Source: Nitrospirota bacterium
GTDB lineage: Bacteria > Nitrospirota > Thermodesulfovibrionia > Thermodesulfovibrionales > Dissulfurispiraceae
Length of the DNA: 55,234 nucleotides
NCBI GenBank assembly: GCA_040754455.1
Contig: JBFMCP010000021.1
Coordinates: 1 to 55,234 of the forward strand
Direction of reading: 5' to 3'
Under the pieces are notes generated by a model that did no database searches, was not told the DNA's origin, and saw only the letters and a program-made list of their open reading frames with translations. The position numbers were made by a program, and so were the translations under genes. This document shows, piece by piece, positions 1-55,234 of the stretch. Within the stretch, counting starts at the first letter, position 1. Each line of letters opens with the position of its first letter.

Positions 1-127
1 TGGTACACTGATTCTGATTTCCAAGGGTGCTCCTCCTCAATAAAAGTGTTATTGGCGTAACTATTTTATTGGAGGTGTGCCCTTTTTTGCTCCCCTCAGC
101 AATTTACACAAGAAACTTTACACTACC
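1..127 (-). mobile_element. Left end of an IS256-family insertion sequence (terminal inverted repeat 101-127; transposase starts at TTG 24 and runs off the window)
   Basis: Reverse complement of 101-127 is GGTAGTGTAAAGTTTCTTGTGTAAATT, resembling IS256-family termini. On the minus strand GGAGGAG precedes TTG at 24, giving MEIRISVP. Only 8 codons are visible, so the family call is recognition by eye. Confidence 0.6.
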
Positions 128-515
128 GGTGATGTTGCCGCTTCTCAAGTTTGCGGCACGGAAAGGAACTGAAATATCAACCAGCGAGGCTGTTGAAGCT
201 CTGGCAACGGAATTGGGCCTTACAGAGGACGATCTAGAGGAGATGCTGCCGAGCGGCATACAGTCAACTCAACTTTCGTTAGTGCAATTTGCGGGCGCCC
301 CGCAGGCTCAAAGAGCAAACAAGGGCATTTTTATTACTACCTCCAGATTTACTGATGATGCTCGCAGTTACGTTTCGCAGATCGACAGTAAAATCGTTTT
401 CATTGACGGCGAACAACTTACCAGCTTACTGATTGAACATGATGTTGGCGTATCCACGGTTTCGCTATATCCGGTAAAAAAGGTTAATAGCGATTATTTT
501 GAAGAGAACATCTAA
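128..515 (+). pseudogene. mrr: Mrr-family type IV restriction endonuclease remnant (5' end cut by the IS, central region deleted)
   Basis: Mrr_N-like MLPLLKFAA...ALATELGLTEDDLEEMLPSG is joined directly to the Mrr C-terminus FAGA.Q.QRANKGIFITTS.FT..A...IDGEQL..L.IEHDVGV...KK.NSDYF. The catalytic D...QAK segment is absent. Confidence 0.8.
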
Positions 516-584
516 CAACCGCATCAACTCGGACTGGCAATTCCACTGCGCTCCGTTGCCGACCGGTTATGAGGAGCGTTATGC
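510..584 (+). repeat. Integron attC recombination site
   Basis: R'' ATCTAAC (510-516, overlapping the mrr stop) and R' GTTATGC (578-584). Inner arms cgcat(c)aac(t)cgg / ccggttatgag pair with extrahelical bases, around a ggcaa/ttgcc central stem. Confidence 0.8.
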
Positions 585-656
585 CTCAAAATAGATAAAA
601 GAAATAATCGAGCACAATTCACTATTGCCTAATCATTTTGTGATATTTTAAGAAAT

Positions 657-673
657 TGGCTATAATATAGCCA
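657..673 (+). promoter_or_regulatory. TA promoter -10 box (TATAAT 661-666) inside the palindromic operator TGGCTATA-a-TATAGCCA
   Basis: Perfect 8-bp inverted repeat overlapping TATAAT immediately upstream of the toxin ATG, as expected for TA autorepression. Confidence 0.6.
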
Positions 674-675
674 TA

Positions 676-969
676 ATGAAGCATGAAATCATCTTAGCAC
701 CTGAAGCCGTTCAAGACTTGAAATTGCTTGATGCTAACCAAAGGGCAAAAATAAAGGATTTAATTGAGGTTCATTTAAGACATGAGCCGACCAAGACAAG
801 CAAGAGCAGAATAAAAAGACTAAGAGGCTTAAGACATCCTCAATACAGGCTAAGGATAGATGACTTTCGTATATTTTATGATATAGAAGAAAACAGAGTA
901 GAAATACTCTCGATAATCTTAAAATCAAAAGCCGCTGAATGGCTTAAAAAAGTAGGAGAAAGCGTATGA
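676..969 (+). CDS. RelE/ParE-family type II toxin
   Basis: 97 aa, basic. IKRLRGL...YRLRIDDFRIFYDI motif; overlaps the downstream antitoxin by ATGA. Confidence 0.85.
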   Translation: MKHEIILAPEAVQDLKLLDANQRAKIKDLIEVHLRHEPTKTSKSRIKRLRGLRHPQYRLRIDDFRIFYDIEENRVEILSIILKSKAAEWLKKVGESV

Positions 970-1205
970 AAAAGGCAGCTTTGTCAGAAGTTAAAGATGA
1001 CCTTTCCAGATTTTTGCGGTTAGCGGAAAAAGAGGAGATTGTAATAACGCGGCATGGAAAACCCGCTGGCGTTTTAATCGGGTTTAAGGACGAAGAAGAT
1101 TGGTTTGATTATCGATTGGAAAATGATCCACGATTCTTAAAAAGAATCGAACAAGCCCGTAAGAGTCTTAGATCTGGCGCCGGAATAAAAATTGAAAATG
1201 TTTAG
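966..1205 (+). CDS. Phd/YefM-family antitoxin
   Basis: LSEVKDDLSRFLRLAEKEEIVITRHGKPAGVL is the Phd N-terminal signature. Confidence 0.85.
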   Translation: MKKAALSEVKDDLSRFLRLAEKEEIVITRHGKPAGVLIGFKDEEDWFDYRLENDPRFLKRIEQARKSLRSGAGIKIENV

Positions 1206-1206
1206 A

Positions 1207-1264
1207 GCCTAACAAATTACTCGTGCGGACGGCTAATAGCCACTGCACAGCTTTGTCGTGGGGC
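1207..1264 (+). repeat. Degenerate integron attC site
   Basis: R'' GCCTAAC (1207-1213). Arms ct(c)gtgcgg(a)cggcta / tagccactgcacag. R' reads GTGGGGC instead of GTTRRRY. Confidence 0.6.
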
Positions 1265-1318
1265 ACACTTACTATGTTGTCCCCTGGCTGTGCTGAATAG
1301 GCACATCTCTTTTTAATT

Positions 1319-2116
1319 TTAATACAGTAGCACAGGCTCTCTCTCAAGATAGGTGATGAGCGCGTTAATTCCTGTCTTCCTTGTTACGAAAAACACCCTC
1401 CCACCGCGCATGTCTCCTCGCTTCTTAATATTCGGAATTCTCATATACCCTAGTGACCGTGATGCAACATACCCGGTCGTGTAATCGGGATCATCCGAAA
1501 TACAGACTTCTGCGATGATCGCAGGGTGTGACGCTACCTTCGAAGCGAGGAGCAATGCCTCGCGTACGGTACTGGTATCGATTCCGTCTCTGGAGAGCCG
1601 CCGGGATAATTTTCGCAGGGTGGATTTTTCAATGCCAAACCGTGATACCCTTATACCGCGTGCTCTGTCGGGCTCAAGACGGGTACCTGATGTTGCGTGT
1701 ACCAGTGCCGCCCCCCGCATGGTTCTCTTTGCCGACAGTACTCTGAATCCTGCAATAAGAGCCTTTTGTGAGATGCCGAGATCGGTGAGTGAACGCATGA
1801 TGATCCCCCGTGCCTGATCGGGAGCAGGGCATTGCACCGTATGTACCGGAAGCAGCGGAATATGTCGAGGCCTTTGTTCCAGCTCTTCGATGGTAATGAC
1901 GATCTTGTCGGGCGTACCACGAGAGTGGATGAGGGCCCTTTTAATATAGCTCTCGGTTATCTTCGTTATGTCCGATGCTTCGTAGATGCCTTCTGCCCCC
2001 GAAATATGAAGCCCTGTCGTTGCAGTTTTCCGGCTTCTGACGTCTGACTCCTGACTCCTGACTCGTGGCTTCTGCCTTCTGTACTTTTTCGATGCCCTCA
2101 TACGAATGTTCCACAT
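1319..2116 (-). CDS. bioW: 6-carboxyhexanoate--CoA ligase (pimeloyl-CoA synthetase)
   Basis: IRMRAS...HISGAE, MRGAAL, RLEPD..RGIRVS, EAL.LASKV, EVCISDDPDYTTGYVA, GGRVFFV. Start placed at MWNIRMRAS (2116). Confidence 0.9.
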   Translation of the reverse strand: MWNIRMRASKKYRRQKPRVRSQESDVRSRKTATTGLHISGAEGIYEASDITKITESYIKRALIHSRGTPDKIVITIEELEQRPRHIPLLPVHTVQCPAPDQARGIIMRSLTDLGISQKALIAGFRVLSAKRTMRGAALVHATSGTRLEPDRARGIRVSRFGIEKSTLRKLSRRLSRDGIDTSTVREALLLASKVASHPAIIAEVCISDDPDYTTGYVASRSLGYMRIPNIKKRGDMRGGRVFFVTRKTGINALITYLEREPVLLY

Positions 2117-2135
2117 GGAGGAATTATACAAAAAA

Positions 2136-2214
2136 CAGCGGTCAGCTATCAGCAAGCAGCCGTCGGCTGCTGATATTTTTGTTGCCGACTGCTGAAAGCT
2201 GATGGCTGACAGCT
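2136..2214. repeat. Inverted heptamer-repeat element between divergent bioW and nadE
   Basis: (gc/gt)cagc-type 7-mers (gtcagctatcagcaagcagccgtcggc) mirrored by gccgactgctgaaagctgatggctgac. Confidence 0.65.
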
Positions 2215-2249
2215 TTACAAAGAATCCTCTGTGTGGGTAAAATGTTCTA

Positions 2250-4010
2250 ATGAAATCAATACGAATTGCCTTGTGTCAGATAAACCCCACGGTGGGCGAT
2301 CTGGCGGGGAATGCAGCAAAGATCATACGGTATATCGAGGAATCGACCAGGTATTGCCCTGATATCATTGTCTTTCCTGAACTTGCCCTCACCGGCTATC
2401 CACCTGAAGACCTTCTGCTCAAACCGCAGTTCATCGAGGATAATCTCGATGCCTTGAAAGAAATCCAGGAGCAGGTTGGTGATGCCGTGGTGATTGTCGG
2501 GTTTGTCGACAAAAGGGATGATATCCACAATGCCGCTGCACTTCTGCATAAAAAGAAAATCGTTGATGTGTACCACAAGATGCACCTGCCCAACTACGGT
2601 GTTTTTGACGAATACCGCTATTTCCAGTCAGGGACGCGCGCTCCCGTTTATCAGACGGGAAATGTTACGTTCGGCTTCAATATCTGCGAGGATATCTGGT
2701 ATCCCGAGGGGCCGGTTGCTGTCCAGGCGCTGACCGGGGCGGAAGTGGTTATCAATATCAACGCCTCTCCCTATAACATCGGAAAGCCGGCATTCAGGGA
2801 GCGGATGATCGCAACCAGGGCTTCTGATAACAGCGTCATCGTCGCCTATCTGAATACGGTGGGAGGACAGGACGAATTGGTGTTCGACGGGCAGAGCTTT
2901 GTTGCAGACCAGAACGGAACTATTCTCGCCAAAGGCAAGGCCTTTGAGGAGGACCTGATCGTTGTGGATCTCGATCTTGAAGCGGTATTCATGAGACGGC
3001 TTCATGACCCCCGCAGACGGCAGCAGGTGAGGGCGCTGCCGCAATCGATGATCGAAAGGATAACGATAGAGCGGGATATGAAAGCGCCTGATGTAAAGAG
3101 GCCGGAGTGTCCCGCCCGTTTCAGGATTCCTCTTCCTTCACCATCTTCTTACGAGGTTGAGGAAGAAGTCTATCATGCCCTCGTGCTCGGCACAAGGGAC
3201 TATGTCCATAAGAACGGGTTCGGAAAGGTCTGTATCGGCCTGAGCGGCGGCATCGATTCCTCCATCGTCGCAACTATTGCGGTTGATGCCATTGGCAAGG
3301 AAAATGTCACCGGGGTCTTCATGCCTTCACCCTATACATCCCAGGCGAGCAGGGAGGATGTGCAGGAGCTCGCACAGCACCTCGGCATCAGGGTGATCGA
3401 GGTTCCTATTACGCCCGCCTTTGATGCCTATCTGGAGATGCTGAAGCCGGAATTCAAGGATCTGAAGCCCAACGAGACGGAGGAAAATATCCAGGCACGC
3501 ATCAGGGGAAACATTCTGATGGCCTTTTCGAATAAATTCGGCTGGCTTGTCCTGACTACGGGAAACAAATCGGAGATGAGTGTGGGGTATGCGACACTCT
3601 ACGGGGACATGGCGGGCGGGTTTGCCGTCATCAAGGATGTACCGAAAGTCCTGGTATACCGCATCTCCCGGTGGAAGAATCAAAAAGAGGGAAGGAATAT
3701 AATTCCCGAGAGGGTCCTCATAAAAGAGCCGACCGCCGAGTTGAGGCCTGGCCAGAAGGACACTGATACGCTGCCGCCCTATGATGTGCTCGATCCGATT
3801 CTCAAAGCCTACATCGAGGAAGACAAGAGCTTCGGTGAGATCGTCGAGCTCAACCCCGACTTCAGTGACGAGCGCATCAAGAGGGTGATCAGAATGGTCG
3901 ACACCAGCGAGTACAAGCGGAGGCAATCACCGCCCGGCATAAAGATCACCCCCCGCGCCTTCGGCAGGGACAGGAGATTTCCTATAACCAATAAGTATAA
4001 GAGCTACTGA
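2250..4010 (+). CDS. nadE: Glutamine-dependent NAD+ synthetase
   Basis: Nitrilase-like N-terminal domain (FPEL, YHK, NICEDIW) plus synthetase domain (GLSGGIDS, ENIQARIRG, TGNKSE, SEYKRRQ). Confidence 0.95.
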   Translation: MKSIRIALCQINPTVGDLAGNAAKIIRYIEESTRYCPDIIVFPELALTGYPPEDLLLKPQFIEDNLDALKEIQEQVGDAVVIVGFVDKRDDIHNAAALLHKKKIVDVYHKMHLPNYGVFDEYRYFQSGTRAPVYQTGNVTFGFNICEDIWYPEGPVAVQALTGAEVVININASPYNIGKPAFRERMIATRASDNSVIVAYLNTVGGQDELVFDGQSFVADQNGTILAKGKAFEEDLIVVDLDLEAVFMRRLHDPRRRQQVRALPQSMIERITIERDMKAPDVKRPECPARFRIPLPSPSSYEVEEEVYHALVLGTRDYVHKNGFGKVCIGLSGGIDSSIVATIAVDAIGKENVTGVFMPSPYTSQASREDVQELAQHLGIRVIEVPITPAFDAYLEMLKPEFKDLKPNETEENIQARIRGNILMAFSNKFGWLVLTTGNKSEMSVGYATLYGDMAGGFAVIKDVPKVLVYRISRWKNQKEGRNIIPERVLIKEPTAELRPGQKDTDTLPPYDVLDPILKAYIEEDKSFGEIVELNPDFSDERIKRVIRMVDTSEYKRRQSPPGIKITPRAFGRDRRFPITNKYKSY

Positions 4011-4070
4011 CAACGTTTAAAAGCAAGAAGTAAGAGGTATAGGAAGTAGAAAGCGCGAGACAGAAGACAA

Positions 4071-4400
4071 ATGATACAAAACAGAACACAGAGCACAGAG
4101 AGAAGAAATCCGGCCAGAAGAGCAAAAGTATTGCTCTCTTTTGCTCTGATCCTGTCGTTTATGTTCACTGTTTCGATTCCTGCCGGCGCTGTTGAAACGA
4201 AGGCCCCTGCATTGCAGTTCAGCAAGAACCCGCAGATACAGCAGATAAAGCCGAAAAAGCCGGTGCGGATAAAGCTGCATCGCACCGCCAAAGGCGAGTA
4301 TCAATGGGACATTACCGGTGATAATGCGGACGATATTGTCAGGGCCGATGAACGTCTGAGGAAATTGCTGATTAAGCCGGAAGTGAGGAGTGAAAAGTAA
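4071..4400 (+). CDS. Hypothetical exported protein
   Basis: Hydrophobic signal-like segment followed by a small basic domain (IKLHRTAKGEYQWDITG). Start uncertain. Confidence 0.55.
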   Translation: MIQNRTQSTERRNPARRAKVLLSFALILSFMFTVSIPAGAVETKAPALQFSKNPQIQQIKPKKPVRIKLHRTAKGEYQWDITGDNADDIVRADERLRKLLIKPEVRSEK

Positions 4401-4470
4401 GAAGAGTACTACTATAAGGAATCTTTTTAAATTTCTGATTTCTTACTTCTCAGTGCTTACTTCCTACTTA
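4379..4470. repeat. Inverted heptamer-repeat element
   Basis: gaagtga/ggagtga/aaagtaa units mirrored by ttctgat/ttcttac/ttctcag/tgcttac/ttcctac. Confidence 0.55.
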
Positions 4471-4492
4471 TATTTTGATGAACGGAGGAATC

Positions 4493-4966
4493 ATGGAGAA
4501 ATTCACCATCAGAGAAGTCATCGAACAGGCGGTTCAGACGGAGCGACTCGGCTATCAGTTTTACACCACTATGACAGAGCGGTTCAGGAAGGATGAGAAA
4601 CTCGCAAAACTTTTCACCACCCTGGCGGAGAAGGAACTGCGGCATGAGAAGACCTACAATGAGCTGAAGGATGTGGTCGGCGATAACGAACCCGAGGGGT
4701 GGGAAGAGGTATCCCAGTACCTGCGCGCTATTGTGGAATCCGAGTTCTTCCTCGGGAAAAACAAATCACTCCCCTCCATGGAGCATATAAAGTCGGTCAG
4801 CGACGCCGTGGATTTCGCTCTGGGATTCGAGAAGGAGACGCTCCTCTATTTCTATGGTGTAAGGGACGCGGTAAGAGAGAAAGAGATCGTCGAGGAAGTT
4901 ATCAATGAAGAAAAGAGCCATATCATGTGGCTCAATGCCTTCAAGGGTACTATCACAAAGAAATAA
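4493..4966 (+). CDS. Ferritin-like / rubrerythrin-family di-iron protein
   Basis: A...E..G..FY, EKELRH, AL.FEKETLLYF, EEKSH. GGAGG upstream of ATG 4493. Confidence 0.85.
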   Translation: MEKFTIREVIEQAVQTERLGYQFYTTMTERFRKDEKLAKLFTTLAEKELRHEKTYNELKDVVGDNEPEGWEEVSQYLRAIVESEFFLGKNKSLPSMEHIKSVSDAVDFALGFEKETLLYFYGVRDAVREKEIVEEVINEEKSHIMWLNAFKGTITKK

Positions 4967-5038
4967 TTCTGGCAGGACTTGCGCACGTCCTGTTTGGAAC
5001 ATTTGTTGCAATTATATTGATTCAAATGAATAGTACCT

Positions 5039-5860
5039 ATGACAAGAGGAACGCTCTACATTGTTGCAACCCCCATAGGGAATCTCGAGGACATTACCCT
5101 GAGGGCGCTCAGGATACTCAAAGAGGTCGATGTGGTCGCGGCAGAGGATACGAGGCATTCTCTCAAGCTGCTCAGCCATTATGGAATATCCAAGCCGATG
5201 ATCAGCTACTGGTCCGAGAGGGAGAAGATCAAGGCAACGCATATCCTCGACAAGCTCCGGTCCGGTTTCTCGGTAGCGCTCATCTCGGATGCAGGGACGC
5301 CGGGCATTTCCGATCCCGGGGCGGTAGTGATCAGAGGCGCGATTGAGGAAGGCATACCGGTGGTGCCGATTCCCGGCCCTTCCGCAGCAATCGCGGCGCT
5401 CTCGGTCTCAGGGCTTCCTACCGAAGAGTTTACCTTTATCGGTTTCCTCCCGCCGAAAGCCGGGCAACGGCGGAAAAAGTTGGCTGCATTGAAACATGAG
5501 CAGCGGACGCTCATTTGTTATGAGGCACCCCACAGGATACTCGAGACGCTCGGCGATATGCAGGCGATATTCGGCAGCCGTCAGGCGGTGCTTGCGAAAG
5601 AGATTACCAAACTGCATGAAGAGATGCTCCGTGGTTCGCTTTCAGAAATCCTGGATATGCTCGTGAGCCGGACGATTGCGGGAGAGTATGTCCTGATCGT
5701 CGAAGGCGTCGGGAAGGAAGACATATCAATAGATGAGGCGCTCGAGGAAGTCAGAGTACTGATGAAAAAAGGAAAGGGACGCAAAGATGCAGTTAAAATA
5801 GTGGCCGAAGAATACGGGTTCAGCAGGAAAGAGCTTTATGATAAAAGTCTTGGAGGATGA
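5039..5860 (+). CDS. rsmI: 16S rRNA C1402 2'-O-methyltransferase
   Basis: LYIVATPIGNLEDIT.RA, AAEDTR, SDAGTPGISDPG, YEAPHR, KEITKLHEE. Confidence 0.95.
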   Translation: MTRGTLYIVATPIGNLEDITLRALRILKEVDVVAAEDTRHSLKLLSHYGISKPMISYWSEREKIKATHILDKLRSGFSVALISDAGTPGISDPGAVVIRGAIEEGIPVVPIPGPSAAIAALSVSGLPTEEFTFIGFLPPKAGQRRKKLAALKHEQRTLICYEAPHRILETLGDMQAIFGSRQAVLAKEITKLHEEMLRGSLSEILDMLVSRTIAGEYVLIVEGVGKEDISIDEALEEVRVLMKKGKGRKDAVKIVAEEYGFSRKELYDKSLGG

Positions 5861-5866
5861 GAATAC

Positions 5867-6949
5867 ATGATACACCTGATAGAGTCGCTGAATATCACCT
5901 CGTCACCTTACATCAACGCAGCGCTTTCGATTCCGGTATTCATACTGCTGGCGAAGGCTGTGGACCTTTTTGTCGACAAGGTGGCCAGGAGGTTTTCGAA
6001 GTTTACCACCACAGAGATTGACGACAGGATCATCGATACCATCCACCGGCCGATTTTTTTCACGGTCATCCTGATCGGTATTGTCATGGCGGTTACCTAT
6101 CTCAGCCTTCTGCAGAGGACCACTTTTTATATCCACGGTGCTCTTTACACCTGCATGGCGCTGCTCTGGACTGCCACTGCAATAAAAATAAGCAACATCA
6201 TCATTGAACATTCCGTGCAGAAAGTTTCAGATGTGACCGGACTGAGCAAGGACATTGTTCCGCTTATCGAAAATATGTCGAAAATAGCGATCGTGCTCGC
6301 CAGCCTTATGGTGATCCTCTCAATCTGGAAGGTCAATATCACACCGATCCTCGCATCAGCCGGTATCGCGGGCGCCGGTATTGCGCTTGCGGCAAAGGAC
6401 ACCATCGCCAACTTCTTCGGCGGCATCAGCGTGTTTGTCGACAAACCCTTCAAGATCGGCGACTTCATTGTCCTCGATCGGGGAGAACGGGGCGAGGTGG
6501 TCAACATCGGCATACGGAGCACAAGGATAAAAACACTTGACGATATCATGATCACCATTCCCAATTCGGTGATCATCAATTCGAAGATCGTGAATGAGAG
6601 TGCACCGACTCCGTACCTGCGCCTCAGAATCCCGGTTGGGGTGGCGTACGGGACGGACATCGATCAGGCAGAAAAGATATTGGTCGAGCTGGCGCTGCAG
6701 AATGATAACGTGATTAAGGATCCTGCACCGAGGGCGGTGCTCACCACCTTCGGGGAATATGCTCTCAATTTCGAGCTTTTGTGCTGGATAAAGGAGCCTT
6801 CCGCGCGGCTGAGGACCGTTGATGAGCTGAACAAGGCGATCTACAAGAAGTTCAACGAGTGCGGCATTAAAATCCCCTACCCCCAGAGGGAGGTGCGTGT
6901 CTACCAGCAGCCGGTCCCTGCTCCGGCCCCGATCAATCAGAAGGCATAG
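5867..6949 (+). CDS. Small-conductance mechanosensitive channel (MscS family)
   Basis: Several TM helices, then AGIAGAGIALAAKDTIANFFGG, PFKIGDFI, GIRST, IPNS, GIKIPYPQ. Confidence 0.9.
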   Translation: MIHLIESLNITSSPYINAALSIPVFILLAKAVDLFVDKVARRFSKFTTTEIDDRIIDTIHRPIFFTVILIGIVMAVTYLSLLQRTTFYIHGALYTCMALLWTATAIKISNIIIEHSVQKVSDVTGLSKDIVPLIENMSKIAIVLASLMVILSIWKVNITPILASAGIAGAGIALAAKDTIANFFGGISVFVDKPFKIGDFIVLDRGERGEVVNIGIRSTRIKTLDDIMITIPNSVIINSKIVNESAPTPYLRLRIPVGVAYGTDIDQAEKILVELALQNDNVIKDPAPRAVLTTFGEYALNFELLCWIKEPSARLRTVDELNKAIYKKFNECGIKIPYPQREVRVYQQPVPAPAPINQKA

Positions 6950-8220
6950 GTGAGGCTGGCGGCGACCATATGGAGGTGGGTATTATATTTCCCGCCGGCA
7001 GAGGTTCCGGTAAGTGGATCACCTATGACATTGTCCTTCTTTCTTTCAAGAAACTTTTGAAAAGCATAGGCAAGGTCGAGCTTCCAGCTCTTGTGCTTGA
7101 GCGATGCTCCTAAACTGAAGAGATGTATATCGGCATCGGGAATTGATGGCTCAAAAGTCTCATCGGGTATTGGATTTCCACTATACAGGTAGCCAGCGGA
7201 AAGAGCGACGGTATCGTTAAGCTGATACTTTGCTCCGATATTAAATGCATAAGTATCTTTCCAGTCTCTTGGGGTTATTGATGTGTTTTGAAAGATGACT
7301 GCCTGATCGAGATTTATTTTTAAACGCTTGAATGCCGACCAGCCCTCCCACCGCATGCCAACTTCCAAGGTGAGCGGATCGAGGCCCTTATAGCAAATTC
7401 CAGCATGGAATTGTTCCGGAAGCGTTAGACTGGTATCTCCCTTGGTATCGGGTAACAATCCAGCGATTGAGGGATCTGTCCCGTCATGCGTTGCTTTACC
7501 ATCAATAGCAACCCTTATTTTGCTTCGATAGGAAGCGCCAAAAGAGATATCTTCCGTCAGGTCGACCAGCATGCCAAGATTATATCCAAAGCCATCTCCG
7601 TCACCTTTGAACTTCTCTTTTGCGTCAGGGAGAAGTGTGAGTGGGCCGACGAACGTTGAGAGTACCGTCTGACTTATATTCTTTTCCAATGTTGCATCAA
7701 GAATAAGGTATTCTACTCCCGCCGCAACGGTAACCTGAGGGGTTACCCTATAAGAGATTACAGGATTGAAATTAAACGTCCTGAGCTCTGAATTGGTGGC
7801 GATGTATCTGCCCTCCCAGGTATCTCCCCAGTCTGTCGCCAGGCCGAAGGGGCTAAAAACGCCGAATCCTGCGCTGAGCTTGTCATTAAGCTTGTGGGTA
7901 ATAAAAAGTGTTGATGGATAAAAGATATCACTCTCGGCCTTAAAGGTCTGACCGGAAGTGCTCTCAAATTCGCGTGTGGGAATGAGCAGGGTCGTGCCCA
8001 GCTGTATCTGCGTGCCGTTGAGCTTGTTGATCAGCGCGGGATTATAAAAGACGGCGGAGGGATCATCGTTATGCGCAATCGTCGCCGCTGCCTGGCCTAA
8101 GGGTGAAGCACCTTGTGTATATATGGCGAAACCGGAACCGTACGCCCGTGTGTTTATGGAAAAAATACAGATAAGTGACATTAAAATACCCAGTTGTTTA
8201 AGTTGCCTTTGCTTTTCCAT
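6937..8220 (-). CDS. FadL/OmpP1/TodX-family outer-membrane hydrophobic-compound channel
   Basis: Signal peptide, GFAIYTQGAS.LGQA, DPSAVFYNPA (NPA motif), PFGL, beta-barrel pattern, C-terminal Phe. GGAG precedes ATG 8220. Confidence 0.9.
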   Translation of the reverse strand: MEKQRQLKQLGILMSLICIFSINTRAYGSGFAIYTQGASPLGQAAATIAHNDDPSAVFYNPALINKLNGTQIQLGTTLLIPTREFESTSGQTFKAESDIFYPSTLFITHKLNDKLSAGFGVFSPFGLATDWGDTWEGRYIATNSELRTFNFNPVISYRVTPQVTVAAGVEYLILDATLEKNISQTVLSTFVGPLTLLPDAKEKFKGDGDGFGYNLGMLVDLTEDISFGASYRSKIRVAIDGKATHDGTDPSIAGLLPDTKGDTSLTLPEQFHAGICYKGLDPLTLEVGMRWEGWSAFKRLKINLDQAVIFQNTSITPRDWKDTYAFNIGAKYQLNDTVALSAGYLYSGNPIPDETFEPSIPDADIHLFSLGASLKHKSWKLDLAYAFQKFLERKKDNVIGDPLTGTSAGGKYNTHLHMVAASLTYAF

Positions 8221-8501
8221 AATCGTCTCTCCGGTAAAATATTTATCTTCTTGAAATGCCAAATATATACTGTTATCGAAGATAATCTTTAGAAGTTGAG
8301 CATTGTGTACTATAGCCTACGCTTTGTAGGCAGAGATTCCTATGGATGCCCCGTCAGGAGCTCCAGCAAAACTGTTCTGTTTTCACTGAAAACAATGACT
8401 TACTATGCATTCAGATTCTTGCTGACTGTTAATGAGGTCTTTATACACGGGTCGCTTCAACCAATTGAACTTTTTCAATATAATGATTTAAATTAAACGG
8501 G

Positions 8502-9740
8502 GTGAAAAGAAGGGTTGTCGTAACAGGTCTTGGAGTTGTTGCTTCAAATGGTATTGGCAAGGAGGAGTTCTGGCAGGCCAATATAGAGGGGCGGTCTGGA
8601 ATCAGCCTTGTCGAAGGGTTTGATACGACAAAACTGAACACAAAGATCGCTGGACAGATAAAATCCTTTAAACCCTCGGACTATCTATCCTCTGATATCA
8701 TCAAACGGACCGACCGTTTTGTACACTTGGGAATGGCCGCTGCTAAACTGGCCATCGCTGATGCTGCATTAAACTTAGCTGTGTACGAAAGGGACAATGT
8801 CGGCGTTTGCATCGGGTCAGGTTCGGGGGGAGTTTCGTTTCACGAGGAGCAAATAATAGGGGGGATGCAGAAGGGCCTTAGCAGGATTCACCCCTCTTCT
8901 CTTCCAAAGATCACGGCGAATGCCATTGCAAGCCATATATCAATATTGTTCAATGTCACGGGGCCCAATTTAACTATTTCCAATGCATGCGCTTCAGGTA
9001 CTAATGCGGTGGGACAAGCCTTCAGAATAATACAAAACGGCGAGGCTGATATTATCATAGCCGGGGGGGCAGAAGCACCAATCACCCCTTTCTGCTTCAG
9101 TGCTTATAGCTCCATGCATGTCCTCTCGAAGCGGAATGACGCACCGAGCGAGGCAAGTCGGCCTTTTGATAAGGAACGAGATGGCTTCGTAGTAGGAGAG
9201 GGCGCCGGGATATTGATTTTGGAGGAGCTGTCGCTTGCCAGGGCACGTGGAGCGCATATTTACGCCGAAGTGATCGGATACGCCTCCAACTCCGGTGCAT
9301 ACCATATGGTTATGCCCGAACCTGAAGGAAAGGATGCAGCCAAAGTTATTGCAGCGGCGCTTAAGGATGCCGATGTCAAGATCGAAGAGATAGATTATAT
9401 CAATGCCCATGGCACATCGACGCAGGCAAATGATCGATTAGAGACAAAAGCAATTAAAGAAATTTTTGGGAAAAGGGCATATAACATCCCCATAAGTTCA
9501 ACGAAATCGATGATAGGACATTGCATAGGAGCAGCCGGGGGGATCGAAGCAGTTGTCTGTTCATTGGTACTGGAGAATAATCTTATCCCGCCGACAATTA
9601 ATTACTGTTATCACGACCCTGAATGCGACCTGGACTATGTGCCCAACAAGGCTAGGAAAGCTCGAGTGAATGTTGCTGTATCGAATTCATTTGGGTTCGG
9701 AAACAACAACGCCTGTATCGTTATGAAGAAATTCGACTAG
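8502..9740 (+). CDS. fabF: Beta-ketoacyl-ACP synthase II (FabF-like)
   Basis: RRVVVTGLG, catalytic ACASG, NAHGTST, KSMIGH, SNSFGFG. Confidence 0.9.
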   Translation: MKRRVVVTGLGVVASNGIGKEEFWQANIEGRSGISLVEGFDTTKLNTKIAGQIKSFKPSDYLSSDIIKRTDRFVHLGMAAAKLAIADAALNLAVYERDNVGVCIGSGSGGVSFHEEQIIGGMQKGLSRIHPSSLPKITANAIASHISILFNVTGPNLTISNACASGTNAVGQAFRIIQNGEADIIIAGGAEAPITPFCFSAYSSMHVLSKRNDAPSEASRPFDKERDGFVVGEGAGILILEELSLARARGAHIYAEVIGYASNSGAYHMVMPEPEGKDAAKVIAAALKDADVKIEEIDYINAHGTSTQANDRLETKAIKEIFGKRAYNIPISSTKSMIGHCIGAAGGIEAVVCSLVLENNLIPPTINYCYHDPECDLDYVPNKARKARVNVAVSNSFGFGNNNACIVMKKFD

Positions 9741-9765
9741 ACTTAGAGAACAAGGAGAGTAAACC

Positions 9766-10017
9766 ATGGCTTCAGAATTGTCACAAAACATCATTGCAAG
9801 AGAAATCATTAAAGCTCTATCCGAGGAGCTTGACATCCCGTTAACCAAAGTTACGGAAGAGTCTCTGTTGATTGAGGAGCTTGGAATAGATTCATTTAGA
9901 GCGGTTGAGCTCATGTTTCTTATCAAAGAAACGTTCAATATCGAGTATCACCCCGAAGACTTCAGGAAAGCCAGGAAAGTAAAAGATATCGTTTCTTACG
10001 TCGCATCAAAGCAATAA
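9766..10017 (+). CDS. Acyl carrier protein
   Basis: 83 aa with LGIDSF phosphopantetheine Ser motif. Confidence 0.9.
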   Translation: MASELSQNIIAREIIKALSEELDIPLTKVTEESLLIEELGIDSFRAVELMFLIKETFNIEYHPEDFRKARKVKDIVSYVASKQ

Positions 10018-10039
10018 TACACAAGTCAGAGATGGCACT

Positions 10040-11077
10040 ATGATAAGCAATGAATTCATAACTTTAGCCAGAGATACGGCGGCCTTTTTACAGAAGGTAA
10101 AAAACAAATGTGACGCGTTTGACACTCGTCATCCGTTAAGCAACGACCGCATAGTATTCGTCGAGAGTGAAAAGCATGATATTTTTAACCATCTGGACAC
10201 CTATTTTGGCGCTACTTGGCGTCTGCTGCAAAAACTTGATATGGAAAGCTATAAAGAGCATCAGCTTTTCTATCAAAAGAAACTGATCAGTCTCTTAGGC
10301 TCAAATATAGAGATCAATATGCATATTTATAAAAAGCCTTTCGGCTATGCTGGAGATTTCGTCACGATGAACTACATCTACGATTACAATTCGGGCAGGT
10401 ATTTAGGGGAATCCTCCTATGCGATGCTCATCAATAACTATACCTGCACCATTCCTTTCTCGCGATCGAATATCGCAAGAAAAGATTTTTTCAAAGAGAA
10501 AATATTGGAAACAATAAAGGAAAAGGTAACCCCGAAGATTCTGAGCGTGGGGAGTGGCCCATCACGTGAGTTGCTGGAGCTTTTGAAAGAAAAGAAGATC
10601 AACAGACCTCTCACGTTTACCTGTCTCGACTTTGAGAAGAGGGCACTCGAATACGTCAGAGATGAAATCACAAAGATAGCTGCTCCGAGCAAACAGTGCC
10701 TTTCCATCTCTTTTGTAGAGCAGGATGTTTTCAATCTGATCGATAACCAAAAAATAATGAACAAGCTGGGCGAGAACGATCTGATCTATGCATCAGGCCT
10801 CTTTGATTACCTGCGCAGACAGACGGCAAAGAACCTCTTTGCTCTCCTCTTTTCACTTTTGAAGGGAGACGGCTCTCTTATCGTCTGTAATGCAAGCATG
10901 GCAAATGACAGCCATCGAGCATATATTGAAACATTAGGTGAGTGGTACATGATCTACAGGAGCGAAGAGGAAATGCTAACATGGACGGAACGATACACGG
11001 AGGAAGCAGCTATATTTTTTGAGAAGCCCAAAGAATGCCCGAATTATCTTTTCCTTAATCTAAAAAAGAATGGATAA
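10040..11077 (+). CDS. Class I SAM-dependent methyltransferase, PhcB-like (3-hydroxy fatty acid methyl ester synthase family)
   Basis: KPFGYAGDF..MNYIY, ILSVGSGPSRE (SAM motif I), LDFE, DLIYASGLFDYL, W.MIYRSEEEM. This motif set matches my recollection of PhcB-type proteins. Confidence 0.7.
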   Translation: MISNEFITLARDTAAFLQKVKNKCDAFDTRHPLSNDRIVFVESEKHDIFNHLDTYFGATWRLLQKLDMESYKEHQLFYQKKLISLLGSNIEINMHIYKKPFGYAGDFVTMNYIYDYNSGRYLGESSYAMLINNYTCTIPFSRSNIARKDFFKEKILETIKEKVTPKILSVGSGPSRELLELLKEKKINRPLTFTCLDFEKRALEYVRDEITKIAAPSKQCLSISFVEQDVFNLIDNQKIMNKLGENDLIYASGLFDYLRRQTAKNLFALLFSLLKGDGSLIVCNASMANDSHRAYIETLGEWYMIYRSEEEMLTWTERYTEEAAIFFEKPKECPNYLFLNLKKNG

Positions 11078-13208
11078 CTTTAATCATTTTACCGTCTCGG
11101 CCTATCTCACCGCTATCACTACATTTCTGCTCGGGGTTTTCATCATTTCTCAAAAGAGATGGAGGATAAAGGTATACCGCATATTCGCTTTCTACTCTCT
11201 AAGCATATCACTATGGAGCTATTGTGCTGCCCAGTATGCCCCAGATTTCCCCGGTAATGAACTGTTCTGGGGGCGCATGCTGCATACAGGAGCGATACTT
11301 TTTACTTTACTCTTTGTGCACTTTATTTTGGTTTTTCTCGGGAAAGAGGGCGAAAACAAAAAAGTATTGCTGGTTGGCTATACAGTTGCAAGTTTCTTCT
11401 TGCTCATTAACTTATTTACTGATTTGCTGGTAAACGGGACAACTCGTAGGGTTCACTATAGCTTTCCTACTCCCTCTGGTCTCTATCCGTTCTTTGTTCT
11501 CTATTTCCTCTCCTGTGTCGTATATGGCCTGTTTAAGCTATACCAGGCATACAGGACATCCTCGGGCATCAGGGGGAATCAATTGAAATATTTCTTTGTC
11601 GCTTCCCTATTAGGATACACTGGAGGTTTAAAACACCTTTTAATACTGGTCAATTCGGAACCTTTCCCGATCTACCCGTATGGTACCTATGCAGTCCCGA
11701 TATATGTTGGTCTTATTGCTTATGCTATTGTCAGACACCGCCTTATGGATATCCATATCGCTATCAAAAAAACAATGGTTTATTCCCTCTCCGTAGGGCT
11801 CCTCACTGGCCTCTTTGTCACCCTTGTGCTGCTCCTCTCTAAGATGCTTACCGATATTGCGGGAACAAGCAGCCTCAGTGTCTATATTTTCTCAGCTCTT
11901 GTTATCGCTCTGCTTTTTAATCCCCTGAAGGTGAAGATACAATTATTTATCGATACATTATTCTCCAAGGCATCCTATAACTACTACGCTGTCATTCAAA
12001 AGGTCGGCTACGACCTCTCCTCGAAAATACAGCCGAGGGATATCCAGCAGATCGTGACCGACATCATCGTCTCTACGCTTAAGCTAAGGGATGCCTATTT
12101 CTTCAGTGCTGGAAAAAAAAGCTATTTTGCAGTATATTACAGTAAATTAAAGGGCCCCCCCGCCTCTGACGGAAAAGTGTCGCGCCATAAAATCAGGGCA
12201 AACGCCGAACTGGTCGGCCTGCTCAAAGAGAGCAGGGACGTTGCCGTTATAGAAGAACTGCCCACTCTTGTCGGGCAGCCGAGGGCTTCAGGAATCGCTC
12301 AGGAAGTAGCGCCGTTTCATGGTGAGGTTGCCGTGCCGGTTTTCATTGATGGTGACATGAACGCGATCATCGTGCTGGGGGGCAAGGTCTCGGGACATCC
12401 TTTTACGGATGACGACGTCAATCTCCTCAGGGCAATCGCAAATAATGCCTCGCTCAGCCTCAAGAGCGCGTTCCTCTACGCAGAAAAGCTGCGGTCGGAA
12501 AAGCTTGCCACCCTCGGCTCCACTGCAGCCACACTCGCCCATGAGATCAAAAACCCTCTGTCCTCCATAAAGACCTTTACCCAGTTGCTGCCCGAAAAGT
12601 ATGACGACAAGGAGTTCCGCGATACCTTTTCAGCGATCGTGCCTTCGGAGATAGAGCGGATCAACAGGCTCGTTACGGAGCTGCTCACCTTCGCCAAAGA
12701 GGCGCCCTCGGGCTCACCGATCGGGAATATAGACCTCTCTGATCTGCTTGAAGAGTGTCTGAAGCAGCTTTCCGAGCAGTTCCACAAAGACGGGATCACT
12801 GTCGTGCGGGAATTTAAAAAGCCCTGCTCCATAAAAGGTGACCATGACCGGCTCAAGCAGGCTTTTTTGAACATTCTTTCAAATAGTTGTCAGGCCATGA
12901 CCAGCGGAGGGGTTCTAAAAGTTTCAACAGGACATACAAACAATAAGGTTGTCGTTCGCATAGAGGACACCGGCGTGGGGATCGACGAAAACGATATCGA
13001 AAAAATATTTGACCCGTTCTATACGACCAAGGATATGGGTAACGGGCTCGGGCTCACGATCAGCAAAAAGATTATCGACGAGCACGAAGGAATCATCAAC
13101 GTAAAAAGCAGACCGGGAGAGGGTACGTCCTTTGCCCTGTCGTTCGACCCTGCTGAGGATACGGCGGACGACAGGGTACCGGCTGAGCAGCCGAAGCTAT
13201 GGAATTAG
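11070..13208 (+). CDS. Membrane sensor histidine kinase: HisKA_7TM-like input, GAF-like region, HisKA, HATPase
   Basis: ~9 TM segments ending YAIVRHRLMDI; LAHEIKNPL; N box NILSNS; DTGVGI; FDPFYTTK; GNGLGL. Confidence 0.9.
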   Translation: MDNFNHFTVSAYLTAITTFLLGVFIISQKRWRIKVYRIFAFYSLSISLWSYCAAQYAPDFPGNELFWGRMLHTGAILFTLLFVHFILVFLGKEGENKKVLLVGYTVASFFLLINLFTDLLVNGTTRRVHYSFPTPSGLYPFFVLYFLSCVVYGLFKLYQAYRTSSGIRGNQLKYFFVASLLGYTGGLKHLLILVNSEPFPIYPYGTYAVPIYVGLIAYAIVRHRLMDIHIAIKKTMVYSLSVGLLTGLFVTLVLLLSKMLTDIAGTSSLSVYIFSALVIALLFNPLKVKIQLFIDTLFSKASYNYYAVIQKVGYDLSSKIQPRDIQQIVTDIIVSTLKLRDAYFFSAGKKSYFAVYYSKLKGPPASDGKVSRHKIRANAELVGLLKESRDVAVIEELPTLVGQPRASGIAQEVAPFHGEVAVPVFIDGDMNAIIVLGGKVSGHPFTDDDVNLLRAIANNASLSLKSAFLYAEKLRSEKLATLGSTAATLAHEIKNPLSSIKTFTQLLPEKYDDKEFRDTFSAIVPSEIERINRLVTELLTFAKEAPSGSPIGNIDLSDLLEECLKQLSEQFHKDGITVVREFKKPCSIKGDHDRLKQAFLNILSNSCQAMTSGGVLKVSTGHTNNKVVVRIEDTGVGIDENDIEKIFDPFYTTKDMGNGLGLTISKKIIDEHEGIINVKSRPGEGTSFALSFDPAEDTADDRVPAEQPKLWN

Positions 13209-15157
13209 TGGCACTCATTTGCAGAAAGCCGGAAACTTCTGAGGCGATCAGGGGCCTCTTGCAGGACTATACTGTCTGCACGGTCAAAGACCTTGCAGAA
13301 CTGGAGGAGGCGCTCATCGATTACACGTTTGACCTCTTTGTCGTCGACACCGAGTCGGTCGAGGCCTCCCTTATCAACAGCGTCCTCAAAATGTTCGGCA
13401 AAGAGGCGGTCGTCCTCTTCAAACATCCCGGTTTCGATATGCGCAGGCTGGAAAGCATACCGCTCCATGTCACGCGCGACACCGCACCTGCCGAGCTGCA
13501 CTCCATACTGCAGATAGCGCTTGCCGCGAGAAAGGCGACCTGCCAGAGAGGCACGGCGCTTCCCAGGAACAATCATCGCCACTCCGCAGAGGACGTTGTG
13601 CATCCGGTTACCCACAAAGAAGCCCTGCCCGGCGGCCTGCACCGCCATGTGCTGGTGAATTTCGCAAAGGTCCTGACTGCGAATTTCGATATCGACAAGA
13701 TACTCGTCCATTTCATGGAATCGCTCAGCGAGATATCCCATGCCAACAAGATCTCGATCATGCTGCGGGAGGGCACCACCTTTTCCATAAAGGCCCATAA
13801 GAACATAGATCCTCACATCGCCCAGCATCTGAAGCTCAACCACAAGAGCGTGCTTCTCAGACAGCTGGCCCAAAACGGCGGGATCATACAGAGGGCCGCA
13901 GACCCCGACGATGAGGAAAAGATGAGGCTGTTCCAGGAAATGAGCCGCCTCCAGTGCGCGCTCTCGTTTCCCATGATGTACAAGGGAAAGCTCGAAGGGA
14001 TCGTCAATATCGGCGAGAAAATCACCGGCGAGCCGTTTCACAGCGACGAGCTTGAGGTGATCTATACCCTCTGCAACTATCAGGCTGCGGCAATCAAGGA
14101 CATCGACCTCTACCACCAGATTCATCGCCAGAAGGAGTTTATCAGGAACATTCTCGCCAACATGAGCAGCGGAGTCATCACGATCGATAAAAACGAGAAA
14201 GTGCGGATATTCAACCCGACGGCTTCCGAGATACTGGGCGTGCATCTCGACGATATCCTTGGAAAAGATCTCAGGAACCTCCCTTCTCCGCTGGGCGATA
14301 TTCTCTATGAAACCATGGTCGACGGGATACTCTACAAACGGCATGAGGTTCCCCTGAGGCTGAAGGGGATAGAGCTCGGGATCAACAGCTATCGTCTCTG
14401 CGACGACGGAGGCACGGTGGTCGGCGCGGGGATCATCTTCACGGATATATCAAGCCTCAAGAAGTACGAGGAGGAAAAGAGAGAGGCCGAAAAGCTCAAG
14501 CTGATGCATGTCATTACCGCGCAGATCGCCCATAACATAAAGAACCCTCTTTCGGCGATAACGACCTTTTCACAGCTCATCGACACCAAGTTCAATGATA
14601 AAGAGTTCAGGAGCTACTACAAGACGACGGTGCTGTCGTCGGTGCACCGGCTCAACACCCTTATCGACAAGATTCTCTTCCTCACCGGTTCCATTGAGTT
14701 CAACCCCGATGTCCACAATGTAAATATCATTATCAGGGATGCTGTCAGCGCCGCAAAGAAAGAGGCCCCCGACGGTGTCAACCTGACGGTACGCGAAACA
14801 GAGCGGCCTGTGTTCGTCAACGCGGACCTCTCGCTGCTTTCCAAGGCGCTCTATTATCTTATTTCATCCTTCTCCGAGAGGCTGAGACCCGGAAAGGAGC
14901 TTATCATCGAAACAAACCTCGTCGGGAACAAGGTCCCGCGCATCGAAATTGCGGTGAAGTGTCCCGATTTCCAGGTCATCGACCGTCCTGCTGATGCGAT
15001 GCCCCTGTCCGGCTCCGGTGTGGACGTGCTGGGCGAGAACCTGGATGTGGCGATCATGCAGAGAATAGCGGAGGCGCACAAAGGTGGACTGACGATAAAA
15101 GAAGTCGATTCCGGCAGCGCGCTGTTCATATCACTGCCGGTGAAGGAGGCGGCGTGA
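13199..15157 (+). CDS. Pseudo-receiver-GAF-PAS-HisKA protein with degenerate ATPase domain
   Basis: IAHNIKNPL H-box retained. N, G1, F and G2 boxes eroded (KALYYLIS, VKCPDF, GENLDVAI). Confidence 0.8.
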   Translation: MELVALICRKPETSEAIRGLLQDYTVCTVKDLAELEEALIDYTFDLFVVDTESVEASLINSVLKMFGKEAVVLFKHPGFDMRRLESIPLHVTRDTAPAELHSILQIALAARKATCQRGTALPRNNHRHSAEDVVHPVTHKEALPGGLHRHVLVNFAKVLTANFDIDKILVHFMESLSEISHANKISIMLREGTTFSIKAHKNIDPHIAQHLKLNHKSVLLRQLAQNGGIIQRAADPDDEEKMRLFQEMSRLQCALSFPMMYKGKLEGIVNIGEKITGEPFHSDELEVIYTLCNYQAAAIKDIDLYHQIHRQKEFIRNILANMSSGVITIDKNEKVRIFNPTASEILGVHLDDILGKDLRNLPSPLGDILYETMVDGILYKRHEVPLRLKGIELGINSYRLCDDGGTVVGAGIIFTDISSLKKYEEEKREAEKLKLMHVITAQIAHNIKNPLSAITTFSQLIDTKFNDKEFRSYYKTTVLSSVHRLNTLIDKILFLTGSIEFNPDVHNVNIIIRDAVSAAKKEAPDGVNLTVRETERPVFVNADLSLLSKALYYLISSFSERLRPGKELIIETNLVGNKVPRIEIAVKCPDFQVIDRPADAMPLSGSGVDVLGENLDVAIMQRIAEAHKGGLTIKEVDSGSALFISLPVKEAA

Positions 15158-15182
15158 CACAAGATAAAGGAGGGAAGCTTCC

Positions 15183-16742
15183 ATGAGCGTAGCAGAAAAA
15201 GTTTTAATCATTGACGACGATGCAGGCCCCAGAGAATCTCTGAAGATGATCATTAAGGATAGATATCCGGTGCAGACTGCACCGAACGCTATGGAGGGGT
15301 TAAAGATTCTATCGCAAGATGACATCAGCGTTATCCTGCTTGACTTGAGGATGCCGCAGATGGACGGCATTACGGCGCTTCAGGAGATTAAAAGAATCCG
15401 CCCTGATGCCGAGGTCCTGATCGTGACCGCGTATGCGTCGGTCGATACGGCCCGGAAGGCGATACAGTACGGCGCGTTCGATTACCTGCTGAAGCCCTTC
15501 GACAAGAACGATGTGCTCAGAGCGGTAGAAAAGGGCATGCACAAGCGGATGAAGGCGCAGGAGATCGAGAAGGAGCATTCCGAATTGAAGGGCCTTGTCG
15601 ATGAGCGGACGAAGGAGCTCAGGATAACGGAAAAACTCCGCACGGAATTGTTCAACCACGCCACTGACGGGATCGTTATCATGAACGCCGAGGGCATGCT
15701 CCTGGACCTCAACCCCCGTGCGTGCGAGCTGTTGGGGTACACTCTTGGAGAGCTGCTCGGGGAGAATATCGCCAGGCTCGAAGCCGGTGGAACCAAGGGA
15801 CAATGGGGAACGTACCTGCCGCGGCTGCTCAAAGGAGAGCCGCTGCTCTTCGAGACCGAGCACCGCACAAAGGCCGGCGACAAGGTTTTCCTCGAAGTAA
15901 GCGCAAAAATGATCGAGATGGACGGCGGTCAGATCATACAGGCGTTCTACCGCGACATAACCGAGAAGAAGCGGTTCCAGGAGAAGATGCTCCATTCACA
16001 GAAGATGGAGTCGATAGGGACGCTTGCTGGCGGCCTTGCCCATGATTTCAATAATATCCTCGTTGCCATTCTCGGCCAGACGGGGATGATCCTTTCGTTT
16101 GATAAGGATTCCCTCCCCGAGAAAGTGGTCAAGAAGATCGAGATCATCGAGGCAGCGGCGCAGCATGCGGCAAAAGTGGTTGCACAATTGCTGAGCTTTT
16201 CCCGGAAAGGCGACAGGGAATTTTCTCCTCTGGTGGTGAATGATGTCATCGACAGCACCTTGAGCATCGTGTCGAAGCTCGTGAATCCCAAAATCAGTAT
16301 CGAGAAGCAGCTCAGCAAGGAAGTGCGCGCAATAAAGGGCAACGTGACCCAGATCGGACAGGTGATCATGAACCTCGTGATGAATGCACGGGATGCCATG
16401 CCCGACGGGGGGACGATAACCATTTCTACAGAAATGGTCGATACCAGACGTGATAAACTCCCCCAGGGCGTGCTCGAAAACATAGCATGCACGGAGGACA
16501 ATGTGGAGGGTCTCCTTGTGTGCATGCGCGTCGCCGATACCGGGTCGGGCATGGATGAAACAACGAAGGCGCGCGCTTTTGAACCGTTCTTCACCACCAA
16601 GGAGGTTGGCAAGGGCACCGGCCTCGGGCTTGCAGCGGTCTACGGCATCGTAAAGGACCACGGCGGAGAGATCGTCCTGGACAGTGTCAAAGGGCGCGGG
16701 ACGGTGTTCACTCTGTATTTCCCTGTTCTAAAGCTTGTATAG
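15183..16742 (+). CDS. Hybrid REC-PAS-histidine kinase
   Basis: VLIIDDD, LLDLRMP, KPF; PAS; AHDFNN; NARDAM; DTGSGM; GTGLGL. Confidence 0.9.
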   Translation: MSVAEKVLIIDDDAGPRESLKMIIKDRYPVQTAPNAMEGLKILSQDDISVILLDLRMPQMDGITALQEIKRIRPDAEVLIVTAYASVDTARKAIQYGAFDYLLKPFDKNDVLRAVEKGMHKRMKAQEIEKEHSELKGLVDERTKELRITEKLRTELFNHATDGIVIMNAEGMLLDLNPRACELLGYTLGELLGENIARLEAGGTKGQWGTYLPRLLKGEPLLFETEHRTKAGDKVFLEVSAKMIEMDGGQIIQAFYRDITEKKRFQEKMLHSQKMESIGTLAGGLAHDFNNILVAILGQTGMILSFDKDSLPEKVVKKIEIIEAAAQHAAKVVAQLLSFSRKGDREFSPLVVNDVIDSTLSIVSKLVNPKISIEKQLSKEVRAIKGNVTQIGQVIMNLVMNARDAMPDGGTITISTEMVDTRRDKLPQGVLENIACTEDNVEGLLVCMRVADTGSGMDETTKARAFEPFFTTKEVGKGTGLGLAAVYGIVKDHGGEIVLDSVKGRGTVFTLYFPVLKLV

Positions 16743-16810
16743 CGGCTCCCGGAGTGTTTCCAGAGGAAGGCTTATAGTTTCAGAAACGCGAAACCACCAG
16801 CCTCGAAATC

Positions 16811-16819
16811 TGGTATAAT
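16811..16819 (+). promoter_or_regulatory. Extended -10 promoter element
   Basis: TGgTATAAT 15 nt upstream of ATG 16835. Confidence 0.5.
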
Positions 16820-16834
16820 GTACTCACGTTTATC

Positions 16835-19138
16835 ATGAACATTTCCAGCGGTCTAAAGAGCCTCTTTGAGCGGATATGGACGAAGAATTATTTTATCTTC
16901 TTCCTGTCGATCTGGACGGTTCTGGTTCTTATTTCTGTCACCTGGAACCTCTATCAGGACCACGCGGGGACAACAGAGAAGGCGCGCATCGAGGCGCGGA
17001 CGATCTTTCAGCATAACCTTGCCTATCGTCGTTGGAACGCACAGCACGGCGTCTATGTCGAGATTTCCGATGAGATCCGGCCGAACCCTTATATCGTATC
17101 GCCGAGGCGGGACCTGGTCACTGCTGACGGCACCCAGCTTACTCTGATCAATCCTTTTCAGATGACCCGGCAGGCCTATGAACTGCTCAGCAAGCAATCG
17201 CCGCTGGCTGCCATCAACCGCACCGTCAGCCTGGAGCCGCTTAATCCCGAGAATATCGCCGACGAGTGGGAAAAGGAAGGCATTCAGGCCTTTGCGAAGG
17301 GGGAGAAGGAGGTCAGTGCAATTACCGAGATCAAAGGAAAGCCCTACCTTCGTCTGCTCAAGCCCTACGTAACCGAACAGCCCTGTTTGAAATGCCATGG
17401 CTTTCAGGGATACAAGGCAGGAGATATCCGGGGCGCCATGAGCATTGCCGTGCCGATGGCGCCGTATAATGAATTGGCAACCGCAACGAGAAGGATTATC
17501 CTTCTCACGCATGTGCTCCTGTGGCTCATGGGCGCAGTCACGATCGGACTTCTTTCAAAGGGGATGCAGCGCTACCAGAAGACCATCTCCGAGAATGAGC
17601 GGAAATTCCGTATTGTCTCTGAATTCGCTTACGATTTCGAATTCTGGGTCAAGGAAAACAAGGAAATGGTCTTCATTTCACCATCCTGCGAGCGTATCAC
17701 GGGATACAGTCCGCAGGAGTTTTCCGACAATCCCCGACTTATGTTTGATATCGTCCATCCTGATGACAAGGACATTTACAGAAATCACCTTACCGATTAT
17801 CGGGCGCCGCTCAAGGAGGATCTGGAGTTTCGCATTATCACGAAAGACGGGCAGGTGCGGTGGTTCTCGCATACCTGCAGCCCCATCTTTGTCGACGGAG
17901 AGTTTCTCGGCAGGAGGGGGAGCAACAAGGACATCACCTACCGGAAAAAGCTGGAGGATCAGATCATCCAGTCGCAGAAGATCGAGTCGCTCGGCCACTT
18001 CGCTTCCGGCATCGCCCATGACTTCAACAATCTCCTCTCTGCGATCAACGGCTGCGCCTTCCTGCTTCAGGAAGACCTCCAGAGGCGCAACGATTCCCTC
18101 TCCGAATATACAAAGCAGATCCTGGTCGCTTCGAAACTCGGGAAAAATCTCACCTCGAACCTCCTCGCCTTCGGACGCCGGCAGGTGACTGCCCCGACGA
18201 TTACCACATTGAGCTCGGTCATAAGGGGTCTTTCGGACATCCTGAAGACGCTCAATCCCGAAGATATCGACCTGAGGGTATCTCTCACCGAAGAAGAGCT
18301 CCCTGTTTTTGCGGATCCGAACCAGATAGGTCAGGTGGTCATCAATCTCTGTACCAATGCGAAGGATGCCATGCCGAAGGGCGGTGCACTTGAACTCCGG
18401 ACCAGTCTCCTCCTTCTCGATCAGGAATACGAGGGACGATATGCTGCGGTGCCGCCGGGCAGTTACATGATGCTCTCTGTCCGGGATACGGGTATGGGAA
18501 TCGAACCGGAGAATCTGGACCGCATCTTCGAGCCCTTCTTCACGACGAAGGAGAAGAAGAAGGGCACCGGCCTCGGACTTGCAATCGTGCACAGTATTAT
18601 TATGCAACATAACGGCTATATCGATGTGGAGAGCGCCCCTGGTGCCGGTACTACCTTTAAAGTGTTTTTCCCTACTGTAGAGAGGGAATGCGGCGAAGGC
18701 GTCGCTGCCGACGACGGCGGTTTTGAGCCGCGCAACCAGGCGCAGCAGTTCTCTTTGAGAGGATCCGAAACCATTCTGGTAGTCGAGGATAATGCGCTCC
18801 TGAGGAACTTCCTCGAGACCTTCCTGCAGCATCAAGGATACACTGTGCTTGCTGCCGAGGACGGAGAGGAGGCGATCGCGAGGTTCGCTGAGCACAAGAG
18901 CAACATCGACATGGCGATACTCGATGTCGTGCTTCCCAAAAAGAACGGCAAAGAGGTGTATGAAGCGATCAGGGCGGTGAAGCCCGAGATAAAGGTGCTC
19001 TTCATCAGCGGGCACACCGACAATATCATTGACGGGGCGGGCATCCGGCAGGGGGGACTGGAGTTCCTTGCAAAGCCCCTCGACATGCATACCTTTCTCA
19101 CCAAAGTACAGTCGATGCTCCAGCGTGACCCCGCGTGA
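16835..19138 (+). CDS. Hybrid sensor kinase with periplasmic c-type heme (DUF3365/Tll0287-like) domain, PAS, HisKA/HATPase and REC
   Basis: TM, NP.N.ADEWE, CLKCH heme motif, TM, PAS (HPDD), AHDFNN, C-terminal receiver. Confidence 0.9.
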   Translation: MNISSGLKSLFERIWTKNYFIFFLSIWTVLVLISVTWNLYQDHAGTTEKARIEARTIFQHNLAYRRWNAQHGVYVEISDEIRPNPYIVSPRRDLVTADGTQLTLINPFQMTRQAYELLSKQSPLAAINRTVSLEPLNPENIADEWEKEGIQAFAKGEKEVSAITEIKGKPYLRLLKPYVTEQPCLKCHGFQGYKAGDIRGAMSIAVPMAPYNELATATRRIILLTHVLLWLMGAVTIGLLSKGMQRYQKTISENERKFRIVSEFAYDFEFWVKENKEMVFISPSCERITGYSPQEFSDNPRLMFDIVHPDDKDIYRNHLTDYRAPLKEDLEFRIITKDGQVRWFSHTCSPIFVDGEFLGRRGSNKDITYRKKLEDQIIQSQKIESLGHFASGIAHDFNNLLSAINGCAFLLQEDLQRRNDSLSEYTKQILVASKLGKNLTSNLLAFGRRQVTAPTITTLSSVIRGLSDILKTLNPEDIDLRVSLTEEELPVFADPNQIGQVVINLCTNAKDAMPKGGALELRTSLLLLDQEYEGRYAAVPPGSYMMLSVRDTGMGIEPENLDRIFEPFFTTKEKKKGTGLGLAIVHSIIMQHNGYIDVESAPGAGTTFKVFFPTVERECGEGVAADDGGFEPRNQAQQFSLRGSETILVVEDNALLRNFLETFLQHQGYTVLAAEDGEEAIARFAEHKSNIDMAILDVVLPKKNGKEVYEAIRAVKPEIKVLFISGHTDNIIDGAGIRQGGLEFLAKPLDMHTFLTKVQSMLQRDPA

Positions 19139-19280
19139 ATCTCATCGGCCTGATGAGATGACGATCTGCCCCAAGAGGACAGGTTCCGGCGCCATAATTA
19201 TTGCACAAAGCATTATTTCATATGCATGAAAGATGAGCGGTAATATTGCCCCGTTCCGTCCCCTTCTGATAAACTCATAC

Positions 19281-20780
19281 ATGCCTGATAAACAATTGTC
19301 CCCTCCCGAAACATTGGACGAGCGGCTCTACCAGCTTATCATCAGCAGGCTCAACGGCGACGCTATCGATGATGCAGCATATCGAGGAAAAATCATCGGG
19401 CTGGTCAGAAAAGGGATCGGCGGCTTCATTGTCTTCGGCGGAAAGCGGGAGGAGGTGAAGGAGTTCATCCGCATGCTCCAGTCGCTCGCCGATATCCCGC
19501 TCTTTATCGCCTCCGATATCGAGCGCGGCGTGGAACAGCAGATCAAAGGAACGACGCCGTTTCCCTGCCCTATGGCAGTAGCCGCGGCACTTCACCGGGA
19601 GAGCCCGGAAGATATGGCAGTGCTCGAAGATGCGGTGCGCGCCGTCGCTGAAGAGGCGATCGATATCGGCATCAACATGCCGCTCATTCCGGTCATGGAC
19701 GTCAATCAGAATCCCGATAATCCCATTATCTGCACCAGAGCCTTCTCCGATGACCCTGCAAAAGTAGCACGGCTCGGTACTCGTTATATCAAAGTTCTCG
19801 AGCAGTCAGGACTGATAAGCTGTGCAAAGCACTTTCCCGGACATGGCGATACCTCGACGGATTCGCATATCGCTTTGCCAGTGATTACCAAACCGTATGA
19901 GGACTTGATGGACAGGGATGTGATGCCCTTCATCGAGGCGATCAAGGCAGGGACGAGGAGCATCATGATAGGCCATCTCACCGTTCCGGCACTCGATATG
20001 AAGCCTGCGAGCCTCTCGGGACGCGTTATTACCGATCTGTTGAGGAAAGAGCTTGGCTTTGAAGGACTCGTGCTGACGGATGCGCTGAATATGAACGCGC
20101 TTGATGCGTTCGGCAGGGCCTCTGTCGAATGTATCAAGGCGGGTGCCGATATGTTGCTGCACCCATCTGATGCCGATGCGACGGTTGAGGAGCTGCGGTC
20201 GGCAATCAGAGCGGAACACCTTGGTGAGCGGCAGATTACCGTCGCGGTGAGCAGGATCCTCCATGCAAAGGCAAATCTGGAGAGGAGACCGGGTGCAGAG
20301 GTCGATTACGAGGGGCACCACAGGCTTTCGGTTCAGCTCGTCGAGCGATCGATAACGCTGGTAAAGGATACCCCTGGCCTCCTGCCGCTTTCCGAGAAGG
20401 AGAGGGGCCATCTTATGTATGCCGGGGATACGGTTCATGGCGTATCTCCCTTAAGGGAATATTTCCGGGATGTTGTTCCTCTCGGCGGCGCTGGGCAGTA
20501 TGAGGGAGATACACTCATCGTTGCACTCTTTACCAGCGTTGCCGCATGGAAAGGCTCTTCGGGCATTGATGAGAGCGCGCGGGAATACATCGCCGAATTG
20601 ATCAAGAGATCCCGGAAGTCTGTGGTGATCTCGTTCGGTAGTCCCTATGTTTTGCGCTATTTTAATAAAGCTGGTATACTAATTGCGGCCTACGAGGGAA
20701 CGGGACAGGCGCAAGAGGCGGTGCTTCGATGTTTGAGGGGTGCATCGGATTTCAGGGGACGATTACCGGTGGCCTTTTGA
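19281..20780 (+). CDS. nagZ: GH3 beta-N-acetylglucosaminidase (NagZ-like, with C-terminal domain)
   Basis: IASDIERG, KHFPGHGDTSTDSH, LTDALNM. Start may be 19233 or 19281. Confidence 0.85.
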   Translation: MPDKQLSPPETLDERLYQLIISRLNGDAIDDAAYRGKIIGLVRKGIGGFIVFGGKREEVKEFIRMLQSLADIPLFIASDIERGVEQQIKGTTPFPCPMAVAAALHRESPEDMAVLEDAVRAVAEEAIDIGINMPLIPVMDVNQNPDNPIICTRAFSDDPAKVARLGTRYIKVLEQSGLISCAKHFPGHGDTSTDSHIALPVITKPYEDLMDRDVMPFIEAIKAGTRSIMIGHLTVPALDMKPASLSGRVITDLLRKELGFEGLVLTDALNMNALDAFGRASVECIKAGADMLLHPSDADATVEELRSAIRAEHLGERQITVAVSRILHAKANLERRPGAEVDYEGHHRLSVQLVERSITLVKDTPGLLPLSEKERGHLMYAGDTVHGVSPLREYFRDVVPLGGAGQYEGDTLIVALFTSVAAWKGSSGIDESAREYIAELIKRSRKSVVISFGSPYVLRYFNKAGILIAAYEGTGQAQEAVLRCLRGASDFRGRLPVAF

Positions 20781-20808
20781 CAACTACAGAGCTTAAGGGG
20801 AGCTCGCA

Positions 20809-21054
20809 ATGGACAATTCGTTCAAGAAGCTTTCGGAAAAGTGTTGTCCTCGGTTCGGAGAGATTGCCGTTGAAATGGGTTTCATAACACCTGATCAGCT
20901 CAAACACGCGCTGGCCGAACAGGTGGATGACGATCTTGCCCACAACCCCCATAGAATTATTGGAAGCATTTTCTTTGACAAGGGCTGGATGACGTACCAG
21001 GAGATCGAGATGGTGCTCAAGCAGCTCTTCAAGGAGGCAAAGAAGGCCTCGTAG
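20809..21054 (+). CDS. Stand-alone MshEN-like (putative c-di-GMP-binding) protein
   Basis: RFGEIAVEMGFITPDQLKHALAEQ plus a second repeat IIGSIFFDKGWMT..EIEMVL, matching RLGxxLxxxGxIxxxxLxxxLxxQ. Confidence 0.7.
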   Translation: MDNSFKKLSEKCCPRFGEIAVEMGFITPDQLKHALAEQVDDDLAHNPHRIIGSIFFDKGWMTYQEIEMVLKQLFKEAKKAS

Positions 21055-21134
21055 CTGTCCCTTCATAAAAGGCCGGGAGCGTTTCCCTGAAAAGGATCAG
21101 AGCAGCTTCACTCCATAGCTTACGAACGAGAACG

Positions 21135-22385
21135 ATGCACATTGATTTTTCTCCCTATCTCCAGGTATTCCGCAGCCGTCGTATTTCAACCATTCTGGTG
21201 CTGGGTTTTTCTTCGGGATTGCCCCTTGCTTTGACCAGCGGTACGCTCCAGGCGTGGATGGCGGTCGCCGGTGTGGACCTGCGCACGATCGGTGTTTTCG
21301 CACTGGTAGGTCTGCCGTACACCTTGAAGTTTTTGTGGTCACCGGTGATGGACCGCTTTGTTCCACCCTGGCTCGGAAGGCGGCGTGGATGGATACTCAT
21401 CGCCCAGGCCGGTCTTATGCTCGGCATTGCGGCAATGGGATTCAGCTCTCCCCAGCATACGCCCTGGCTGCTCGGCGCGCTTGCCCTGCTCGTCGCCTTT
21501 ACCTCCGCCTCCCAGGATATCGTCATCGACGCCTACCGCACCGATGTGCTGCATGAAAAAGAGCGCGGCGTCGGTGCGGCGGTGTTTGTTATGGGATACC
21601 GCATTGCGATGCTCGTCTCCGGCGCTGTGGCGCTCATCCTCTCCGACAGCATCGGCTGGCGGAATACCTATCTGCTGATGGCCGGCTTGATGCTGATAGG
21701 CGCAGCGGCAACCCTCCGGGGTCCGGAGCCTGAGGAGCGGGTAGCGCCGCCAAAGACGCTGCAGGAAGCGGTGTGGGGCCCGCTGCGCGATTTCTTCTCT
21801 CGTCGGACCGCTTTGATCATGATGCTCCTGATCATTCTCTACAAGCTGGGCGATGCCTATGCAGGGACCATGACGACTGCTTTTCTCATCAGGGGACTCG
21901 GTTTTTCGGCCACCGATGTGGGGACGATCAACAAGGGGCTCGGATTGGTCTCGCTCCTCATCGGTGCGATGTTCGGCGGCACGCTGATGGTCCGGCTTGG
22001 ACTCTTTCGATCACTCATGCTCTTCGGTCTGCTGCAGGCAATATCCAATCTTTCGTTCATGGTCCTTGCATGGATCGGCAAGAGCTATCCCATGATGATC
22101 TTCGCCATTGCCTTCGAAAACCTCTGCGGAGGGATGGGAACATCGGCATTCGTCGCGCTGCTCATGGCATTGTGCAACCACCGCTACAGCGCTACCCAGT
22201 ATGCGCTCCTCTCTTCACTCGCGGCTCTGGGACGCATCATTATAGCCCCTTCATCGGGATATCTGGTCGAGTCGATCGGATGGGCCCGGTTTTTTTTCAT
22301 CACGACGATTACCGCATTGCCCGGGCTTGCATTGCTGTGGTGGCTGCGCGGGACGGTTGCTGAATTAAAACATGAGAATTCGTAG
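21135..22385 (+). CDS. ampG: Muropeptide MFS permease
   Basis: LGFSSGLP, PYTLKFLWSP.MDR, GRRRGW, SASQDIVIDAYR, ATQYALLSS. Confidence 0.92.
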   Translation: MHIDFSPYLQVFRSRRISTILVLGFSSGLPLALTSGTLQAWMAVAGVDLRTIGVFALVGLPYTLKFLWSPVMDRFVPPWLGRRRGWILIAQAGLMLGIAAMGFSSPQHTPWLLGALALLVAFTSASQDIVIDAYRTDVLHEKERGVGAAVFVMGYRIAMLVSGAVALILSDSIGWRNTYLLMAGLMLIGAAATLRGPEPEERVAPPKTLQEAVWGPLRDFFSRRTALIMMLLIILYKLGDAYAGTMTTAFLIRGLGFSATDVGTINKGLGLVSLLIGAMFGGTLMVRLGLFRSLMLFGLLQAISNLSFMVLAWIGKSYPMMIFAIAFENLCGGMGTSAFVALLMALCNHRYSATQYALLSSLAALGRIIIAPSSGYLVESIGWARFFFITTITALPGLALLWWLRGTVAELKHENS

Positions 22386-22446
22386 CAGGGAGGGAGGGGT
22401 GCGGAAAGCGCGATTAAGTTCCTTTCCGCACCCCTCCCTCCCTGCT
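22384..22446. terminator. Perfect 25-bp inverted repeat between convergent genes (bidirectional terminator or REP-like hairpin)
   Basis: AGCAGGGAGGGAGGGGTGCGGAAAG (22384-22408), 13-nt loop, exact reverse complement (22422-22446). No U-tract. Confidence 0.6.
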
Positions 22447-22453
22447 GGGGATA

Positions 22454-23170
22454 TCATTTCGGTCTTAAAACAATTATTCCCGGCTTGGAAGCTATATAGG
22501 ATATGAAATCCTGGTCGACAACTTTCCTGTATTCTTTCGCCGAAGAGGCGTGGCGGAGATATATATCGCTTCCGCTCTTGATCAAAATGCCGACATGCGA
22601 GACATCAAGTCCTGCACGCGGGGTATAAATGCCGATATAATCACCGGTCTTCAGCTCTTCAACAATCTTGTCATCAATATTTTCCGAAGGGATGATGGAT
22701 AGTCCCCGTTTCTTCGGCGGGATGTCCGGCAGGAACAGCGTCCCGTCTTCCTTCTCATTGAGATATTTCGTGATGTTTTCTGTTTTTTGACGGCCGACCA
22801 TCGACGTGACGTCGTCAACAGCATCCGCATTGAACTCAACCCAATCGGTGAAGAAGTGGTTTCTGGTGCGGTAAGAGATTACACCGTCCTGATAGCGGAC
22901 TCTTACCACATTCTCTCTAAACTCCGCAAAAGAGGTCGCCCGACGAAGGGCCTCGATGTAATCGAGATAGGTGAAACAATCTACGCCTGCAAGATTGATA
23001 ACGAGGATTTCCGGCGTAAGATTGCTGCCGGTCAGCGTTGCTTCTCTGTACGGGGTATCAAGAAATTGTTTCGACAGGAACGCGATGCGCTCGCCGGTAT
23101 CCGCGATCCTTGACGACTCGCCGAGCAAACGTTCCAGATCGGCTTCGGTCCATTTCCCCAGAAGAATCAC
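22454..23170 (-). CDS. DUF1460 / AmiA-like N-acetylmuramoyl-L-alanine amidase (NlpC/P60-related)
   Basis: FLDTPY, DCFTYLDY, RY..G......RNHFFTDW, TGDYIGIY....GLDVSHVG, RHASS. Confidence 0.85.
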   Translation of the reverse strand: MILLGKWTEADLERLLGESSRIADTGERIAFLSKQFLDTPYREATLTGSNLTPEILVINLAGVDCFTYLDYIEALRRATSFAEFRENVVRVRYQDGVISYRTRNHFFTDWVEFNADAVDDVTSMVGRQKTENITKYLNEKEDGTLFLPDIPPKKRGLSIIPSENIDDKIVEELKTGDYIGIYTPRAGLDVSHVGILIKSGSDIYLRHASSAKEYRKVVDQDFISYIASKPGIIVLRPK

Positions 23171-23297
23171 GTTTTCTCCTTACAACTTCCGCTGTTTTCA
23201 GGATTAACTATACCAGATCATCCCGCTCCTTTCAAAGGCGGAGGAATCCGTATCCCGTCATTGCCGGTGCGGGAATTCCCTATGGTATGATAACGTT

Positions 23298-24245
23298 ATG
23301 GACATTATCGATATCCACACGCACGGCATCGGTGGGTACGATACAAGGACCACCGATATCGAACATATTTTGAGGATCGCCGAACTGCAGGGTGCTGAAG
23401 GAGTAACGGCAATTATCCCGACACTCTATCCTGCTCCTATAAAGGTTATGCGCGAGAGTATGCTGCTCGTAAAAAAAGCGATGGAGCGTCAAAAAGACCT
23501 TTCAAATCCCCTCTCTCCTTCCTTTTCTAAAGGGGGGCTGAGCGAGGCAATTGACCCAGCACGTATCGCGGATCGCACATCACGGATCATCGGTGTTCAT
23601 CTCGAGGGCCCGTTTTTAAATCCCTCCAAGTGCGGGGCTCTTAATGCCATGACATTTCTCGAGCCGATAGAGCACCATCTTGAAGAGCTTATTGATGGAT
23701 TCGAGGACGTCGTAAAGATAATCACCCTTGCTCCTGAACTGGAGGGAGCGACGCAGCTGATCAAAAAGCTCACTGACAGAGGCATTATTGTCAGCATGGG
23801 CCATTCCGAAGCTACGTATGCACAGGCAGAGGAGGGATTCAATGCCGGGGCAAAGGGCATTACCCATCTCTTCAATGCCATGAGCGGATTCCATCACCGG
23901 GAGCCGGGACTGGCCGGCTTCGGGCTCATGAACAGGGATGTCTACATCGAAGTTATTGCAGACCCCTATCATCTGCATCCGAAAACACTGGAGTATATTC
24001 TGCGGACGAAGCATCCCGAACGGATTATTATTGTCTCCGATGCGGTCAAAGAGACACATACCCCTTCCGCACGAGAGGGTGTTGTTGACCGGCATGGTAC
24101 GCTCCTGGGAGGCGCTATGACCATTCCCGAGGCCCTCCGGAAATTAACGCAGACGGGGTTTGACGGGGATGCGCTGCTCCGGTGCGTGTCAGAAAACCCT
24201 GTGCGATATCTCAATGTATCGTCACGAGCGACGTATGATGTATAA
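23298..24245 (+). CDS. nagA: N-acetylglucosamine-6-phosphate deacetylase
   Basis: DIHTHG, GVHLEGPFL, TLAPE, GHS.A, THLFNAM, HHREPG, IAD..H. Confidence 0.9.
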   Translation: MDIIDIHTHGIGGYDTRTTDIEHILRIAELQGAEGVTAIIPTLYPAPIKVMRESMLLVKKAMERQKDLSNPLSPSFSKGGLSEAIDPARIADRTSRIIGVHLEGPFLNPSKCGALNAMTFLEPIEHHLEELIDGFEDVVKIITLAPELEGATQLIKKLTDRGIIVSMGHSEATYAQAEEGFNAGAKGITHLFNAMSGFHHREPGLAGFGLMNRDVYIEVIADPYHLHPKTLEYILRTKHPERIIIVSDAVKETHTPSAREGVVDRHGTLLGGAMTIPEALRKLTQTGFDGDALLRCVSENPVRYLNVSSRATYDV

Positions 24246-25731
24246 CGGGTTAGAACCAAAGAAGCTCTTATCCGGAACCGGCAGGCCTTTGCTCCTTCTC
24301 ATATTGCACATCGCATGTTATTTCCTGCTTTTTGCCTGCGCCGTCGATCCGGTAACAGGGCACCGTCAGTTCATGCTCGTCTCCGAGGGGCAGGAAGTGG
24401 CGATGGGCAAGGATCTCTACCCCAATGCGCTCTGGAGTGCGGAGGGGGGAGGAGGGGAGTACCGGGATGAAAAGCTCAAGAACTATCTGAAGGATATTAT
24501 CCTACGTGTTCACGGCGTCTCACACCGGCCCCATCTGCCGGTTGAATTCGCCATACAGAACAGTTCCGCTCCGAATGCCTGGGCTATTCCCGGCTATGTC
24601 GTGATCACGAGAGGGCTGCTTGCAGGGCTCGATAGCGAGGCGGAATTTGCCTTTGTCATGGGACATGAGATGGGGCATGTATCGGCGCGACATTCGGCAG
24701 AGCAGATGACCTCTTCACTGCTCATGCAGCTCGGCCTTGCGGGGATCGGCATCGGCCTGAGCGGGACCGGCTACGCGGATATCGCTACCGGCCTCGGCTC
24801 TGTCGGCGGGAGCCTCGTGCTCCTGAAATACAGCAGGAATCACGAGCTCGAGGCGGACCGGTTAGGTGTTCTCTATATGACCATGATCGGTTACGACCCC
24901 CGTAGTGCAATAAGCGCCCACAGAAACCTCGAGAGGGTTTCACGGGAATACCTCCGTGCACTGGGCGAGGAACCGCAGGAACGGGGCTTTTTCGAAGAGC
25001 TGCTTTCCACGCACCCGAGATCAGCGGTCAGGATTGATGAGATCGAGACCATCATCACTACAACTCCCCGCACACCGCTTCTGGGTGACGGAAAATTCGG
25101 CAGCCGTTTCCAGGAAATGACCGCTGATGTGAGGACAGTCAACAAACTCTATCTCGATTATTATGACAAGGCAGCACGGGCGTTTCAGAAAAACGATCTT
25201 GAGGAGGCCGACTGGCTGGTAACAAAAGCATTGGGCGCCAACCAGAGACAGCCGGCCTTTTACGCGCTCAAGGGTTTTATCAAGTTCAAAAAGAAGGACT
25301 ATGCGGAAGCGGAAGAGAATTTCAATGCTGTGTTGGATCTCGATAAAACGTATGCGCCTGCCTATCGGGGGCTCGGGGCGGTCCGGTATGCAAAGGGAGA
25401 TTATGCTGAAAGCATCCGCTTTCTGAAGCAGGGTCTTGAGCTTTTTCCCCAAGACCTGGTTGCGCAGTACTATGCCGGTATGAGCTACTTCAAGACGAGA
25501 TCGTATCGCCAGGCAATCCGGCATCTGCAGCCCTTTGCCGGGGCGCAACCCAAGCATCCCGAGGTGCACGGCGTACTGGGCATATCCTTTGAGCACTTGA
25601 ATGATATCAAAGCTGCCTACAACGAGTACGTGAAGCAGCTCAAGGTGGCTCCTGACAACGAAATGGGGAGGTACGCCGCCTCGCGTTTGCCGATACTACG
25701 TGCGCTCATCGAGGGACGAAGGATGCGATGA
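24235..25731 (+). CDS. M48-family metalloprotease lipoprotein with C-terminal TPR repeats (BepA-like)
   Basis: Lipobox LLFAC, PNAWAIPG, HEMGH, ELEAD, STHP, TPR tail. Start approximate. Confidence 0.85.
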   Translation: MMYNGLEPKKLLSGTGRPLLLLILHIACYFLLFACAVDPVTGHRQFMLVSEGQEVAMGKDLYPNALWSAEGGGGEYRDEKLKNYLKDIILRVHGVSHRPHLPVEFAIQNSSAPNAWAIPGYVVITRGLLAGLDSEAEFAFVMGHEMGHVSARHSAEQMTSSLLMQLGLAGIGIGLSGTGYADIATGLGSVGGSLVLLKYSRNHELEADRLGVLYMTMIGYDPRSAISAHRNLERVSREYLRALGEEPQERGFFEELLSTHPRSAVRIDEIETIITTTPRTPLLGDGKFGSRFQEMTADVRTVNKLYLDYYDKAARAFQKNDLEEADWLVTKALGANQRQPAFYALKGFIKFKKKDYAEAEENFNAVLDLDKTYAPAYRGLGAVRYAKGDYAESIRFLKQGLELFPQDLVAQYYAGMSYFKTRSYRQAIRHLQPFAGAQPKHPEVHGVLGISFEHLNDIKAAYNEYVKQLKVAPDNEMGRYAASRLPILRALIEGRRMR

Positions 25732-25809
25732 GCGCACGTAGTGGCGGTAGGAAGTGGCGCTTCATACAAAAATGACAATGAAGCGATATTTCTGTTAAAA
25801 TCTCCTGCC

Positions 25810-26709
25810 ATGCTGCTCCAGCAACTGATCAACGGACTTACCCTCGGTGGTGTGTACGCCATCATCGCCCTCGGCTATACGATGGTGTACGGTATCCTTG
25901 AGCTGATCAACTTCGCTCACGGCGAAATTTACATGTTGGGCGCCTATTTCGGCATTATCTTTCTCGGTATGTTCACCGTTCTGGGGGTGACCGCTACGAG
26001 CCTTCCCCTTGCTCTTCTTCTTACCATCGTGCTTGCCGCGCTGTTCTGCGGCGCCTACGGTTTTACTATGGAGAAAGTCGCCTATAAACCGCTGAGGAAT
26101 GCGCCCAGGCTCAGCCCGCTCATCAGCGCTATCGGTGTCTCCATCTTCCTCCAGAACTACGTCATGATCACGCAGGGTGCAACGGATAAAGTGTTCCCCG
26201 TACGCTTCGGCGATGAGCGTCTGCAGCTGCCGAACGCTGAGGCGACCTATCTGCAGGCGATCATCATCGTTGTCTCGGCGTTGACCATGCTCTCGCTCCA
26301 CTTCTTCCAGAAGACGCGTATGGGAAAGGCTATGAGGGCGACGGCGCAGGATAAGACCATGGCTGCGCTGGTGGGCATCAATGTCGATCGGGTTATTTCC
26401 ATGACCTTTGTGATTGGTGCGGCACTTGCGGCGGTCGCAGGGGTGATGGTGGCGTCGTATTATGGGTTGGTCAATCATTTCATCGGCTATATCGCCGGGA
26501 TAAAGGCCTTCACTGCCGCGGTGTTGGGAGGCATCGGAAGTATCCCCGGTGCCATGCTGGGAGGAATTCTTCTCGGGCTCATCGAGAGTATGGGGGCAGC
26601 GTATCTCTCGAGCGAGTACAAGGATGCCTATGCATTTGTCATTCTTCTTGTGATTCTCCTCATCAAGCCCTCGGGTATCCTGGGCAGGCACACGGAGGAA
26701 AAGGTGTGA
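25810..26709 (+). CDS. livH: Branched-chain amino acid ABC transporter permease
   Basis: QQLINGL..G.VYAIIALGYTMVYGIL.LINFAHGE; KAFTAAVLGGIG. Confidence 0.92.
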   Translation: MLLQQLINGLTLGGVYAIIALGYTMVYGILELINFAHGEIYMLGAYFGIIFLGMFTVLGVTATSLPLALLLTIVLAALFCGAYGFTMEKVAYKPLRNAPRLSPLISAIGVSIFLQNYVMITQGATDKVFPVRFGDERLQLPNAEATYLQAIIIVVSALTMLSLHFFQKTRMGKAMRATAQDKTMAALVGINVDRVISMTFVIGAALAAVAGVMVASYYGLVNHFIGYIAGIKAFTAAVLGGIGSIPGAMLGGILLGLIESMGAAYLSSEYKDAYAFVILLVILLIKPSGILGRHTEEKV

Positions 26710-27842
26710 GCCGTTCTCCTTTCCTCAAGCCCCTTCTCATTGCAGCATGGGCAGCTCTTCTCTTTCTTCCCCTTAAAAATATACCGTCGGCAGCCGTCGT
26801 CTTTGCAAGTATTCTGAGCGGACTGCTACTCGTTGTCGTCGTCCGGAAAACGTTGCATCCGGAAGCCCGGAAAATCGGAAGGGCGGCAGCCGGATTAGGG
26901 GAAAAGTTCGATCCGCTGCTCAGGCGGTTTCGCTTCCTTCTGCTTCCACTCTCACTAGTGTTATTCCTTGTCCTCCCGGCAATAGTAAAGGATTATTATC
27001 TTGACGTACTCGTCATGTCCGGCATTTATATTCTCCTTGCGCTCGGGCTTAATGTCATTGTCGGTTTCACCGGACTGCTCAACCTCGGCTTTGCCGCTTT
27101 TTATGCAATCGGTGCGTACACCTATGCACTCCTCAACACAAAGGCCGGTCTGGGGTTCTGGCCGTCGTTGCCGCTGTCGGCAATCGCTGCCGCCTTCGCA
27201 GGATTGCTGCTGGCCATTCCCGCACTCCGCTTGAGGGGTGATTATCTGGCGATTGTGACGCTCGGGTTCGGCGAGATCCTCCGCCTTATCCTCAATAATT
27301 GGGACAGCTTTACGAATGGGCCGAACGGCATCTCGGGCATTGATCCTCCGATAGTCGGAGGGTTCTCCTTGGGTACATTGACGCCTTACTACTATCTTGT
27401 GCTGGTAATTGTCATCCTGAGCATCATTATTATCCGCCGTGTGGAGCATTCCCGGATCGGCAGGGCCTGGATTGCCATACGGGAAAATGAAATAGCTGCA
27501 TCCTCAATGGGGATAAATGCAACAGCTTATAAGCTCTATGCCTTCACCTTCGGAACCTTCTGGGCCGGCATTGCGGGGACGCTCTTCGCTGCAAAAATGC
27601 GTTTCATCTCTCCTGAGAGCTTTACGTTTATGGAATCGGTTATGGTGCTCAGCATGGTGATTCTGGGTGGCCTCGGCAACCTTTATGGAGCGGTGCTCGG
27701 TGCCTTTCTGCTGGTCGTGCTGCCCGAAGTATTGCGTGAGGTGCAGCTCTACCGGATGCTGATACTCGGCCTCGGCCTTGTCCTCCTCATGATCTTCAGG
27801 CCGCAGGGGCTGATAGGGAAAACAGGGGTGATAAATAGATAG
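26706..27842 (+). CDS. livM: Branched-chain amino acid ABC transporter permease
   Basis: LGLN..VG.TGLLNLG.AAF.AIGAY; LRGDYLAIVTLGFGEI. Confidence 0.92.
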   Translation: MSRSPFLKPLLIAAWAALLFLPLKNIPSAAVVFASILSGLLLVVVVRKTLHPEARKIGRAAAGLGEKFDPLLRRFRFLLLPLSLVLFLVLPAIVKDYYLDVLVMSGIYILLALGLNVIVGFTGLLNLGFAAFYAIGAYTYALLNTKAGLGFWPSLPLSAIAAAFAGLLLAIPALRLRGDYLAIVTLGFGEILRLILNNWDSFTNGPNGISGIDPPIVGGFSLGTLTPYYYLVLVIVILSIIIIRRVEHSRIGRAWIAIRENEIAASSMGINATAYKLYAFTFGTFWAGIAGTLFAAKMRFISPESFTFMESVMVLSMVILGGLGNLYGAVLGAFLLVVLPEVLREVQLYRMLILGLGLVLLMIFRPQGLIGKTGVINR

Positions 27843-27873
27843 CTCTATCGGTTCAACTGATCAGCTTTTAGCT

Positions 27874-28641
27874 ATGTTCATACTTGAGACACGGGATATA
27901 ACAAAGAATTTCGGCGGCATTCGTGCAGTTGAGGAAGTGAGCTTCAAGGTCGATGATGGCGCCATCGTCAGCATTATCGGTCCCAACGGTGCGGGAAAGA
28001 CAACGCTCTTCAACTGTCTTACCGGGATCACCAGGCCGACCAAGGGTACGATCCATTTCATGGATAAGGAGATTTCAAAGCTTCCGCCGCATTCCGTTGC
28101 GGAACTCGGCATTGCGCGCACCTTCCAGAACATCAGACTCTTCACGGACATGACCGTGATGGAAAATGCGATGGTTGCCCAGCATACGCGTACGAGATAT
28201 GGATTGATGAGCGCTGTCATCCGCAGCAGGCCGTTTAAGCAGAAAGAGAAAGTGATCAGGGAAAAGGTCTTTGAATACCTCGAGCTCGTCGGCCTTGAGG
28301 AATTTACCGACACCGTTGCCGGCAATCTCCCCTATGGGAGCCAGAGGAGATTGGAGATTGCCCGGGCGCTTGCGACGGAACCGAAGGTCGTACTGCTCGA
28401 TGAGCCTACGGCAGGAATGAATCCTTTTGAGACAATGGAGATCATGGAGCTGATCAGAAAGATCAAGGAGCTGGGGAAGACCGTTCTGCTGATAGAGCAC
28501 GACATGCGTCTTGTCATGGGGATTTCGGAGAGAATCATCGTGCTCGACCACGGTATAAAAATTGCTGAGGGGGCCCCTGAAGAGGTGAGGAACGACCCTC
28601 TCGTCATCGAGGCGTATCTGGGGAGAGAGACCCCACATTAA
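27874..28641 (+). CDS. livG: Branched-chain amino acid ABC transporter ATPase
   Basis: GPNGAGKTT, ARTFQNIRLF, LPYG.QRRLEIARAL, VIEAYLG. Confidence 0.92.
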   Translation: MFILETRDITKNFGGIRAVEEVSFKVDDGAIVSIIGPNGAGKTTLFNCLTGITRPTKGTIHFMDKEISKLPPHSVAELGIARTFQNIRLFTDMTVMENAMVAQHTRTRYGLMSAVIRSRPFKQKEKVIREKVFEYLELVGLEEFTDTVAGNLPYGSQRRLEIARALATEPKVVLLDEPTAGMNPFETMEIMELIRKIKELGKTVLLIEHDMRLVMGISERIIVLDHGIKIAEGAPEEVRNDPLVIEAYLGRETPH

Positions 28642-28646
28642 ACGGT

Positions 28647-28710
28647 AAACTCTACATCCTGATATCGAGACTCTAAATGTGTTTAGGATTTCGAATTTCG
28701 GATTTGTGAT
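28647..28710. repeat. Inverted heptamer-repeat element between livG and livF
   Basis: ggatttc-gaatttc-ggatttg units facing a degenerate complementary arm (acatcctgatatcgagactctaaa). Confidence 0.5.
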
Positions 28711-28722
28711 GTGAGAGAGGAT

Positions 28723-29421
28723 ATGTTAAAGCTCGATTCAATACATGCCTCCTACGGACCTATAAAGGCTATCGAGGGCATTACGCTCGAGGTGCGGAAG
28801 GGCGAGATTGTCTGTCTTATCGGCAGTAATGGTGCCGGGAAGACCACAACGCTCATGACGATCTCGGGAATCGTCAAACCCGATGAAGGAGCTGTCCTGC
28901 TTGAAGGTGAGGACATTGTGCATCTGTCGCCCCATGAGATTGTCGAAAGGGGCATCTGCCAGGTGCCGGAAGGCAGGAGAATATTCCCCCGGCTTACCGT
29001 CCGTGAAAATCTCGAGATGGGCGCTTTTCTCAGGACCCCTGAGCTCGACAGGAATCTCGAACGGGTATTCACCTTGTTCCCCATCCTCAAAGACCGTCAG
29101 GCCCAGCTGGGAGGTACCCTGAGCGGCGGAGAGCAGCAGATGCTTGCCGTCGGAAGGGCGCTGATGGCGGATCCCAAGCTGCTCCTGCTCGATGAGCCGT
29201 CCCTTGGTCTTGCGCCTATTATGGTGAGCAAGATATTCAAAACGATCAGAGAGATCAATGATGAAGGCGTCACCGTTCTCCTTGTTGAACAGAACGCAAA
29301 GGCGGCGTTGACCCTCTCCCATCGCGGCTATGTGCTCGAAAGCGGGGTCATCAAGCTGCAGGGAAGAGGAGAAGACCTCCTGCACAACGAGGAAGTGAAA
29401 AAAGCGTATCTGGGAGAATGA
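28723..29421 (+). CDS. livF: Branched-chain amino acid ABC transporter ATPase
   Basis: GSNGAGKTT, VPEGRRIF, LSGGEQQMLA, DEPSLGLAP. Confidence 0.92.
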   Translation: MLKLDSIHASYGPIKAIEGITLEVRKGEIVCLIGSNGAGKTTTLMTISGIVKPDEGAVLLEGEDIVHLSPHEIVERGICQVPEGRRIFPRLTVRENLEMGAFLRTPELDRNLERVFTLFPILKDRQAQLGGTLSGGEQQMLAVGRALMADPKLLLLDEPSLGLAPIMVSKIFKTIREINDEGVTVLLVEQNAKAALTLSHRGYVLESGVIKLQGRGEDLLHNEEVKKAYLGE

Positions 29422-29423
29422 AA

Positions 29424-29510
29424 CAGCTGCCGGCTATCAGACTCAGCTGTCAGCAAAAACAGAATATAATTAACTAAAGACGTTTTTATTGCTGATTGCT
29501 GATTGCGGAG
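29424..29510. repeat. Inverted heptamer-repeat element
   Basis: cagctgc/cggctat/cagact/cagctgt/cagc units mirrored by tgctgat-tgctgat-tgcggag; same type as 2136-2214. Confidence 0.55.
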
Positions 29511-29519
29511 GTGTTATTT

Positions 29520-29795
29520 ATGAAAGCGAGGGCGCATCTCTTTATTTCCGGAAGGGTGCAGGGCGTGAATTATCGCTGGTTTACGCAGGGTGTCGCGCAG
29601 TCGCTCAGTCTTTCGGGCTGGGTGCGGAATCTTCCCGATGACCGGGTCGAGGCAGTCTTCGAGGGCGAACGTGAGCAGATCGAAAGGGCGATCGTGCAGT
29701 GCAAGCAGGGACCTGCAGCGTCGCGGGTCGATGCCGTCGATGTGACCTGGGATGACCGGCTGGAGAATTTCAGCGATTTCAGGATCCGCTATTGA
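29520..29795 (+). CDS. Acylphosphatase
   Basis: ISGRVQGVNYR, GWVRNLPD.RVEAVFEG. Confidence 0.92.
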   Translation: MKARAHLFISGRVQGVNYRWFTQGVAQSLSLSGWVRNLPDDRVEAVFEGEREQIERAIVQCKQGPAASRVDAVDVTWDDRLENFSDFRIRY

Positions 29796-29799
29796 CGAT

Positions 29800-29900
29800 T
29801 AGAATCCAGGAGCCAGAAGTCAGAGTCCAGAATAAAAAATACTTATGCTGTTCCTGTACTCTGGCCTCTGTTCTTTATCTCCTGACTTACGGCTCCTGAT
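29800..29900. repeat. Inverted heptamer-repeat element
   Basis: agaatcc/aggagcc/agaagtc units mirrored by ctctggc/ctctgtt/ctcctga/cttacgg/ctcctga. Confidence 0.55.
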
Positions 29901-29944
29901 GTTCGATTGACTTTTCCTCTCCGTTCCTTTGAAAATAGTATGTT

Positions 29945-30907
29945 GTGATTACTGCTCTCAGAGACAAAGTTTTATCTCACGGCTCGATAACAATATCCGA
30001 AGCGCACTCCTTGGTGGAATGCAAAGGATCAGACCTGTTCGATCTCTTTGCCGCTGCTGCGAAGCTCAGAGAGACCTTCCTCGGGACATCGGTCGATTTG
30101 TGTGCGATTGTGAATGCCAAGTCGGGGGCATGCCCCGAAGATTGCTCCTACTGTGCACAGTCCTCAAAGAGCAGGGCCGATGTCGCGATCTATCCGCTCA
30201 TCAAAAAAGAGGCGGTTATCGAAAAGGCGCAGGAGGCAAAAGATGCCGGCGTGCGGCGATTCTGTGTCGTTACCAGCGGACGGAAGATCGGCACGAGGGA
30301 GCTCAAGGAGATAGCTGCTATGATTGGCGCAATGAGGAACATCGGCCTCCTTCCCTGTGCAACATTGGGTCTTTTGGATAAGGATGAGCTTCAATTCCTC
30401 AAGGATGCGGGACTTGAGCGCTACCATCACAATCTCGAAACATCCGAGCGGTTTTTCCCCGAAATATGCAGGACCCATTCCTACTACGATAAGCTGAAAA
30501 CCATTGAGGCGGCAAAGGCCGTTTCATTATCGGTCTGCTCCGGCGGTATTTTCGGCCTCGGAGAGACATGGGAAGATCGGATCGATATGGCCTTTGCGCT
30601 TACCTCGCTCGGCATCGATTCGGTGCCGATCAATTTTCTGATACCGGTGAAAGGGACCTCTCTCGGAGCGCGAGAATTCCTCCATCCCCTGGAAGCACTG
30701 AAAATCATCAGTCTCTACCGTTTCATATTGCCTCAAAAACAGATCCGCATCTGCGGCGGCAGGATCCAGGTGCTCGGCGAGCTCAACGCGATGGTCTTTC
30801 CGGCAGGCGCTGACTCTCTTCTTACCGGCAATTATCTCACCACAACAGGCAGAACATACAAAGACGACCTGAAGCTCATTAGCGATTGCGGGCTGCATAC
30901 CGCGTGA
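29945..30907 (+). CDS. bioB: Biotin synthase
   Basis: Radical SAM CPEDCSYCAQS, YHHNLETS, CSGGIFGLGE, SVPINFL, GNYLTT. Confidence 0.95.
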   Translation: MITALRDKVLSHGSITISEAHSLVECKGSDLFDLFAAAAKLRETFLGTSVDLCAIVNAKSGACPEDCSYCAQSSKSRADVAIYPLIKKEAVIEKAQEAKDAGVRRFCVVTSGRKIGTRELKEIAAMIGAMRNIGLLPCATLGLLDKDELQFLKDAGLERYHHNLETSERFFPEICRTHSYYDKLKTIEAAKAVSLSVCSGGIFGLGETWEDRIDMAFALTSLGIDSVPINFLIPVKGTSLGAREFLHPLEALKIISLYRFILPQKQIRICGGRIQVLGELNAMVFPAGADSLLTGNYLTTTGRTYKDDLKLISDCGLHTA

Positions 30908-30971
30908 TCTTTCCTCAAACAGACCTTCTCTGAGCGCTTCTCGACGTGTCCTCTTCGAAGTCATTTGTTTA

Positions 30972-31000
30972 TTGACGCGTTGAAGATTATGTTCTATTCT
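30972..31000 (+). promoter_or_regulatory. Putative sigma70 promoter for ppdK
   Basis: TTGACG-N17-TATTCT, about 190 nt upstream of the start codon. Confidence 0.5.
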
Positions 31001-31187
31001 TTAATAAATTGAGAAATTTTATCCTGTGACCGGGCACGAACGCACCGAGCAGAGCAAAGGGCGTTGCTATTTTATGATATTGTTTTCTTGAATTTTTTTG
31101 TCTAAGATTGTTATAGTTACTTTCTCTGTCGTATCGCGTCTCATCGCCTTTAACTGAATCATTAACATATAACTCTGGAGGGTGTTC

Positions 31188-34007
31188 ATGGCAAAGGTAG
31201 CGACAAAGGCAAAGAAGGCTGCTAAACCGGTACGGTTTGGCGGGGACGGTGCAAAGGCGCCGAGGGCGGTAAAGGGCGCGAAGGCTGCAAAAGCCGGGAA
31301 GGCACACAAATACGTCTACTTCTTCGGCGGCGGGAAGGCCGACGGTAGGGCGGACATGAAGAATCTTCTGGGAGGCAAGGGGGCGAACCTCGCAGAGATG
31401 GTCAATCTCGGTATACCCGTCCCTCCGGGCTTCACGATAACGACAGAAGTCTGCACACTCTACTACAAAAACAACAGAAAGTATCCCGCTGAACTGAAGC
31501 CGCAGGTCGAGACTGCGCTGGCCAAAGTCGAAAAGATCATGGGAAAGAAATTTGGCGATCCCGAAAACCCGCTCCTCGTTTCGGTCCGCTCCGGTGCGCG
31601 CAGTTCGATGCCCGGCATGATGGAGACGGTCCTCAATATCGGACTTACGACAAAGACCATCCCCGGACTCATCAAAAAGACGAACAACGAACGCTTTGTC
31701 TATGATGCGTACCGCCGCCTGCTGATGATGTATTCCGATGTAGTTATGGAAAAGGCTGCGGGGGTCGAACCTGCCGAAGGTCAGGCGATCCGCCAGAAGC
31801 TCGAACACAGAATGGATGCATTGAAAAAGCAGAAGGGCTATGCGAGCGATACCGACCTTACCGTAGACGATCTGAGAGAGCTCTGCAGCGATTTCAAGAT
31901 GATCATAAAGGATACGCTCGGCAAGGAGTTCCCGGATGACCCCATGGATCAGCTTTGGGGCGGCATCGGCGCTGTCTTTCAGTCATGGATGGGAAAGCGT
32001 GCGGTATCCTATCGCCGGATAGAAAAGATTCCCGAAGAATGGGGCACTGCGGTGAATGTCCAGGCGATGGTTTTCGGCAATACCGGTGAAAACTCCGCTA
32101 CCGGGGTTGCCTTCACCCGTAACCCTGCCACCGGCGAGAACATGTTCTTCGGCGAATGGCTGCCGAACGCGCAAGGCGAAGACGTTGTTGCCGGGATCAG
32201 GACCCCCAATCCGGTGAACAGGGCTGGTAAAACAGAAGATACCAAACACCTTCCGTCGCTCGAAGAGAAGATGCCGAAGCTCTATAAAGAACTGTTCACC
32301 ATTCAGAAGAAACTCGAACGACACTACAAGGACATGCAGGACATCGAGTTCACCATCGAGGATGGCCGCCTCTGGATGCTCCAGACAAGGGTCGGTAAAC
32401 GTAACGGCCAGGCTGCCATTCGTATGGCGGTTGAAATGGCGAAGGAAAGGCTGATCGATAAGCAGACGGCGATTCTCCGTGTGAAACCCGACCAGCTCGA
32501 TGAACTTCTGCATCCAAGCGTCGATCCTGCTGCTGAAAAGAAAGCGACAGAGGTCGCCAAAGGGCTTCCTGCAGGGCCCGGCGGCGCGGTCGGCAAGATC
32601 ACCTTTACCGCCGATGATGCGGAGGCATGGGCGAAGAGAGGCGAAAAGGTGATCCTAGTGAGAAATGAGACCTCTCCTGAAGATGTCCACGGCATGCACG
32701 CTGCTCAGGCTATTCTGACGGCAAAGGGCGGCATGACGAGCCATGCGGCGCTTGTCGCCCGGGGCTGGGGCAAATGCTGCATTGTCGGCGCCTCCGCGCT
32801 CAACATCGATATCCATAAAAAAGAGATCCATGTGAACGGCAAGGTTCTGAGGGAGGGTGACTGGATCACCCTGAACGGGACCAAAGGCCGTGTATATGAG
32901 GGCAAGCTCCCGCTGCTCCCTGCCGACCCCGAGCACAACCCTTGGTACAAGGAATTGATGAAGTGGGCCGACCAGTTCAGGACCCTGAAGGTCAGGACCA
33001 ATGCCGATGCGCCGAACGACGCAACAGTGGCGCGGAATTTCGGTGCTGAGGGGATCGGCCTCTGCAGAACCGAGCACATGTTCTTCGGCCCTGACAGAAT
33101 AAAGGCGGTCCGTGAAATGATCCTCTCCGACACCCTGGAGGGCAGGAAGAGAGCTCTGGCGAAACTGCTTCCTTTCCAGAAAGGCGATTTTGTCGGTATC
33201 TTCAAGGCCATGGCGGGATTCCCGGTCACCATCCGCCTCCTCGATCCGCCGCTCCACGAGTTCCTTCCCCACACTGAAAAGGAGTTGAGAGACCTGGCGC
33301 TGGAGATGGGGGTATCATTCGATCAGTTGAGCGCAAAGAACAGATCGCTCCACGAGTTCAACCCGATGCTCGGCCACCGCGGCTGCCGCCTTGGCATCAC
33401 CTATCCCGAGATCTATGAGATGCAAGTGCAGGCCATTATGGAGGCAGCCTGCGAGCTCGCCAAGCAGAAGGTAAAGGTCGTGCCTGAAATCATGATTCCC
33501 CTCGTCGGCCATGTCAACGAGCTCGAGCGTCTGCGCACCATGACCATTTCGGTCGCTGACAGGATACAGAAAGAATACGGCGTAAAGGTACCTTATACGG
33601 TAGGGACGATGATCGAGTTGCCGCGCGCCTGCGTTACCTCGGACGAAATCGCTGCCCAGGCAGATTTCTATTCCTTCGGAACCAACGACCTTACCCAGAC
33701 CGTCTACGGATTGTCGAGAGACGATGCCGGAAGGTTCCTTCCCTTCTACATTGAGAATGGTATCCTGAAAGACGACCCCTTCATCACCATTGACCAGAAC
33801 GGCGTCGGCGCCCTGGTGAAGATGGCGGTGGAGAAGGGCCGTAAGGTCAAGAAGGACATGAAGATGGGGATCTGCGGTGAGCACGGCGGCGAGCCCAAAT
33901 CGGTGGAGTTCTGCCATCGTATAGGGCTCAACTATGTGAGCTGCTCGCCGTTCAGAGTGCCGATCGCCCGCTTCGCTGCAGCACAGGCAGCATTAAGGAA
34001 AAAATAG
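31188..34007 (+). CDS. ppdK: Pyruvate, phosphate dikinase
   Basis: LLGGKGANLAEM, SVRSGA..SMPGMM, GGMTSHAA (phospho-His), GLCRTEHMF, GTNDLTQ, GICGEHGG. Confidence 0.97.
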   Translation: MAKVATKAKKAAKPVRFGGDGAKAPRAVKGAKAAKAGKAHKYVYFFGGGKADGRADMKNLLGGKGANLAEMVNLGIPVPPGFTITTEVCTLYYKNNRKYPAELKPQVETALAKVEKIMGKKFGDPENPLLVSVRSGARSSMPGMMETVLNIGLTTKTIPGLIKKTNNERFVYDAYRRLLMMYSDVVMEKAAGVEPAEGQAIRQKLEHRMDALKKQKGYASDTDLTVDDLRELCSDFKMIIKDTLGKEFPDDPMDQLWGGIGAVFQSWMGKRAVSYRRIEKIPEEWGTAVNVQAMVFGNTGENSATGVAFTRNPATGENMFFGEWLPNAQGEDVVAGIRTPNPVNRAGKTEDTKHLPSLEEKMPKLYKELFTIQKKLERHYKDMQDIEFTIEDGRLWMLQTRVGKRNGQAAIRMAVEMAKERLIDKQTAILRVKPDQLDELLHPSVDPAAEKKATEVAKGLPAGPGGAVGKITFTADDAEAWAKRGEKVILVRNETSPEDVHGMHAAQAILTAKGGMTSHAALVARGWGKCCIVGASALNIDIHKKEIHVNGKVLREGDWITLNGTKGRVYEGKLPLLPADPEHNPWYKELMKWADQFRTLKVRTNADAPNDATVARNFGAEGIGLCRTEHMFFGPDRIKAVREMILSDTLEGRKRALAKLLPFQKGDFVGIFKAMAGFPVTIRLLDPPLHEFLPHTEKELRDLALEMGVSFDQLSAKNRSLHEFNPMLGHRGCRLGITYPEIYEMQVQAIMEAACELAKQKVKVVPEIMIPLVGHVNELERLRTMTISVADRIQKEYGVKVPYTVGTMIELPRACVTSDEIAAQADFYSFGTNDLTQTVYGLSRDDAGRFLPFYIENGILKDDPFITIDQNGVGALVKMAVEKGRKVKKDMKMGICGEHGGEPKSVEFCHRIGLNYVSCSPFRVPIARFAAAQAALRKK

Positions 34008-34029
34008 GACTGATTAAGACCGATAGCAT

Positions 34030-34067
34030 GAGGGGCCGTGGTGTTTGTTACGGCCCCTCGTTTTATT
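34030..34067 (+). terminator. Rho-independent terminator after ppdK
   Basis: GAGGGGCCGT / ACGGCCCCTC stem followed by GTTTTATT. Confidence 0.8.
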
Positions 34068-34238
34068 GTTATTCCCTTCCTTGAGAATCAGTCTTCATCT
34101 TTCAGTGTGATAGAGATTTTAAAATTCATAGGGTTGTACAGAGTTTTTGTGCGCACGTTCAAAGGCAATTATAACGAATTTTAATAGATTTATTTAATTA
34201 ATTTAATGAATCTGTGCGGCCCGGAAGCCCTTTTGCGG

Positions 34239-34265
34239 TAAAATCCTGCGTGATTCCGCCGATAA
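34239..34265 (+). promoter_or_regulatory. Sigma28 (FliA) promoter
   Basis: Exact consensus TAAA-N15-GCCGATAA upstream of a chemoreceptor gene. Confidence 0.85.
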
Positions 34266-34310
34266 CATATCTGCAACTGCTTTGTACCAAACTTCACAGG
34301 GAGTGAAACG

Positions 34311-35906
34311 ATGAAATTGACCTTAGCGAGAAAGCTCTATGCCATAGTCGGAATCCTCATGGTAGTCATTATTATAGGGACTGCAAGCGCCTATTTCAGT
34401 CTCACCTATGCGGTAAACAACCTGAAGCGCCTTACCAATGACGTGAGGACGATCGAGGGGGCCAACAATGATATCGAGGTGAAGCTGGGGTTGGCTGTTG
34501 AGGTGTCGAGGAACTATCTTATCCGGACCGGCGATAAATACATAGATAAATTTCACGGCTTCGTGGCGGATATACGAAAACAGCTGGGGGTCTATGAACG
34601 GTTTGCCGAAAATGAGCAGGAAAAAAACGCTCTTTCGCGGAGCAAGGAACTACTCGTCTCTTTTGAGCAGTCAATCAATGAACTGGTCGAAGCGCGCCGG
34701 AAAAGCAACGATATCGCTGCTGTCGATGACGAAGTGACCATCAGCGCCAGTCCCCTCCGTGCTGCGATGAAGCAGCTCAACGAGATGCTGATGAAGAAGT
34801 TCGATGACCGGACAAAACGGCTCGAATCCGTTATTTCCAAACTCGAGATTGTCCTTGTTATAGCGGCGCTGCTTTCGTGCGTTTTTGCGATTGTCGTCAG
34901 CACCATGATGATCCGTAAGATTCTGGAATCCGTTCACGGCGTGGCAGCGGTGACGAAGCTCGCGGCTAATGGTGATCTGTCTCAAAGCGCTCCAGTGAAG
35001 AGCGACGACGAGATCGGCGAGATGGCGAAGGGCTTCAATACGATGATGGAGAATCTGCGGCGTATGATCGGCAACATCAATGATGTCACCAACACTGTGG
35101 CAAACAGTTCGTCGGAGCTCTCTACAACGGTGCACCATATTACGACCCGTGTCGATGAACAATCCGGCAAGACGACGCAGGTGGCGACATCGTCCGCCGA
35201 GATGTCCCAGACAGTTTTGGATATCGCCCGAAACGCTTCGAGCATCGCTTCATCCGCTACCGATACGTTGAGAGTGGCACGGGAAGGCGAAGAGGTGGTC
35301 AGCAAGACGGTGCAGGAAGTACAGGAAATAGCACGGACGGTGTCGGATTCGTCGGGGCTGATGTCATCCCTGGGAACCCGCTCCAAGCAGATCGGCGAGA
35401 TTGTGGGTGTCATCAAGGATATCGCCGACCAGACGAACCTGCTCGCCCTCAACGCCGCAATAGAGGCGGCCCGTGCCGGTGAGCAGGGAAGGGGCTTTGC
35501 CGTCGTCGCCGATGAGGTGCGGAAACTCGCTGAAAGAACGACGAAGGCGACTGCTGAGATCAGCGAGATGATTACGGCGATACAGGAAGAGACCGAGCGC
35601 GCCCTTGCAGGAATGGATGAGAGCCTCAAGAAAGTAGAGTCGGGTGCCGGCCTCTCCAGAGAGGCGGGAGAGGCATTGCATAAGATACTGAAGAGTGTGG
35701 ATGATCTCCAGTCCATGGTGCAGCAGATAGCCTCCGCGACAGAGGAGATGTCCGCGGTTTCGGAAGGAATCAATTCCGATATCGAGGCGATTGCCGCGCT
35801 TGCCCATGAAACGAGCACCGATGCAAACAAGATCGCCTCTGAATCAACCGACCTTTCGAAGCTTGCGGAAGAGCTGCGGTTGACGACCAATCAGTTCAGA
35901 TTGTAA
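34311..35906 (+). CDS. Methyl-accepting chemotaxis protein
   Basis: TM, helical periplasmic domain, TM, HAMP (DEIGEMA), [37 protein letters not shown]. Confidence 0.95.
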
Positions 35907-35953
35907 TCGAACCTGTTTCGTTTTCTATCTGCAGTGAGAAGAGAGCGCTTGGA

Positions 35954-36110
35954 TTAGAATGCAATACGCCGCGTGGTATTCCCGCTCTCGACTACCAGCT
36001 CGTCAAAGCAGGTCACTGAATCTGATTTTGTCCAGAGTCCTATAAACCCGCTCAGCGGTTCACCGGCGGATTGATAAATGTATTGATCTGCTGATCCAGT
36101 CGAATGAGAA
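35954..36110 (-). pseudogene. Possible C-terminal gene fragment (DUF1080/ConA-like family tail)
   Basis: GFIGLWTKSDSVTCFDELVV resembles a conserved C-terminal G.VGLWTKADSVT.FD motif; no plausible N-terminus. Confidence 0.35.
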
Positions 36111-36299
36111 GCGCTCAAAACATTTTCTCGCTGCACCTTGCCTTTATGATACAGCTTGCGTTCCTTTTTGATTCCGTAAGAAAGCTCAGAACGCCGGATC
36201 AGGAGATGTTTGTGCAAAAGCCATACGGACTAATCGACTGATAGTTTAGCGCAGTCTTTCTTGACTATCAATGAGGAAATGTGTAAACCTTAAAGGGGA

Positions 36300-37262
36300 T
36301 TGCCGGTAACTAAGAAAATGAGTACCGCGAGAGCAACGGTCAAAAAAAATCTATTTTTCTCACTCATGCTGCTGGTCGTTGTATGTTCCTGCGGTCGCGA
36401 CGAGACCCCCATCCCTGTCGATATGTCGGTGAGGACCGAAACCACAATACGACAAAACTCCGGCGACATCACCTTCGCCTACCTACCTCAATACTCTCAT
36501 CGAACCTCCTACCAGCGCCAGAACCCTCTTGTCGAGTATCTGAAAAAGGAAACCGGTTTAAGCATAAGGCAAATTTACCCTGAAACCTTTGATGAGCATG
36601 TAACAATGTTCGGGCAGGGGAAGATCGACATTTCCTTTTCCAACCCCTTCATTTACGCGAAGATCGCCCACTTATACGGAGCCAGGGCATTGGCCAGAAC
36701 GGTGGAGCGTGACGGCAGAAAGGACTTTCGAGGGCAGATCATCTGCCGCAGGGATAATCAGCAGATACGATCGATTGAAGACTGCAGGGGAAAACGCTGG
36801 ATCGCTACTGATCCTGCCTCGGCAGGAGGATACCTCTTTGCCCTTGGACTATTTTACGATCACGGAATAAAGAGAGGGGACTTTGCGCAGATCGACTTTG
36901 CTCCCGGATCGGGCGGCAAACAGGAGAAGGTCGTCCTCTCAGTATACGCTGGAAAATACGATATCGGCTCCATCAGGGAGGGAACGCTGGAGGTGGTCTC
37001 CGACAGAATTGACATCCGGGAGATCCGCGTTCTCGCCAGCACCCCCTGGTATCCCGGCTGGGTGTATGCCGTCCGCAGGGATTTTGACCCTGCTGTTGCA
37101 CAGAAAGTGAAGGAGGCGTTGATAAAACTTGACCGCAACAATCCTGAGCATAAAAAAATACTCGACTCCGCCAACATCAGCGGTGTGGTACTATCTGACG
37201 ATAGGGAATTTGATCCTATACGGAAACTCGCCGCAAAGATAGGCAGTGACCTCAACCACTGA
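36300..37262 (+). CDS. PhnD/SsuA-family periplasmic substrate-binding lipoprotein
   Basis: Lipobox VCSC, PLVEYLKKETG, DPASAGGYL, VL.STPWYPGW. Confidence 0.85.
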   Translation: MPVTKKMSTARATVKKNLFFSLMLLVVVCSCGRDETPIPVDMSVRTETTIRQNSGDITFAYLPQYSHRTSYQRQNPLVEYLKKETGLSIRQIYPETFDEHVTMFGQGKIDISFSNPFIYAKIAHLYGARALARTVERDGRKDFRGQIICRRDNQQIRSIEDCRGKRWIATDPASAGGYLFALGLFYDHGIKRGDFAQIDFAPGSGGKQEKVVLSVYAGKYDIGSIREGTLEVVSDRIDIREIRVLASTPWYPGWVYAVRRDFDPAVAQKVKEALIKLDRNNPEHKKILDSANISGVVLSDDREFDPIRKLAAKIGSDLNH

Positions 37263-37263
37263 A

Positions 37264-39354
37264 ATGAAACCTGTTCACTATATAAACCGTAAACTGAATT
37301 TGCGTGCCAAAATATCTCTTGTTATCATAGCAATTCTCCTTGCCTTTGGCATCGGCCTGTCACTTGCCATCAGTAATATTGCTTCTGATGCGCTCCTTAA
37401 CGAAAGTAAAAAGAGGGGAGTTGCGAGCGGAATATACCTGTCTTCCCGGATAAGCGAGCCTATATTGACCATGGATTTTCTCCAAATGAAAAATACCGTC
37501 GATGAGGTAGTGCGCGGCAGCAAGGACATCTCTTATGCCTTTGTCCTTGACCGGCACGGTGAGCCGCTGGTGCATACCTTTACCGGCGGCTTTCCCGTTG
37601 CCCTGAAACAGGCTAACCAGGTAGCTGATGGAGAAACCTACCGTATGCGCCTGCTTTCGACCGGAAGTGAGCTGATTTATGATGTCGCCGTGCCTGTTCT
37701 TGTCGGCAAGGACCGCCTGGGCACGGCACGGGTCGGTATGTCCCGGGCCCATGTCCAGCAAGTGGTGAGCAAACTCTTATGGGCAATCTCCCTCTCTACT
37801 GGTGTCGGTATACTTATTGCGGGATTCGTTAGTACCGCCCTGGCACGGACCATGACGAAGAGAATACGGCTCCTGCATCATTCCGCCGAGGAGATTGTCA
37901 AGGGTAATCTGGATATTTCCGTCTCGCCTGAGCTGAAACAGCAGTGCTGGGAGATGATGCATTGTACAAAGAAAGCGTGTCCTGCTTACGGCAACACCCG
38001 CCAGCGGTGCTGGTACCTCGTCGGGACTATGTGCCAGACCTGTATCGAAAAGAATTACGAGGATAAGATCAGGAACTGCTTCCAGTGTAAAGTCTATAAA
38101 AGCAATACCGGTGACGAGATCCAGGATCTGACGGAATTCTTCACTATTATGGCGCTCATTCTCCGCGACCGGCTCCAGGCCTTGTTGAAGACCGAAGCGG
38201 ATCTCAAGCAACAGCAGCAGCTCTTCAGGACTATCCTCGACGTCACGCCTGACAGCGTATCACTGCAGGACAGGTCGTTCCGATTTCAGGCGGTCAACAA
38301 GGCGTTCTGCAGGATGGCTGAAAAGAGCGAAGAGGAGATCATCGGCAAAACGGATGCCGATCTGTTCTCCCCCGAGCTCGCTGAGGTGAACCGGCGTGAA
38401 AACCTACATATTGTCGAAACAGGACAGCCCCTCTCCGCCGAACGGAAAACCCGGAAGGCGGGAACTATCCGCTGGTTTCACCTTGTTAAAACTCCGGTTT
38501 TCGATGCCAACGGCGCGGTAGTGGGCATCCTCTGCAACAGCACCGATATTACCGAAATCAAGAGACTTCATGAGCAGATCATACGCTCTCAGAAAATGGA
38601 GTCCCTGGGGCAGCTTTCAGCAGGTGTTGCCCATGAGATCAACACCCCGCTGGGCATTATTCTGGGTCATACGCAGCTGCTTCTGGAAGACACTCCTCCA
38701 GGCACGGAGATGCACGAAACGCTTCTTACTATCGAGAAGTATGCCCGCATATCGAAGAAGATCGTTTCCGATCTGCTCCACTTCGCACGGCATACCGAGA
38801 GTATCAAGAAACCCACCGATGTCAACGCGATCCTGGAACAGGTGCTGGCAATTGTGGAGCACACGTTCCGGTTGGAACGCATTGTCATACAACGACATTT
38901 GGCTTCAGGTCTGCCCCTTGTCTTCGGCGACCAGGAAAAGCTGGAGCAGGTCTTCATGAATCTGCTGCATAATGCTTACGATGCCATTGGTTCGGATGGC
39001 CGGATCTTGGTGCAGACAAGCTACGATGAGCGTGCAAGGGAAGTGGTTATTTCCATCGCCGATACAGGACATGGCATTCCTCCCAAAATAAAAGATAAAC
39101 TCTTTGATCCTTTCTTCAGCACTAAGGGCGTAGGAAGGGGGACCGGTCTAGGGCTTTCGGTAACGTTTGGGATTATTAAAGACCATGAAGGGAAGATCGA
39201 CTTTGAAAGCCCTGCAAGCTTCGGGAATGAGAATGGCGAGCCCCTTCCGGAAGGGGCAAGTGAAAAGAGGAGGGGCTCGGTATTTACCGTCCGCTTGCCT
39301 GCTTATGCAATCCATGAGACAGCAAAAGGGGGAGAAATCGCTTCCAATGGCTAA
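37264..39354 (+). CDS. Sensor histidine kinase (periplasmic domain, HAMP split by a Cys-rich insert, PAS, HisKA, HATPase)
   Basis: Two TM helices, CWEMMHC...CPAY...CW...GTMC insert, PAS, AHEINTPL, NAYDA, GTGLGL. Alternative start 37246. Confidence 0.9.
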   Translation: MKPVHYINRKLNLRAKISLVIIAILLAFGIGLSLAISNIASDALLNESKKRGVASGIYLSSRISEPILTMDFLQMKNTVDEVVRGSKDISYAFVLDRHGEPLVHTFTGGFPVALKQANQVADGETYRMRLLSTGSELIYDVAVPVLVGKDRLGTARVGMSRAHVQQVVSKLLWAISLSTGVGILIAGFVSTALARTMTKRIRLLHHSAEEIVKGNLDISVSPELKQQCWEMMHCTKKACPAYGNTRQRCWYLVGTMCQTCIEKNYEDKIRNCFQCKVYKSNTGDEIQDLTEFFTIMALILRDRLQALLKTEADLKQQQQLFRTILDVTPDSVSLQDRSFRFQAVNKAFCRMAEKSEEEIIGKTDADLFSPELAEVNRRENLHIVETGQPLSAERKTRKAGTIRWFHLVKTPVFDANGAVVGILCNSTDITEIKRLHEQIIRSQKMESLGQLSAGVAHEINTPLGIILGHTQLLLEDTPPGTEMHETLLTIEKYARISKKIVSDLLHFARHTESIKKPTDVNAILEQVLAIVEHTFRLERIVIQRHLASGLPLVFGDQEKLEQVFMNLLHNAYDAIGSDGRILVQTSYDERAREVVISIADTGHGIPPKIKDKLFDPFFSTKGVGRGTGLGLSVTFGIIKDHEGKIDFESPASFGNENGEPLPEGASEKRRGSVFTVRLPAYAIHETAKGGEIASNG

Positions 39355-39703
39355 AATACTGGTTCTGGATGATGTCTTCGATGCGGTTGCTTTGATCAAA
39401 AAGATACTGGAACGCAAAGGGCATGATGTCGTAGGGTTCACCGAAGAAGAAGAGGCGATCTCGTATACTCACTCGAATCCTGTCGATCTTGCCATTCTGG
39501 ATATTAAGCTCAAAAAGATGAGTGGTATTGAAGTGCTGACAGAGCTCAAGAAGATCAACCCTGCACTGAAAGTAATCATGCTTACCGGCTATCCTACCCT
39601 CGAAACAGCTCGTGAGGCAGTGCGACTGGGTGCCAGTGAGTACTGTGTAAAGCCTATAGAGAAAGAGGAACTGGAAGAGAAGGTAGGGAATATCTTAAAG
39701 TAA
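39347..39703 (+). CDS. Single-domain response regulator
   Basis: MAKILVLDD, ILDIKL, MLTG, KP. True start is 39347, not the ORF-track start 39167. Confidence 0.9.
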   Translation: MAKILVLDDVFDAVALIKKILERKGHDVVGFTEEEEAISYTHSNPVDLAILDIKLKKMSGIEVLTELKKINPALKVIMLTGYPTLETAREAVRLGASEYCVKPIEKEELEEKVGNILK

Positions 39704-39710
39704 AGGTGCT

Positions 39711-40832
39711 ATGTCCGGGTATAAAATAACATGGATCACCGACAATCTGGCGACCGGCACTGCGCCTATCTCCTATGATGACCTTGAAGTGATACGGGAG
39801 CAGGGGATTGATGCCATCGTCAACTTATGTGCCGAATACTGTGACCTGCATGACATCCAAAGGGAAAGCGGCTTTGATGTGCTCTATTTTCCCATAGAAG
39901 ACGATTCTGCCCCCGGACTGGAAGAGATGGAAAGGGCGCTTGACTGGCTGGACGAGGCAATCTATCTGGGCAAGAGGGTCCTTGTACATTGCCGCCTGGG
40001 GCTCGGACGAACGGGAACATTTATTACCGCCTACCTCCTGAGGCGCGGATTCGGCATGAAGACGGCACAAAGGAGGTTGAAGCGGACCCGTCTTAACCCC
40101 TCGAGCTTTTATCAATGGAGACTGCTGAGGAAATATACGAAGCAATCAGGCGAGCTTACCATACGAGAACCTTCTATAGGAACAAAAAACATTGTCGACC
40201 TCAATCCCTTCTTTGCCGAATATGAGCAACTCGTTCAGGAGATCGAGACATTGATCCAGTCGCTTTCCCAAGCGGCCGCATCAGTACGGAGCAAGGTGCG
40301 GCGGTGCGGCGATGACACCGACGAGTGCTGCAGCCGGTTTCTTTATCTGCAGCTTATCGAAGCGGCATATCTCAATTACTATTTGAGCAAGCGGCTCAGC
40401 AGGGGTGATCGGCTTGCTGCTCGCAACAGGGCGCTGGTAATGAGCAAGGCATTTTGCGGCACCAAGGAGTGTCTGCCGGCCGATGATGCTATGATACACC
40501 AAGAGCACGCCCTCCTTCTGCCCGATAATCCTGGCGCGGTGAGCTATAGATGCCCCCTCAACGTCGATGCAAAATGCATTGCCTACCAGTATCGGCCTCT
40601 TACCTGCCGTATGTACGGTATCAGTGCTCAGGTGGAGTCTCGTCATGCTGATAGAGCACTCGCTCAAATAGACCCTGACCGGATCAATGAGCAACTCTCC
40701 GGCATTTCGGAAAGGCTCTTCTACGGTATGAGCTCTTTCTCTTTCAAGGACAAGAGTCTCCTCTTCCCCCTGACCCATGTGGTCTCCGGTAAATTTGTTC
40801 AGGATTACTTTACTTTCCTTTCAAAGGTTTAA
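39711..40832 (+). CDS. Dual-specificity phosphatase fused to a YkgJ/CxxCxxCC-type cysteine-cluster domain
   Basis: HCRLGLGRTG P-loop; C-terminal C.....CC, CPL.....C..Y..RPLTCR.YG. Confidence 0.85.
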   Translation: MSGYKITWITDNLATGTAPISYDDLEVIREQGIDAIVNLCAEYCDLHDIQRESGFDVLYFPIEDDSAPGLEEMERALDWLDEAIYLGKRVLVHCRLGLGRTGTFITAYLLRRGFGMKTAQRRLKRTRLNPSSFYQWRLLRKYTKQSGELTIREPSIGTKNIVDLNPFFAEYEQLVQEIETLIQSLSQAAASVRSKVRRCGDDTDECCSRFLYLQLIEAAYLNYYLSKRLSRGDRLAARNRALVMSKAFCGTKECLPADDAMIHQEHALLLPDNPGAVSYRCPLNVDAKCIAYQYRPLTCRMYGISAQVESRHADRALAQIDPDRINEQLSGISERLFYGMSSFSFKDKSLLFPLTHVVSGKFVQDYFTFLSKV

Positions 40833-40900
40833 CCCTGCATGAACATGCTCCAGTTGCATGTACCAAGATGTTTTTTTCCGGTACAAAGAAGGGCAGGATT

Positions 40901-40909
40901 TGGTATAAT
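40901..40909 (+). promoter_or_regulatory. Extended -10 promoter element
   Basis: TGgTATAAT upstream of the 41018 operon. Confidence 0.5.
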
Positions 40910-41017
40910 GTCCTACCTTGATGCGTAGTCGTGACATAATAATGAGGGGGACATTACATCTGTCATCCACGGGAACTATCGGGCTGCTTCTGCACCCGCT
41001 GCACGGGGTGAGGTGCC

Positions 41018-42697
41018 GTGCCCTTTAACGCCCTTCCCAAGAATTATTTTGTCGACCGGGAAGGCGAGCTTGCGTATCTCAAGCGGTTGGCCGATGCCGC
41101 TGAAAACACTATCGGAGGCAATATCCTTCTCGAAGGGGCACGGGGCATCGGCAAGACCGAGCTCCTCAAGCAGCTCTATCGCTCCTGCTTTTGGGGCGAA
41201 AAGAGTGCCATTCCTTTCTACTATTCCTTCCAGCGCGCCATGCTCAAGGGAACACACTTTGCCCGCGATTACTTCACGCGCTTCGTAAAGCAGTATCTCG
41301 CCTACCTCAAGAAAGACCCCTCGCTGATCGACAATATGAGCACTTCGCTCACCAGGCTCATGCCCCTGATCTCTTCTCTCAGGATCGAGTGGATGATCGA
41401 CCTGATCGAGGATTTCAATGAGCAGCTGCGGGAGGGGGACCTCTACGGGCAGATGCTCGGCGCCATTAACGCACCGGTCATCGCCGCAGGGAAGAACGGG
41501 CAGCCCGTCTTGGTCATGCTCGATGACTTCCCCTTGGCAGCCCAGCTTTACGAGGCGGCCCCGGGCGACGTGCCCGGGCTGATAAGCCTTTTCGAAGGGT
41601 CGCTGAAGACTTCCCTCTGTCCTCACATCGTGACCGGTTCGCCCGAGGGTCTGCTGGAATCAATCTTCTCCGATACCACCTTCAGAGGCAAGGTCGAGCG
41701 GATGTTCGTCAGGCCGCTCCATGAAGATGCGGCGTTTGCGCTCTTCCAGAACTACTGTACCATGCTGGGGGTCAGGGACTACCGGGAGGTATCCTTTAAA
41801 TTTATGAAATTCCTCGGAGGCAATCCCCTCTACATACGGAACATCGTCAGGTCGCTCTGGAAGATGCAGAAGAAGGATCTTACCGAGAGGGACCTGTGGG
41901 AGTGCTACAGCTACGAAGTGTCAGAGGGAGAGACTGCCTTCTACTGGTCTTCCATACTGGGAGAGTTTCTCAGGGATGTGGAGCAGCGGAGGACCGCAAT
42001 AGAGCTGCTTATGCACTCCATAAAATCGAACAGCGAATTTCACGATCTGGGCAGGCTCTCGAGGGTGCTCGGCATACCCGAACGCTCGCTGCGGCAGGCG
42101 CTCGAGTCGCTCCAGTCCGCCGGCATCGTGCAGGCGGGCATTGCCGTGAGAAAAACAAATGACAATGTCCTTCAGGACTTCATACAAAGCATGTATCTGA
42201 AAGAGGTCGAGGGAAGGGCAACGGAGCGGATACGGGAGCTGATCGAGACGAAATACCATGCCGAGAGCAGCACTGCTTCGACCTTTGAGATGGTCATCCC
42301 CATGGCTTCGGATGCGGAGCTGGTCGCCGCAAAGGCGGTCGAGCAGATCGGCAAAAATATCAATCTGAACCCCGATGTGACCAACCATCTCCAGCTGGCC
42401 CTCATCGAAGCGTGCATCAATGCCATGGAGCACAGCGGAAGCTACGAGAAGAAGGTCTTCCTCAAATTCACCGTCAGCCCCGAGGTGATCGAAATAGCGA
42501 TAGAGACGCCGGGCAAGTTCTTTGAGGCCGATATGGGCGAGGAGATGACGATCGAGGAGAAGCTCCACTCGGAGCATAAGAGAGGCTGGGGGCTCAAGCT
42601 GATGCGCAACATCATGGATGAAGTGAAGGTGGAACGCATCGGCGACATGACGCGCGTCGTGTTGATCAAGAAAATAAGACCCGATGAGGTGTTGTGA
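41018..42697 (+). CDS. P-loop ATPase (archaeal-ATPase/STAND-like) fused to an RsbW-type anti-sigma Ser kinase domain
   Basis: FVDREGEL, GARGIGKT, LVMLDDF, GGNP.Y; C-terminal LALIEACINAMEH...RGWGLKLMRNIMDEV. Confidence 0.85.
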   Translation: MPFNALPKNYFVDREGELAYLKRLADAAENTIGGNILLEGARGIGKTELLKQLYRSCFWGEKSAIPFYYSFQRAMLKGTHFARDYFTRFVKQYLAYLKKDPSLIDNMSTSLTRLMPLISSLRIEWMIDLIEDFNEQLREGDLYGQMLGAINAPVIAAGKNGQPVLVMLDDFPLAAQLYEAAPGDVPGLISLFEGSLKTSLCPHIVTGSPEGLLESIFSDTTFRGKVERMFVRPLHEDAAFALFQNYCTMLGVRDYREVSFKFMKFLGGNPLYIRNIVRSLWKMQKKDLTERDLWECYSYEVSEGETAFYWSSILGEFLRDVEQRRTAIELLMHSIKSNSEFHDLGRLSRVLGIPERSLRQALESLQSAGIVQAGIAVRKTNDNVLQDFIQSMYLKEVEGRATERIRELIETKYHAESSTASTFEMVIPMASDAELVAAKAVEQIGKNINLNPDVTNHLQLALIEACINAMEHSGSYEKKVFLKFTVSPEVIEIAIETPGKFFEADMGEEMTIEEKLHSEHKRGWGLKLMRNIMDEVKVERIGDMTRVVLIKKIRPDEVL

Positions 42698-43074
42698 TGA
42701 GGATGTCGAATTTCAATGTCGGTTCAAAAATCATGGACGATATGGCGGTCATCTATCCGAAAGGGTACCTGAACAACATCACCGGCGAGGACCTCGTCGA
42801 TGCATGTAATGGTTATATCGAAAAGGGTATAAAGAAGATCGTCCTGAATTTCGGTGAGACCGAGTTCATCAACAGTATCGGCATTTCGATGCTCCTGACG
42901 ATTATCGAACGGCTGAAGGAGTGCAAGGGGACGCTCTGCTTTACGGATATGAGCAAGATGTACCGCGAGACGTTCGAGATGCTCGGCCTGACCAAATTCA
43001 TCAAGATATTCGCTGATGAACACGAGGCGCTGACGCATTTGAGGAGTATCGGGAGCAATGAGCCTCGAACTTAA
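42694..43074 (+). CDS. STAS anti-sigma-factor antagonist
   Basis: KIVLNFGETEFINSIGIS (phospho-Ser position), FEMLGL. Confidence 0.88.
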   Translation: MMRMSNFNVGSKIMDDMAVIYPKGYLNNITGEDLVDACNGYIEKGIKKIVLNFGETEFINSIGISMLLTIIERLKECKGTLCFTDMSKMYRETFEMLGLTKFIKIFADEHEALTHLRSIGSNEPRT

Positions 43075-44281
43075 GCGGGCGCTGTACAATATTTCCTCGC
43101 TGGTCGACCTCGGACAGGAGGTCACCTCGGCAAAGAATTTCAACGTTCGCATCCAGTCGGTGCTGTACGCCATGATGGGAACGTTTCTCGCCAATAAGGG
43201 CGCCATCTTCGTTTTTGAGAAGGACACCAGGGCCCTCATTCCGATTGCAAAGAAGGGATTCCACAAGGCTGAAATCCCGATGCTGATCATCAATGTGGAG
43301 CATATGCTGCTCATCAAGAAGAATGAGCCTTTCACGCTCGGGAACGGGAAAAGCCCCGTCGGATTACACAATCTGAAGGAGGAGCTGCTCCAGTCGGGGG
43401 TCGAGATTTTTATTCCGCTATGGGTGAGGGACGAGTTCATCGGCGCCATTGCCCTCAGCAATAAATTCACTTCCGAGCCCTACGTCGCGGATGATTTCGA
43501 GCTCCTGAAGGTCATGGCCCACCAGATCGCCATTGCCCTCAGCAACCACGCGCTCTTCATCAATCTTTCCGAGCAGCTCGAAAAGAACCGGAAGCTCTAT
43601 GAAGAGATGCGGCGGATCTATCACGATACCATTCAGGCCTTTGCCGCGGCGATCGATGCAAAGGATGTCTATACGAAGAACCACTCTCAGCGCGTGGCCC
43701 GCTACGCCGTGGCAATCGCCCGTGAGCTCGGATGGAGCGAGTCCGAGATAGAGGGCATTTATATTGCCGGGTTTCTGCATGACGTCGGCAAGCTCGTGGT
43801 CAACAGCGAGGTGCTGAACAAGAGCGAACCGCTTACCAAGCAGGAGTGGCATGAGCTGAAGAGCCACCCGATGGTCTCCTATAAAATAAGCTCGAAAATC
43901 AAGTTCCCCTGGAAAGACGTGGTGAAAATGATCAAGCACCACCATGAACGGCTCGACGGCAACGGATATCCCGATGCGCTGACCGGTGAGGACCTGAGCG
44001 AAGGCGCAAAGATCCTGAGCCTTGCCGATTCTTTTGATGCCATGACCTCGGACCGGCCGTACAAGCCCCGGCTGGACCTCAAAGAGGCCCTCGAGGAGCT
44101 GAAGAAGTGTCTCGGCACACAGTTCGATCCGAAGATTGTGGCAGCCTTCTGCAAGGTGCTCGACAAGGAGATCAAGGGCGAGCTGCCCGAGCCGCATATC
44201 CTCCCCCACCTGGACGAGAATTTCGACCCCTCGATCATCACCGCAATGCTCGAAGCATTAATCGCTGAACTGTCGGAATAG
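43058..44281 (+). CDS. GAF + HD-GYP cyclic-dinucleotide phosphodiesterase
   Basis: AIDAKD.YTKNHSQRV, LHDVGK, HHERLDGNGYP, ADSFDAMTSDRPY. Confidence 0.92.
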   Translation: MSLELKRALYNISSLVDLGQEVTSAKNFNVRIQSVLYAMMGTFLANKGAIFVFEKDTRALIPIAKKGFHKAEIPMLIINVEHMLLIKKNEPFTLGNGKSPVGLHNLKEELLQSGVEIFIPLWVRDEFIGAIALSNKFTSEPYVADDFELLKVMAHQIAIALSNHALFINLSEQLEKNRKLYEEMRRIYHDTIQAFAAAIDAKDVYTKNHSQRVARYAVAIARELGWSESEIEGIYIAGFLHDVGKLVVNSEVLNKSEPLTKQEWHELKSHPMVSYKISSKIKFPWKDVVKMIKHHHERLDGNGYPDALTGEDLSEGAKILSLADSFDAMTSDRPYKPRLDLKEALEELKKCLGTQFDPKIVAAFCKVLDKEIKGELPEPHILPHLDENFDPSIITAMLEALIAELSE

Positions 44282-44324
44282 AACAAAAGTAAGAAGAATA
44301 TCCTAGTGGAATTAAAATACCTTT

Positions 44325-44365
44325 TATTCTGAATTCTGGCTCCCGGCTCTTGAATTCTGTATTCT
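44325..44365. repeat. Tandem heptamer repeats between convergent genes
   Basis: tattctg-aattctg-gctcccg-gctcttg-aattctg-tattct. Confidence 0.55.
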
Positions 44366-44375
44366 TCCCTCTATT

Positions 44376-46226
44376 TTATACTAACGTTTCCTGTCCTTCT
44401 CGTGCTTTATAGCATCGATAGAGCACCGGAACCATTGAGACGAGGATAATCAGACCGAGGCCTATGATAAATTCGGGAGATATTCTCCCCCGCACCGCTT
44501 CAAGCAGGGAATTCGAAAAGACAATAAAGGCGATGCAGGCCGGAAGCATACCGATGAACGTTGCTGCCGCATAGTGGAAGAACTTGATCTTTGTAAGACC
44601 GAAGGCGTAATTGAGGAGATTGAAGGGGAAGAGAGGGATAAGCCGTGTGAAAGCCACGATCTTCCAGCCGTGTTTTTCAACTCCCACATCGAGTCGCCGC
44701 CATCGGGGGCTTCTCAATTTTCTTTCTATCCATTCCCTGGCGATGTAGCGTGATACGAGAAAGGCGACGCATGCGCCTATGGTGGAGCTGATGATGGTAT
44801 AGACGACACCCCGGAAAGGACCGAAAAGTATGCCGCCCACAATGGTAATGGGCAGTCCGGGCAGAAAGAGGGCGGGCGCGACTGCATAGAGCAGCATGTA
44901 TAGAATGGGCGCCAGGGCGCCGTAGCCCTGGATCGATGCTCGTAATGCATCCCGCTCAAGGTAGTGTATCGCGCCGCTGAATCTTACGGCCATTATCGCT
45001 GCGATAATCAGCAGGAGGAAGATGGCGCGCTTTATCGCCCCGCCTTTCTTCCGTTCCCTGTCGAAAACAAATGTCCTCTCCCGGATCACCGCTGCGGCAA
45101 CACTCTTTTTAAGCCTCCTTTTCAGCTTCAGCCGGTTCAGATAGGTGAACGGCGCTTTCGATACTTTGGCTTTTCCGGCGAACGTGGCCTCGGGCTCAAA
45201 GGCAACATCGAGTATATGCATGGTCGTCATGTGGGGATCGAGGGAATTTGCGCACCCTGCACAATACGTTATCACCTTCCGCTGCCCGGCCTCTTTCTTC
45301 CTCAGCGCACCCCAACGACGGGCAAGATCGGGAGAGAGGAATCCGACGCTTCCCCCTTCACCGCAGCAGAGAGCCTCTGTGCCGTGGTGTGGCATTTCCT
45401 CGATTGCCAATCCCTGCTTTGCAGCAAGCGTCCTGACCGCGGCATGAATGGAAGCATCGAACCTGACGGCGCAGGGATCGTGGATCGTAACGGTTGCGCT
45501 CACCTGCGCGCTTATAAGAGGGCTGTACTCCGCGAGGAATTCGTAGACGGTGGCAACGGCAATCTCTCCTCCGTACGTTTTGAAGACCTTATAGCAATTG
45601 GGACAGGCGACGAGGATATTCTTTATGCCGTGCTGCACGAGAAAATGCTTCATTTCATTGAACATGGCAAGGAAGTACTTCTGCCTGCCGAGATCGTGCG
45701 AGGGCTTGGTGCAGCAGTCGAGGACAATGCCGAGGGAGGGAATCTCCTCTCTCATGCGCTCATAGAGCTTCAATGTAGTTTCAGGCCGTGTAGCGGGCAG
45801 GGTGCAGCCCGGAAAGAAGATGGTGTCACAGCCCTCGGGCAGGGCATAGTAGGTGTATCGCTTTGATGTGCCCCGCTGCTCGTAGCCGAGAACGGGTGCA
45901 TGCTCGGGGTAGTCGCCGTACCCTCGGCTGACGGTTTCCCTGCGCATCTCCAGGAACAGTGCCGCGGGATTGATATCTGCCGGGCATACCGCCGCACATA
46001 ATCCGCAGAGACTGCACTCAAAAGGCATCGTCTGCTGGAGCGTTTCGCGGGGATTGTAAGCATCGGCGATGTCTTTGGGGGGACCATATTTTTTCAGGAA
46101 TGCACAATTTTTGACACACTTCTTGCATCCTGTGCACGTTTCTGAAATGATACGGAGCGCTTCAAGAAGCGCTCCGCTCATCTGGTTATCTTGTGTTTCC
46201 GTCTTTTGCGATTGCCCGATAGGCAT
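44376..46226 (-). CDS. Fe-S oxidoreductase (4Fe-4S dicluster + CCG domains) fused to a DedA/VTT membrane domain
   Basis: CTGCKKCVKNC, CSLCGLCAAVCP, FFPGC, DCC, ACPNC, HDPC, CCGEGG, TYC.GC; C-terminal GGILFG...RLIPLFPFNLLNYAFG. Confidence 0.88.
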   Translation of the reverse strand: MPIGQSQKTETQDNQMSGALLEALRIISETCTGCKKCVKNCAFLKKYGPPKDIADAYNPRETLQQTMPFECSLCGLCAAVCPADINPAALFLEMRRETVSRGYGDYPEHAPVLGYEQRGTSKRYTYYALPEGCDTIFFPGCTLPATRPETTLKLYERMREEIPSLGIVLDCCTKPSHDLGRQKYFLAMFNEMKHFLVQHGIKNILVACPNCYKVFKTYGGEIAVATVYEFLAEYSPLISAQVSATVTIHDPCAVRFDASIHAAVRTLAAKQGLAIEEMPHHGTEALCCGEGGSVGFLSPDLARRWGALRKKEAGQRKVITYCAGCANSLDPHMTTMHILDVAFEPEATFAGKAKVSKAPFTYLNRLKLKRRLKKSVAAAVIRERTFVFDRERKKGGAIKRAIFLLLIIAAIMAVRFSGAIHYLERDALRASIQGYGALAPILYMLLYAVAPALFLPGLPITIVGGILFGPFRGVVYTIISSTIGACVAFLVSRYIAREWIERKLRSPRWRRLDVGVEKHGWKIVAFTRLIPLFPFNLLNYAFGLTKIKFFHYAAATFIGMLPACIAFIVFSNSLLEAVRGRISPEFIIGLGLIILVSMVPVLYRCYKAREGQETLV

Positions 46227-46236
46227 CGGAAAATAC

Positions 46237-46659
46237 CTACTTCTCTCTTCCCTTTACGAACATCTCTTTGTAGGGCCACCCCGCAATACCCCCTTCGAGG
46301 ATGTAGAGCCTCTTCTCGGGAATTCCCTTTGACTTTATATACTCATAGGAATTGCTGGCGCCGCTTTTGCCTCTGGGGCATACAACGACCACATCGTCCT
46401 GCGTGGCTCTTATTTTCTCTACAGCCTTGTCGAGCTTCTTCTTCTCCTCTTCTGATTTTGCAGGAAAGGCATTGGTTTCTATGGAATCCTTGAAGTGATG
46501 TTCTTTGAAGTCGTCTGCCAGCTGGATATCAACAATGATGACGGGCCTCTTGGTTTCCATCCACTGCCTGAAGACATCAGGCTTTAAGTAATTGGCAGCA
46601 AAAGCCGAAGAGGTCAATACGAAAACTAACGTTGCAACCATTACGGCATACTTTTTCAT
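46237..46659 (-). CDS. Exported single-domain rhodanese
   Basis: Signal peptide (SAFA), VVCPRGKSGA active loop, ILEGGIAGW. Confidence 0.85.
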   Translation of the reverse strand: MKKYAVMVATLVFVLTSSAFAANYLKPDVFRQWMETKRPVIIVDIQLADDFKEHHFKDSIETNAFPAKSEEEKKKLDKAVEKIRATQDDVVVVCPRGKSGASNSYEYIKSKGIPEKRLYILEGGIAGWPYKEMFVKGREK

Positions 46660-46699
46660 ACGTGGTCTCCTCCTGTGTTTATTTCAAGTCAAAGCCTGG

Positions 46700-47329
46700 T
46701 TAACCGATCCAGACGGTTCTCTTGAAGTCTTTTATTCCCTCGACGATATGGTTTGTCGTGCCGCGATAGCCGACCTTTAATTCTTTTTCGAGATCGTAGT
46801 GCTTGAGGCAGGTGCCGCAAGTGAATATCTCGACACCCATCTTTTCGATCTCTTTCAGAATGGGAATGATCTCCTCATTGGTTGTGGTGAGCTTTACCGC
46901 AGCATTAAGGAAAAATATGGTGTGGGGAATTTCCTTGGTAACCCTCATGGTATCGAAGAATCCCTTCATAAGTATCCTGCCCAGATCTTCCTCTTTGCCC
47001 ATGGTATCCGAGCCGATGATGAGCAGCACATCTTTTTCGGGCTCTGCATATCCGGCAGGTTGCGCAGCGGGCGCGGCCTCTGCTGCACCGGTACCCCCCT
47101 CGACAGGCACTTCACAGGGGTACCCTTTCACGATCTTTATTTTCCAGTAGCCGTTTTCAGGTATCGACTCTGCATAGAAACCGCTCTTCATGGCGAACCT
47201 CGTGACATTCTTTACCGACGCCTCATTATCAATGAGGATATCGACAATGCCTTCGTCTATCTTTGCCAAAGCTTCCTCTGCCATAATGACCGGCTTTGGA
47301 CAGCCGAGACCTCGTGCGTCGACAAGCAT
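46700..47329 (-). CDS. yedF: Selenium-metabolism sulfurtransferase-like protein YedF (TusA + DsrE domains)
   Basis: VDARGLGCPKPV, LGRILMKGF, FFLN..VKLT, CGTCL. GGGAGG precedes ATG 47329. Confidence 0.88.
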   Translation of the reverse strand: MLVDARGLGCPKPVIMAEEALAKIDEGIVDILIDNEASVKNVTRFAMKSGFYAESIPENGYWKIKIVKGYPCEVPVEGGTGAAEAAPAAQPAGYAEPEKDVLLIIGSDTMGKEEDLGRILMKGFFDTMRVTKEIPHTIFFLNAAVKLTTTNEEIIPILKEIEKMGVEIFTCGTCLKHYDLEKELKVGYRGTTNHIVEGIKDFKRTVWIG

Positions 47330-47432
47330 AAGAACCTCCCTTTTGTACACATCTGCGTTTTAAAAAACAGAAAATGCTATGAATGAAATATGACCTAGCT
47401 AAAAGATAACTCTTCGAAATCAGCGTTATCCA

Positions 47433-47478
47433 ATAGTTAGTTTCGATGTGTCGCAACTAACTGATAGGTTGCTCCTAT
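47433..47478 (-). promoter_or_regulatory. Paired LysR-type boxes upstream of yedF
   Basis: ATAG-N7-CGAT (47433-47447) and ATAG-N7-CTAT (47464-47478); near-copy at 54141-54186. Confidence 0.75.
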
Positions 47479-47511
47479 GTGAGGAGAAATGGTCCGGGCA
47501 GCAGGTAGAAT

Positions 47512-48294
47512 CTACTTAAAAAGATCGGCCCATATTTTTACGGCAGTGCTGATGATGATCAAAGCGAGCAGCCGGTTCAGGTATTGCACCTTTGTTCTCT
47601 TGCCCACAAAGCTGCCTAATCGTGCAGCCGGCACAGCTCCGAGGAGGAGAGCGGCAGCCATATGAGAAGGTACCTGGCCAGTGGCGACCTTTCCTACCAG
47701 GCCCGCCGAAGAGGAGAAGAGTCCGACCGCGAGCGTGCTGCCGAGGGCTACCCTGAGGGGAATTTTCAGCACATACAGGAAAATGGGTATGATGATAAAG
47801 GCGCCTCCCTGGCCGACGAGGCCGGTCAGAAAGCCGATAGCAACACCGATAAAGACCGCAGTCGGTTTATGAAAGTGAACCGCCTCTGCTGTCTGCTCAT
47901 CTCTGGAATAACTGCGCGGCATGAGCATCATCACAGCGGCGGCGAGGGCGAGCATCCCGAAAATGAACAGTAGCACTCTATCCGGCACCAGCTTTGAGAG
48001 GAAGGATCCGGTGAGTGACGAGAGAAACAATGAAAGCCCGAAGGTGAGGACAAGAGATTTATTAACAAGACTGTGCTTTTGATAATAGAGCATGGCGGTG
48101 AAGGCAGCGAAGAATCCCTGGACCATGGTTAGTCCTGTAATGCTTTTCACCCCTATCGGGTCGAAGCCGAGGAGCGGCGGCACATAGAGGAGGAGCGGGA
48201 ACATGAGAATGCCTCCGCCTATCCCCAAGAGCCCGGAGAGAAAGCCGACTGTCGAGCCGACGATCAAGAGGAATACATAGAAAGCAGCCGGCAT
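47512..48294 (-). CDS. TauE/SafE (TSUP) family sulfite/oxyanion transporter
   Basis: GFLSGLLGIGGG and GFLTGLVGQGGA repeats; 8 TM helices; coupled to the selD stop (TAATG). Confidence 0.9.
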   Translation of the reverse strand: MPAAFYVFLLIVGSTVGFLSGLLGIGGGILMFPLLLYVPPLLGFDPIGVKSITGLTMVQGFFAAFTAMLYYQKHSLVNKSLVLTFGLSLFLSSLTGSFLSKLVPDRVLLFIFGMLALAAAVMMLMPRSYSRDEQTAEAVHFHKPTAVFIGVAIGFLTGLVGQGGAFIIIPIFLYVLKIPLRVALGSTLAVGLFSSSAGLVGKVATGQVPSHMAAALLLGAVPAARLGSFVGKRTKVQYLNRLLALIIISTAVKIWADLFK

Positions 48295-49340
48295 TACTCC
48301 TCTACAAATATATGTATATTGTCTTTTGTTTCCCCATCAAGGACATCGCCTATATGGGCCGCCAGGATCCCCTCTTTTTGCAAGGCTGTGACAAGCGCTT
48401 CTTTCTTTTGCCGGGGGACAAAGATGAGCAGGCCTCCTGACGTTTGCGCATCATTTATGAGGGCCTGTACGAACCCCGGGATACCCGACGCCCATTTGAC
48501 ATAGGGTGCATAGATTCCTAGATTGCCGAGTGTGCCTCCGGGGATGACATCCTGCTCGGCGAGCCTCAAGGCATCGCTGAAAAACGGTATCCTGCTCGCA
48601 TGGAGTCTGGCCCTGCATTTGCTCGCAGAGAGCACTTCGTTCAGGTGGCCTATCAGTCCGAAGCCGGTGATATCCGTTGCGGTACTTACCCCCACTTCGA
48701 GCATGACTTCGCTTGCCCTCTTGTTTAAGGTCGCCATCGATGCGGTGAACTCTTCTATGGCCGCGTCGCTGCACATCCCGGCCTTAACTCCGGTAGAGAC
48801 AATGCCGGTTCCGATCTTCTTGGTGAGGATAAGGGCATCCCCGGGGCGGGCTTTTGTGTTATCGAGAATCCGGTCGGGATGGATGAGTCCCATGACCGTG
48901 TAGCCGAACTTCGGCTCCTTGTCTCTGATGGTATGTCCGCCGATAATCGAGACTCCTGCCTCGGTCATTTTATCGATGCCACCCTGCATGATTTTTTTCA
49001 GGGAGGGGAAGAACTCGGGCTGGCTTGGAAGCATCGCAATGTTGAGAGCGACGACCGCACGCCCTCCCATGGCCCATACATCCGACAATGAATTGGCGGC
49101 GGAAATTGCACCGTACCAGTACGGATCATCAACAATCGGCGTGAAAAAGTCGGTAGTGAGCACCACAGCGGTGTCATCATTAATGCGATAGACACCGGCG
49201 TCATCGGCATTTGCCGAGCCGACCAGTATATTCTTGTCAGTGAGAGCAGGCAACTGCCCCAGCACGTGGGACAGGTCCGAAGGACTAAACTTCGCCGCTC
49301 AACCGGCGCAGCTCGAAAGCTCCGTCAATTTGATATCCAT
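48294..49340 (-). CDS. selD: Selenophosphate synthetase, selenocysteine-containing (UGA at codon 14, 49299-49301)
   Basis: GGAGG-ATG 49340 gives MDIKLTELSSCAG-UGA-AAKFSPSDLSHVLGQLP, in frame with DDAGVY, TDFFTPIVDDP, ANSLSDV.AMGG, GGHT, TDITGFGL.GHL, DAQTSGGLL. Confidence 0.95.
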
Positions 49341-49354
49341 CGTCCCCTCCTTTG

Positions 49355-49696
49355 TTAGCGTCTTCTTTCGCCCGGGTATTTCCCCTTTTTCGTCACCGGA
49401 CAGCATGCCGGCGCAGGCAGCTCATCCAGATAGTCTTTCTTAAGCACCTCGATGATGTCGGGAATTATAGGGTCCTTGAGGAAATAACACCTGAGCCTTC
49501 CATCGATGTAATAGTCGATAATTCCGTACCTGCGTAACAGTGAAAGATGCTGTGATATATTGGGCTGGCTGATTTCGAGAAACTCTTCGAAGTCGCTGAC
49601 GCATTTCACCCCTTTCGCCAGCTCTTCAAGAATGCTTATGCGGGCAGGGTGGGCGATAATCTTCAGGAGCTCAATTTTTCTCCCCATGGAACGCAT
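49355..49696 (-). CDS. ArsR/SmtB-family transcriptional regulator
   Basis: LKIIAHPARISIL, KCVSD, SQPNISQHLSLLR..G; C-terminal PACCP. Confidence 0.9.
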   Translation of the reverse strand: MRSMGRKIELLKIIAHPARISILEELAKGVKCVSDFEEFLEISQPNISQHLSLLRRYGIIDYYIDGRLRCYFLKDPIIPDIIEVLKKDYLDELPAPACCPVTKKGKYPGERRR

Positions 49697-49722
49697 CCGG
49701 ACACCTCCGAAAGAATGTATGC

Positions 49723-49754
49723 ATATATAATAATATTTACATATATATTGTCAA
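49723..49754 (-). promoter_or_regulatory. Sigma70 promoter with overlapping palindromic (ArsR-type) operator
   Basis: Minus strand TTGACA-N16-TATTAT; palindrome ATATAT-n3-AATATT-n3-ATATAT at 49723-49746. Confidence 0.65.
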
Positions 49755-49975
49755 GAAAAATCAATTACAATTTCATTTGCCACGGGCGAAGTCATTCGAA
49801 AGTCTTCTAGAGAACGAAAAGTAGAGATTGGTAAAAGACGCGCTAAACAGCTCGAAAAAAGTTTTTGGCGCCTATCCTGCCATTATCATGTTTCCCGAGT
49901 ACGATGAACAAGAAATCAAAAAAGTGGCTTAGCTCTCTATCGGACGCTGATCCTTTTGTGTTCTCCCATCGTTAT

Positions 49976-50734
49976 TTACCTCTCCACCGGCATCTTCGCT
50001 TCATTCCATTCTGCGAAGAGCGTTTGATAAATCTGCTTGTAATCCATTTTGACGAGTTTCCGGTATGCTATATAACTGCGGCTACCGGTATTGCAGTAGA
50101 CGATGATCTTTTTCTCTTTGGGAAGTATGTCCTGCGCAGAAGCAAAACGATCTGCAGGAATGTTGACAGCACCGGGAATATGCCCTTCCTTGTATTCCGA
50201 AGCATCCCTGACATCGACAAGAACGTAATCGCCTTTGTTTTGATCGATCAACTTTTTGATATCGGCCGGTTTCAGCTTGGTGGTCTCGATCTTTTTGCCG
50301 TATTCCGGTCCGGCAACGATTGGCAGATTCTTTTCTTCCCAGACCGGGAATCCATCATTGTAGATGGTGATATTCGTATAGCCGATCGCTTCTGCTTTCT
50401 TCGCTGTCCGCTTACTCTTTCCGCACTTCACCCCGTTGCAGTAAAAAACCAGATGTGCATTTTTATCGGCGGGAAGCAGCGAGGTCAGGCTTTCGAAGCT
50501 CTTTTCGGGTATGTTGATTGAGGTGATGATATGTGCTTCCTGGTATTCCTCTTTGGTCCTCGCATCGATAAGCATGAATGCCTTCTTTTCGTCGATCATT
50601 GCTTTGAGTTGCTCTGAGGTGATGGTTTGATAGGTGCTCTCAGCAGCAAAAGACGACCCGATCATGACAAAAATCAAAGACACCAGCGATACTGCTAAAA
50701 GGCCACTTTGAAGCCTGCTCATACGTTTACACAT
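49976..50734 (-). CDS. Exported tandem-domain rhodanese
   Basis: Signal peptide; two domains, each with an active-loop Cys (FYCNGVKCGKS, VYCNTGSRS); DAR..EEY...HI and DVR...EY..GHIPGA. Confidence 0.88.
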   Translation of the reverse strand: MCKRMSRLQSGLLAVSLVSLIFVMIGSSFAAESTYQTITSEQLKAMIDEKKAFMLIDARTKEEYQEAHIITSINIPEKSFESLTSLLPADKNAHLVFYCNGVKCGKSKRTAKKAEAIGYTNITIYNDGFPVWEEKNLPIVAGPEYGKKIETTKLKPADIKKLIDQNKGDYVLVDVRDASEYKEGHIPGAVNIPADRFASAQDILPKEKKIIVYCNTGSRSYIAYRKLVKMDYKQIYQTLFAEWNEAKMPVER

Positions 50735-50742
50735 AGATCCTC

Positions 50743-51435
50743 CTACTTTTTTAATCGATATATCAGTATCACAGGATACCTCTCTTGATCGGGAAGCACA
50801 TCAGCTCTTCCCTGGAAGTGAGAATTCGGTGAAACGAAACGCTTCATTGTTCCTATTGATGGATAGTTCGCATTGCTGGTGATGCCGACCCAGCAGCTTT
50901 CGAGACAGGTGACACAGCCGGTATTTTCTTTTGCAGCAGCAGCCTTATTGCCTCCGAATTTGATCCTGAAACCCTTGCCTGCAGCATCGGATATGAGGTC
51001 GCTCAGCGGCAGTTCCTTATTGAGTCCCGGCCAGGTAGCAGTTACAATGAGTTCGTCACCCTCGACACGTTCGCCGTTGCTCTCCTTGGAGAGATTATCG
51101 CCGGGATTAGCGCCGATCTCGATCAGGGCATTATGGAAGACGAGGTGGTTTGCATAGGTGATGAGTATTGCTTTATCAGCGAACTTTCCATCCTTGGAAA
51201 TAACACCAAAGTGTGTAGTCGGCTTGTGGAGATGCTTTGCATTGAACTCGGCGTAGATCATTACCTGCTTATTCGTCCGATCGATAATAAGAGGGTTTTT
51301 TTTGGTGGGAAGCGGTTCATGAGCATGGAGGCTCAGAGATAGACCGGTAACGGCAAGAGCGAACAGGATTACTAGGAATATGATGAATCCAGAGGCACTG
51401 CTCCTCTTATCGTTACCGAATAGCATGTGACTCAT
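50743..51435 (-). CDS. YdjY-family exported protein
   Basis: Signal/TM segment, T.HFGV...G....KA, IGA.PGDNL, FGGN......NTGCVTCLESC.VGITSN. Confidence 0.7.
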   Translation of the reverse strand: MSHMLFGNDKRSSASGFIIFLVILFALAVTGLSLSLHAHEPLPTKKNPLIIDRTNKQVMIYAEFNAKHLHKPTTHFGVISKDGKFADKAILITYANHLVFHNALIEIGANPGDNLSKESNGERVEGDELIVTATWPGLNKELPLSDLISDAAGKGFRIKFGGNKAAAAKENTGCVTCLESCWVGITSNANYPSIGTMKRFVSPNSHFQGRADVLPDQERYPVILIYRLKK

Positions 51436-51977
51436 AACTCCTTGAACGTTATCTTATAACCAAGATTGAATCCGAACAGGTCCTCGTTCAGCGCCTTCCC
51501 GTCAGCTTCTGCGTAGGGATACATGAAGTAGTTAAGTTTGTCGCCCCTTTGCGCCGGAGCGAGTATCAGATCTCTCCCTGTCTGATAGGCTACCCTGCTT
51601 TCGTCGAGGCCTCCGAAGTAGTACTCGACAAGGTCTTTTTTGAGCGTCTCTTTCCGCTTTACTTTTATTGTGTACGTCAGCGACCGCTCTTTAGCAGGTG
51701 CATTCCATTCGGCGTACAAAGCCATGTTGCCGTTTTCACCTTCTCTGTAGACGCTGCTGCCGGAAAAGTTGCCGGTGACTTTGACATCCTCGACAGTCTG
51801 GTTCTCGTCCGAGACGGGGTAGGGGACCCAGAGTCGCACCTCTTTTGCATCAGCCGGCGCATTCAGGTTGAATTGAATGGTGACCTCGCCTGTCCGCTCT
51901 TTCGCAATCGAAATGTCGGGAATGGTGACTGCAATTACTACTAATACTGCCAAATACAAAAGTCTCATGCTGCGCAT
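51432..51977 (-). CDS. Exported transglutaminase-family-like protein lacking the central catalytic core (possible in-frame deletion)
   Basis: N-terminal VRLWVPYP.SD..Q domain is joined directly to C-terminal EYYFG..D..RV....GRDLIL.P.Q....LNYF.YPYAE.DG; the protein contains no Cys. Confidence 0.6.
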   Translation of the reverse strand: MRSMRLLYLAVLVVIAVTIPDISIAKERTGEVTIQFNLNAPADAKEVRLWVPYPVSDENQTVEDVKVTGNFSGSSVYREGENGNMALYAEWNAPAKERSLTYTIKVKRKETLKKDLVEYYFGGLDESRVAYQTGRDLILAPAQRGDKLNYFMYPYAEADGKALNEDLFGFNLGYKITFKEL

Positions 51978-51995
51978 TGTTACTCCTCCTCAGTT

Positions 51996-52754
51996 TTATA
52001 CAATGTCTTCTATCAGTGACGAGCCATACAGGGCAGCGCCGATTGCACCTACAGCATCAGGCTGTGGCGGCACGAGCACGCGAATGCCGAGCTTCTCCTG
52101 CAGCAATGCAACGATGCAGAGATTCTTCGCCACCCCTCCCGAAAAAACGATTGCGTCATCATACCCGACACGATGCAGCATACCGGTAAGACGATCGATT
52201 ACTGAGTGATGCACTGCTCTTGCAATATCCCGAACGTCAGTCCCATGATTCTTCAGCGATATGACCTCTGACTCCGCAAATACGGTGCACATGCTGTTGA
52301 TCTTGAATTCGCCTTCTGCCTTGAGTGCTTCTGCGCCGAATTCGGAGAGTGAGAATCCCAGGCTTGAGGCCATAATCTCGAGAAACCTGCCGGTTCCGGC
52401 GGCGCACTTATCATTCATCTGAAAGTTGAGGAGCTTACCGTTTTCATCGAGTGAGATCACTTTCGAATCCTGTCCGCCTACATCAAGTACGGTCCGGCAA
52501 TCGGGAAAGAAATACCGTGCGCCGAGGGCATGTGCCTTGATCTCGGTAATAACCTCTTGTGCGAAATGCTTCTGAGCGAGATGGCGTCCGTACCCGGTTG
52601 CCACGATCTTTTTCGGATGGTACTTTTTGATCATTTCGAGCGACTGACGATGGGGATCGAATCCGCTTTCGGCAATCTGACAGTCCTGCAGCCGCCCTTC
52701 TTCAAGGGCGGCTGCCTTTATGGTACGTGAGCCTAAATCAATACCGACAATCAT
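51996..52754 (-). CDS. ATP-dependent [4Fe-4S] activator (HgdC/BadF-type ASKHA ATPase; DCCP reductase-like)
   Basis: GIDLGSRTIK, ATGYGR, DVGGQDSK, MNDKCAAGTGRFLE, CTVFAESEVIS, GGVA.N. Confidence 0.92.
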   Translation of the reverse strand: MIVGIDLGSRTIKAAALEEGRLQDCQIAESGFDPHRQSLEMIKKYHPKKIVATGYGRHLAQKHFAQEVITEIKAHALGARYFFPDCRTVLDVGGQDSKVISLDENGKLLNFQMNDKCAAGTGRFLEIMASSLGFSLSEFGAEALKAEGEFKINSMCTVFAESEVISLKNHGTDVRDIARAVHHSVIDRLTGMLHRVGYDDAIVFSGGVAKNLCIVALLQEKLGIRVLVPPQPDAVGAIGAALYGSSLIEDIV

Positions 52755-52755
52755 G

Positions 52756-54051
52756 CTATCCTTTTATCTGCTCCAGGAATGCCTCGATCCTGGTCTGGAG
52801 CTGGCCGATATCTTCCGGCGAGTAGTCGGATTCGATGGCAATGAATGGAATGCCTTCCTTCTCGCACATCTCCTTCAGCTTGATGGCTTCAATGTTATAG
52901 GTATGACAGAACTGGAGGCAGTAGTGGACAATGCCCTGTGCCCCAGACTCCTTGTACTCCTTGAATACCTGGTCGATCCTATCGTCATTTGGGGTAAAAC
53001 AAGAGCAGTCTATTTTCATGTAGCGCTCGGTCAGGGCTTCGATCTGTTTATCGAGATCGTTTGCATTTTCATCCATAAGATCTTTGTAATACCGTGTGCC
53101 GATGCAGCTCTCGTCATTGACAACAATACCGCCGGCGTTTTCGACGATGTTGTGAATTTTCCAGTTGGGCATTGCCATCGGCGTACCTGAGACCAGCACG
53201 CGGGGAGCCTTTGCCGGAGCGACAGATATTCCTTTTTTGATCCGTACGTCAAGCTCGTCACAGAGAACATTGACCTTTTCAGCGAACCGTACAGGATTAT
53301 CATAGAACGCGATCTGCTCGATGAGGAGTACATCCTTGCCGCTGATGGGCGAGGGAGTGTGATGCTGGAGCTTGTTCAGCCGCTGCAGCGCCCTGCGCTT
53401 ATTGTTCATTATTTTTATCGCTTCTGAAACAGCCTCTGCGGTAATCGCCTTGCCGGTGACCTTTTCCATCTGAGCTTTGAAATCTTTTACTTCTTCGAGC
53501 CACAATGTCTTATCCCTTTTCCGTTTCATCTGGGGAATTTCCATCACATAGGTCGGCACTTCCCGGTCAAGAAGCTCCCAGGTCTTCTTTTTCGCATCGC
53601 AGGTGGTTTCGCCGTAGACGAAGTCGACCGACTGGAAATAGGGGCAGACCTTTGCGACCTTGAAGCCGTAGGCTGACTTCACCATGGGGCAGATGTTTCT
53701 CGGCAGCACCTTTTCCGCATCGGGAATAGGGCCGGGCGAGCCGCCACAGAGACCGAGGCAGATGCCGCCGGCAGCGATGACGAGCTCTTCAGGAACATAA
53801 ACGCAGAAGGTGCCTACAACAGGGCTTCCCGCTTTTTTCGCATCGAGTATCTCCTTTATACGGCCGCCGTGGATCTCGGAGATGATCCAGTCGAAGTAGT
53901 CCATGGCCTTCGGCCGGTTGTTCTGAAAGAGAAAGGCTTTCTGATACACATCGCCCAGCACGCAGCGCATCTTTTCAAAGCGCTCTACATCCATACCGAG
54001 CTCTTCCCACATGTCCTTATACTGTTTGATTTCGAATGCCGCAGCTTCCAT
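52756..54051 (-). CDS. 2-hydroxyacyl-CoA dehydratase-family protein, double-cubane-cluster (DCCP) type
   Basis: GTFCVYVPEE, GLCGG, NICPMVKS, ETTCDAKKK, DESCIG, DCSCF, YCLQFCHTY, ESDYS...QLQTRIEAF. Single subunit next to its activator. GGAGGA precedes ATG 54051. Confidence 0.8.
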   Translation of the reverse strand: MEAAAFEIKQYKDMWEELGMDVERFEKMRCVLGDVYQKAFLFQNNRPKAMDYFDWIISEIHGGRIKEILDAKKAGSPVVGTFCVYVPEELVIAAGGICLGLCGGSPGPIPDAEKVLPRNICPMVKSAYGFKVAKVCPYFQSVDFVYGETTCDAKKKTWELLDREVPTYVMEIPQMKRKRDKTLWLEEVKDFKAQMEKVTGKAITAEAVSEAIKIMNNKRRALQRLNKLQHHTPSPISGKDVLLIEQIAFYDNPVRFAEKVNVLCDELDVRIKKGISVAPAKAPRVLVSGTPMAMPNWKIHNIVENAGGIVVNDESCIGTRYYKDLMDENANDLDKQIEALTERYMKIDCSCFTPNDDRIDQVFKEYKESGAQGIVHYCLQFCHTYNIEAIKLKEMCEKEGIPFIAIESDYSPEDIGQLQTRIEAFLEQIKG

Positions 54052-54140
54052 ATATCCTCCTCGAATAAGTACAACGTGCACAACAGCTTGACTGTTGCCG
54101 CTGTTCTATAACGATAGCTGCAGAAAAACAGACATTTCCA

Positions 54141-54186
54141 ATTGTTAGTTTCGATGTTTCGCGATTGAATCATAGGGATTTTCTAT
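54141..54186 (-). promoter_or_regulatory. Paired LysR-type boxes upstream of the DCCP operon
   Basis: ATTG-N7-CGAT (54141-54155) and ATAG-N7-CTAT (54172-54186); same 31-bp spacing and shared gttagtttcgatgt core as 47433-47478. Confidence 0.75.
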
Positions 54187-54194
54187 TGAAGGCA

Positions 54195-54289
54195 TGGAGA
54201 GGGATAGTGCGAATCGAACGCACCACAGCCTCATTAGGGCTGTATCGCTGGTTTTGCAGACCAGGCGGGGCACCAGCCCCCTATCCCTC
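54195..54289 (-). tRNA. Non-canonical tRNA-Cys(GCA) with tRNA-Sec-like fold (selC*-like)
   Basis: 95 nt: GAGGGATA/TATCCCTC 8-bp acceptor, GGGGC-TGGT-GCCCC D-arm, CTGGT-CTGCAAA-ACCAG anticodon arm (GCA at 54257-54255), 7-bp variable stem, GTGCG-TTCGATT-CGCAC T-arm, U73, encoded CCA. Confidence 0.92.
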
Positions 54290-54304
54290 AGGAATGATTA
54301 AACC

Positions 54305-54341
54305 ATAGAAAATTGAGATGAGTAAAATAGATAATTACTAT
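54305..54341 (-). promoter_or_regulatory. LysR-type boxes upstream of the tRNA
   Basis: ATAG-N7-CTAT (54327-54341) and ATAG-N7-AGAT (54305-54319); TGgTTTAAT lies 7 nt before the tRNA 5' end. Confidence 0.55.
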
Positions 54342-54355
54342 AAAAGGACCGGGAC

Positions 54356-55234
54356 TTATAGATGTGCTTTGATATGCTCTAAAAAGATATTGTATGTGAG
54401 AGGCAGCGTTCTTTTCTTGTGAGTGACAAGATAAAATTTCCTCTTCATCCGGATATCGGAGACCTTGATCTCTTTCAAGGTCTTAAACTTAAGCTCGTCG
54501 GCAACTGAGAGTTTCGAAAGGATGGAGATACCCAGTCCTTCCTTTACCGCCTGCTTCACCGCATCGGTCGAGCCGAATATCCCGGCGATCTTGAGAGCAT
54601 CGATTGAGATATGCTTATCTTCGAGAATTCGTTCCACTTCCTTACGGGTGCCTGATCCCTCTTCCCTGAAGATGACGGGATAGGTGATGAGCTCGTGCAG
54701 GGGCATAGAGTTTTCTTTAATGAGTGCAGGAAAGGAGACGACAATGAGCTCATCCTCTGTGAGCGGAGTGAAGGTGAGATGTCCGTTGCTCAGTTTCGAA
54801 CCGACGACACCGATGAGCAGGTCGTGCTTCAGCACTTTATCGATGATCTCTTTCGAATCGGCAATGATGATCTTGAAAGCGACGGCAGGATACCGCTTCT
54901 TGAACTCCGCGATGATCCTGGGCATGAGGTACGTCCCGGGAATGGTGCTCGCCCCGACCACCAGATCGCCCGAAATCTCTTTTTTGAATTGGCTGAAGGT
55001 ATCTTTCAGTGTGCTTATTTTCTCAATGATGCCTATGGCATGGTTATAGAGGACCTCAGCCTCTTTCGTAGGGATGATGGTTCTTCCCAGGCGGTCGAAA
55101 AGCTTGCAGTCGAGCTCTTCCTCGAGGGTCTTGATATGGTCGCTTACTGTCGGCTGGGTGAGATAGAGCTCCTCCGAGGCCTTTGAAAAGCTCCTGTTCT
55201 TGTACACTGATACGAACACTCTGAGCTGGTGGAT
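54356..55234 (-). CDS. LysR-family regulator (selenium-metabolism-associated type); N-terminus cut by the window edge
   Basis: IHQLRVF.SV....SFSKASEELYLTQPTVSDHIKTLE, GASTIPGTY.MP, REEGSGTR, GSTDAVKQAV. Confidence 0.9.
   Translation of the reverse strand: MHQLRVFVSVYKNRSFSKASEELYLTQPTVSDHIKTLEEELDCKLFDRLGRTIIPTKEAEVLYNHAIGIIEKISTLKDTFSQFKKEISGDLVVGASTIPGTYLMPRIIAEFKKRYPAVAFKIIIADSKEIIDKVLKHDLLIGVVGSKLSNGHLTFTPLTEDELIVVSFPALIKENSMPLHELITYPVIFREEGSGTRKEVERILEDKHISIDALKIAGIFGSTDAVKQAVKEGLGISILSKLSVADELKFKTLKEIKVSDIRMKRKFYLVTHKKRTLPLTYNIFLEHIKAHL

Follow-up and report, generated by a model that had tools for sequence, protein, structure and literature searches.

The family considered here unites the identity of a cysteine tRNA with the body of a selenocysteine tRNA, and its representative from Desulfotomaculum nigrificans, tRNAReC, was reportedly presented by Vargas-Rodriguez et al. 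in RNA Biol in 2018. As selC* tRNA-Cys, the family was described by Mukai et al. (2017, NAR; PMC5389517). U73 and a GCA anticodon are given there as the main CysRS identity elements, and the arrangement is specific to each phylum or class. The bulged 8/4 form is confined to 'certain delta-proteobacteria', (PMC5389517), in contrast to the statement in a first-pass annotation of our locus that the family had been described mostly as 12-bp 8/4 forms. These (8/4) selC* tRNAs, found in Desulfobacterales and Syntrophobacterales, carry a 4-bp T stem with a bulged A and often a UCA anticodon and an A1:U72 pair. They occur with selB* and cysS* and are served by a dedicated CysRS without anticodon-binding domain, and one of them, with a UCA anticodon, puts cysteine at the selD UGA codon of D. 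tiedjei in E. coli (PMC5389517). The supplementary sheet 'selC-like tRNAsCys' of the same paper further lists Thermodesulfovibrio and metagenome entries. For the GCA form of D. nigrificans, charging by CysRS, carriage by SelB and not by EF-Tu, and insertion of cysteine at UGA are reported (JBC 2024 review, PMC11415595; PMC13582414), and both anticodon types recode UGA when a SECIS is given (PMC13582414).

In this study, we compare these systems with a tRNA gene at 54195..54289 (minus strand) of a 55,234-nt stretch of Nitrospirota DNA, which was analysed as a whole and is called the window. By analogy with the described members, we think it probable that its product is a cysteine tRNA of the selC*/tRNAReC type, shaped like a tRNA-Sec, and that SelB would deliver it to SECIS-directed UGA codons.

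Identity and fold of the tRNA gene

The gene is read from 54289 to 54195, a strand that the first-pass annotation had left unstated, and encodes the complete 95-nt cloverleaf with CCA end that had been claimed. ARAGORN finds it as the sole tRNA of the window and calls it tRNA-Cys with anticodon gca. Rfam cmscan, the other kind of tRNA model whose use had been suggested, assigns it to tRNA-Sec (RF01852, 58.1 bits against a gathering score of 47, E 3e-9) over the full model (positions 1-91). Its earlier description as hidden therefore holds with regard to the open reading frame track and fails with regard to standard tRNA finders, which detect the gene at once. As a single strand it folds at -46.2 kcal/mol (z -4.18), and none of 200 shuffles is as stable.

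All structural elements named at first pass can be read in the sequence. The 8-bp acceptor stem starts with G1:C72 and is followed by a single linker base and a 5-bp D stem with a UGGU loop of 4 nt. The anticodon stem of 5 bp carries a 7-nt loop with GCA, the long variable arm has 6 bp over about 19 nt, the T stem of 5 bp is unbulged with a 7-nt loop, and U73 precedes the encoded CCA. The eight acceptor pairs and five contiguous T-stem pairs thus make up a 13-bp acceptor/T helix. Members of the family are expected to have an anticodon stem exceeding the canonical 5 bp; here a sixth pair would require a bulged base, and its partner varies among the relatives, as read off a MAFFT alignment.

Both the likeness to tRNA-Sec and the deviation from it become clear from E. 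coli selC (NC_000913.3 3836222-3836316). The two tRNAs share their length of 95 nt, the 8/5 helix, the 4-nt D loop, the long variable arm and the encoded CCA, whereas UCA and G73 in E. coli stand against GCA and U73 here. In E. coli selC, a linker of 2 nt leads into a D stem of 6 bp, and the anticodon stem also has 6 bp; in the window tRNA, a single linker base precedes a D stem of 5 bp, and the anticodon stem consists of five contiguous pairs. Accordingly, the segment between acceptor stem and D loop measures 6 nt compared to 8 nt in the annotated and folded K-12 selC record, as had been claimed, and appears as a gap of two columns when both sequences are aligned. A canonical tRNA-Cys, with its 7/5 helix and short variable loop, is not matched by the 8/5 helix and variable arm found here, nor is an allo-tRNA, in which the acceptor/T helix (8/4 or 9/3) comprises 12 bp instead of 13. 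The (8/4) selC* tRNAs belong to the same family and likewise presumably use a SelB-type factor (PMC5389517), but differ from the window tRNA with its G1:C72 pair, its GCA anticodon and its T stem of 5 bp without a bulge. Neither selB nor cysS is present in the window, and the same applies to selA, a canonical selC and an ordinary tRNA-Cys.

The closest counterparts are the Nitrospirae and Thermodesulfovibrio selC* entries, which share GCA, U73, CCA, the 8-bp acceptor stem, the 5-bp T stem, the 4-nt D loop and the long variable arm with the window tRNA (PMC5389517). By eye, the listed Thermodesulfovibrio and metagenome entries have 8/5 stems and the same anticodon arm, its letters being common to the window tRNA, the T. 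yellowstonii/islandicus entries and the last two metagenome entries. The letters of the variable arm differ from these entries and the T stem is a G-C-rich variant. The D. nigrificans tRNAReC is likewise a Sec-shaped tRNA-Cys with a GCA anticodon (PMC11415595, PMC13582414), yet it comes from another phylum.

A body that scores above the Rfam threshold for tRNA-Sec and a long variable arm of the type used by SerRS (PMC5389517) would also suit a tRNA-Sec with a sense anticodon, charged by SerRS, converted with SelA and inserting selenocysteine at selected UGC/UGU codons, as has been reported of the tRNA-Sec(GCA) of Aeromonas salmonicida. A natural tRNA-Sec with a GCA anticodon is indeed mentioned in the JBC review (PMC11415595). 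We regard this as very unlikely for the window tRNA. Position 73 is U and not G, and U73 together with GCA makes up the CysRS identity elements (PMC5389517); the D arm is shorter than that of E. coli selC; and the published tests on family members gave cysteine, not selenocysteine (PMC5389517, PMC11415595). The proposal of selenocysteine at UGY codons, made at first pass, found no support in our analysis.

Structural conservation and family membership

Relatives were fetched from genome contigs with a pattern that itself required GCA, U73 and CCA, so that the conservation of these three elements cannot be judged from them. They form a partial sample, and all counts refer to the matches listed. 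Base pairs were counted in an alignment made with our own covariance model, comprising the window and 32 Nitrospirota-type loci (33 of 71 sources, all 33 of which matched); being fitted to the structure of the model, this alignment is biased toward that structure. A MAFFT alignment set the 5' ends wrongly wherever the linker has 2 nt and served only to seed the model, and a model alignment of 79 matches was left out of the counts since it contains tRNA-Ser, tRNA-Phe, an ordinary tRNA-Cys and a 151-nt oddity.

In the 33-sequence alignment, 96.3% of 957 cells are paired compared to 85.3% in shuffles, 20 of the 29 pairs change on both sides, and no pairing measure is attained by any of 500 shuffles; slid partners pair in just 50-60%. 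The acceptor helix is paired to 98.9% with seven of its eight pairs varying on both sides, as do all six pairs of the variable-arm helix. At the eighth acceptor pair, 31 sequences have AU and two have GC. The window tRNA scores 103.9 bits with the clade-built covariance model, in whose seed alignment it was included, while an ordinary 76-nt tRNA-Cys at one of the loci (L008) reaches 34.9 bits. The window tRNA is intact and under strong structural selection.

Alternative readings of the acceptor/T helix as 9/4 or 7/5 were considered and rejected: position 9 can pair with the last T-stem base in only six of 68 sequences among the matches listed, and the eighth acceptor pair covaries.

The resemblance to tRNA-Sec could by itself suggest a decaying selC copy or an assembly error in a tRNA-Sec with UCA and G73. 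All stems of the window copy are intact, however, and the same design recurs at 70 loci of independent assemblies among the matches listed, of which GCA and U73 were required by the pattern. The cloverleaf is kept in the window and 32 relatives with compensatory changes; it is therefore not a decaying selC. The lack of compensatory pair conservation named at first pass as a sign of decay is thus not what the alignment displays, and we consider decay or misassembly barely conceivable.

The same upkeep bears on an odd-shaped extra tRNA-Cys isoacceptor, which would be carried by EF-Tu to ordinary UGC/UGU codons and be linked to selenium by gene position only. GCA, U73 and the ARAGORN call of tRNA-Cys are in line with such an isoacceptor. 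The compensatory maintenance of the 13-bp 8/5 helix and the Sec-type arms, on the other hand, argues for selection on the Sec-type shape, and no interaction with EF-Tu is stated for the homologue from D. nigrificans (PMC11415595). We therefore judge an ordinary isoacceptor unlikely, a view to which the neighbouring genes described below contribute.

The window tRNA belongs to the published selC* tRNA-Cys (tRNAReC) family, and its design is already known. The kinship with the tRNAs of Mukai and colleagues that was suspected at first pass is borne out, as the window tRNA is 84% identical to the tRNA of locus L114, which by eye reads identical to one of the listed metagenome selC* entries (PMC5389517). 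On the other hand, the idea that an unbulged 13-bp 8/5 form may be a distinct variant has to be given up, since Nitrospirae-type 8/5 entries, including the one matched by L114, already stand in the supplementary sheet (PMC5389517) and the unbulged 8/5 form is found in 40 of 68 sequences among the matches listed, including 33 of 35 Nitrospirota-type ones. In most clostridial sequences among these matches, the 5-bp T stem is bulged or interrupted. The sequence of the window tRNA as such is new, to judge from its best identity of 84% (L114 and L024) among the relatives fetched.

Selenium genes around the tRNA and its upstream region

The claimed position at the head of a selenium/sulfur island is confirmed by the genes around the tRNA, all of which lie on the same minus strand. 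Upstream, and cut by the window end, is a LysR-family regulator of the selenium-metabolism type (LysR_Se; 54356..55234; NF040786, 305.2 bits, cutoff 250) with Pfam HTH_1 and LysR_substrate domains. The first gene downstream encodes a double-cubane-cluster anaerobic reductase of the HgdB/BcrC-like type (52756..54081; NF040772, 493.1 bits, cutoff 350; Pfam HGD-D). From the sequence, its true start is likely the ATG at 54051 behind GGAGG, 143 nt after the tRNA. It is followed by its partner, an ATP-dependent activase of the BcrAD/BadFG family (51996..52754; TIGR00241, 244.4 bits; Pfam PF01869), by a 181-aa protein without Pfam or NCBIfam match (51432..51977), homologues of which are found by tblastn just downstream of the tRNA at two other loci (L001, L020), and by a YdjY-domain protein (50743..51435; NF040466, 107.7 bits).

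Further downstream follow a double rhodanese-domain protein (49976..50734; two Pfam Rhodanese stretches), with partial matches below cutoff to selenoprotein-type rhodanese families of NCBIfam, and an ArsR/SmtB-type regulator (49355..49696; Pfam HTH_5; NF033788). The selenophosphate synthetase SelD is encoded with an in-frame UGA (48294..49340; TIGR00476, 320.8 bits, matching from model position 32), next to a TauE/SafE-family membrane protein (47512..48294; Pfam PF01925). The island further includes YedF, a sulfurtransferase-like protein of selenium metabolism (46700..47350; TIGR03527, 191.4 bits, cutoff 110), a single-domain rhodanese with a signal-like N-terminus (46237..46659; Pfam Rhodanese), and a ferredoxin/CCG-domain protein fused to a VTT (DedA-like) membrane domain (44376..46226; Pfam Fer4 families, CCG and VTT_dom; a partial NF045663 match below cutoff). 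In tblastn searches, homologues of the latter that are 57-66% identical over most of their length lie near the tRNA at five loci (L031, L033, L035, L037, L049), while the match at L021 reaches 29% identity only.

Of the 49 loci whose flank extends to 1 kb or more, the window included, 34, belonging to several phyla, have a selenium-linked gene within 5 kb of the tRNA, while at the other 15 our clustering places no selenium gene nearby (among the matches listed, as for the following counts). This association weighs against an isoacceptor that merely happens to lie near selenium genes. The double-cubane reductase is found at 12 loci, YedF and the activase at 11 each, and LysR_Se and SelB at 10 each, selB following the tRNA in the latter, including the Nitrospirota-type loci L007, L028 and L035. 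Of the 50 pattern matches that are no tRNAs, a single one gave a tblastn match to the island proteins, a LysR of 22% identity.

The reductase/activase genes follow the tRNA immediately and in the same orientation in the window and at least at L009, L015/L016, L030, L039, L049 and L074, whereas they immediately precede it at L018, L051 and L076. Together with a scan that detected no terminator in the stretch from the tRNA to the reductase gene, this arrangement would also fit a non-translational role, with the tRNA or Cys-tRNA as substrate or carrier for the neighbouring enzymes or as a cis-regulatory leader of the operon. Such a role appears highly improbable to us. The neighbour varies, being YedF or SelB at other loci, which is more readily explained by a shared regulon than by a single enzyme-substrate pair. 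In addition, the association of reductase, LysR_Se and SelD has been described in tables and text without mention of this tRNA (PMC5322559; bioRxiv 10.1101/2022.07.06.499078), and the intact anticodon loop, T loop and CCA resemble those of a working translational tRNA. More specifically, it is most improbable that the tight placement, across phyla, immediately before or after the reductase/activase pair and by SelD, YedF and rhodaneses reflects chemistry instead of shared regulation, with Cys-tRNA(ReC) as a substrate of these enzymes; as an example, an on-tRNA exchange of sulfur for selenium could yield Sec-tRNA without SelA, to be delivered by SelB. The non-translational carrier put forward at first pass is without support in our data.

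The region between regulator and tRNA (54290..54361, minus strand) may be read, from 18 aligned upstream regions, as a LysR-type operator with promoter. A dyad CTATA-N14-TATAG is followed by a ATCTATTT box that overlaps a -35-like hexamer, and 3' of the box by another CTAT and, ending within a few bases of where the tRNA starts, a -10-like hexamer rich in A/T; the dyad, box and hexamer blocks contain invariant columns. Among the matches listed, WTCTATTT stands upstream of the tRNA at 11 loci, with 34-35 nt between its end and the tRNA, and for dyad plus box this distance is 35-36 nt at 10 loci including the window. Twelve of the 17 other dyad-plus-box matches listed lie within 300 nt of a member tRNA, and several of these 12 face a divergent reductase operon. 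Within the window alone the box pattern is not significant (at least one match in 30 of 100 shuffles; with two mismatches, 30 matches against 23.2 expected), and no second convincing box was found before arsR-selD or yedF. A sigma-70 scan gave no minus-strand promoter or terminator near the tRNA. By eye, a weak -35/-10 pair precedes the tRNA, which we put forward through the alignment across loci only.

UGA codons and selenium supply

The mechanism that we propose follows what has been shown in E. coli for other family members with regard to charging, delivery by SelB and insertion of cysteine at UGA (PMC5389517, PMC11415595). CysRS would charge the tRNA with cysteine through U73 and the GCA anticodon, after which the 13-bp acceptor/T helix would steer it to SelB and away from EF-Tu. 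SECIS-bound SelB would then bring the Cys-tRNA to an in-frame UGA, where cysteine would replace the usual selenocysteine. A cysteine tRNA that uses a SelB-type factor, the first of the roles suggested at first pass, agrees with the reports on other members (PMC11415595, PMC13582414). The GCA anticodon mismatches UGA at the third position, and a reading of UGA by the window tRNA would follow the reports on its relatives.

A likely target codon is the catalytic UGA of selD, 5 kb downstream of the tRNA. Located at 49299-49301, it takes the catalytic Sec/Cys position when read through as U, and this U aligns with the cysteine of the solved SelD chains 2yye/2zod and 3u0o. A selD gene with a catalytic UGA in the window implies selenocysteine decoding in the host, as the complete set of selA, selB, selC and selD is expected of hosts of the family. 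TGA is also present at the catalytic site in all three relatives for which the alignment of a near-tRNA SelD covers the site (among the matches listed). A hairpin begins about 13 nt 3' of the UGA in the window and three homologues, while a SECIS-like fold 3' of the UGA is no better than shuffles in the window (z -1.30).

The regulator suggests under which conditions this would take place. As in the window, Sec-related genes adjoin a LysR_Se-type regulator in the system described by Lin et al. (2015; PMC5322559), and in Methanococcus HrsM, the archaeal orthologue of this subfamily, lets selenium supply decide whether Sec or Cys isoenzymes are expressed. HrsM acts on protein-coding isogenes, whereas the regulated product proposed here is a tRNA, as suggested by the upstream box only. 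A cysteine back-up tRNA behind LysR_Se would nevertheless follow the same switching logic. A promoter controlled by LysR_Se would transcribe the tRNA, probably together with the reductase operon, and the tRNA would act as a back-up with cysteine, by which genes containing UGA could still be translated under selenium shortage, SelD first among them because no Sec-tRNA can be made without SelD. That the tRNA is the first product of a selenium-starvation operon controlled by LysR_Se is a tentative proposal, which we would stop just short of calling probable. No link between the selC* tRNA family and a LysR regulator or double-cubane proteins was found in the papers searched; the 2018 paper and the supplementary figures of Mukai et al. 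(2017) may show such loci.

In summary, the tRNA is one more well-preserved member of a family described in 2017-2018 and by itself changes little. The added value lies in its context, i.e., the selenium genes near the tRNA and the conserved LysR-type box at a fixed distance of 34-36 nt upstream. The tRNA shares an island, and probably also an operator of the LysR_Se type, with a UGA-containing selD and further selenium genes. This context ties the double-cubane reductases, which are still without a known substrate, to the same regulon. The back-up hypothesis offers a testable reason why cells keep a cysteine-inserting look-alike of tRNA-Sec. If true, such a back-up would break a deadlock, as SelD is a selenoprotein in its own right and its synthesis becomes impossible when Sec-tRNA runs out. 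It also calls for caution in annotation: in genomes with this tRNA, a UGA that is read as selenocysteine may be cysteine under some conditions.

Cloverleaf and identity elements of the tRNA

The only tRNA found by ARAGORN in the whole window is a 95-nt tRNA-Cys with anticodon gca on the minus strand (54195-54289), and the single above-threshold Rfam match in a cmscan of the whole window is tRNA-Sec (RF01852; 58.1 bits, gathering score 47, E 3e-9, full model length). The tRNA strand folds at -46.2 kcal/mol (z -4.18), a value equalled in none of 200 shuffles. An 8-bp acceptor stem and a single linker base precede a D stem of 5 bp with a UGGU loop; then come an anticodon stem of five contiguous pairs with GCA in a 7-nt loop, a 6-bp variable arm and a T stem of 5 bp, its loop likewise 7 nt long. 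The 3' end consists of U73 and then an encoded CCA. Gene finder, Rfam model and fold thus confirm what the first-pass annotation had described, a selenocysteine-type body combined with GCA, U73 and encoded CCA. Its comparison of the acceptor-to-D-loop segment, 6 nt versus 8 nt in E. coli tRNA-Sec, is also correct, since in the annotated selC of E. coli K-12 the linker measures 2 nt and the D stem 6 bp; alignment of both tRNAs leaves a 2-column gap in this segment. It had further been considered that the tRNA might place Sec at UGY codons via SerRS and SelA, yet U73 and the shortened D arm make this route highly improbable.

Relatives, structural conservation and the selC* family

Relatives were collected in one scan of genome contigs with a pattern that covered the anticodon and T loops as well as U73 and CCA, and that matched at least 120 loci (here numbered with the prefix L). 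The sample is partial and biased by the pattern, which bears on all counts given here; as the pattern fixes GCA, U73 and CCA, their conservation cannot be judged from it. Among the matches listed, ARAGORN calls a tRNA-Cys(gca) of at least 85 nt in 66 of 120 loci. A covariance model trained on the Nitrospirota-type set scores at least 54.7 bits at the pattern site in 70 of the listed loci (67 distinct sequences) and 103.9 bits for the window, with none of the remaining 50 above 33.7 bits; L101, an ARAGORN call of 96 nt scoring just 29.9 bits, was left out. No listed match is identical to the window tRNA. The closest ones, L114 and L024, are each 84% identical to it, and the nearest relatives among the matches listed come from Nitrospirota/Thermodesulfovibrionales assemblies. 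The neighbouring proteins agree: by tblastn, the window reductase is 82% identical to its counterpart in L039 and the window LysR 71% identical to that in L070. The contig of L024 carries a second selC*-like sequence (6176-6326, minus strand; 151 nt, 57.2 bits with the covariance model). Its variable-arm loop is enlarged by some 60 inserted nt, its T stem is imperfect and CCA is not encoded; it is perhaps a copy that was disrupted, or else an unusual variant.

The cloverleaf was evaluated in an alignment of the window and 32 Nitrospirota-type loci (33 of 71 sources), realigned to the covariance model, which matched all 33. Standard pairs fill 96.3% of 957 cells (shuffles: 85.3%), both partners change in 20 of 29 pairs (shuffles: 11.3), and the covariation score is 0.415 (shuffles: 0.190); none of 500 shuffles reached any of five measures. 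In the acceptor helix, pairing reaches 98.9% and seven of the eight pairs are compensated, the eighth pair being AU in 31 sequences and GC in two, and the outermost T-stem pair is uninformative either way because it is GC in all 33. These pair counts lean towards the model's structure, as the alignment was fitted to it. Despite this, the double changes and the slid controls, in which moving the 3' partners by 1-3 columns lowers pairing to 50-60%, argue strongly for the cloverleaf. A decaying selC, lacking compensatory base-pair conservation in its homologues, is therefore not what the alignment displays, and with intact stems and compensatory changes a pseudogene or an assembly error is barely credible.

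The tRNA almost certainly belongs to the published selC* tRNA-Cys family, so that this kinship, as proposed in the first-pass annotation, stands. Mukai et al. (2017; PMC5389517) define the family as tRNA-Sec-like tRNAs with U73 and anticodon GCA or UCA, and name as its hosts anaerobic Firmicutes, Thermodesulfobacteria, Nitrospirae and Proteobacteria. The group was later renamed tRNAReC. The suggestion that an unbulged 13-bp form may be a distinct variant did not hold. The supplementary sheet of that paper includes Thermodesulfovibrio and two metagenome entries whose letters, read by eye, give the window's anticodon arm, 8-bp acceptors and 5-bp T stems, and one entry has the same letters as L114. 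The unbulged form, with five contiguous T-stem pairs and an 8-bp acceptor, accounts for 40 of 68 sequences (the window and 67 relatives among the matches listed) and for 33 of the 35 Nitrospirota-type ones, and is thus common rather than special. The bulged 8/4 type makes up 12 of these 68 listed sequences and intermediate forms 16, and position 9 could lengthen the acceptor stem in only six. The same paper, as far as available, ascribes the bulged 8/4 form solely to certain delta-proteobacteria, each phylum or class having its own arrangement.

The selenium island and its upstream box

As annotated at first pass, the tRNA stands at the head of a selenium/sulfur island, all genes of which, named by Pfam and NCBIfam scans, lie on its own (minus) strand. 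Upstream is a LysR regulator of the selenium-metabolism type, LysR_Se (NF040786, 305 bits, cutoff 250). Downstream follow a double-cubane-cluster reductase (52756-54081; NF040772, 493 bits, cutoff 350), its activase (51996-52754), a 181-aa protein with a signal-like start matching no Pfam or NCBIfam family (51432-51977), a YdjY-domain protein, a double rhodanese, ArsR, SelD (48294-49340; NCBIfam match from model position 32), TauE, YedF (TIGR03527), a rhodanese and a ferredoxin/CCG/VTT (DedA-like) membrane fusion (44376-46226). Homologues of the 181-aa protein (43-67% identity) lie directly downstream of the tRNA in L001 and L020. The membrane fusion, which has a partial, below-cutoff match to an NCBIfam family named for adjoining selenocysteine genes, recurs near the tRNA in L031, L033, L035, L037 and L049 (57-66% identity). 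Adjoining the island on the plus strand (39711-44281), dual-specificity phosphatase-like, ATPase/HATPase_c_2, STAS-domain and GAF-HD proteins make up what seems to be a module for partner switching or signalling, unconnected with the tRNA.

The linkage extends to relatives. ORFs within 5 kb were clustered for the 49 loci flanked by 1 kb or more (the window and 48 relatives) and cluster representatives named with NCBIfam. Among the matches listed, at least 34 of the 49 loci have one or more selenium-linked neighbours: at least 12 have the double-cubane reductase, 11 each YedF and the activase, 10 each LysR_Se and SelB, five the double rhodanese, and three each YdjY and SelD, all lower bounds because tblastn adds some missed by clustering (LysR in L009, reductase in L039). 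In a control with 50 listed non-tRNA loci, tblastn with the island proteins matched one, a 22%-identical LysR. The one-strand order tRNA, reductase, activase occurs in Nitrospirota-type L009, L039, L049 and L074 as well as in the Bacillota L015/L016 (a Desulfosporosinus assembly) and in Carboxydothermus islandicus (L030). In Nitrospirota-type L007, L028 and L035 a selB-type gene directly follows the tRNA, an arrangement reported in 2017 for delta-proteobacteria (PMC5389517, in part). A plain EF-Tu isoacceptor is unlikely, as it would leave both the selection on the 13-bp helix and the selenium linkage unexplained. A non-translational substrate or leader is more doubtful still, given that the neighbour differs among loci (reductase, YedF or SelB).

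Over the 75 nt upstream of the tRNA, many loci have the same succession of blocks. An interrupted dyad (CTATA and TATAG, spaced by about 14 nt) comes first; next is an ATCTATTT box that continues into a -35-like TTGAC/TTTAC, then another CTAT, and last an A/T-rich -10-like hexamer whose end lies about 8 nt before the tRNA. Every block has invariant columns in an alignment of 18 upstream regions. WTCTATTT occurs on the tRNA's strand within 80 nt upstream in 12 of the listed loci, and in 11 of these its end lies exactly 34-35 nt from the tRNA; dyad plus box is found in 11 listed loci, in 10 at 35-36 nt upstream (54326-54361 in the window). Elsewhere, dyad plus box occurs 17 times in 1.31 Mb (both strands, among the matches listed), with 12 sites within 300 nt of a member tRNA and several facing a divergent reductase operon (L007, L031, L037). 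Within the window alone the box pattern is not significant, a sigma-70 scan of its minus strand gave no site, and the stretch from the tRNA to the reductase gene yielded no terminator. Dyads such as CTATA-N14-TATAG are typical LysR sites, and we read the box as a putative LysR_Se operator and promoter common to the tRNA and selenium operons. A different shared stretch, seen by eye in L036, L050, L068, L069 and L104, has TGA as its last letters, two bases ahead of the tRNA; the LysR_Se gene may therefore abut the tRNA and be co-transcribed with it there. L036, L068 and L069 have a dyad-plus-box site about 135 nt further upstream.

To our knowledge, double-cubane-cluster reductases and activases have no established natural substrate. 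Their position directly after the tRNA across groups, together with the shared upstream box, ties them to a selenium regulon. Some of this context has been published before, with no mention of the tRNA in the parts available: 2-hydroxyglutaryl-CoA-dehydratase-like subunits and activases are top neighbours of LysR_Se and YedF (Lin et al., 2015; PMC5322559), and of 970 high-scoring double-cubane proteins, 955 belong to assemblies that contain SelD (Haft, 2022; bioRxiv 10.1101/2022.07.06.499078). Two features may be new, namely the LysR-type box at a fixed distance and how widely the tRNA is linked to double-cubane reductase, YedF, LysR_Se and SelB; a literature search covering neither the 2018 tRNAReC paper nor the 2017 PDF figures found no statement of either.

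The UGA of selD and a proposed working

Read from the ATG at 49340 with TGA as U, SelD has U at residue 14 (UGA at 49299-49301, minus strand), which lines up with the catalytic Cys in solved SelD chains (2yye/2zod and 3u0o); ORF calling had cut selD short at this in-frame TGA. The reading implies that the source organism decodes Sec and that its selenium-donor enzyme is itself a predicted selenoprotein. TGA is present at this position in all three relatives among the matches listed whose tRNA-near SelD alignment spans the site. A small hairpin starts about 13 nt past the UGA in the window and three homologues; the window fold after the UGA is no better than in shuffles.

Our analysis observed an intact, conserved Sec-shaped tRNA with Cys marks, a selenium island behind LysR_Se, a shared box and the selD UGA. 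Cys charging, SelB delivery and Cys insertion at UGA are taken from other family members, as described in the available parts of PMC5389517, PMC11415595 and PMC13582414: the GCA form of Desulfotomaculum nigrificans decodes UGA as Cys and is delivered by SelB with no EF-Tu interaction (JBC 2024 review, PMC11415595), and a UGA followed by a SECIS is recoded by both anticodon types (2026 paper, PMC13582414). As a whole, family membership with Cys insertion at UGA under LysR_Se regulation is a likely explanation, of which the regulatory part is tentative, with the balance tipping slightly against it. Under selenium shortage, with Sec-tRNA no longer being made, LysR_Se would switch on the tRNA and the selenium-handling genes, a proposal similar in spirit to HrsM, the archaeal LysR_Se orthologue that switches Sec/Cys isoenzymes (PMC5322559, in part). 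Cys-tRNA(ReC) on SelB would then allow UGA/SECIS genes, selD first, to be completed as Cys forms, and the Cys form of SelD would let selenophosphate synthesis restart when selenium returns.

Follow-up and report, generated by a model that had tools for sequence, protein, structure and literature searches.

A conserved tRNA with a selenocysteine-type body and cysteine identity elements in a Nitrospirota selenium gene cluster, and a regulator-type box over its promoter

The segment 54195..54289 of the window (i.e. the whole stretch of 55,234 nucleotides of Nitrospirota DNA that was analysed) is a real and conserved extra tRNA gene, which combines the shape of a selenocysteine tRNA with the marks of a cysteine tRNA. 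Judged by its sequence, it belongs to the selC* tRNA-Cys, a class published in 2017-2018, and among these to the ‘Nitrospirae type’. Its product probably serves as a backup, placing cysteine at UGA codons followed by a SECIS hairpin, through the single ordinary SelB of the genome, when Sec-tRNA is short. The gene and its two identity elements are as follows.

54195..54289, minus strand: selC* (tRNA-ReC) gene of the Nitrospirae type, from ARAGORN, Rfam, fold, covariation and the published type
54257-54255, minus strand: anticodon GCA, read from the sequence
54198, minus strand: discriminator U73, read from the sequence

The gene is 95 nt long and encodes its own CCA. A tRNAscan-type check, suggested by the initial annotation, gave a tRNA-Cys(GCA) at 54289-54195 on the minus strand with ARAGORN, while the Rfam tRNA-Sec model scored 58.1 bits (gathering threshold 47) and was the sole Rfam match in the window. 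Together with the parts, these calls bear out the complete cloverleaf described there, with its 8/5 helix, UGGU D-loop, long arm, GCA and U73. The 5′ half comprises an 8-bp acceptor, starting with the pair G1-C72, a 1-nt linker and a 5-bp D-stem closed by the UGGU loop; the 3′ half comprises a 5-bp anticodon stem, a 3-nt linker, a variable stem of 6-7 bp and a 5-bp T-stem. From acceptor to D-loop we measured 6 nt, as first reported; the distance is 8 nt in E. coli tRNA-Sec. The fold has a z-score of -4.18, and 0 of 200 shuffles are equally stable. For the window sequence alone, a 9/4 fold (-46.2 kcal/mol) equals the 8/5 fold (-46.1 kcal/mol), but the 9/4 fold was dropped on the strength of the homologues: in favour of 8/5, 44 of 46 rows have G-C as their first T-stem pair, and the linker base is variable.

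Covariation was studied in 46 hand-picked Nitrospirota-type homologues of similar length, a few rows of which are misaligned at the 5′ end. In this alignment 91.9% of the cells pair, slid controls pairing at 46-62%, and 21 of the 30 pairs change on both sides; neither value is reached by any of 500 shuffles, a test which kinship among the sequences inflates. The anticodon loop, T-loop and CCA of the homologues are kept as in a working tRNA. These changes largely refute a decaying selC duplicate devoid of compensatory changes, which had been named at the outset as a way in which the annotation could fail and which we regard as barely credible. Decay would fit the patchy distribution and the broken copies seen in relatives (L007:1501-1601, where the 5′ acceptor strand is lost, and L186:45-136, where the acceptor end is broken), but all five stems of the window gene are intact and its promoter region is conserved. 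GCA and U73 recur in 96 distinct homologues among the matches listed, for which the search pattern required both, and GCA is retained in every parsed Nitrospirota copy, where the pattern also permitted UCA. A 13-nt stretch with a full 5-bp T-stem is found in 79 of the 96 distinct homologues among the matches listed, the pattern favouring such a T-stem. In contigs of four sequencing runs (X2 is possibly the source and X5 ends before U73), none of the differences listed touches the anticodon or U73, two further differences in each of two runs being counted only; in the contig of run X6, a changed base at 54224 replaces the last U-G of the variable stem by U-U. An assembly error standing in for a true UCA/G73, the other failure foreseen, was thus dropped, since both features recur in homologues and no listed run difference falls there.

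Two groups of relatives depart from this picture. Eight loci (L013, L015, L017, L020, L022, L025, L026 and L098, at ∼1500-1650 or 4001-4119) carry giant branched variable regions of 48-61 nt, in which several inner hairpins close with loops of 7 nt that look like anticodon loops or like GG-containing SECIS loops. A SECIS built into the variable arm was considered and dropped: the loop in the window lacks GG and most loops are A-rich, despite some GG-containing loops like the SECIS loops of the genome. The second group (L044, L048, L071, L093, L112, L126 and L150) consists of long-arm tRNAs that combine UCA and U73 with an acceptor of 7 bp; of the five such loci with flanks, four sit directly behind an hdrA/mvhD-type gene.

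The selC* tRNA-Cys were defined by U73 and GCA or UCA on a Sec-like body, with Nitrospirae among the hosts (Mukai et al., NAR 2017, PMC5389517). In the part of the supplement of that paper considered here, five of the 52 entries counted (three from Thermodesulfovibrio, two metagenomic) are by eye of the unbulged 8/5 form, with the anticodon arm of the window gene. One of our loci, L108, 79% identical to the window gene, reads by eye as a published metagenomic entry of the Nitrospirae type, and another, L179, which scores 70 bits with our selC* model, reads by eye as the published T. thiophilus entry (PMC5389517). With this type the window gene shares GCA, U73, the long variable arm, the unbulged 8/5 helix, the same anticodon arm and a host with full selABCD, and, as far as the published entries go, it differs in sequence only. 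The proposal of a Sec-like body with cysteine identity, akin to selC*, is therefore in line with print. One remark made with it is not: the unbulged 13-bp form is no distinct variant, given the five entries and the 79 of 96 homologues above. The 8/4 form is that of the deltaproteobacterial type only (PMC5389517).

The working definition of tRNA-ReC in a review (at least 80 nt, GCA or UCA, U73; PMC13582414, in part) covers the window gene, which also has the Sec-like body with long acceptor and variable arm; as is typical of the class, a canonical tRNA-Sec coexists with selA, selB and selD in this genome. Membership of tRNA-Sec, sense-anticodon forms included, would call for G73, which is found in the genome's own tRNA-Sec, while the window gene has U73. 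The tRNA-ReC of D. nigrificans (Vargas-Rodriguez et al., RNA Biol 2018, as cited in PMC11415595 and PMC13582414) similarly has GCA and U73 on a Sec-like body. The clostridial type is the one whose function was tested, and its entries in the supplement (PMC5389517) have an extra T-stem base, absent from the window gene. The deltaproteobacterial 8/4 selC*, accompanied by selB* and cysS* (PMC5389517), share U73 and the Sec-like body, and an extra selB downstream occurs also in some Nitrospirota; the window gene differs from them in having 13 bp, no A51a bulge, G1-C72 and GCA. It differs as well in its setting, with the gene for a double-cubane-cluster protein (DCCP) downstream, a single selB in the genome and a CysRS-like paralogue on another contig.

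A search of GTDB genomes with a sequence pattern gave at least 121 loci, 95 of which passed the stem filters (87 GCA and 8 UCA), the other 26 being dropped as chance or broken matches. Adding 16 further loci to the filtered set brought it to at least 103 GCA sequences, 96 of them distinct. Among the matches listed, GCA homologues come from Nitrospirota, Bacillota, Actinomycetota, Chloroflexota, Acidobacteriota and Desulfobacterota. For the order of the window, a 12-mer survey also matched normal tRNA-Cys and was replaced by a selC* model, which gave 67 matches of at least 70 bits in 64 of 121 genomes. All 11 of these that were fetched are GCA/U73; seven matches inspected at 61-64 bits proved to be six tRNA-Sec and one damaged GCA copy. 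SelA is present in 63 of the 64 genomes. No copy reaches 70 bits in the other 57 genomes of the order, though nearly all use Sec, and selC* is there either dispensable or unassembled. In G133, a genome 96% complete, selC* and selB are present, with no selA found and no tRNA-Sec match; a replacement of the Sec pathway by selC* in this case was not accepted, because the missing selA and tRNA-Sec may share one missing contig.

In the window, the gene heads a cluster for selenium and sulfur handling, as first noted.

54356..55234, minus strand: LysR regulator associated with selenium metabolism, truncated at its 5′ end by the contig boundary, which may bind the box described below (NF040786, 311 bits, cut-off 250)
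52756..54051, minus strand: anaerobic reductase with a double-cubane cluster (DCCP), whose ATG start at 54051 follows a GGAGG site (NF040772, 493 bits)
51996..52754, minus strand: ATP-dependent activase of the BcrAD/BadFG family, partner of DCCP (TIGR00241, PF01869)
49976..50734, minus strand: tandem rhodanese, with Cys (UGC) where two paralogues elsewhere in the genome have UGA (PF00581, alignment of the Sec position)
48294..49340, minus strand: selD, itself a selenoprotein gene, with a hairpin behind its in-frame UGA at 49301 (TIGR00476)
46237..48294, minus strand: TauE/SafE exporter, yedF and single-domain rhodanese, the rest of the cluster (family matches)

The selenium LysR gene lies upstream of selC*, and the order downstream is DCCP, activase, a 181-aa protein, a YdjY-like protein, rhodanese, ArsR, selD, TauE, yedF, rhodanese and an Fe-S/VTT protein. 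The 181-aa protein (51432-51977, minus strand) had no family match; by eye it resembles the N-terminal part of a transglutaminase-like family of ∼335 aa, a neighbour of selC* in 6 of 70 loci. These 70 loci, with flanks of up to 4 kb (65 GCA, 5 UCA), made up our neighbour survey, in which only cluster representatives were annotated. As raw counts, the recurring neighbours are YedF (17 loci), LysR (14), DCCP (12), activase (9), SelB (6) and YedE (5), and one or more of these, or SelD, accompany selC* in 36 of the 65 GCA loci. In the survey of the order, at least 21 of the 64 genomes have a selenium LysR gene no farther than 1.5 kb from selC*. No single neighbour being constant, selC* appears linked to selenium handling in general and not to one enzyme. 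This inconstancy weakens the early suggestion of a non-translational carrier of Cys, S or Se for the adjacent enzymes, with the double-cubane gene within 4 kb in 12 of the 70 loci only. Broadened to a Cys or Se carrier for DCCP, YedF and rhodaneses, or to a decoy tying up SelB, such a role is in our opinion unlikely: the gene does sit among genes for Se and S handling and the giant variable regions of some relatives look bulky for the ribosome, but anticodon loop, T-loop and CCA are those of a working tRNA and, in the parts of PMC5389517 and PMC11415595 considered here, homologues were shown to translate.

A translational role has to be reconciled with the partners present. The genome of the window has a tRNA-Sec (UCA, G73) on contig C31 and a normal tRNA-Cys on contig C29, so that selC* is needed for neither job. 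It also has one SelA, two SelD and one SelB, whose aminoacyl pocket and SECIS-binding end are intact; a SelB dedicated to selC* was dropped for this genome, no extra copy being found. The genome search advocated in the initial annotation thus yielded the canonical tRNA-Sec and tRNA-Cys and a CysRS-like paralogue, and no extra selB. The paralogue (413 aa; L037:1234-2475, minus strand, contig C14 of G000) lacks the anticodon-binding end and has changed zinc-site residues; orthologues occur in 14 of the 121 genomes, 11 of them with selC*. A dedicated CysRS was dropped too, as the paralogue is unlinked and, with this query, 53 of the 64 selC* genomes are without it. Elsewhere (L036:796-2928, plus strand, contig C1 of G000), a serine acetyltransferase, CysE, is fused in frame to CysRS in a protein of 710 aa.

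As for targets, the genome has at least 11 in-frame UGA sites with downstream hairpins, in SelD (two), AhpC, formate dehydrogenase (two), DsbC-like proteins (two), rhodaneses (two) and multiheme cytochromes (two); these family names are partly presumed from motifs. The de novo scan for UGA being noisy, sites were chosen by recognisable motifs and then checked by alignment, so that 11 is a lower bound. The two multiheme cytochromes c (G000 C49:11887 and C32:8304, both minus strand) have the motif IPDG-U-P, with a SECIS-like hairpin after the UGA. The second Sec-containing selD (C37:23929, plus strand) has another selenium LysR gene (C37:26590-27468, minus strand) at a distance of ∼2.6 kb.

Function has been approached for one clostridial homologue, in E. 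coli: according to the review passages considered here (PMC11415595, PMC13582414), the GCA tRNA of D. nigrificans depends for its delivery on SelB instead of EF-Tu and reads Sec UGA codons as Cys; both anticodon types, GCA and UCA, put Cys at a Sec UGA with SECIS. The first option of the initial annotation, a Cys-tRNA needing a SelB-like factor, looks right by this analogy, but the reported Cys at Sec UGA codons had been missed. In the same way we infer SelB delivery and Cys at UGA for the Nitrospirae type. Ordinary CysRS would charge selC* with cysteine by virtue of GCA, U73 and G1-C72. The 13-bp acceptor-T helix and long variable arm would suit SelB and not EF-Tu, and the single SelB of the genome would thus bind the Cys-tRNA and, held in place by the SECIS hairpin of a selenoprotein mRNA, bring it to the Sec UGA, which GCA would read despite a mispaired wobble base. 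Cys forms of SelD, the formate dehydrogenases and other selenoproteins would then be made under a shortage of Sec-tRNA. We favour this backup because ordinary Cys and Sec decoding are already covered and SelB is single. Against it counts that GCA is a poor match for UGA, yet is kept in all parsed Nitrospirota copies.

Relatives in which selB follows selC* are informative here. Five such genomes were chosen, each with two or three full SelB, and in 5/5 the selC*-adjacent selB is an extra copy, which ties the tRNA to SelB. Six selC*-adjacent SelB split from six canonical ones, including that of the window genome (support 1.0, unrooted tree). Their aminoacyl-pocket segments are unchanged, while the C-terminal RD-x-LGTTRKY-type motif, which we take to bind the SECIS loop, has drifted in 4/4 full-length extra copies; of the other two, one runs off its contig and the second ends after 529 aa. 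SECIS-dependent delivery fits this drift less well. In the excerpts of PMC4605307 used here, SECIS binding resides on WHD3-4 of SelB, and the 13-bp helix makes the extra arm face domain 3 of that protein. Extra selB genes lie directly downstream of selC* in Nitrospirota loci L164, L165, L170 and L171, and also L172 and L173; the 2017 paper, in the text available, names selB* only for Deltaproteobacteria (PMC5389517). Within the order of the window, two SelB copies occur in 3 of the 121 genomes, each with one copy beside selC*.

Both the strictly kept GCA, cognate for UGY, and the drifted motif would suit an auxiliary Cys isoacceptor, which would bring Cys to ordinary UGC/UGU codons through SelB, an extra SelB or EF-Tu and support Cys-rich Fe-S proteins. 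This is nevertheless an improbable role: a normal tRNA-Cys is present, more than half of the GCA loci (the 36/65 above) are linked to selenium genes, only 3 of the 64 selC* genomes have a second SelB, and the clostridial homologue does not use EF-Tu (PMC11415595, in part).

Sec could also be placed at Cys codons, either after serylation and conversion by SelA or after mischarging with free Sec by CysRS and selection by SelB. A GCA anticodon on a Sec-type body is found likewise in the tRNA-Sec of Aeromonas salmonicida, the discriminator of which is presumably G73. That tRNA is a carrier of Sec for UGC (PMC11415595, in part), and the Sec-like D-arm, the long arm and the unchanged SelB pocket residues of our case agree with such a use. 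Unlike it, the window gene has U73, not G73, and coexists with a normal tRNA-Sec, from which it departs by a 5-bp D-stem and an altered variable-arm junction. Moreover, a SECIS-like hairpin follows UGC in 0/3 Cys paralogues of the genome's selenoproteins, three being the number covered. The initial option of Sec at UGY therefore found no support, and we hold it to be most unlikely. The region upstream of selC*, and the word before the double-cubane operon, have the following features.

54327..54341, minus strand: inverted repeat ATAG-N7-CTAT (T-N11-A, LysR-type box), directly upstream of the -35 and the best site in the genome
54297..54326, minus strand: putative sigma-70-type promoter, from the sequence and homologues
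54326-54321, minus strand: -35-like TTTACT
54319-54305, minus strand: second, weaker box ending in CTAT, inside the 18-nt spacer
ending at 54297, minus strand: extended -10-like TG-n-TTTAAT, 7 nt before G1
54136..54157, minus strand: second box-like word before the double-cubane operon, with a near-exact copy elsewhere

The T-N11-A pattern is that of a LysR box. In the 110 nt upstream of the listed GCA genes, ATAG-N7-CTAT occurs in 18 of 96 distinct regions (shuffle mean 0.33, maximum 3). With a matrix from 11 other loci, the window site is the best in the 3.3-Mb genome (34.2, the next scoring 14.9), and it is again the best with a shorter matrix, likewise built from other genomes (25.6, the next scoring 17.0). 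The shorter matrix finds sites in 29 of 95 listed upstream regions, 19 of the 29 lying at -50 to -52 and immediately followed by TTGAC-like hexamers, and none in the other 66; many homologues have TTGAC at the position of the -35. A consensus promoter scan did not list the selC* promoter, and no terminator was found. Nor did the shorter matrix point to a wider regulon, its 11 matches genome-wide being no rise above background (8 in the control). The word at 54136..54157 recurs before yedF (47449-47428, 21 of 22 nt the same), where the copy scores 13.4, within background.

Three selenium LysR genes exist in the window genome, the neighbour of selC* and two more, and any of them could be the binder. 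Their archaeal orthologue HrsM represses Cys isoforms and isogenes at adequate selenium (PMC11097638, PMC5322559, both in part). The position of the weaker box between -35 and -10 suggests repression, and a selenium LysR over the promoter probably keeps selC* off at adequate selenium. A conserved regulator-type site over the selC* promoter adds to the known class, hinting at a gene switched on at selenium scarcity; the text of PMC5389517, as far as available, mentions neither LysR linkage nor a promoter box, nor the extra SelB of Nitrospirota or giant variable arms. Our literature search found no paper linking selC* to a LysR, an operator or selenium limitation, but it excluded the 2018 RNA Biol and subscription papers, so that the operator may be in print.

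At this point we may only offer the complete switch as a tentative picture, somewhat less than an even bet. A selenium-sensing LysR, the bacterial counterpart of HrsM, would sit on two boxes flanking the -35; loss of selenium would release the tRNA, and the whole UGA selenoproteome would be made in Cys form from the same genes, as opposed to the duplicated Cys isogenes of Methanococcus. In a few lineages the extra SelB, whose SECIS-binding helix has drifted, may act on another or a less strictly defined set of SECIS.

The in-cell role of the tRNA-ReC class is still called unclear in the review text considered here (PMC13582414). With an operator-like site that is conserved, and a candidate for the regulator, this role can be tested directly in cultured Thermodesulfovibrio. 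If the backup operates, UGA in selC* genomes may stand for Cys in addition to Sec, with consequences for selenoproteome predictions.
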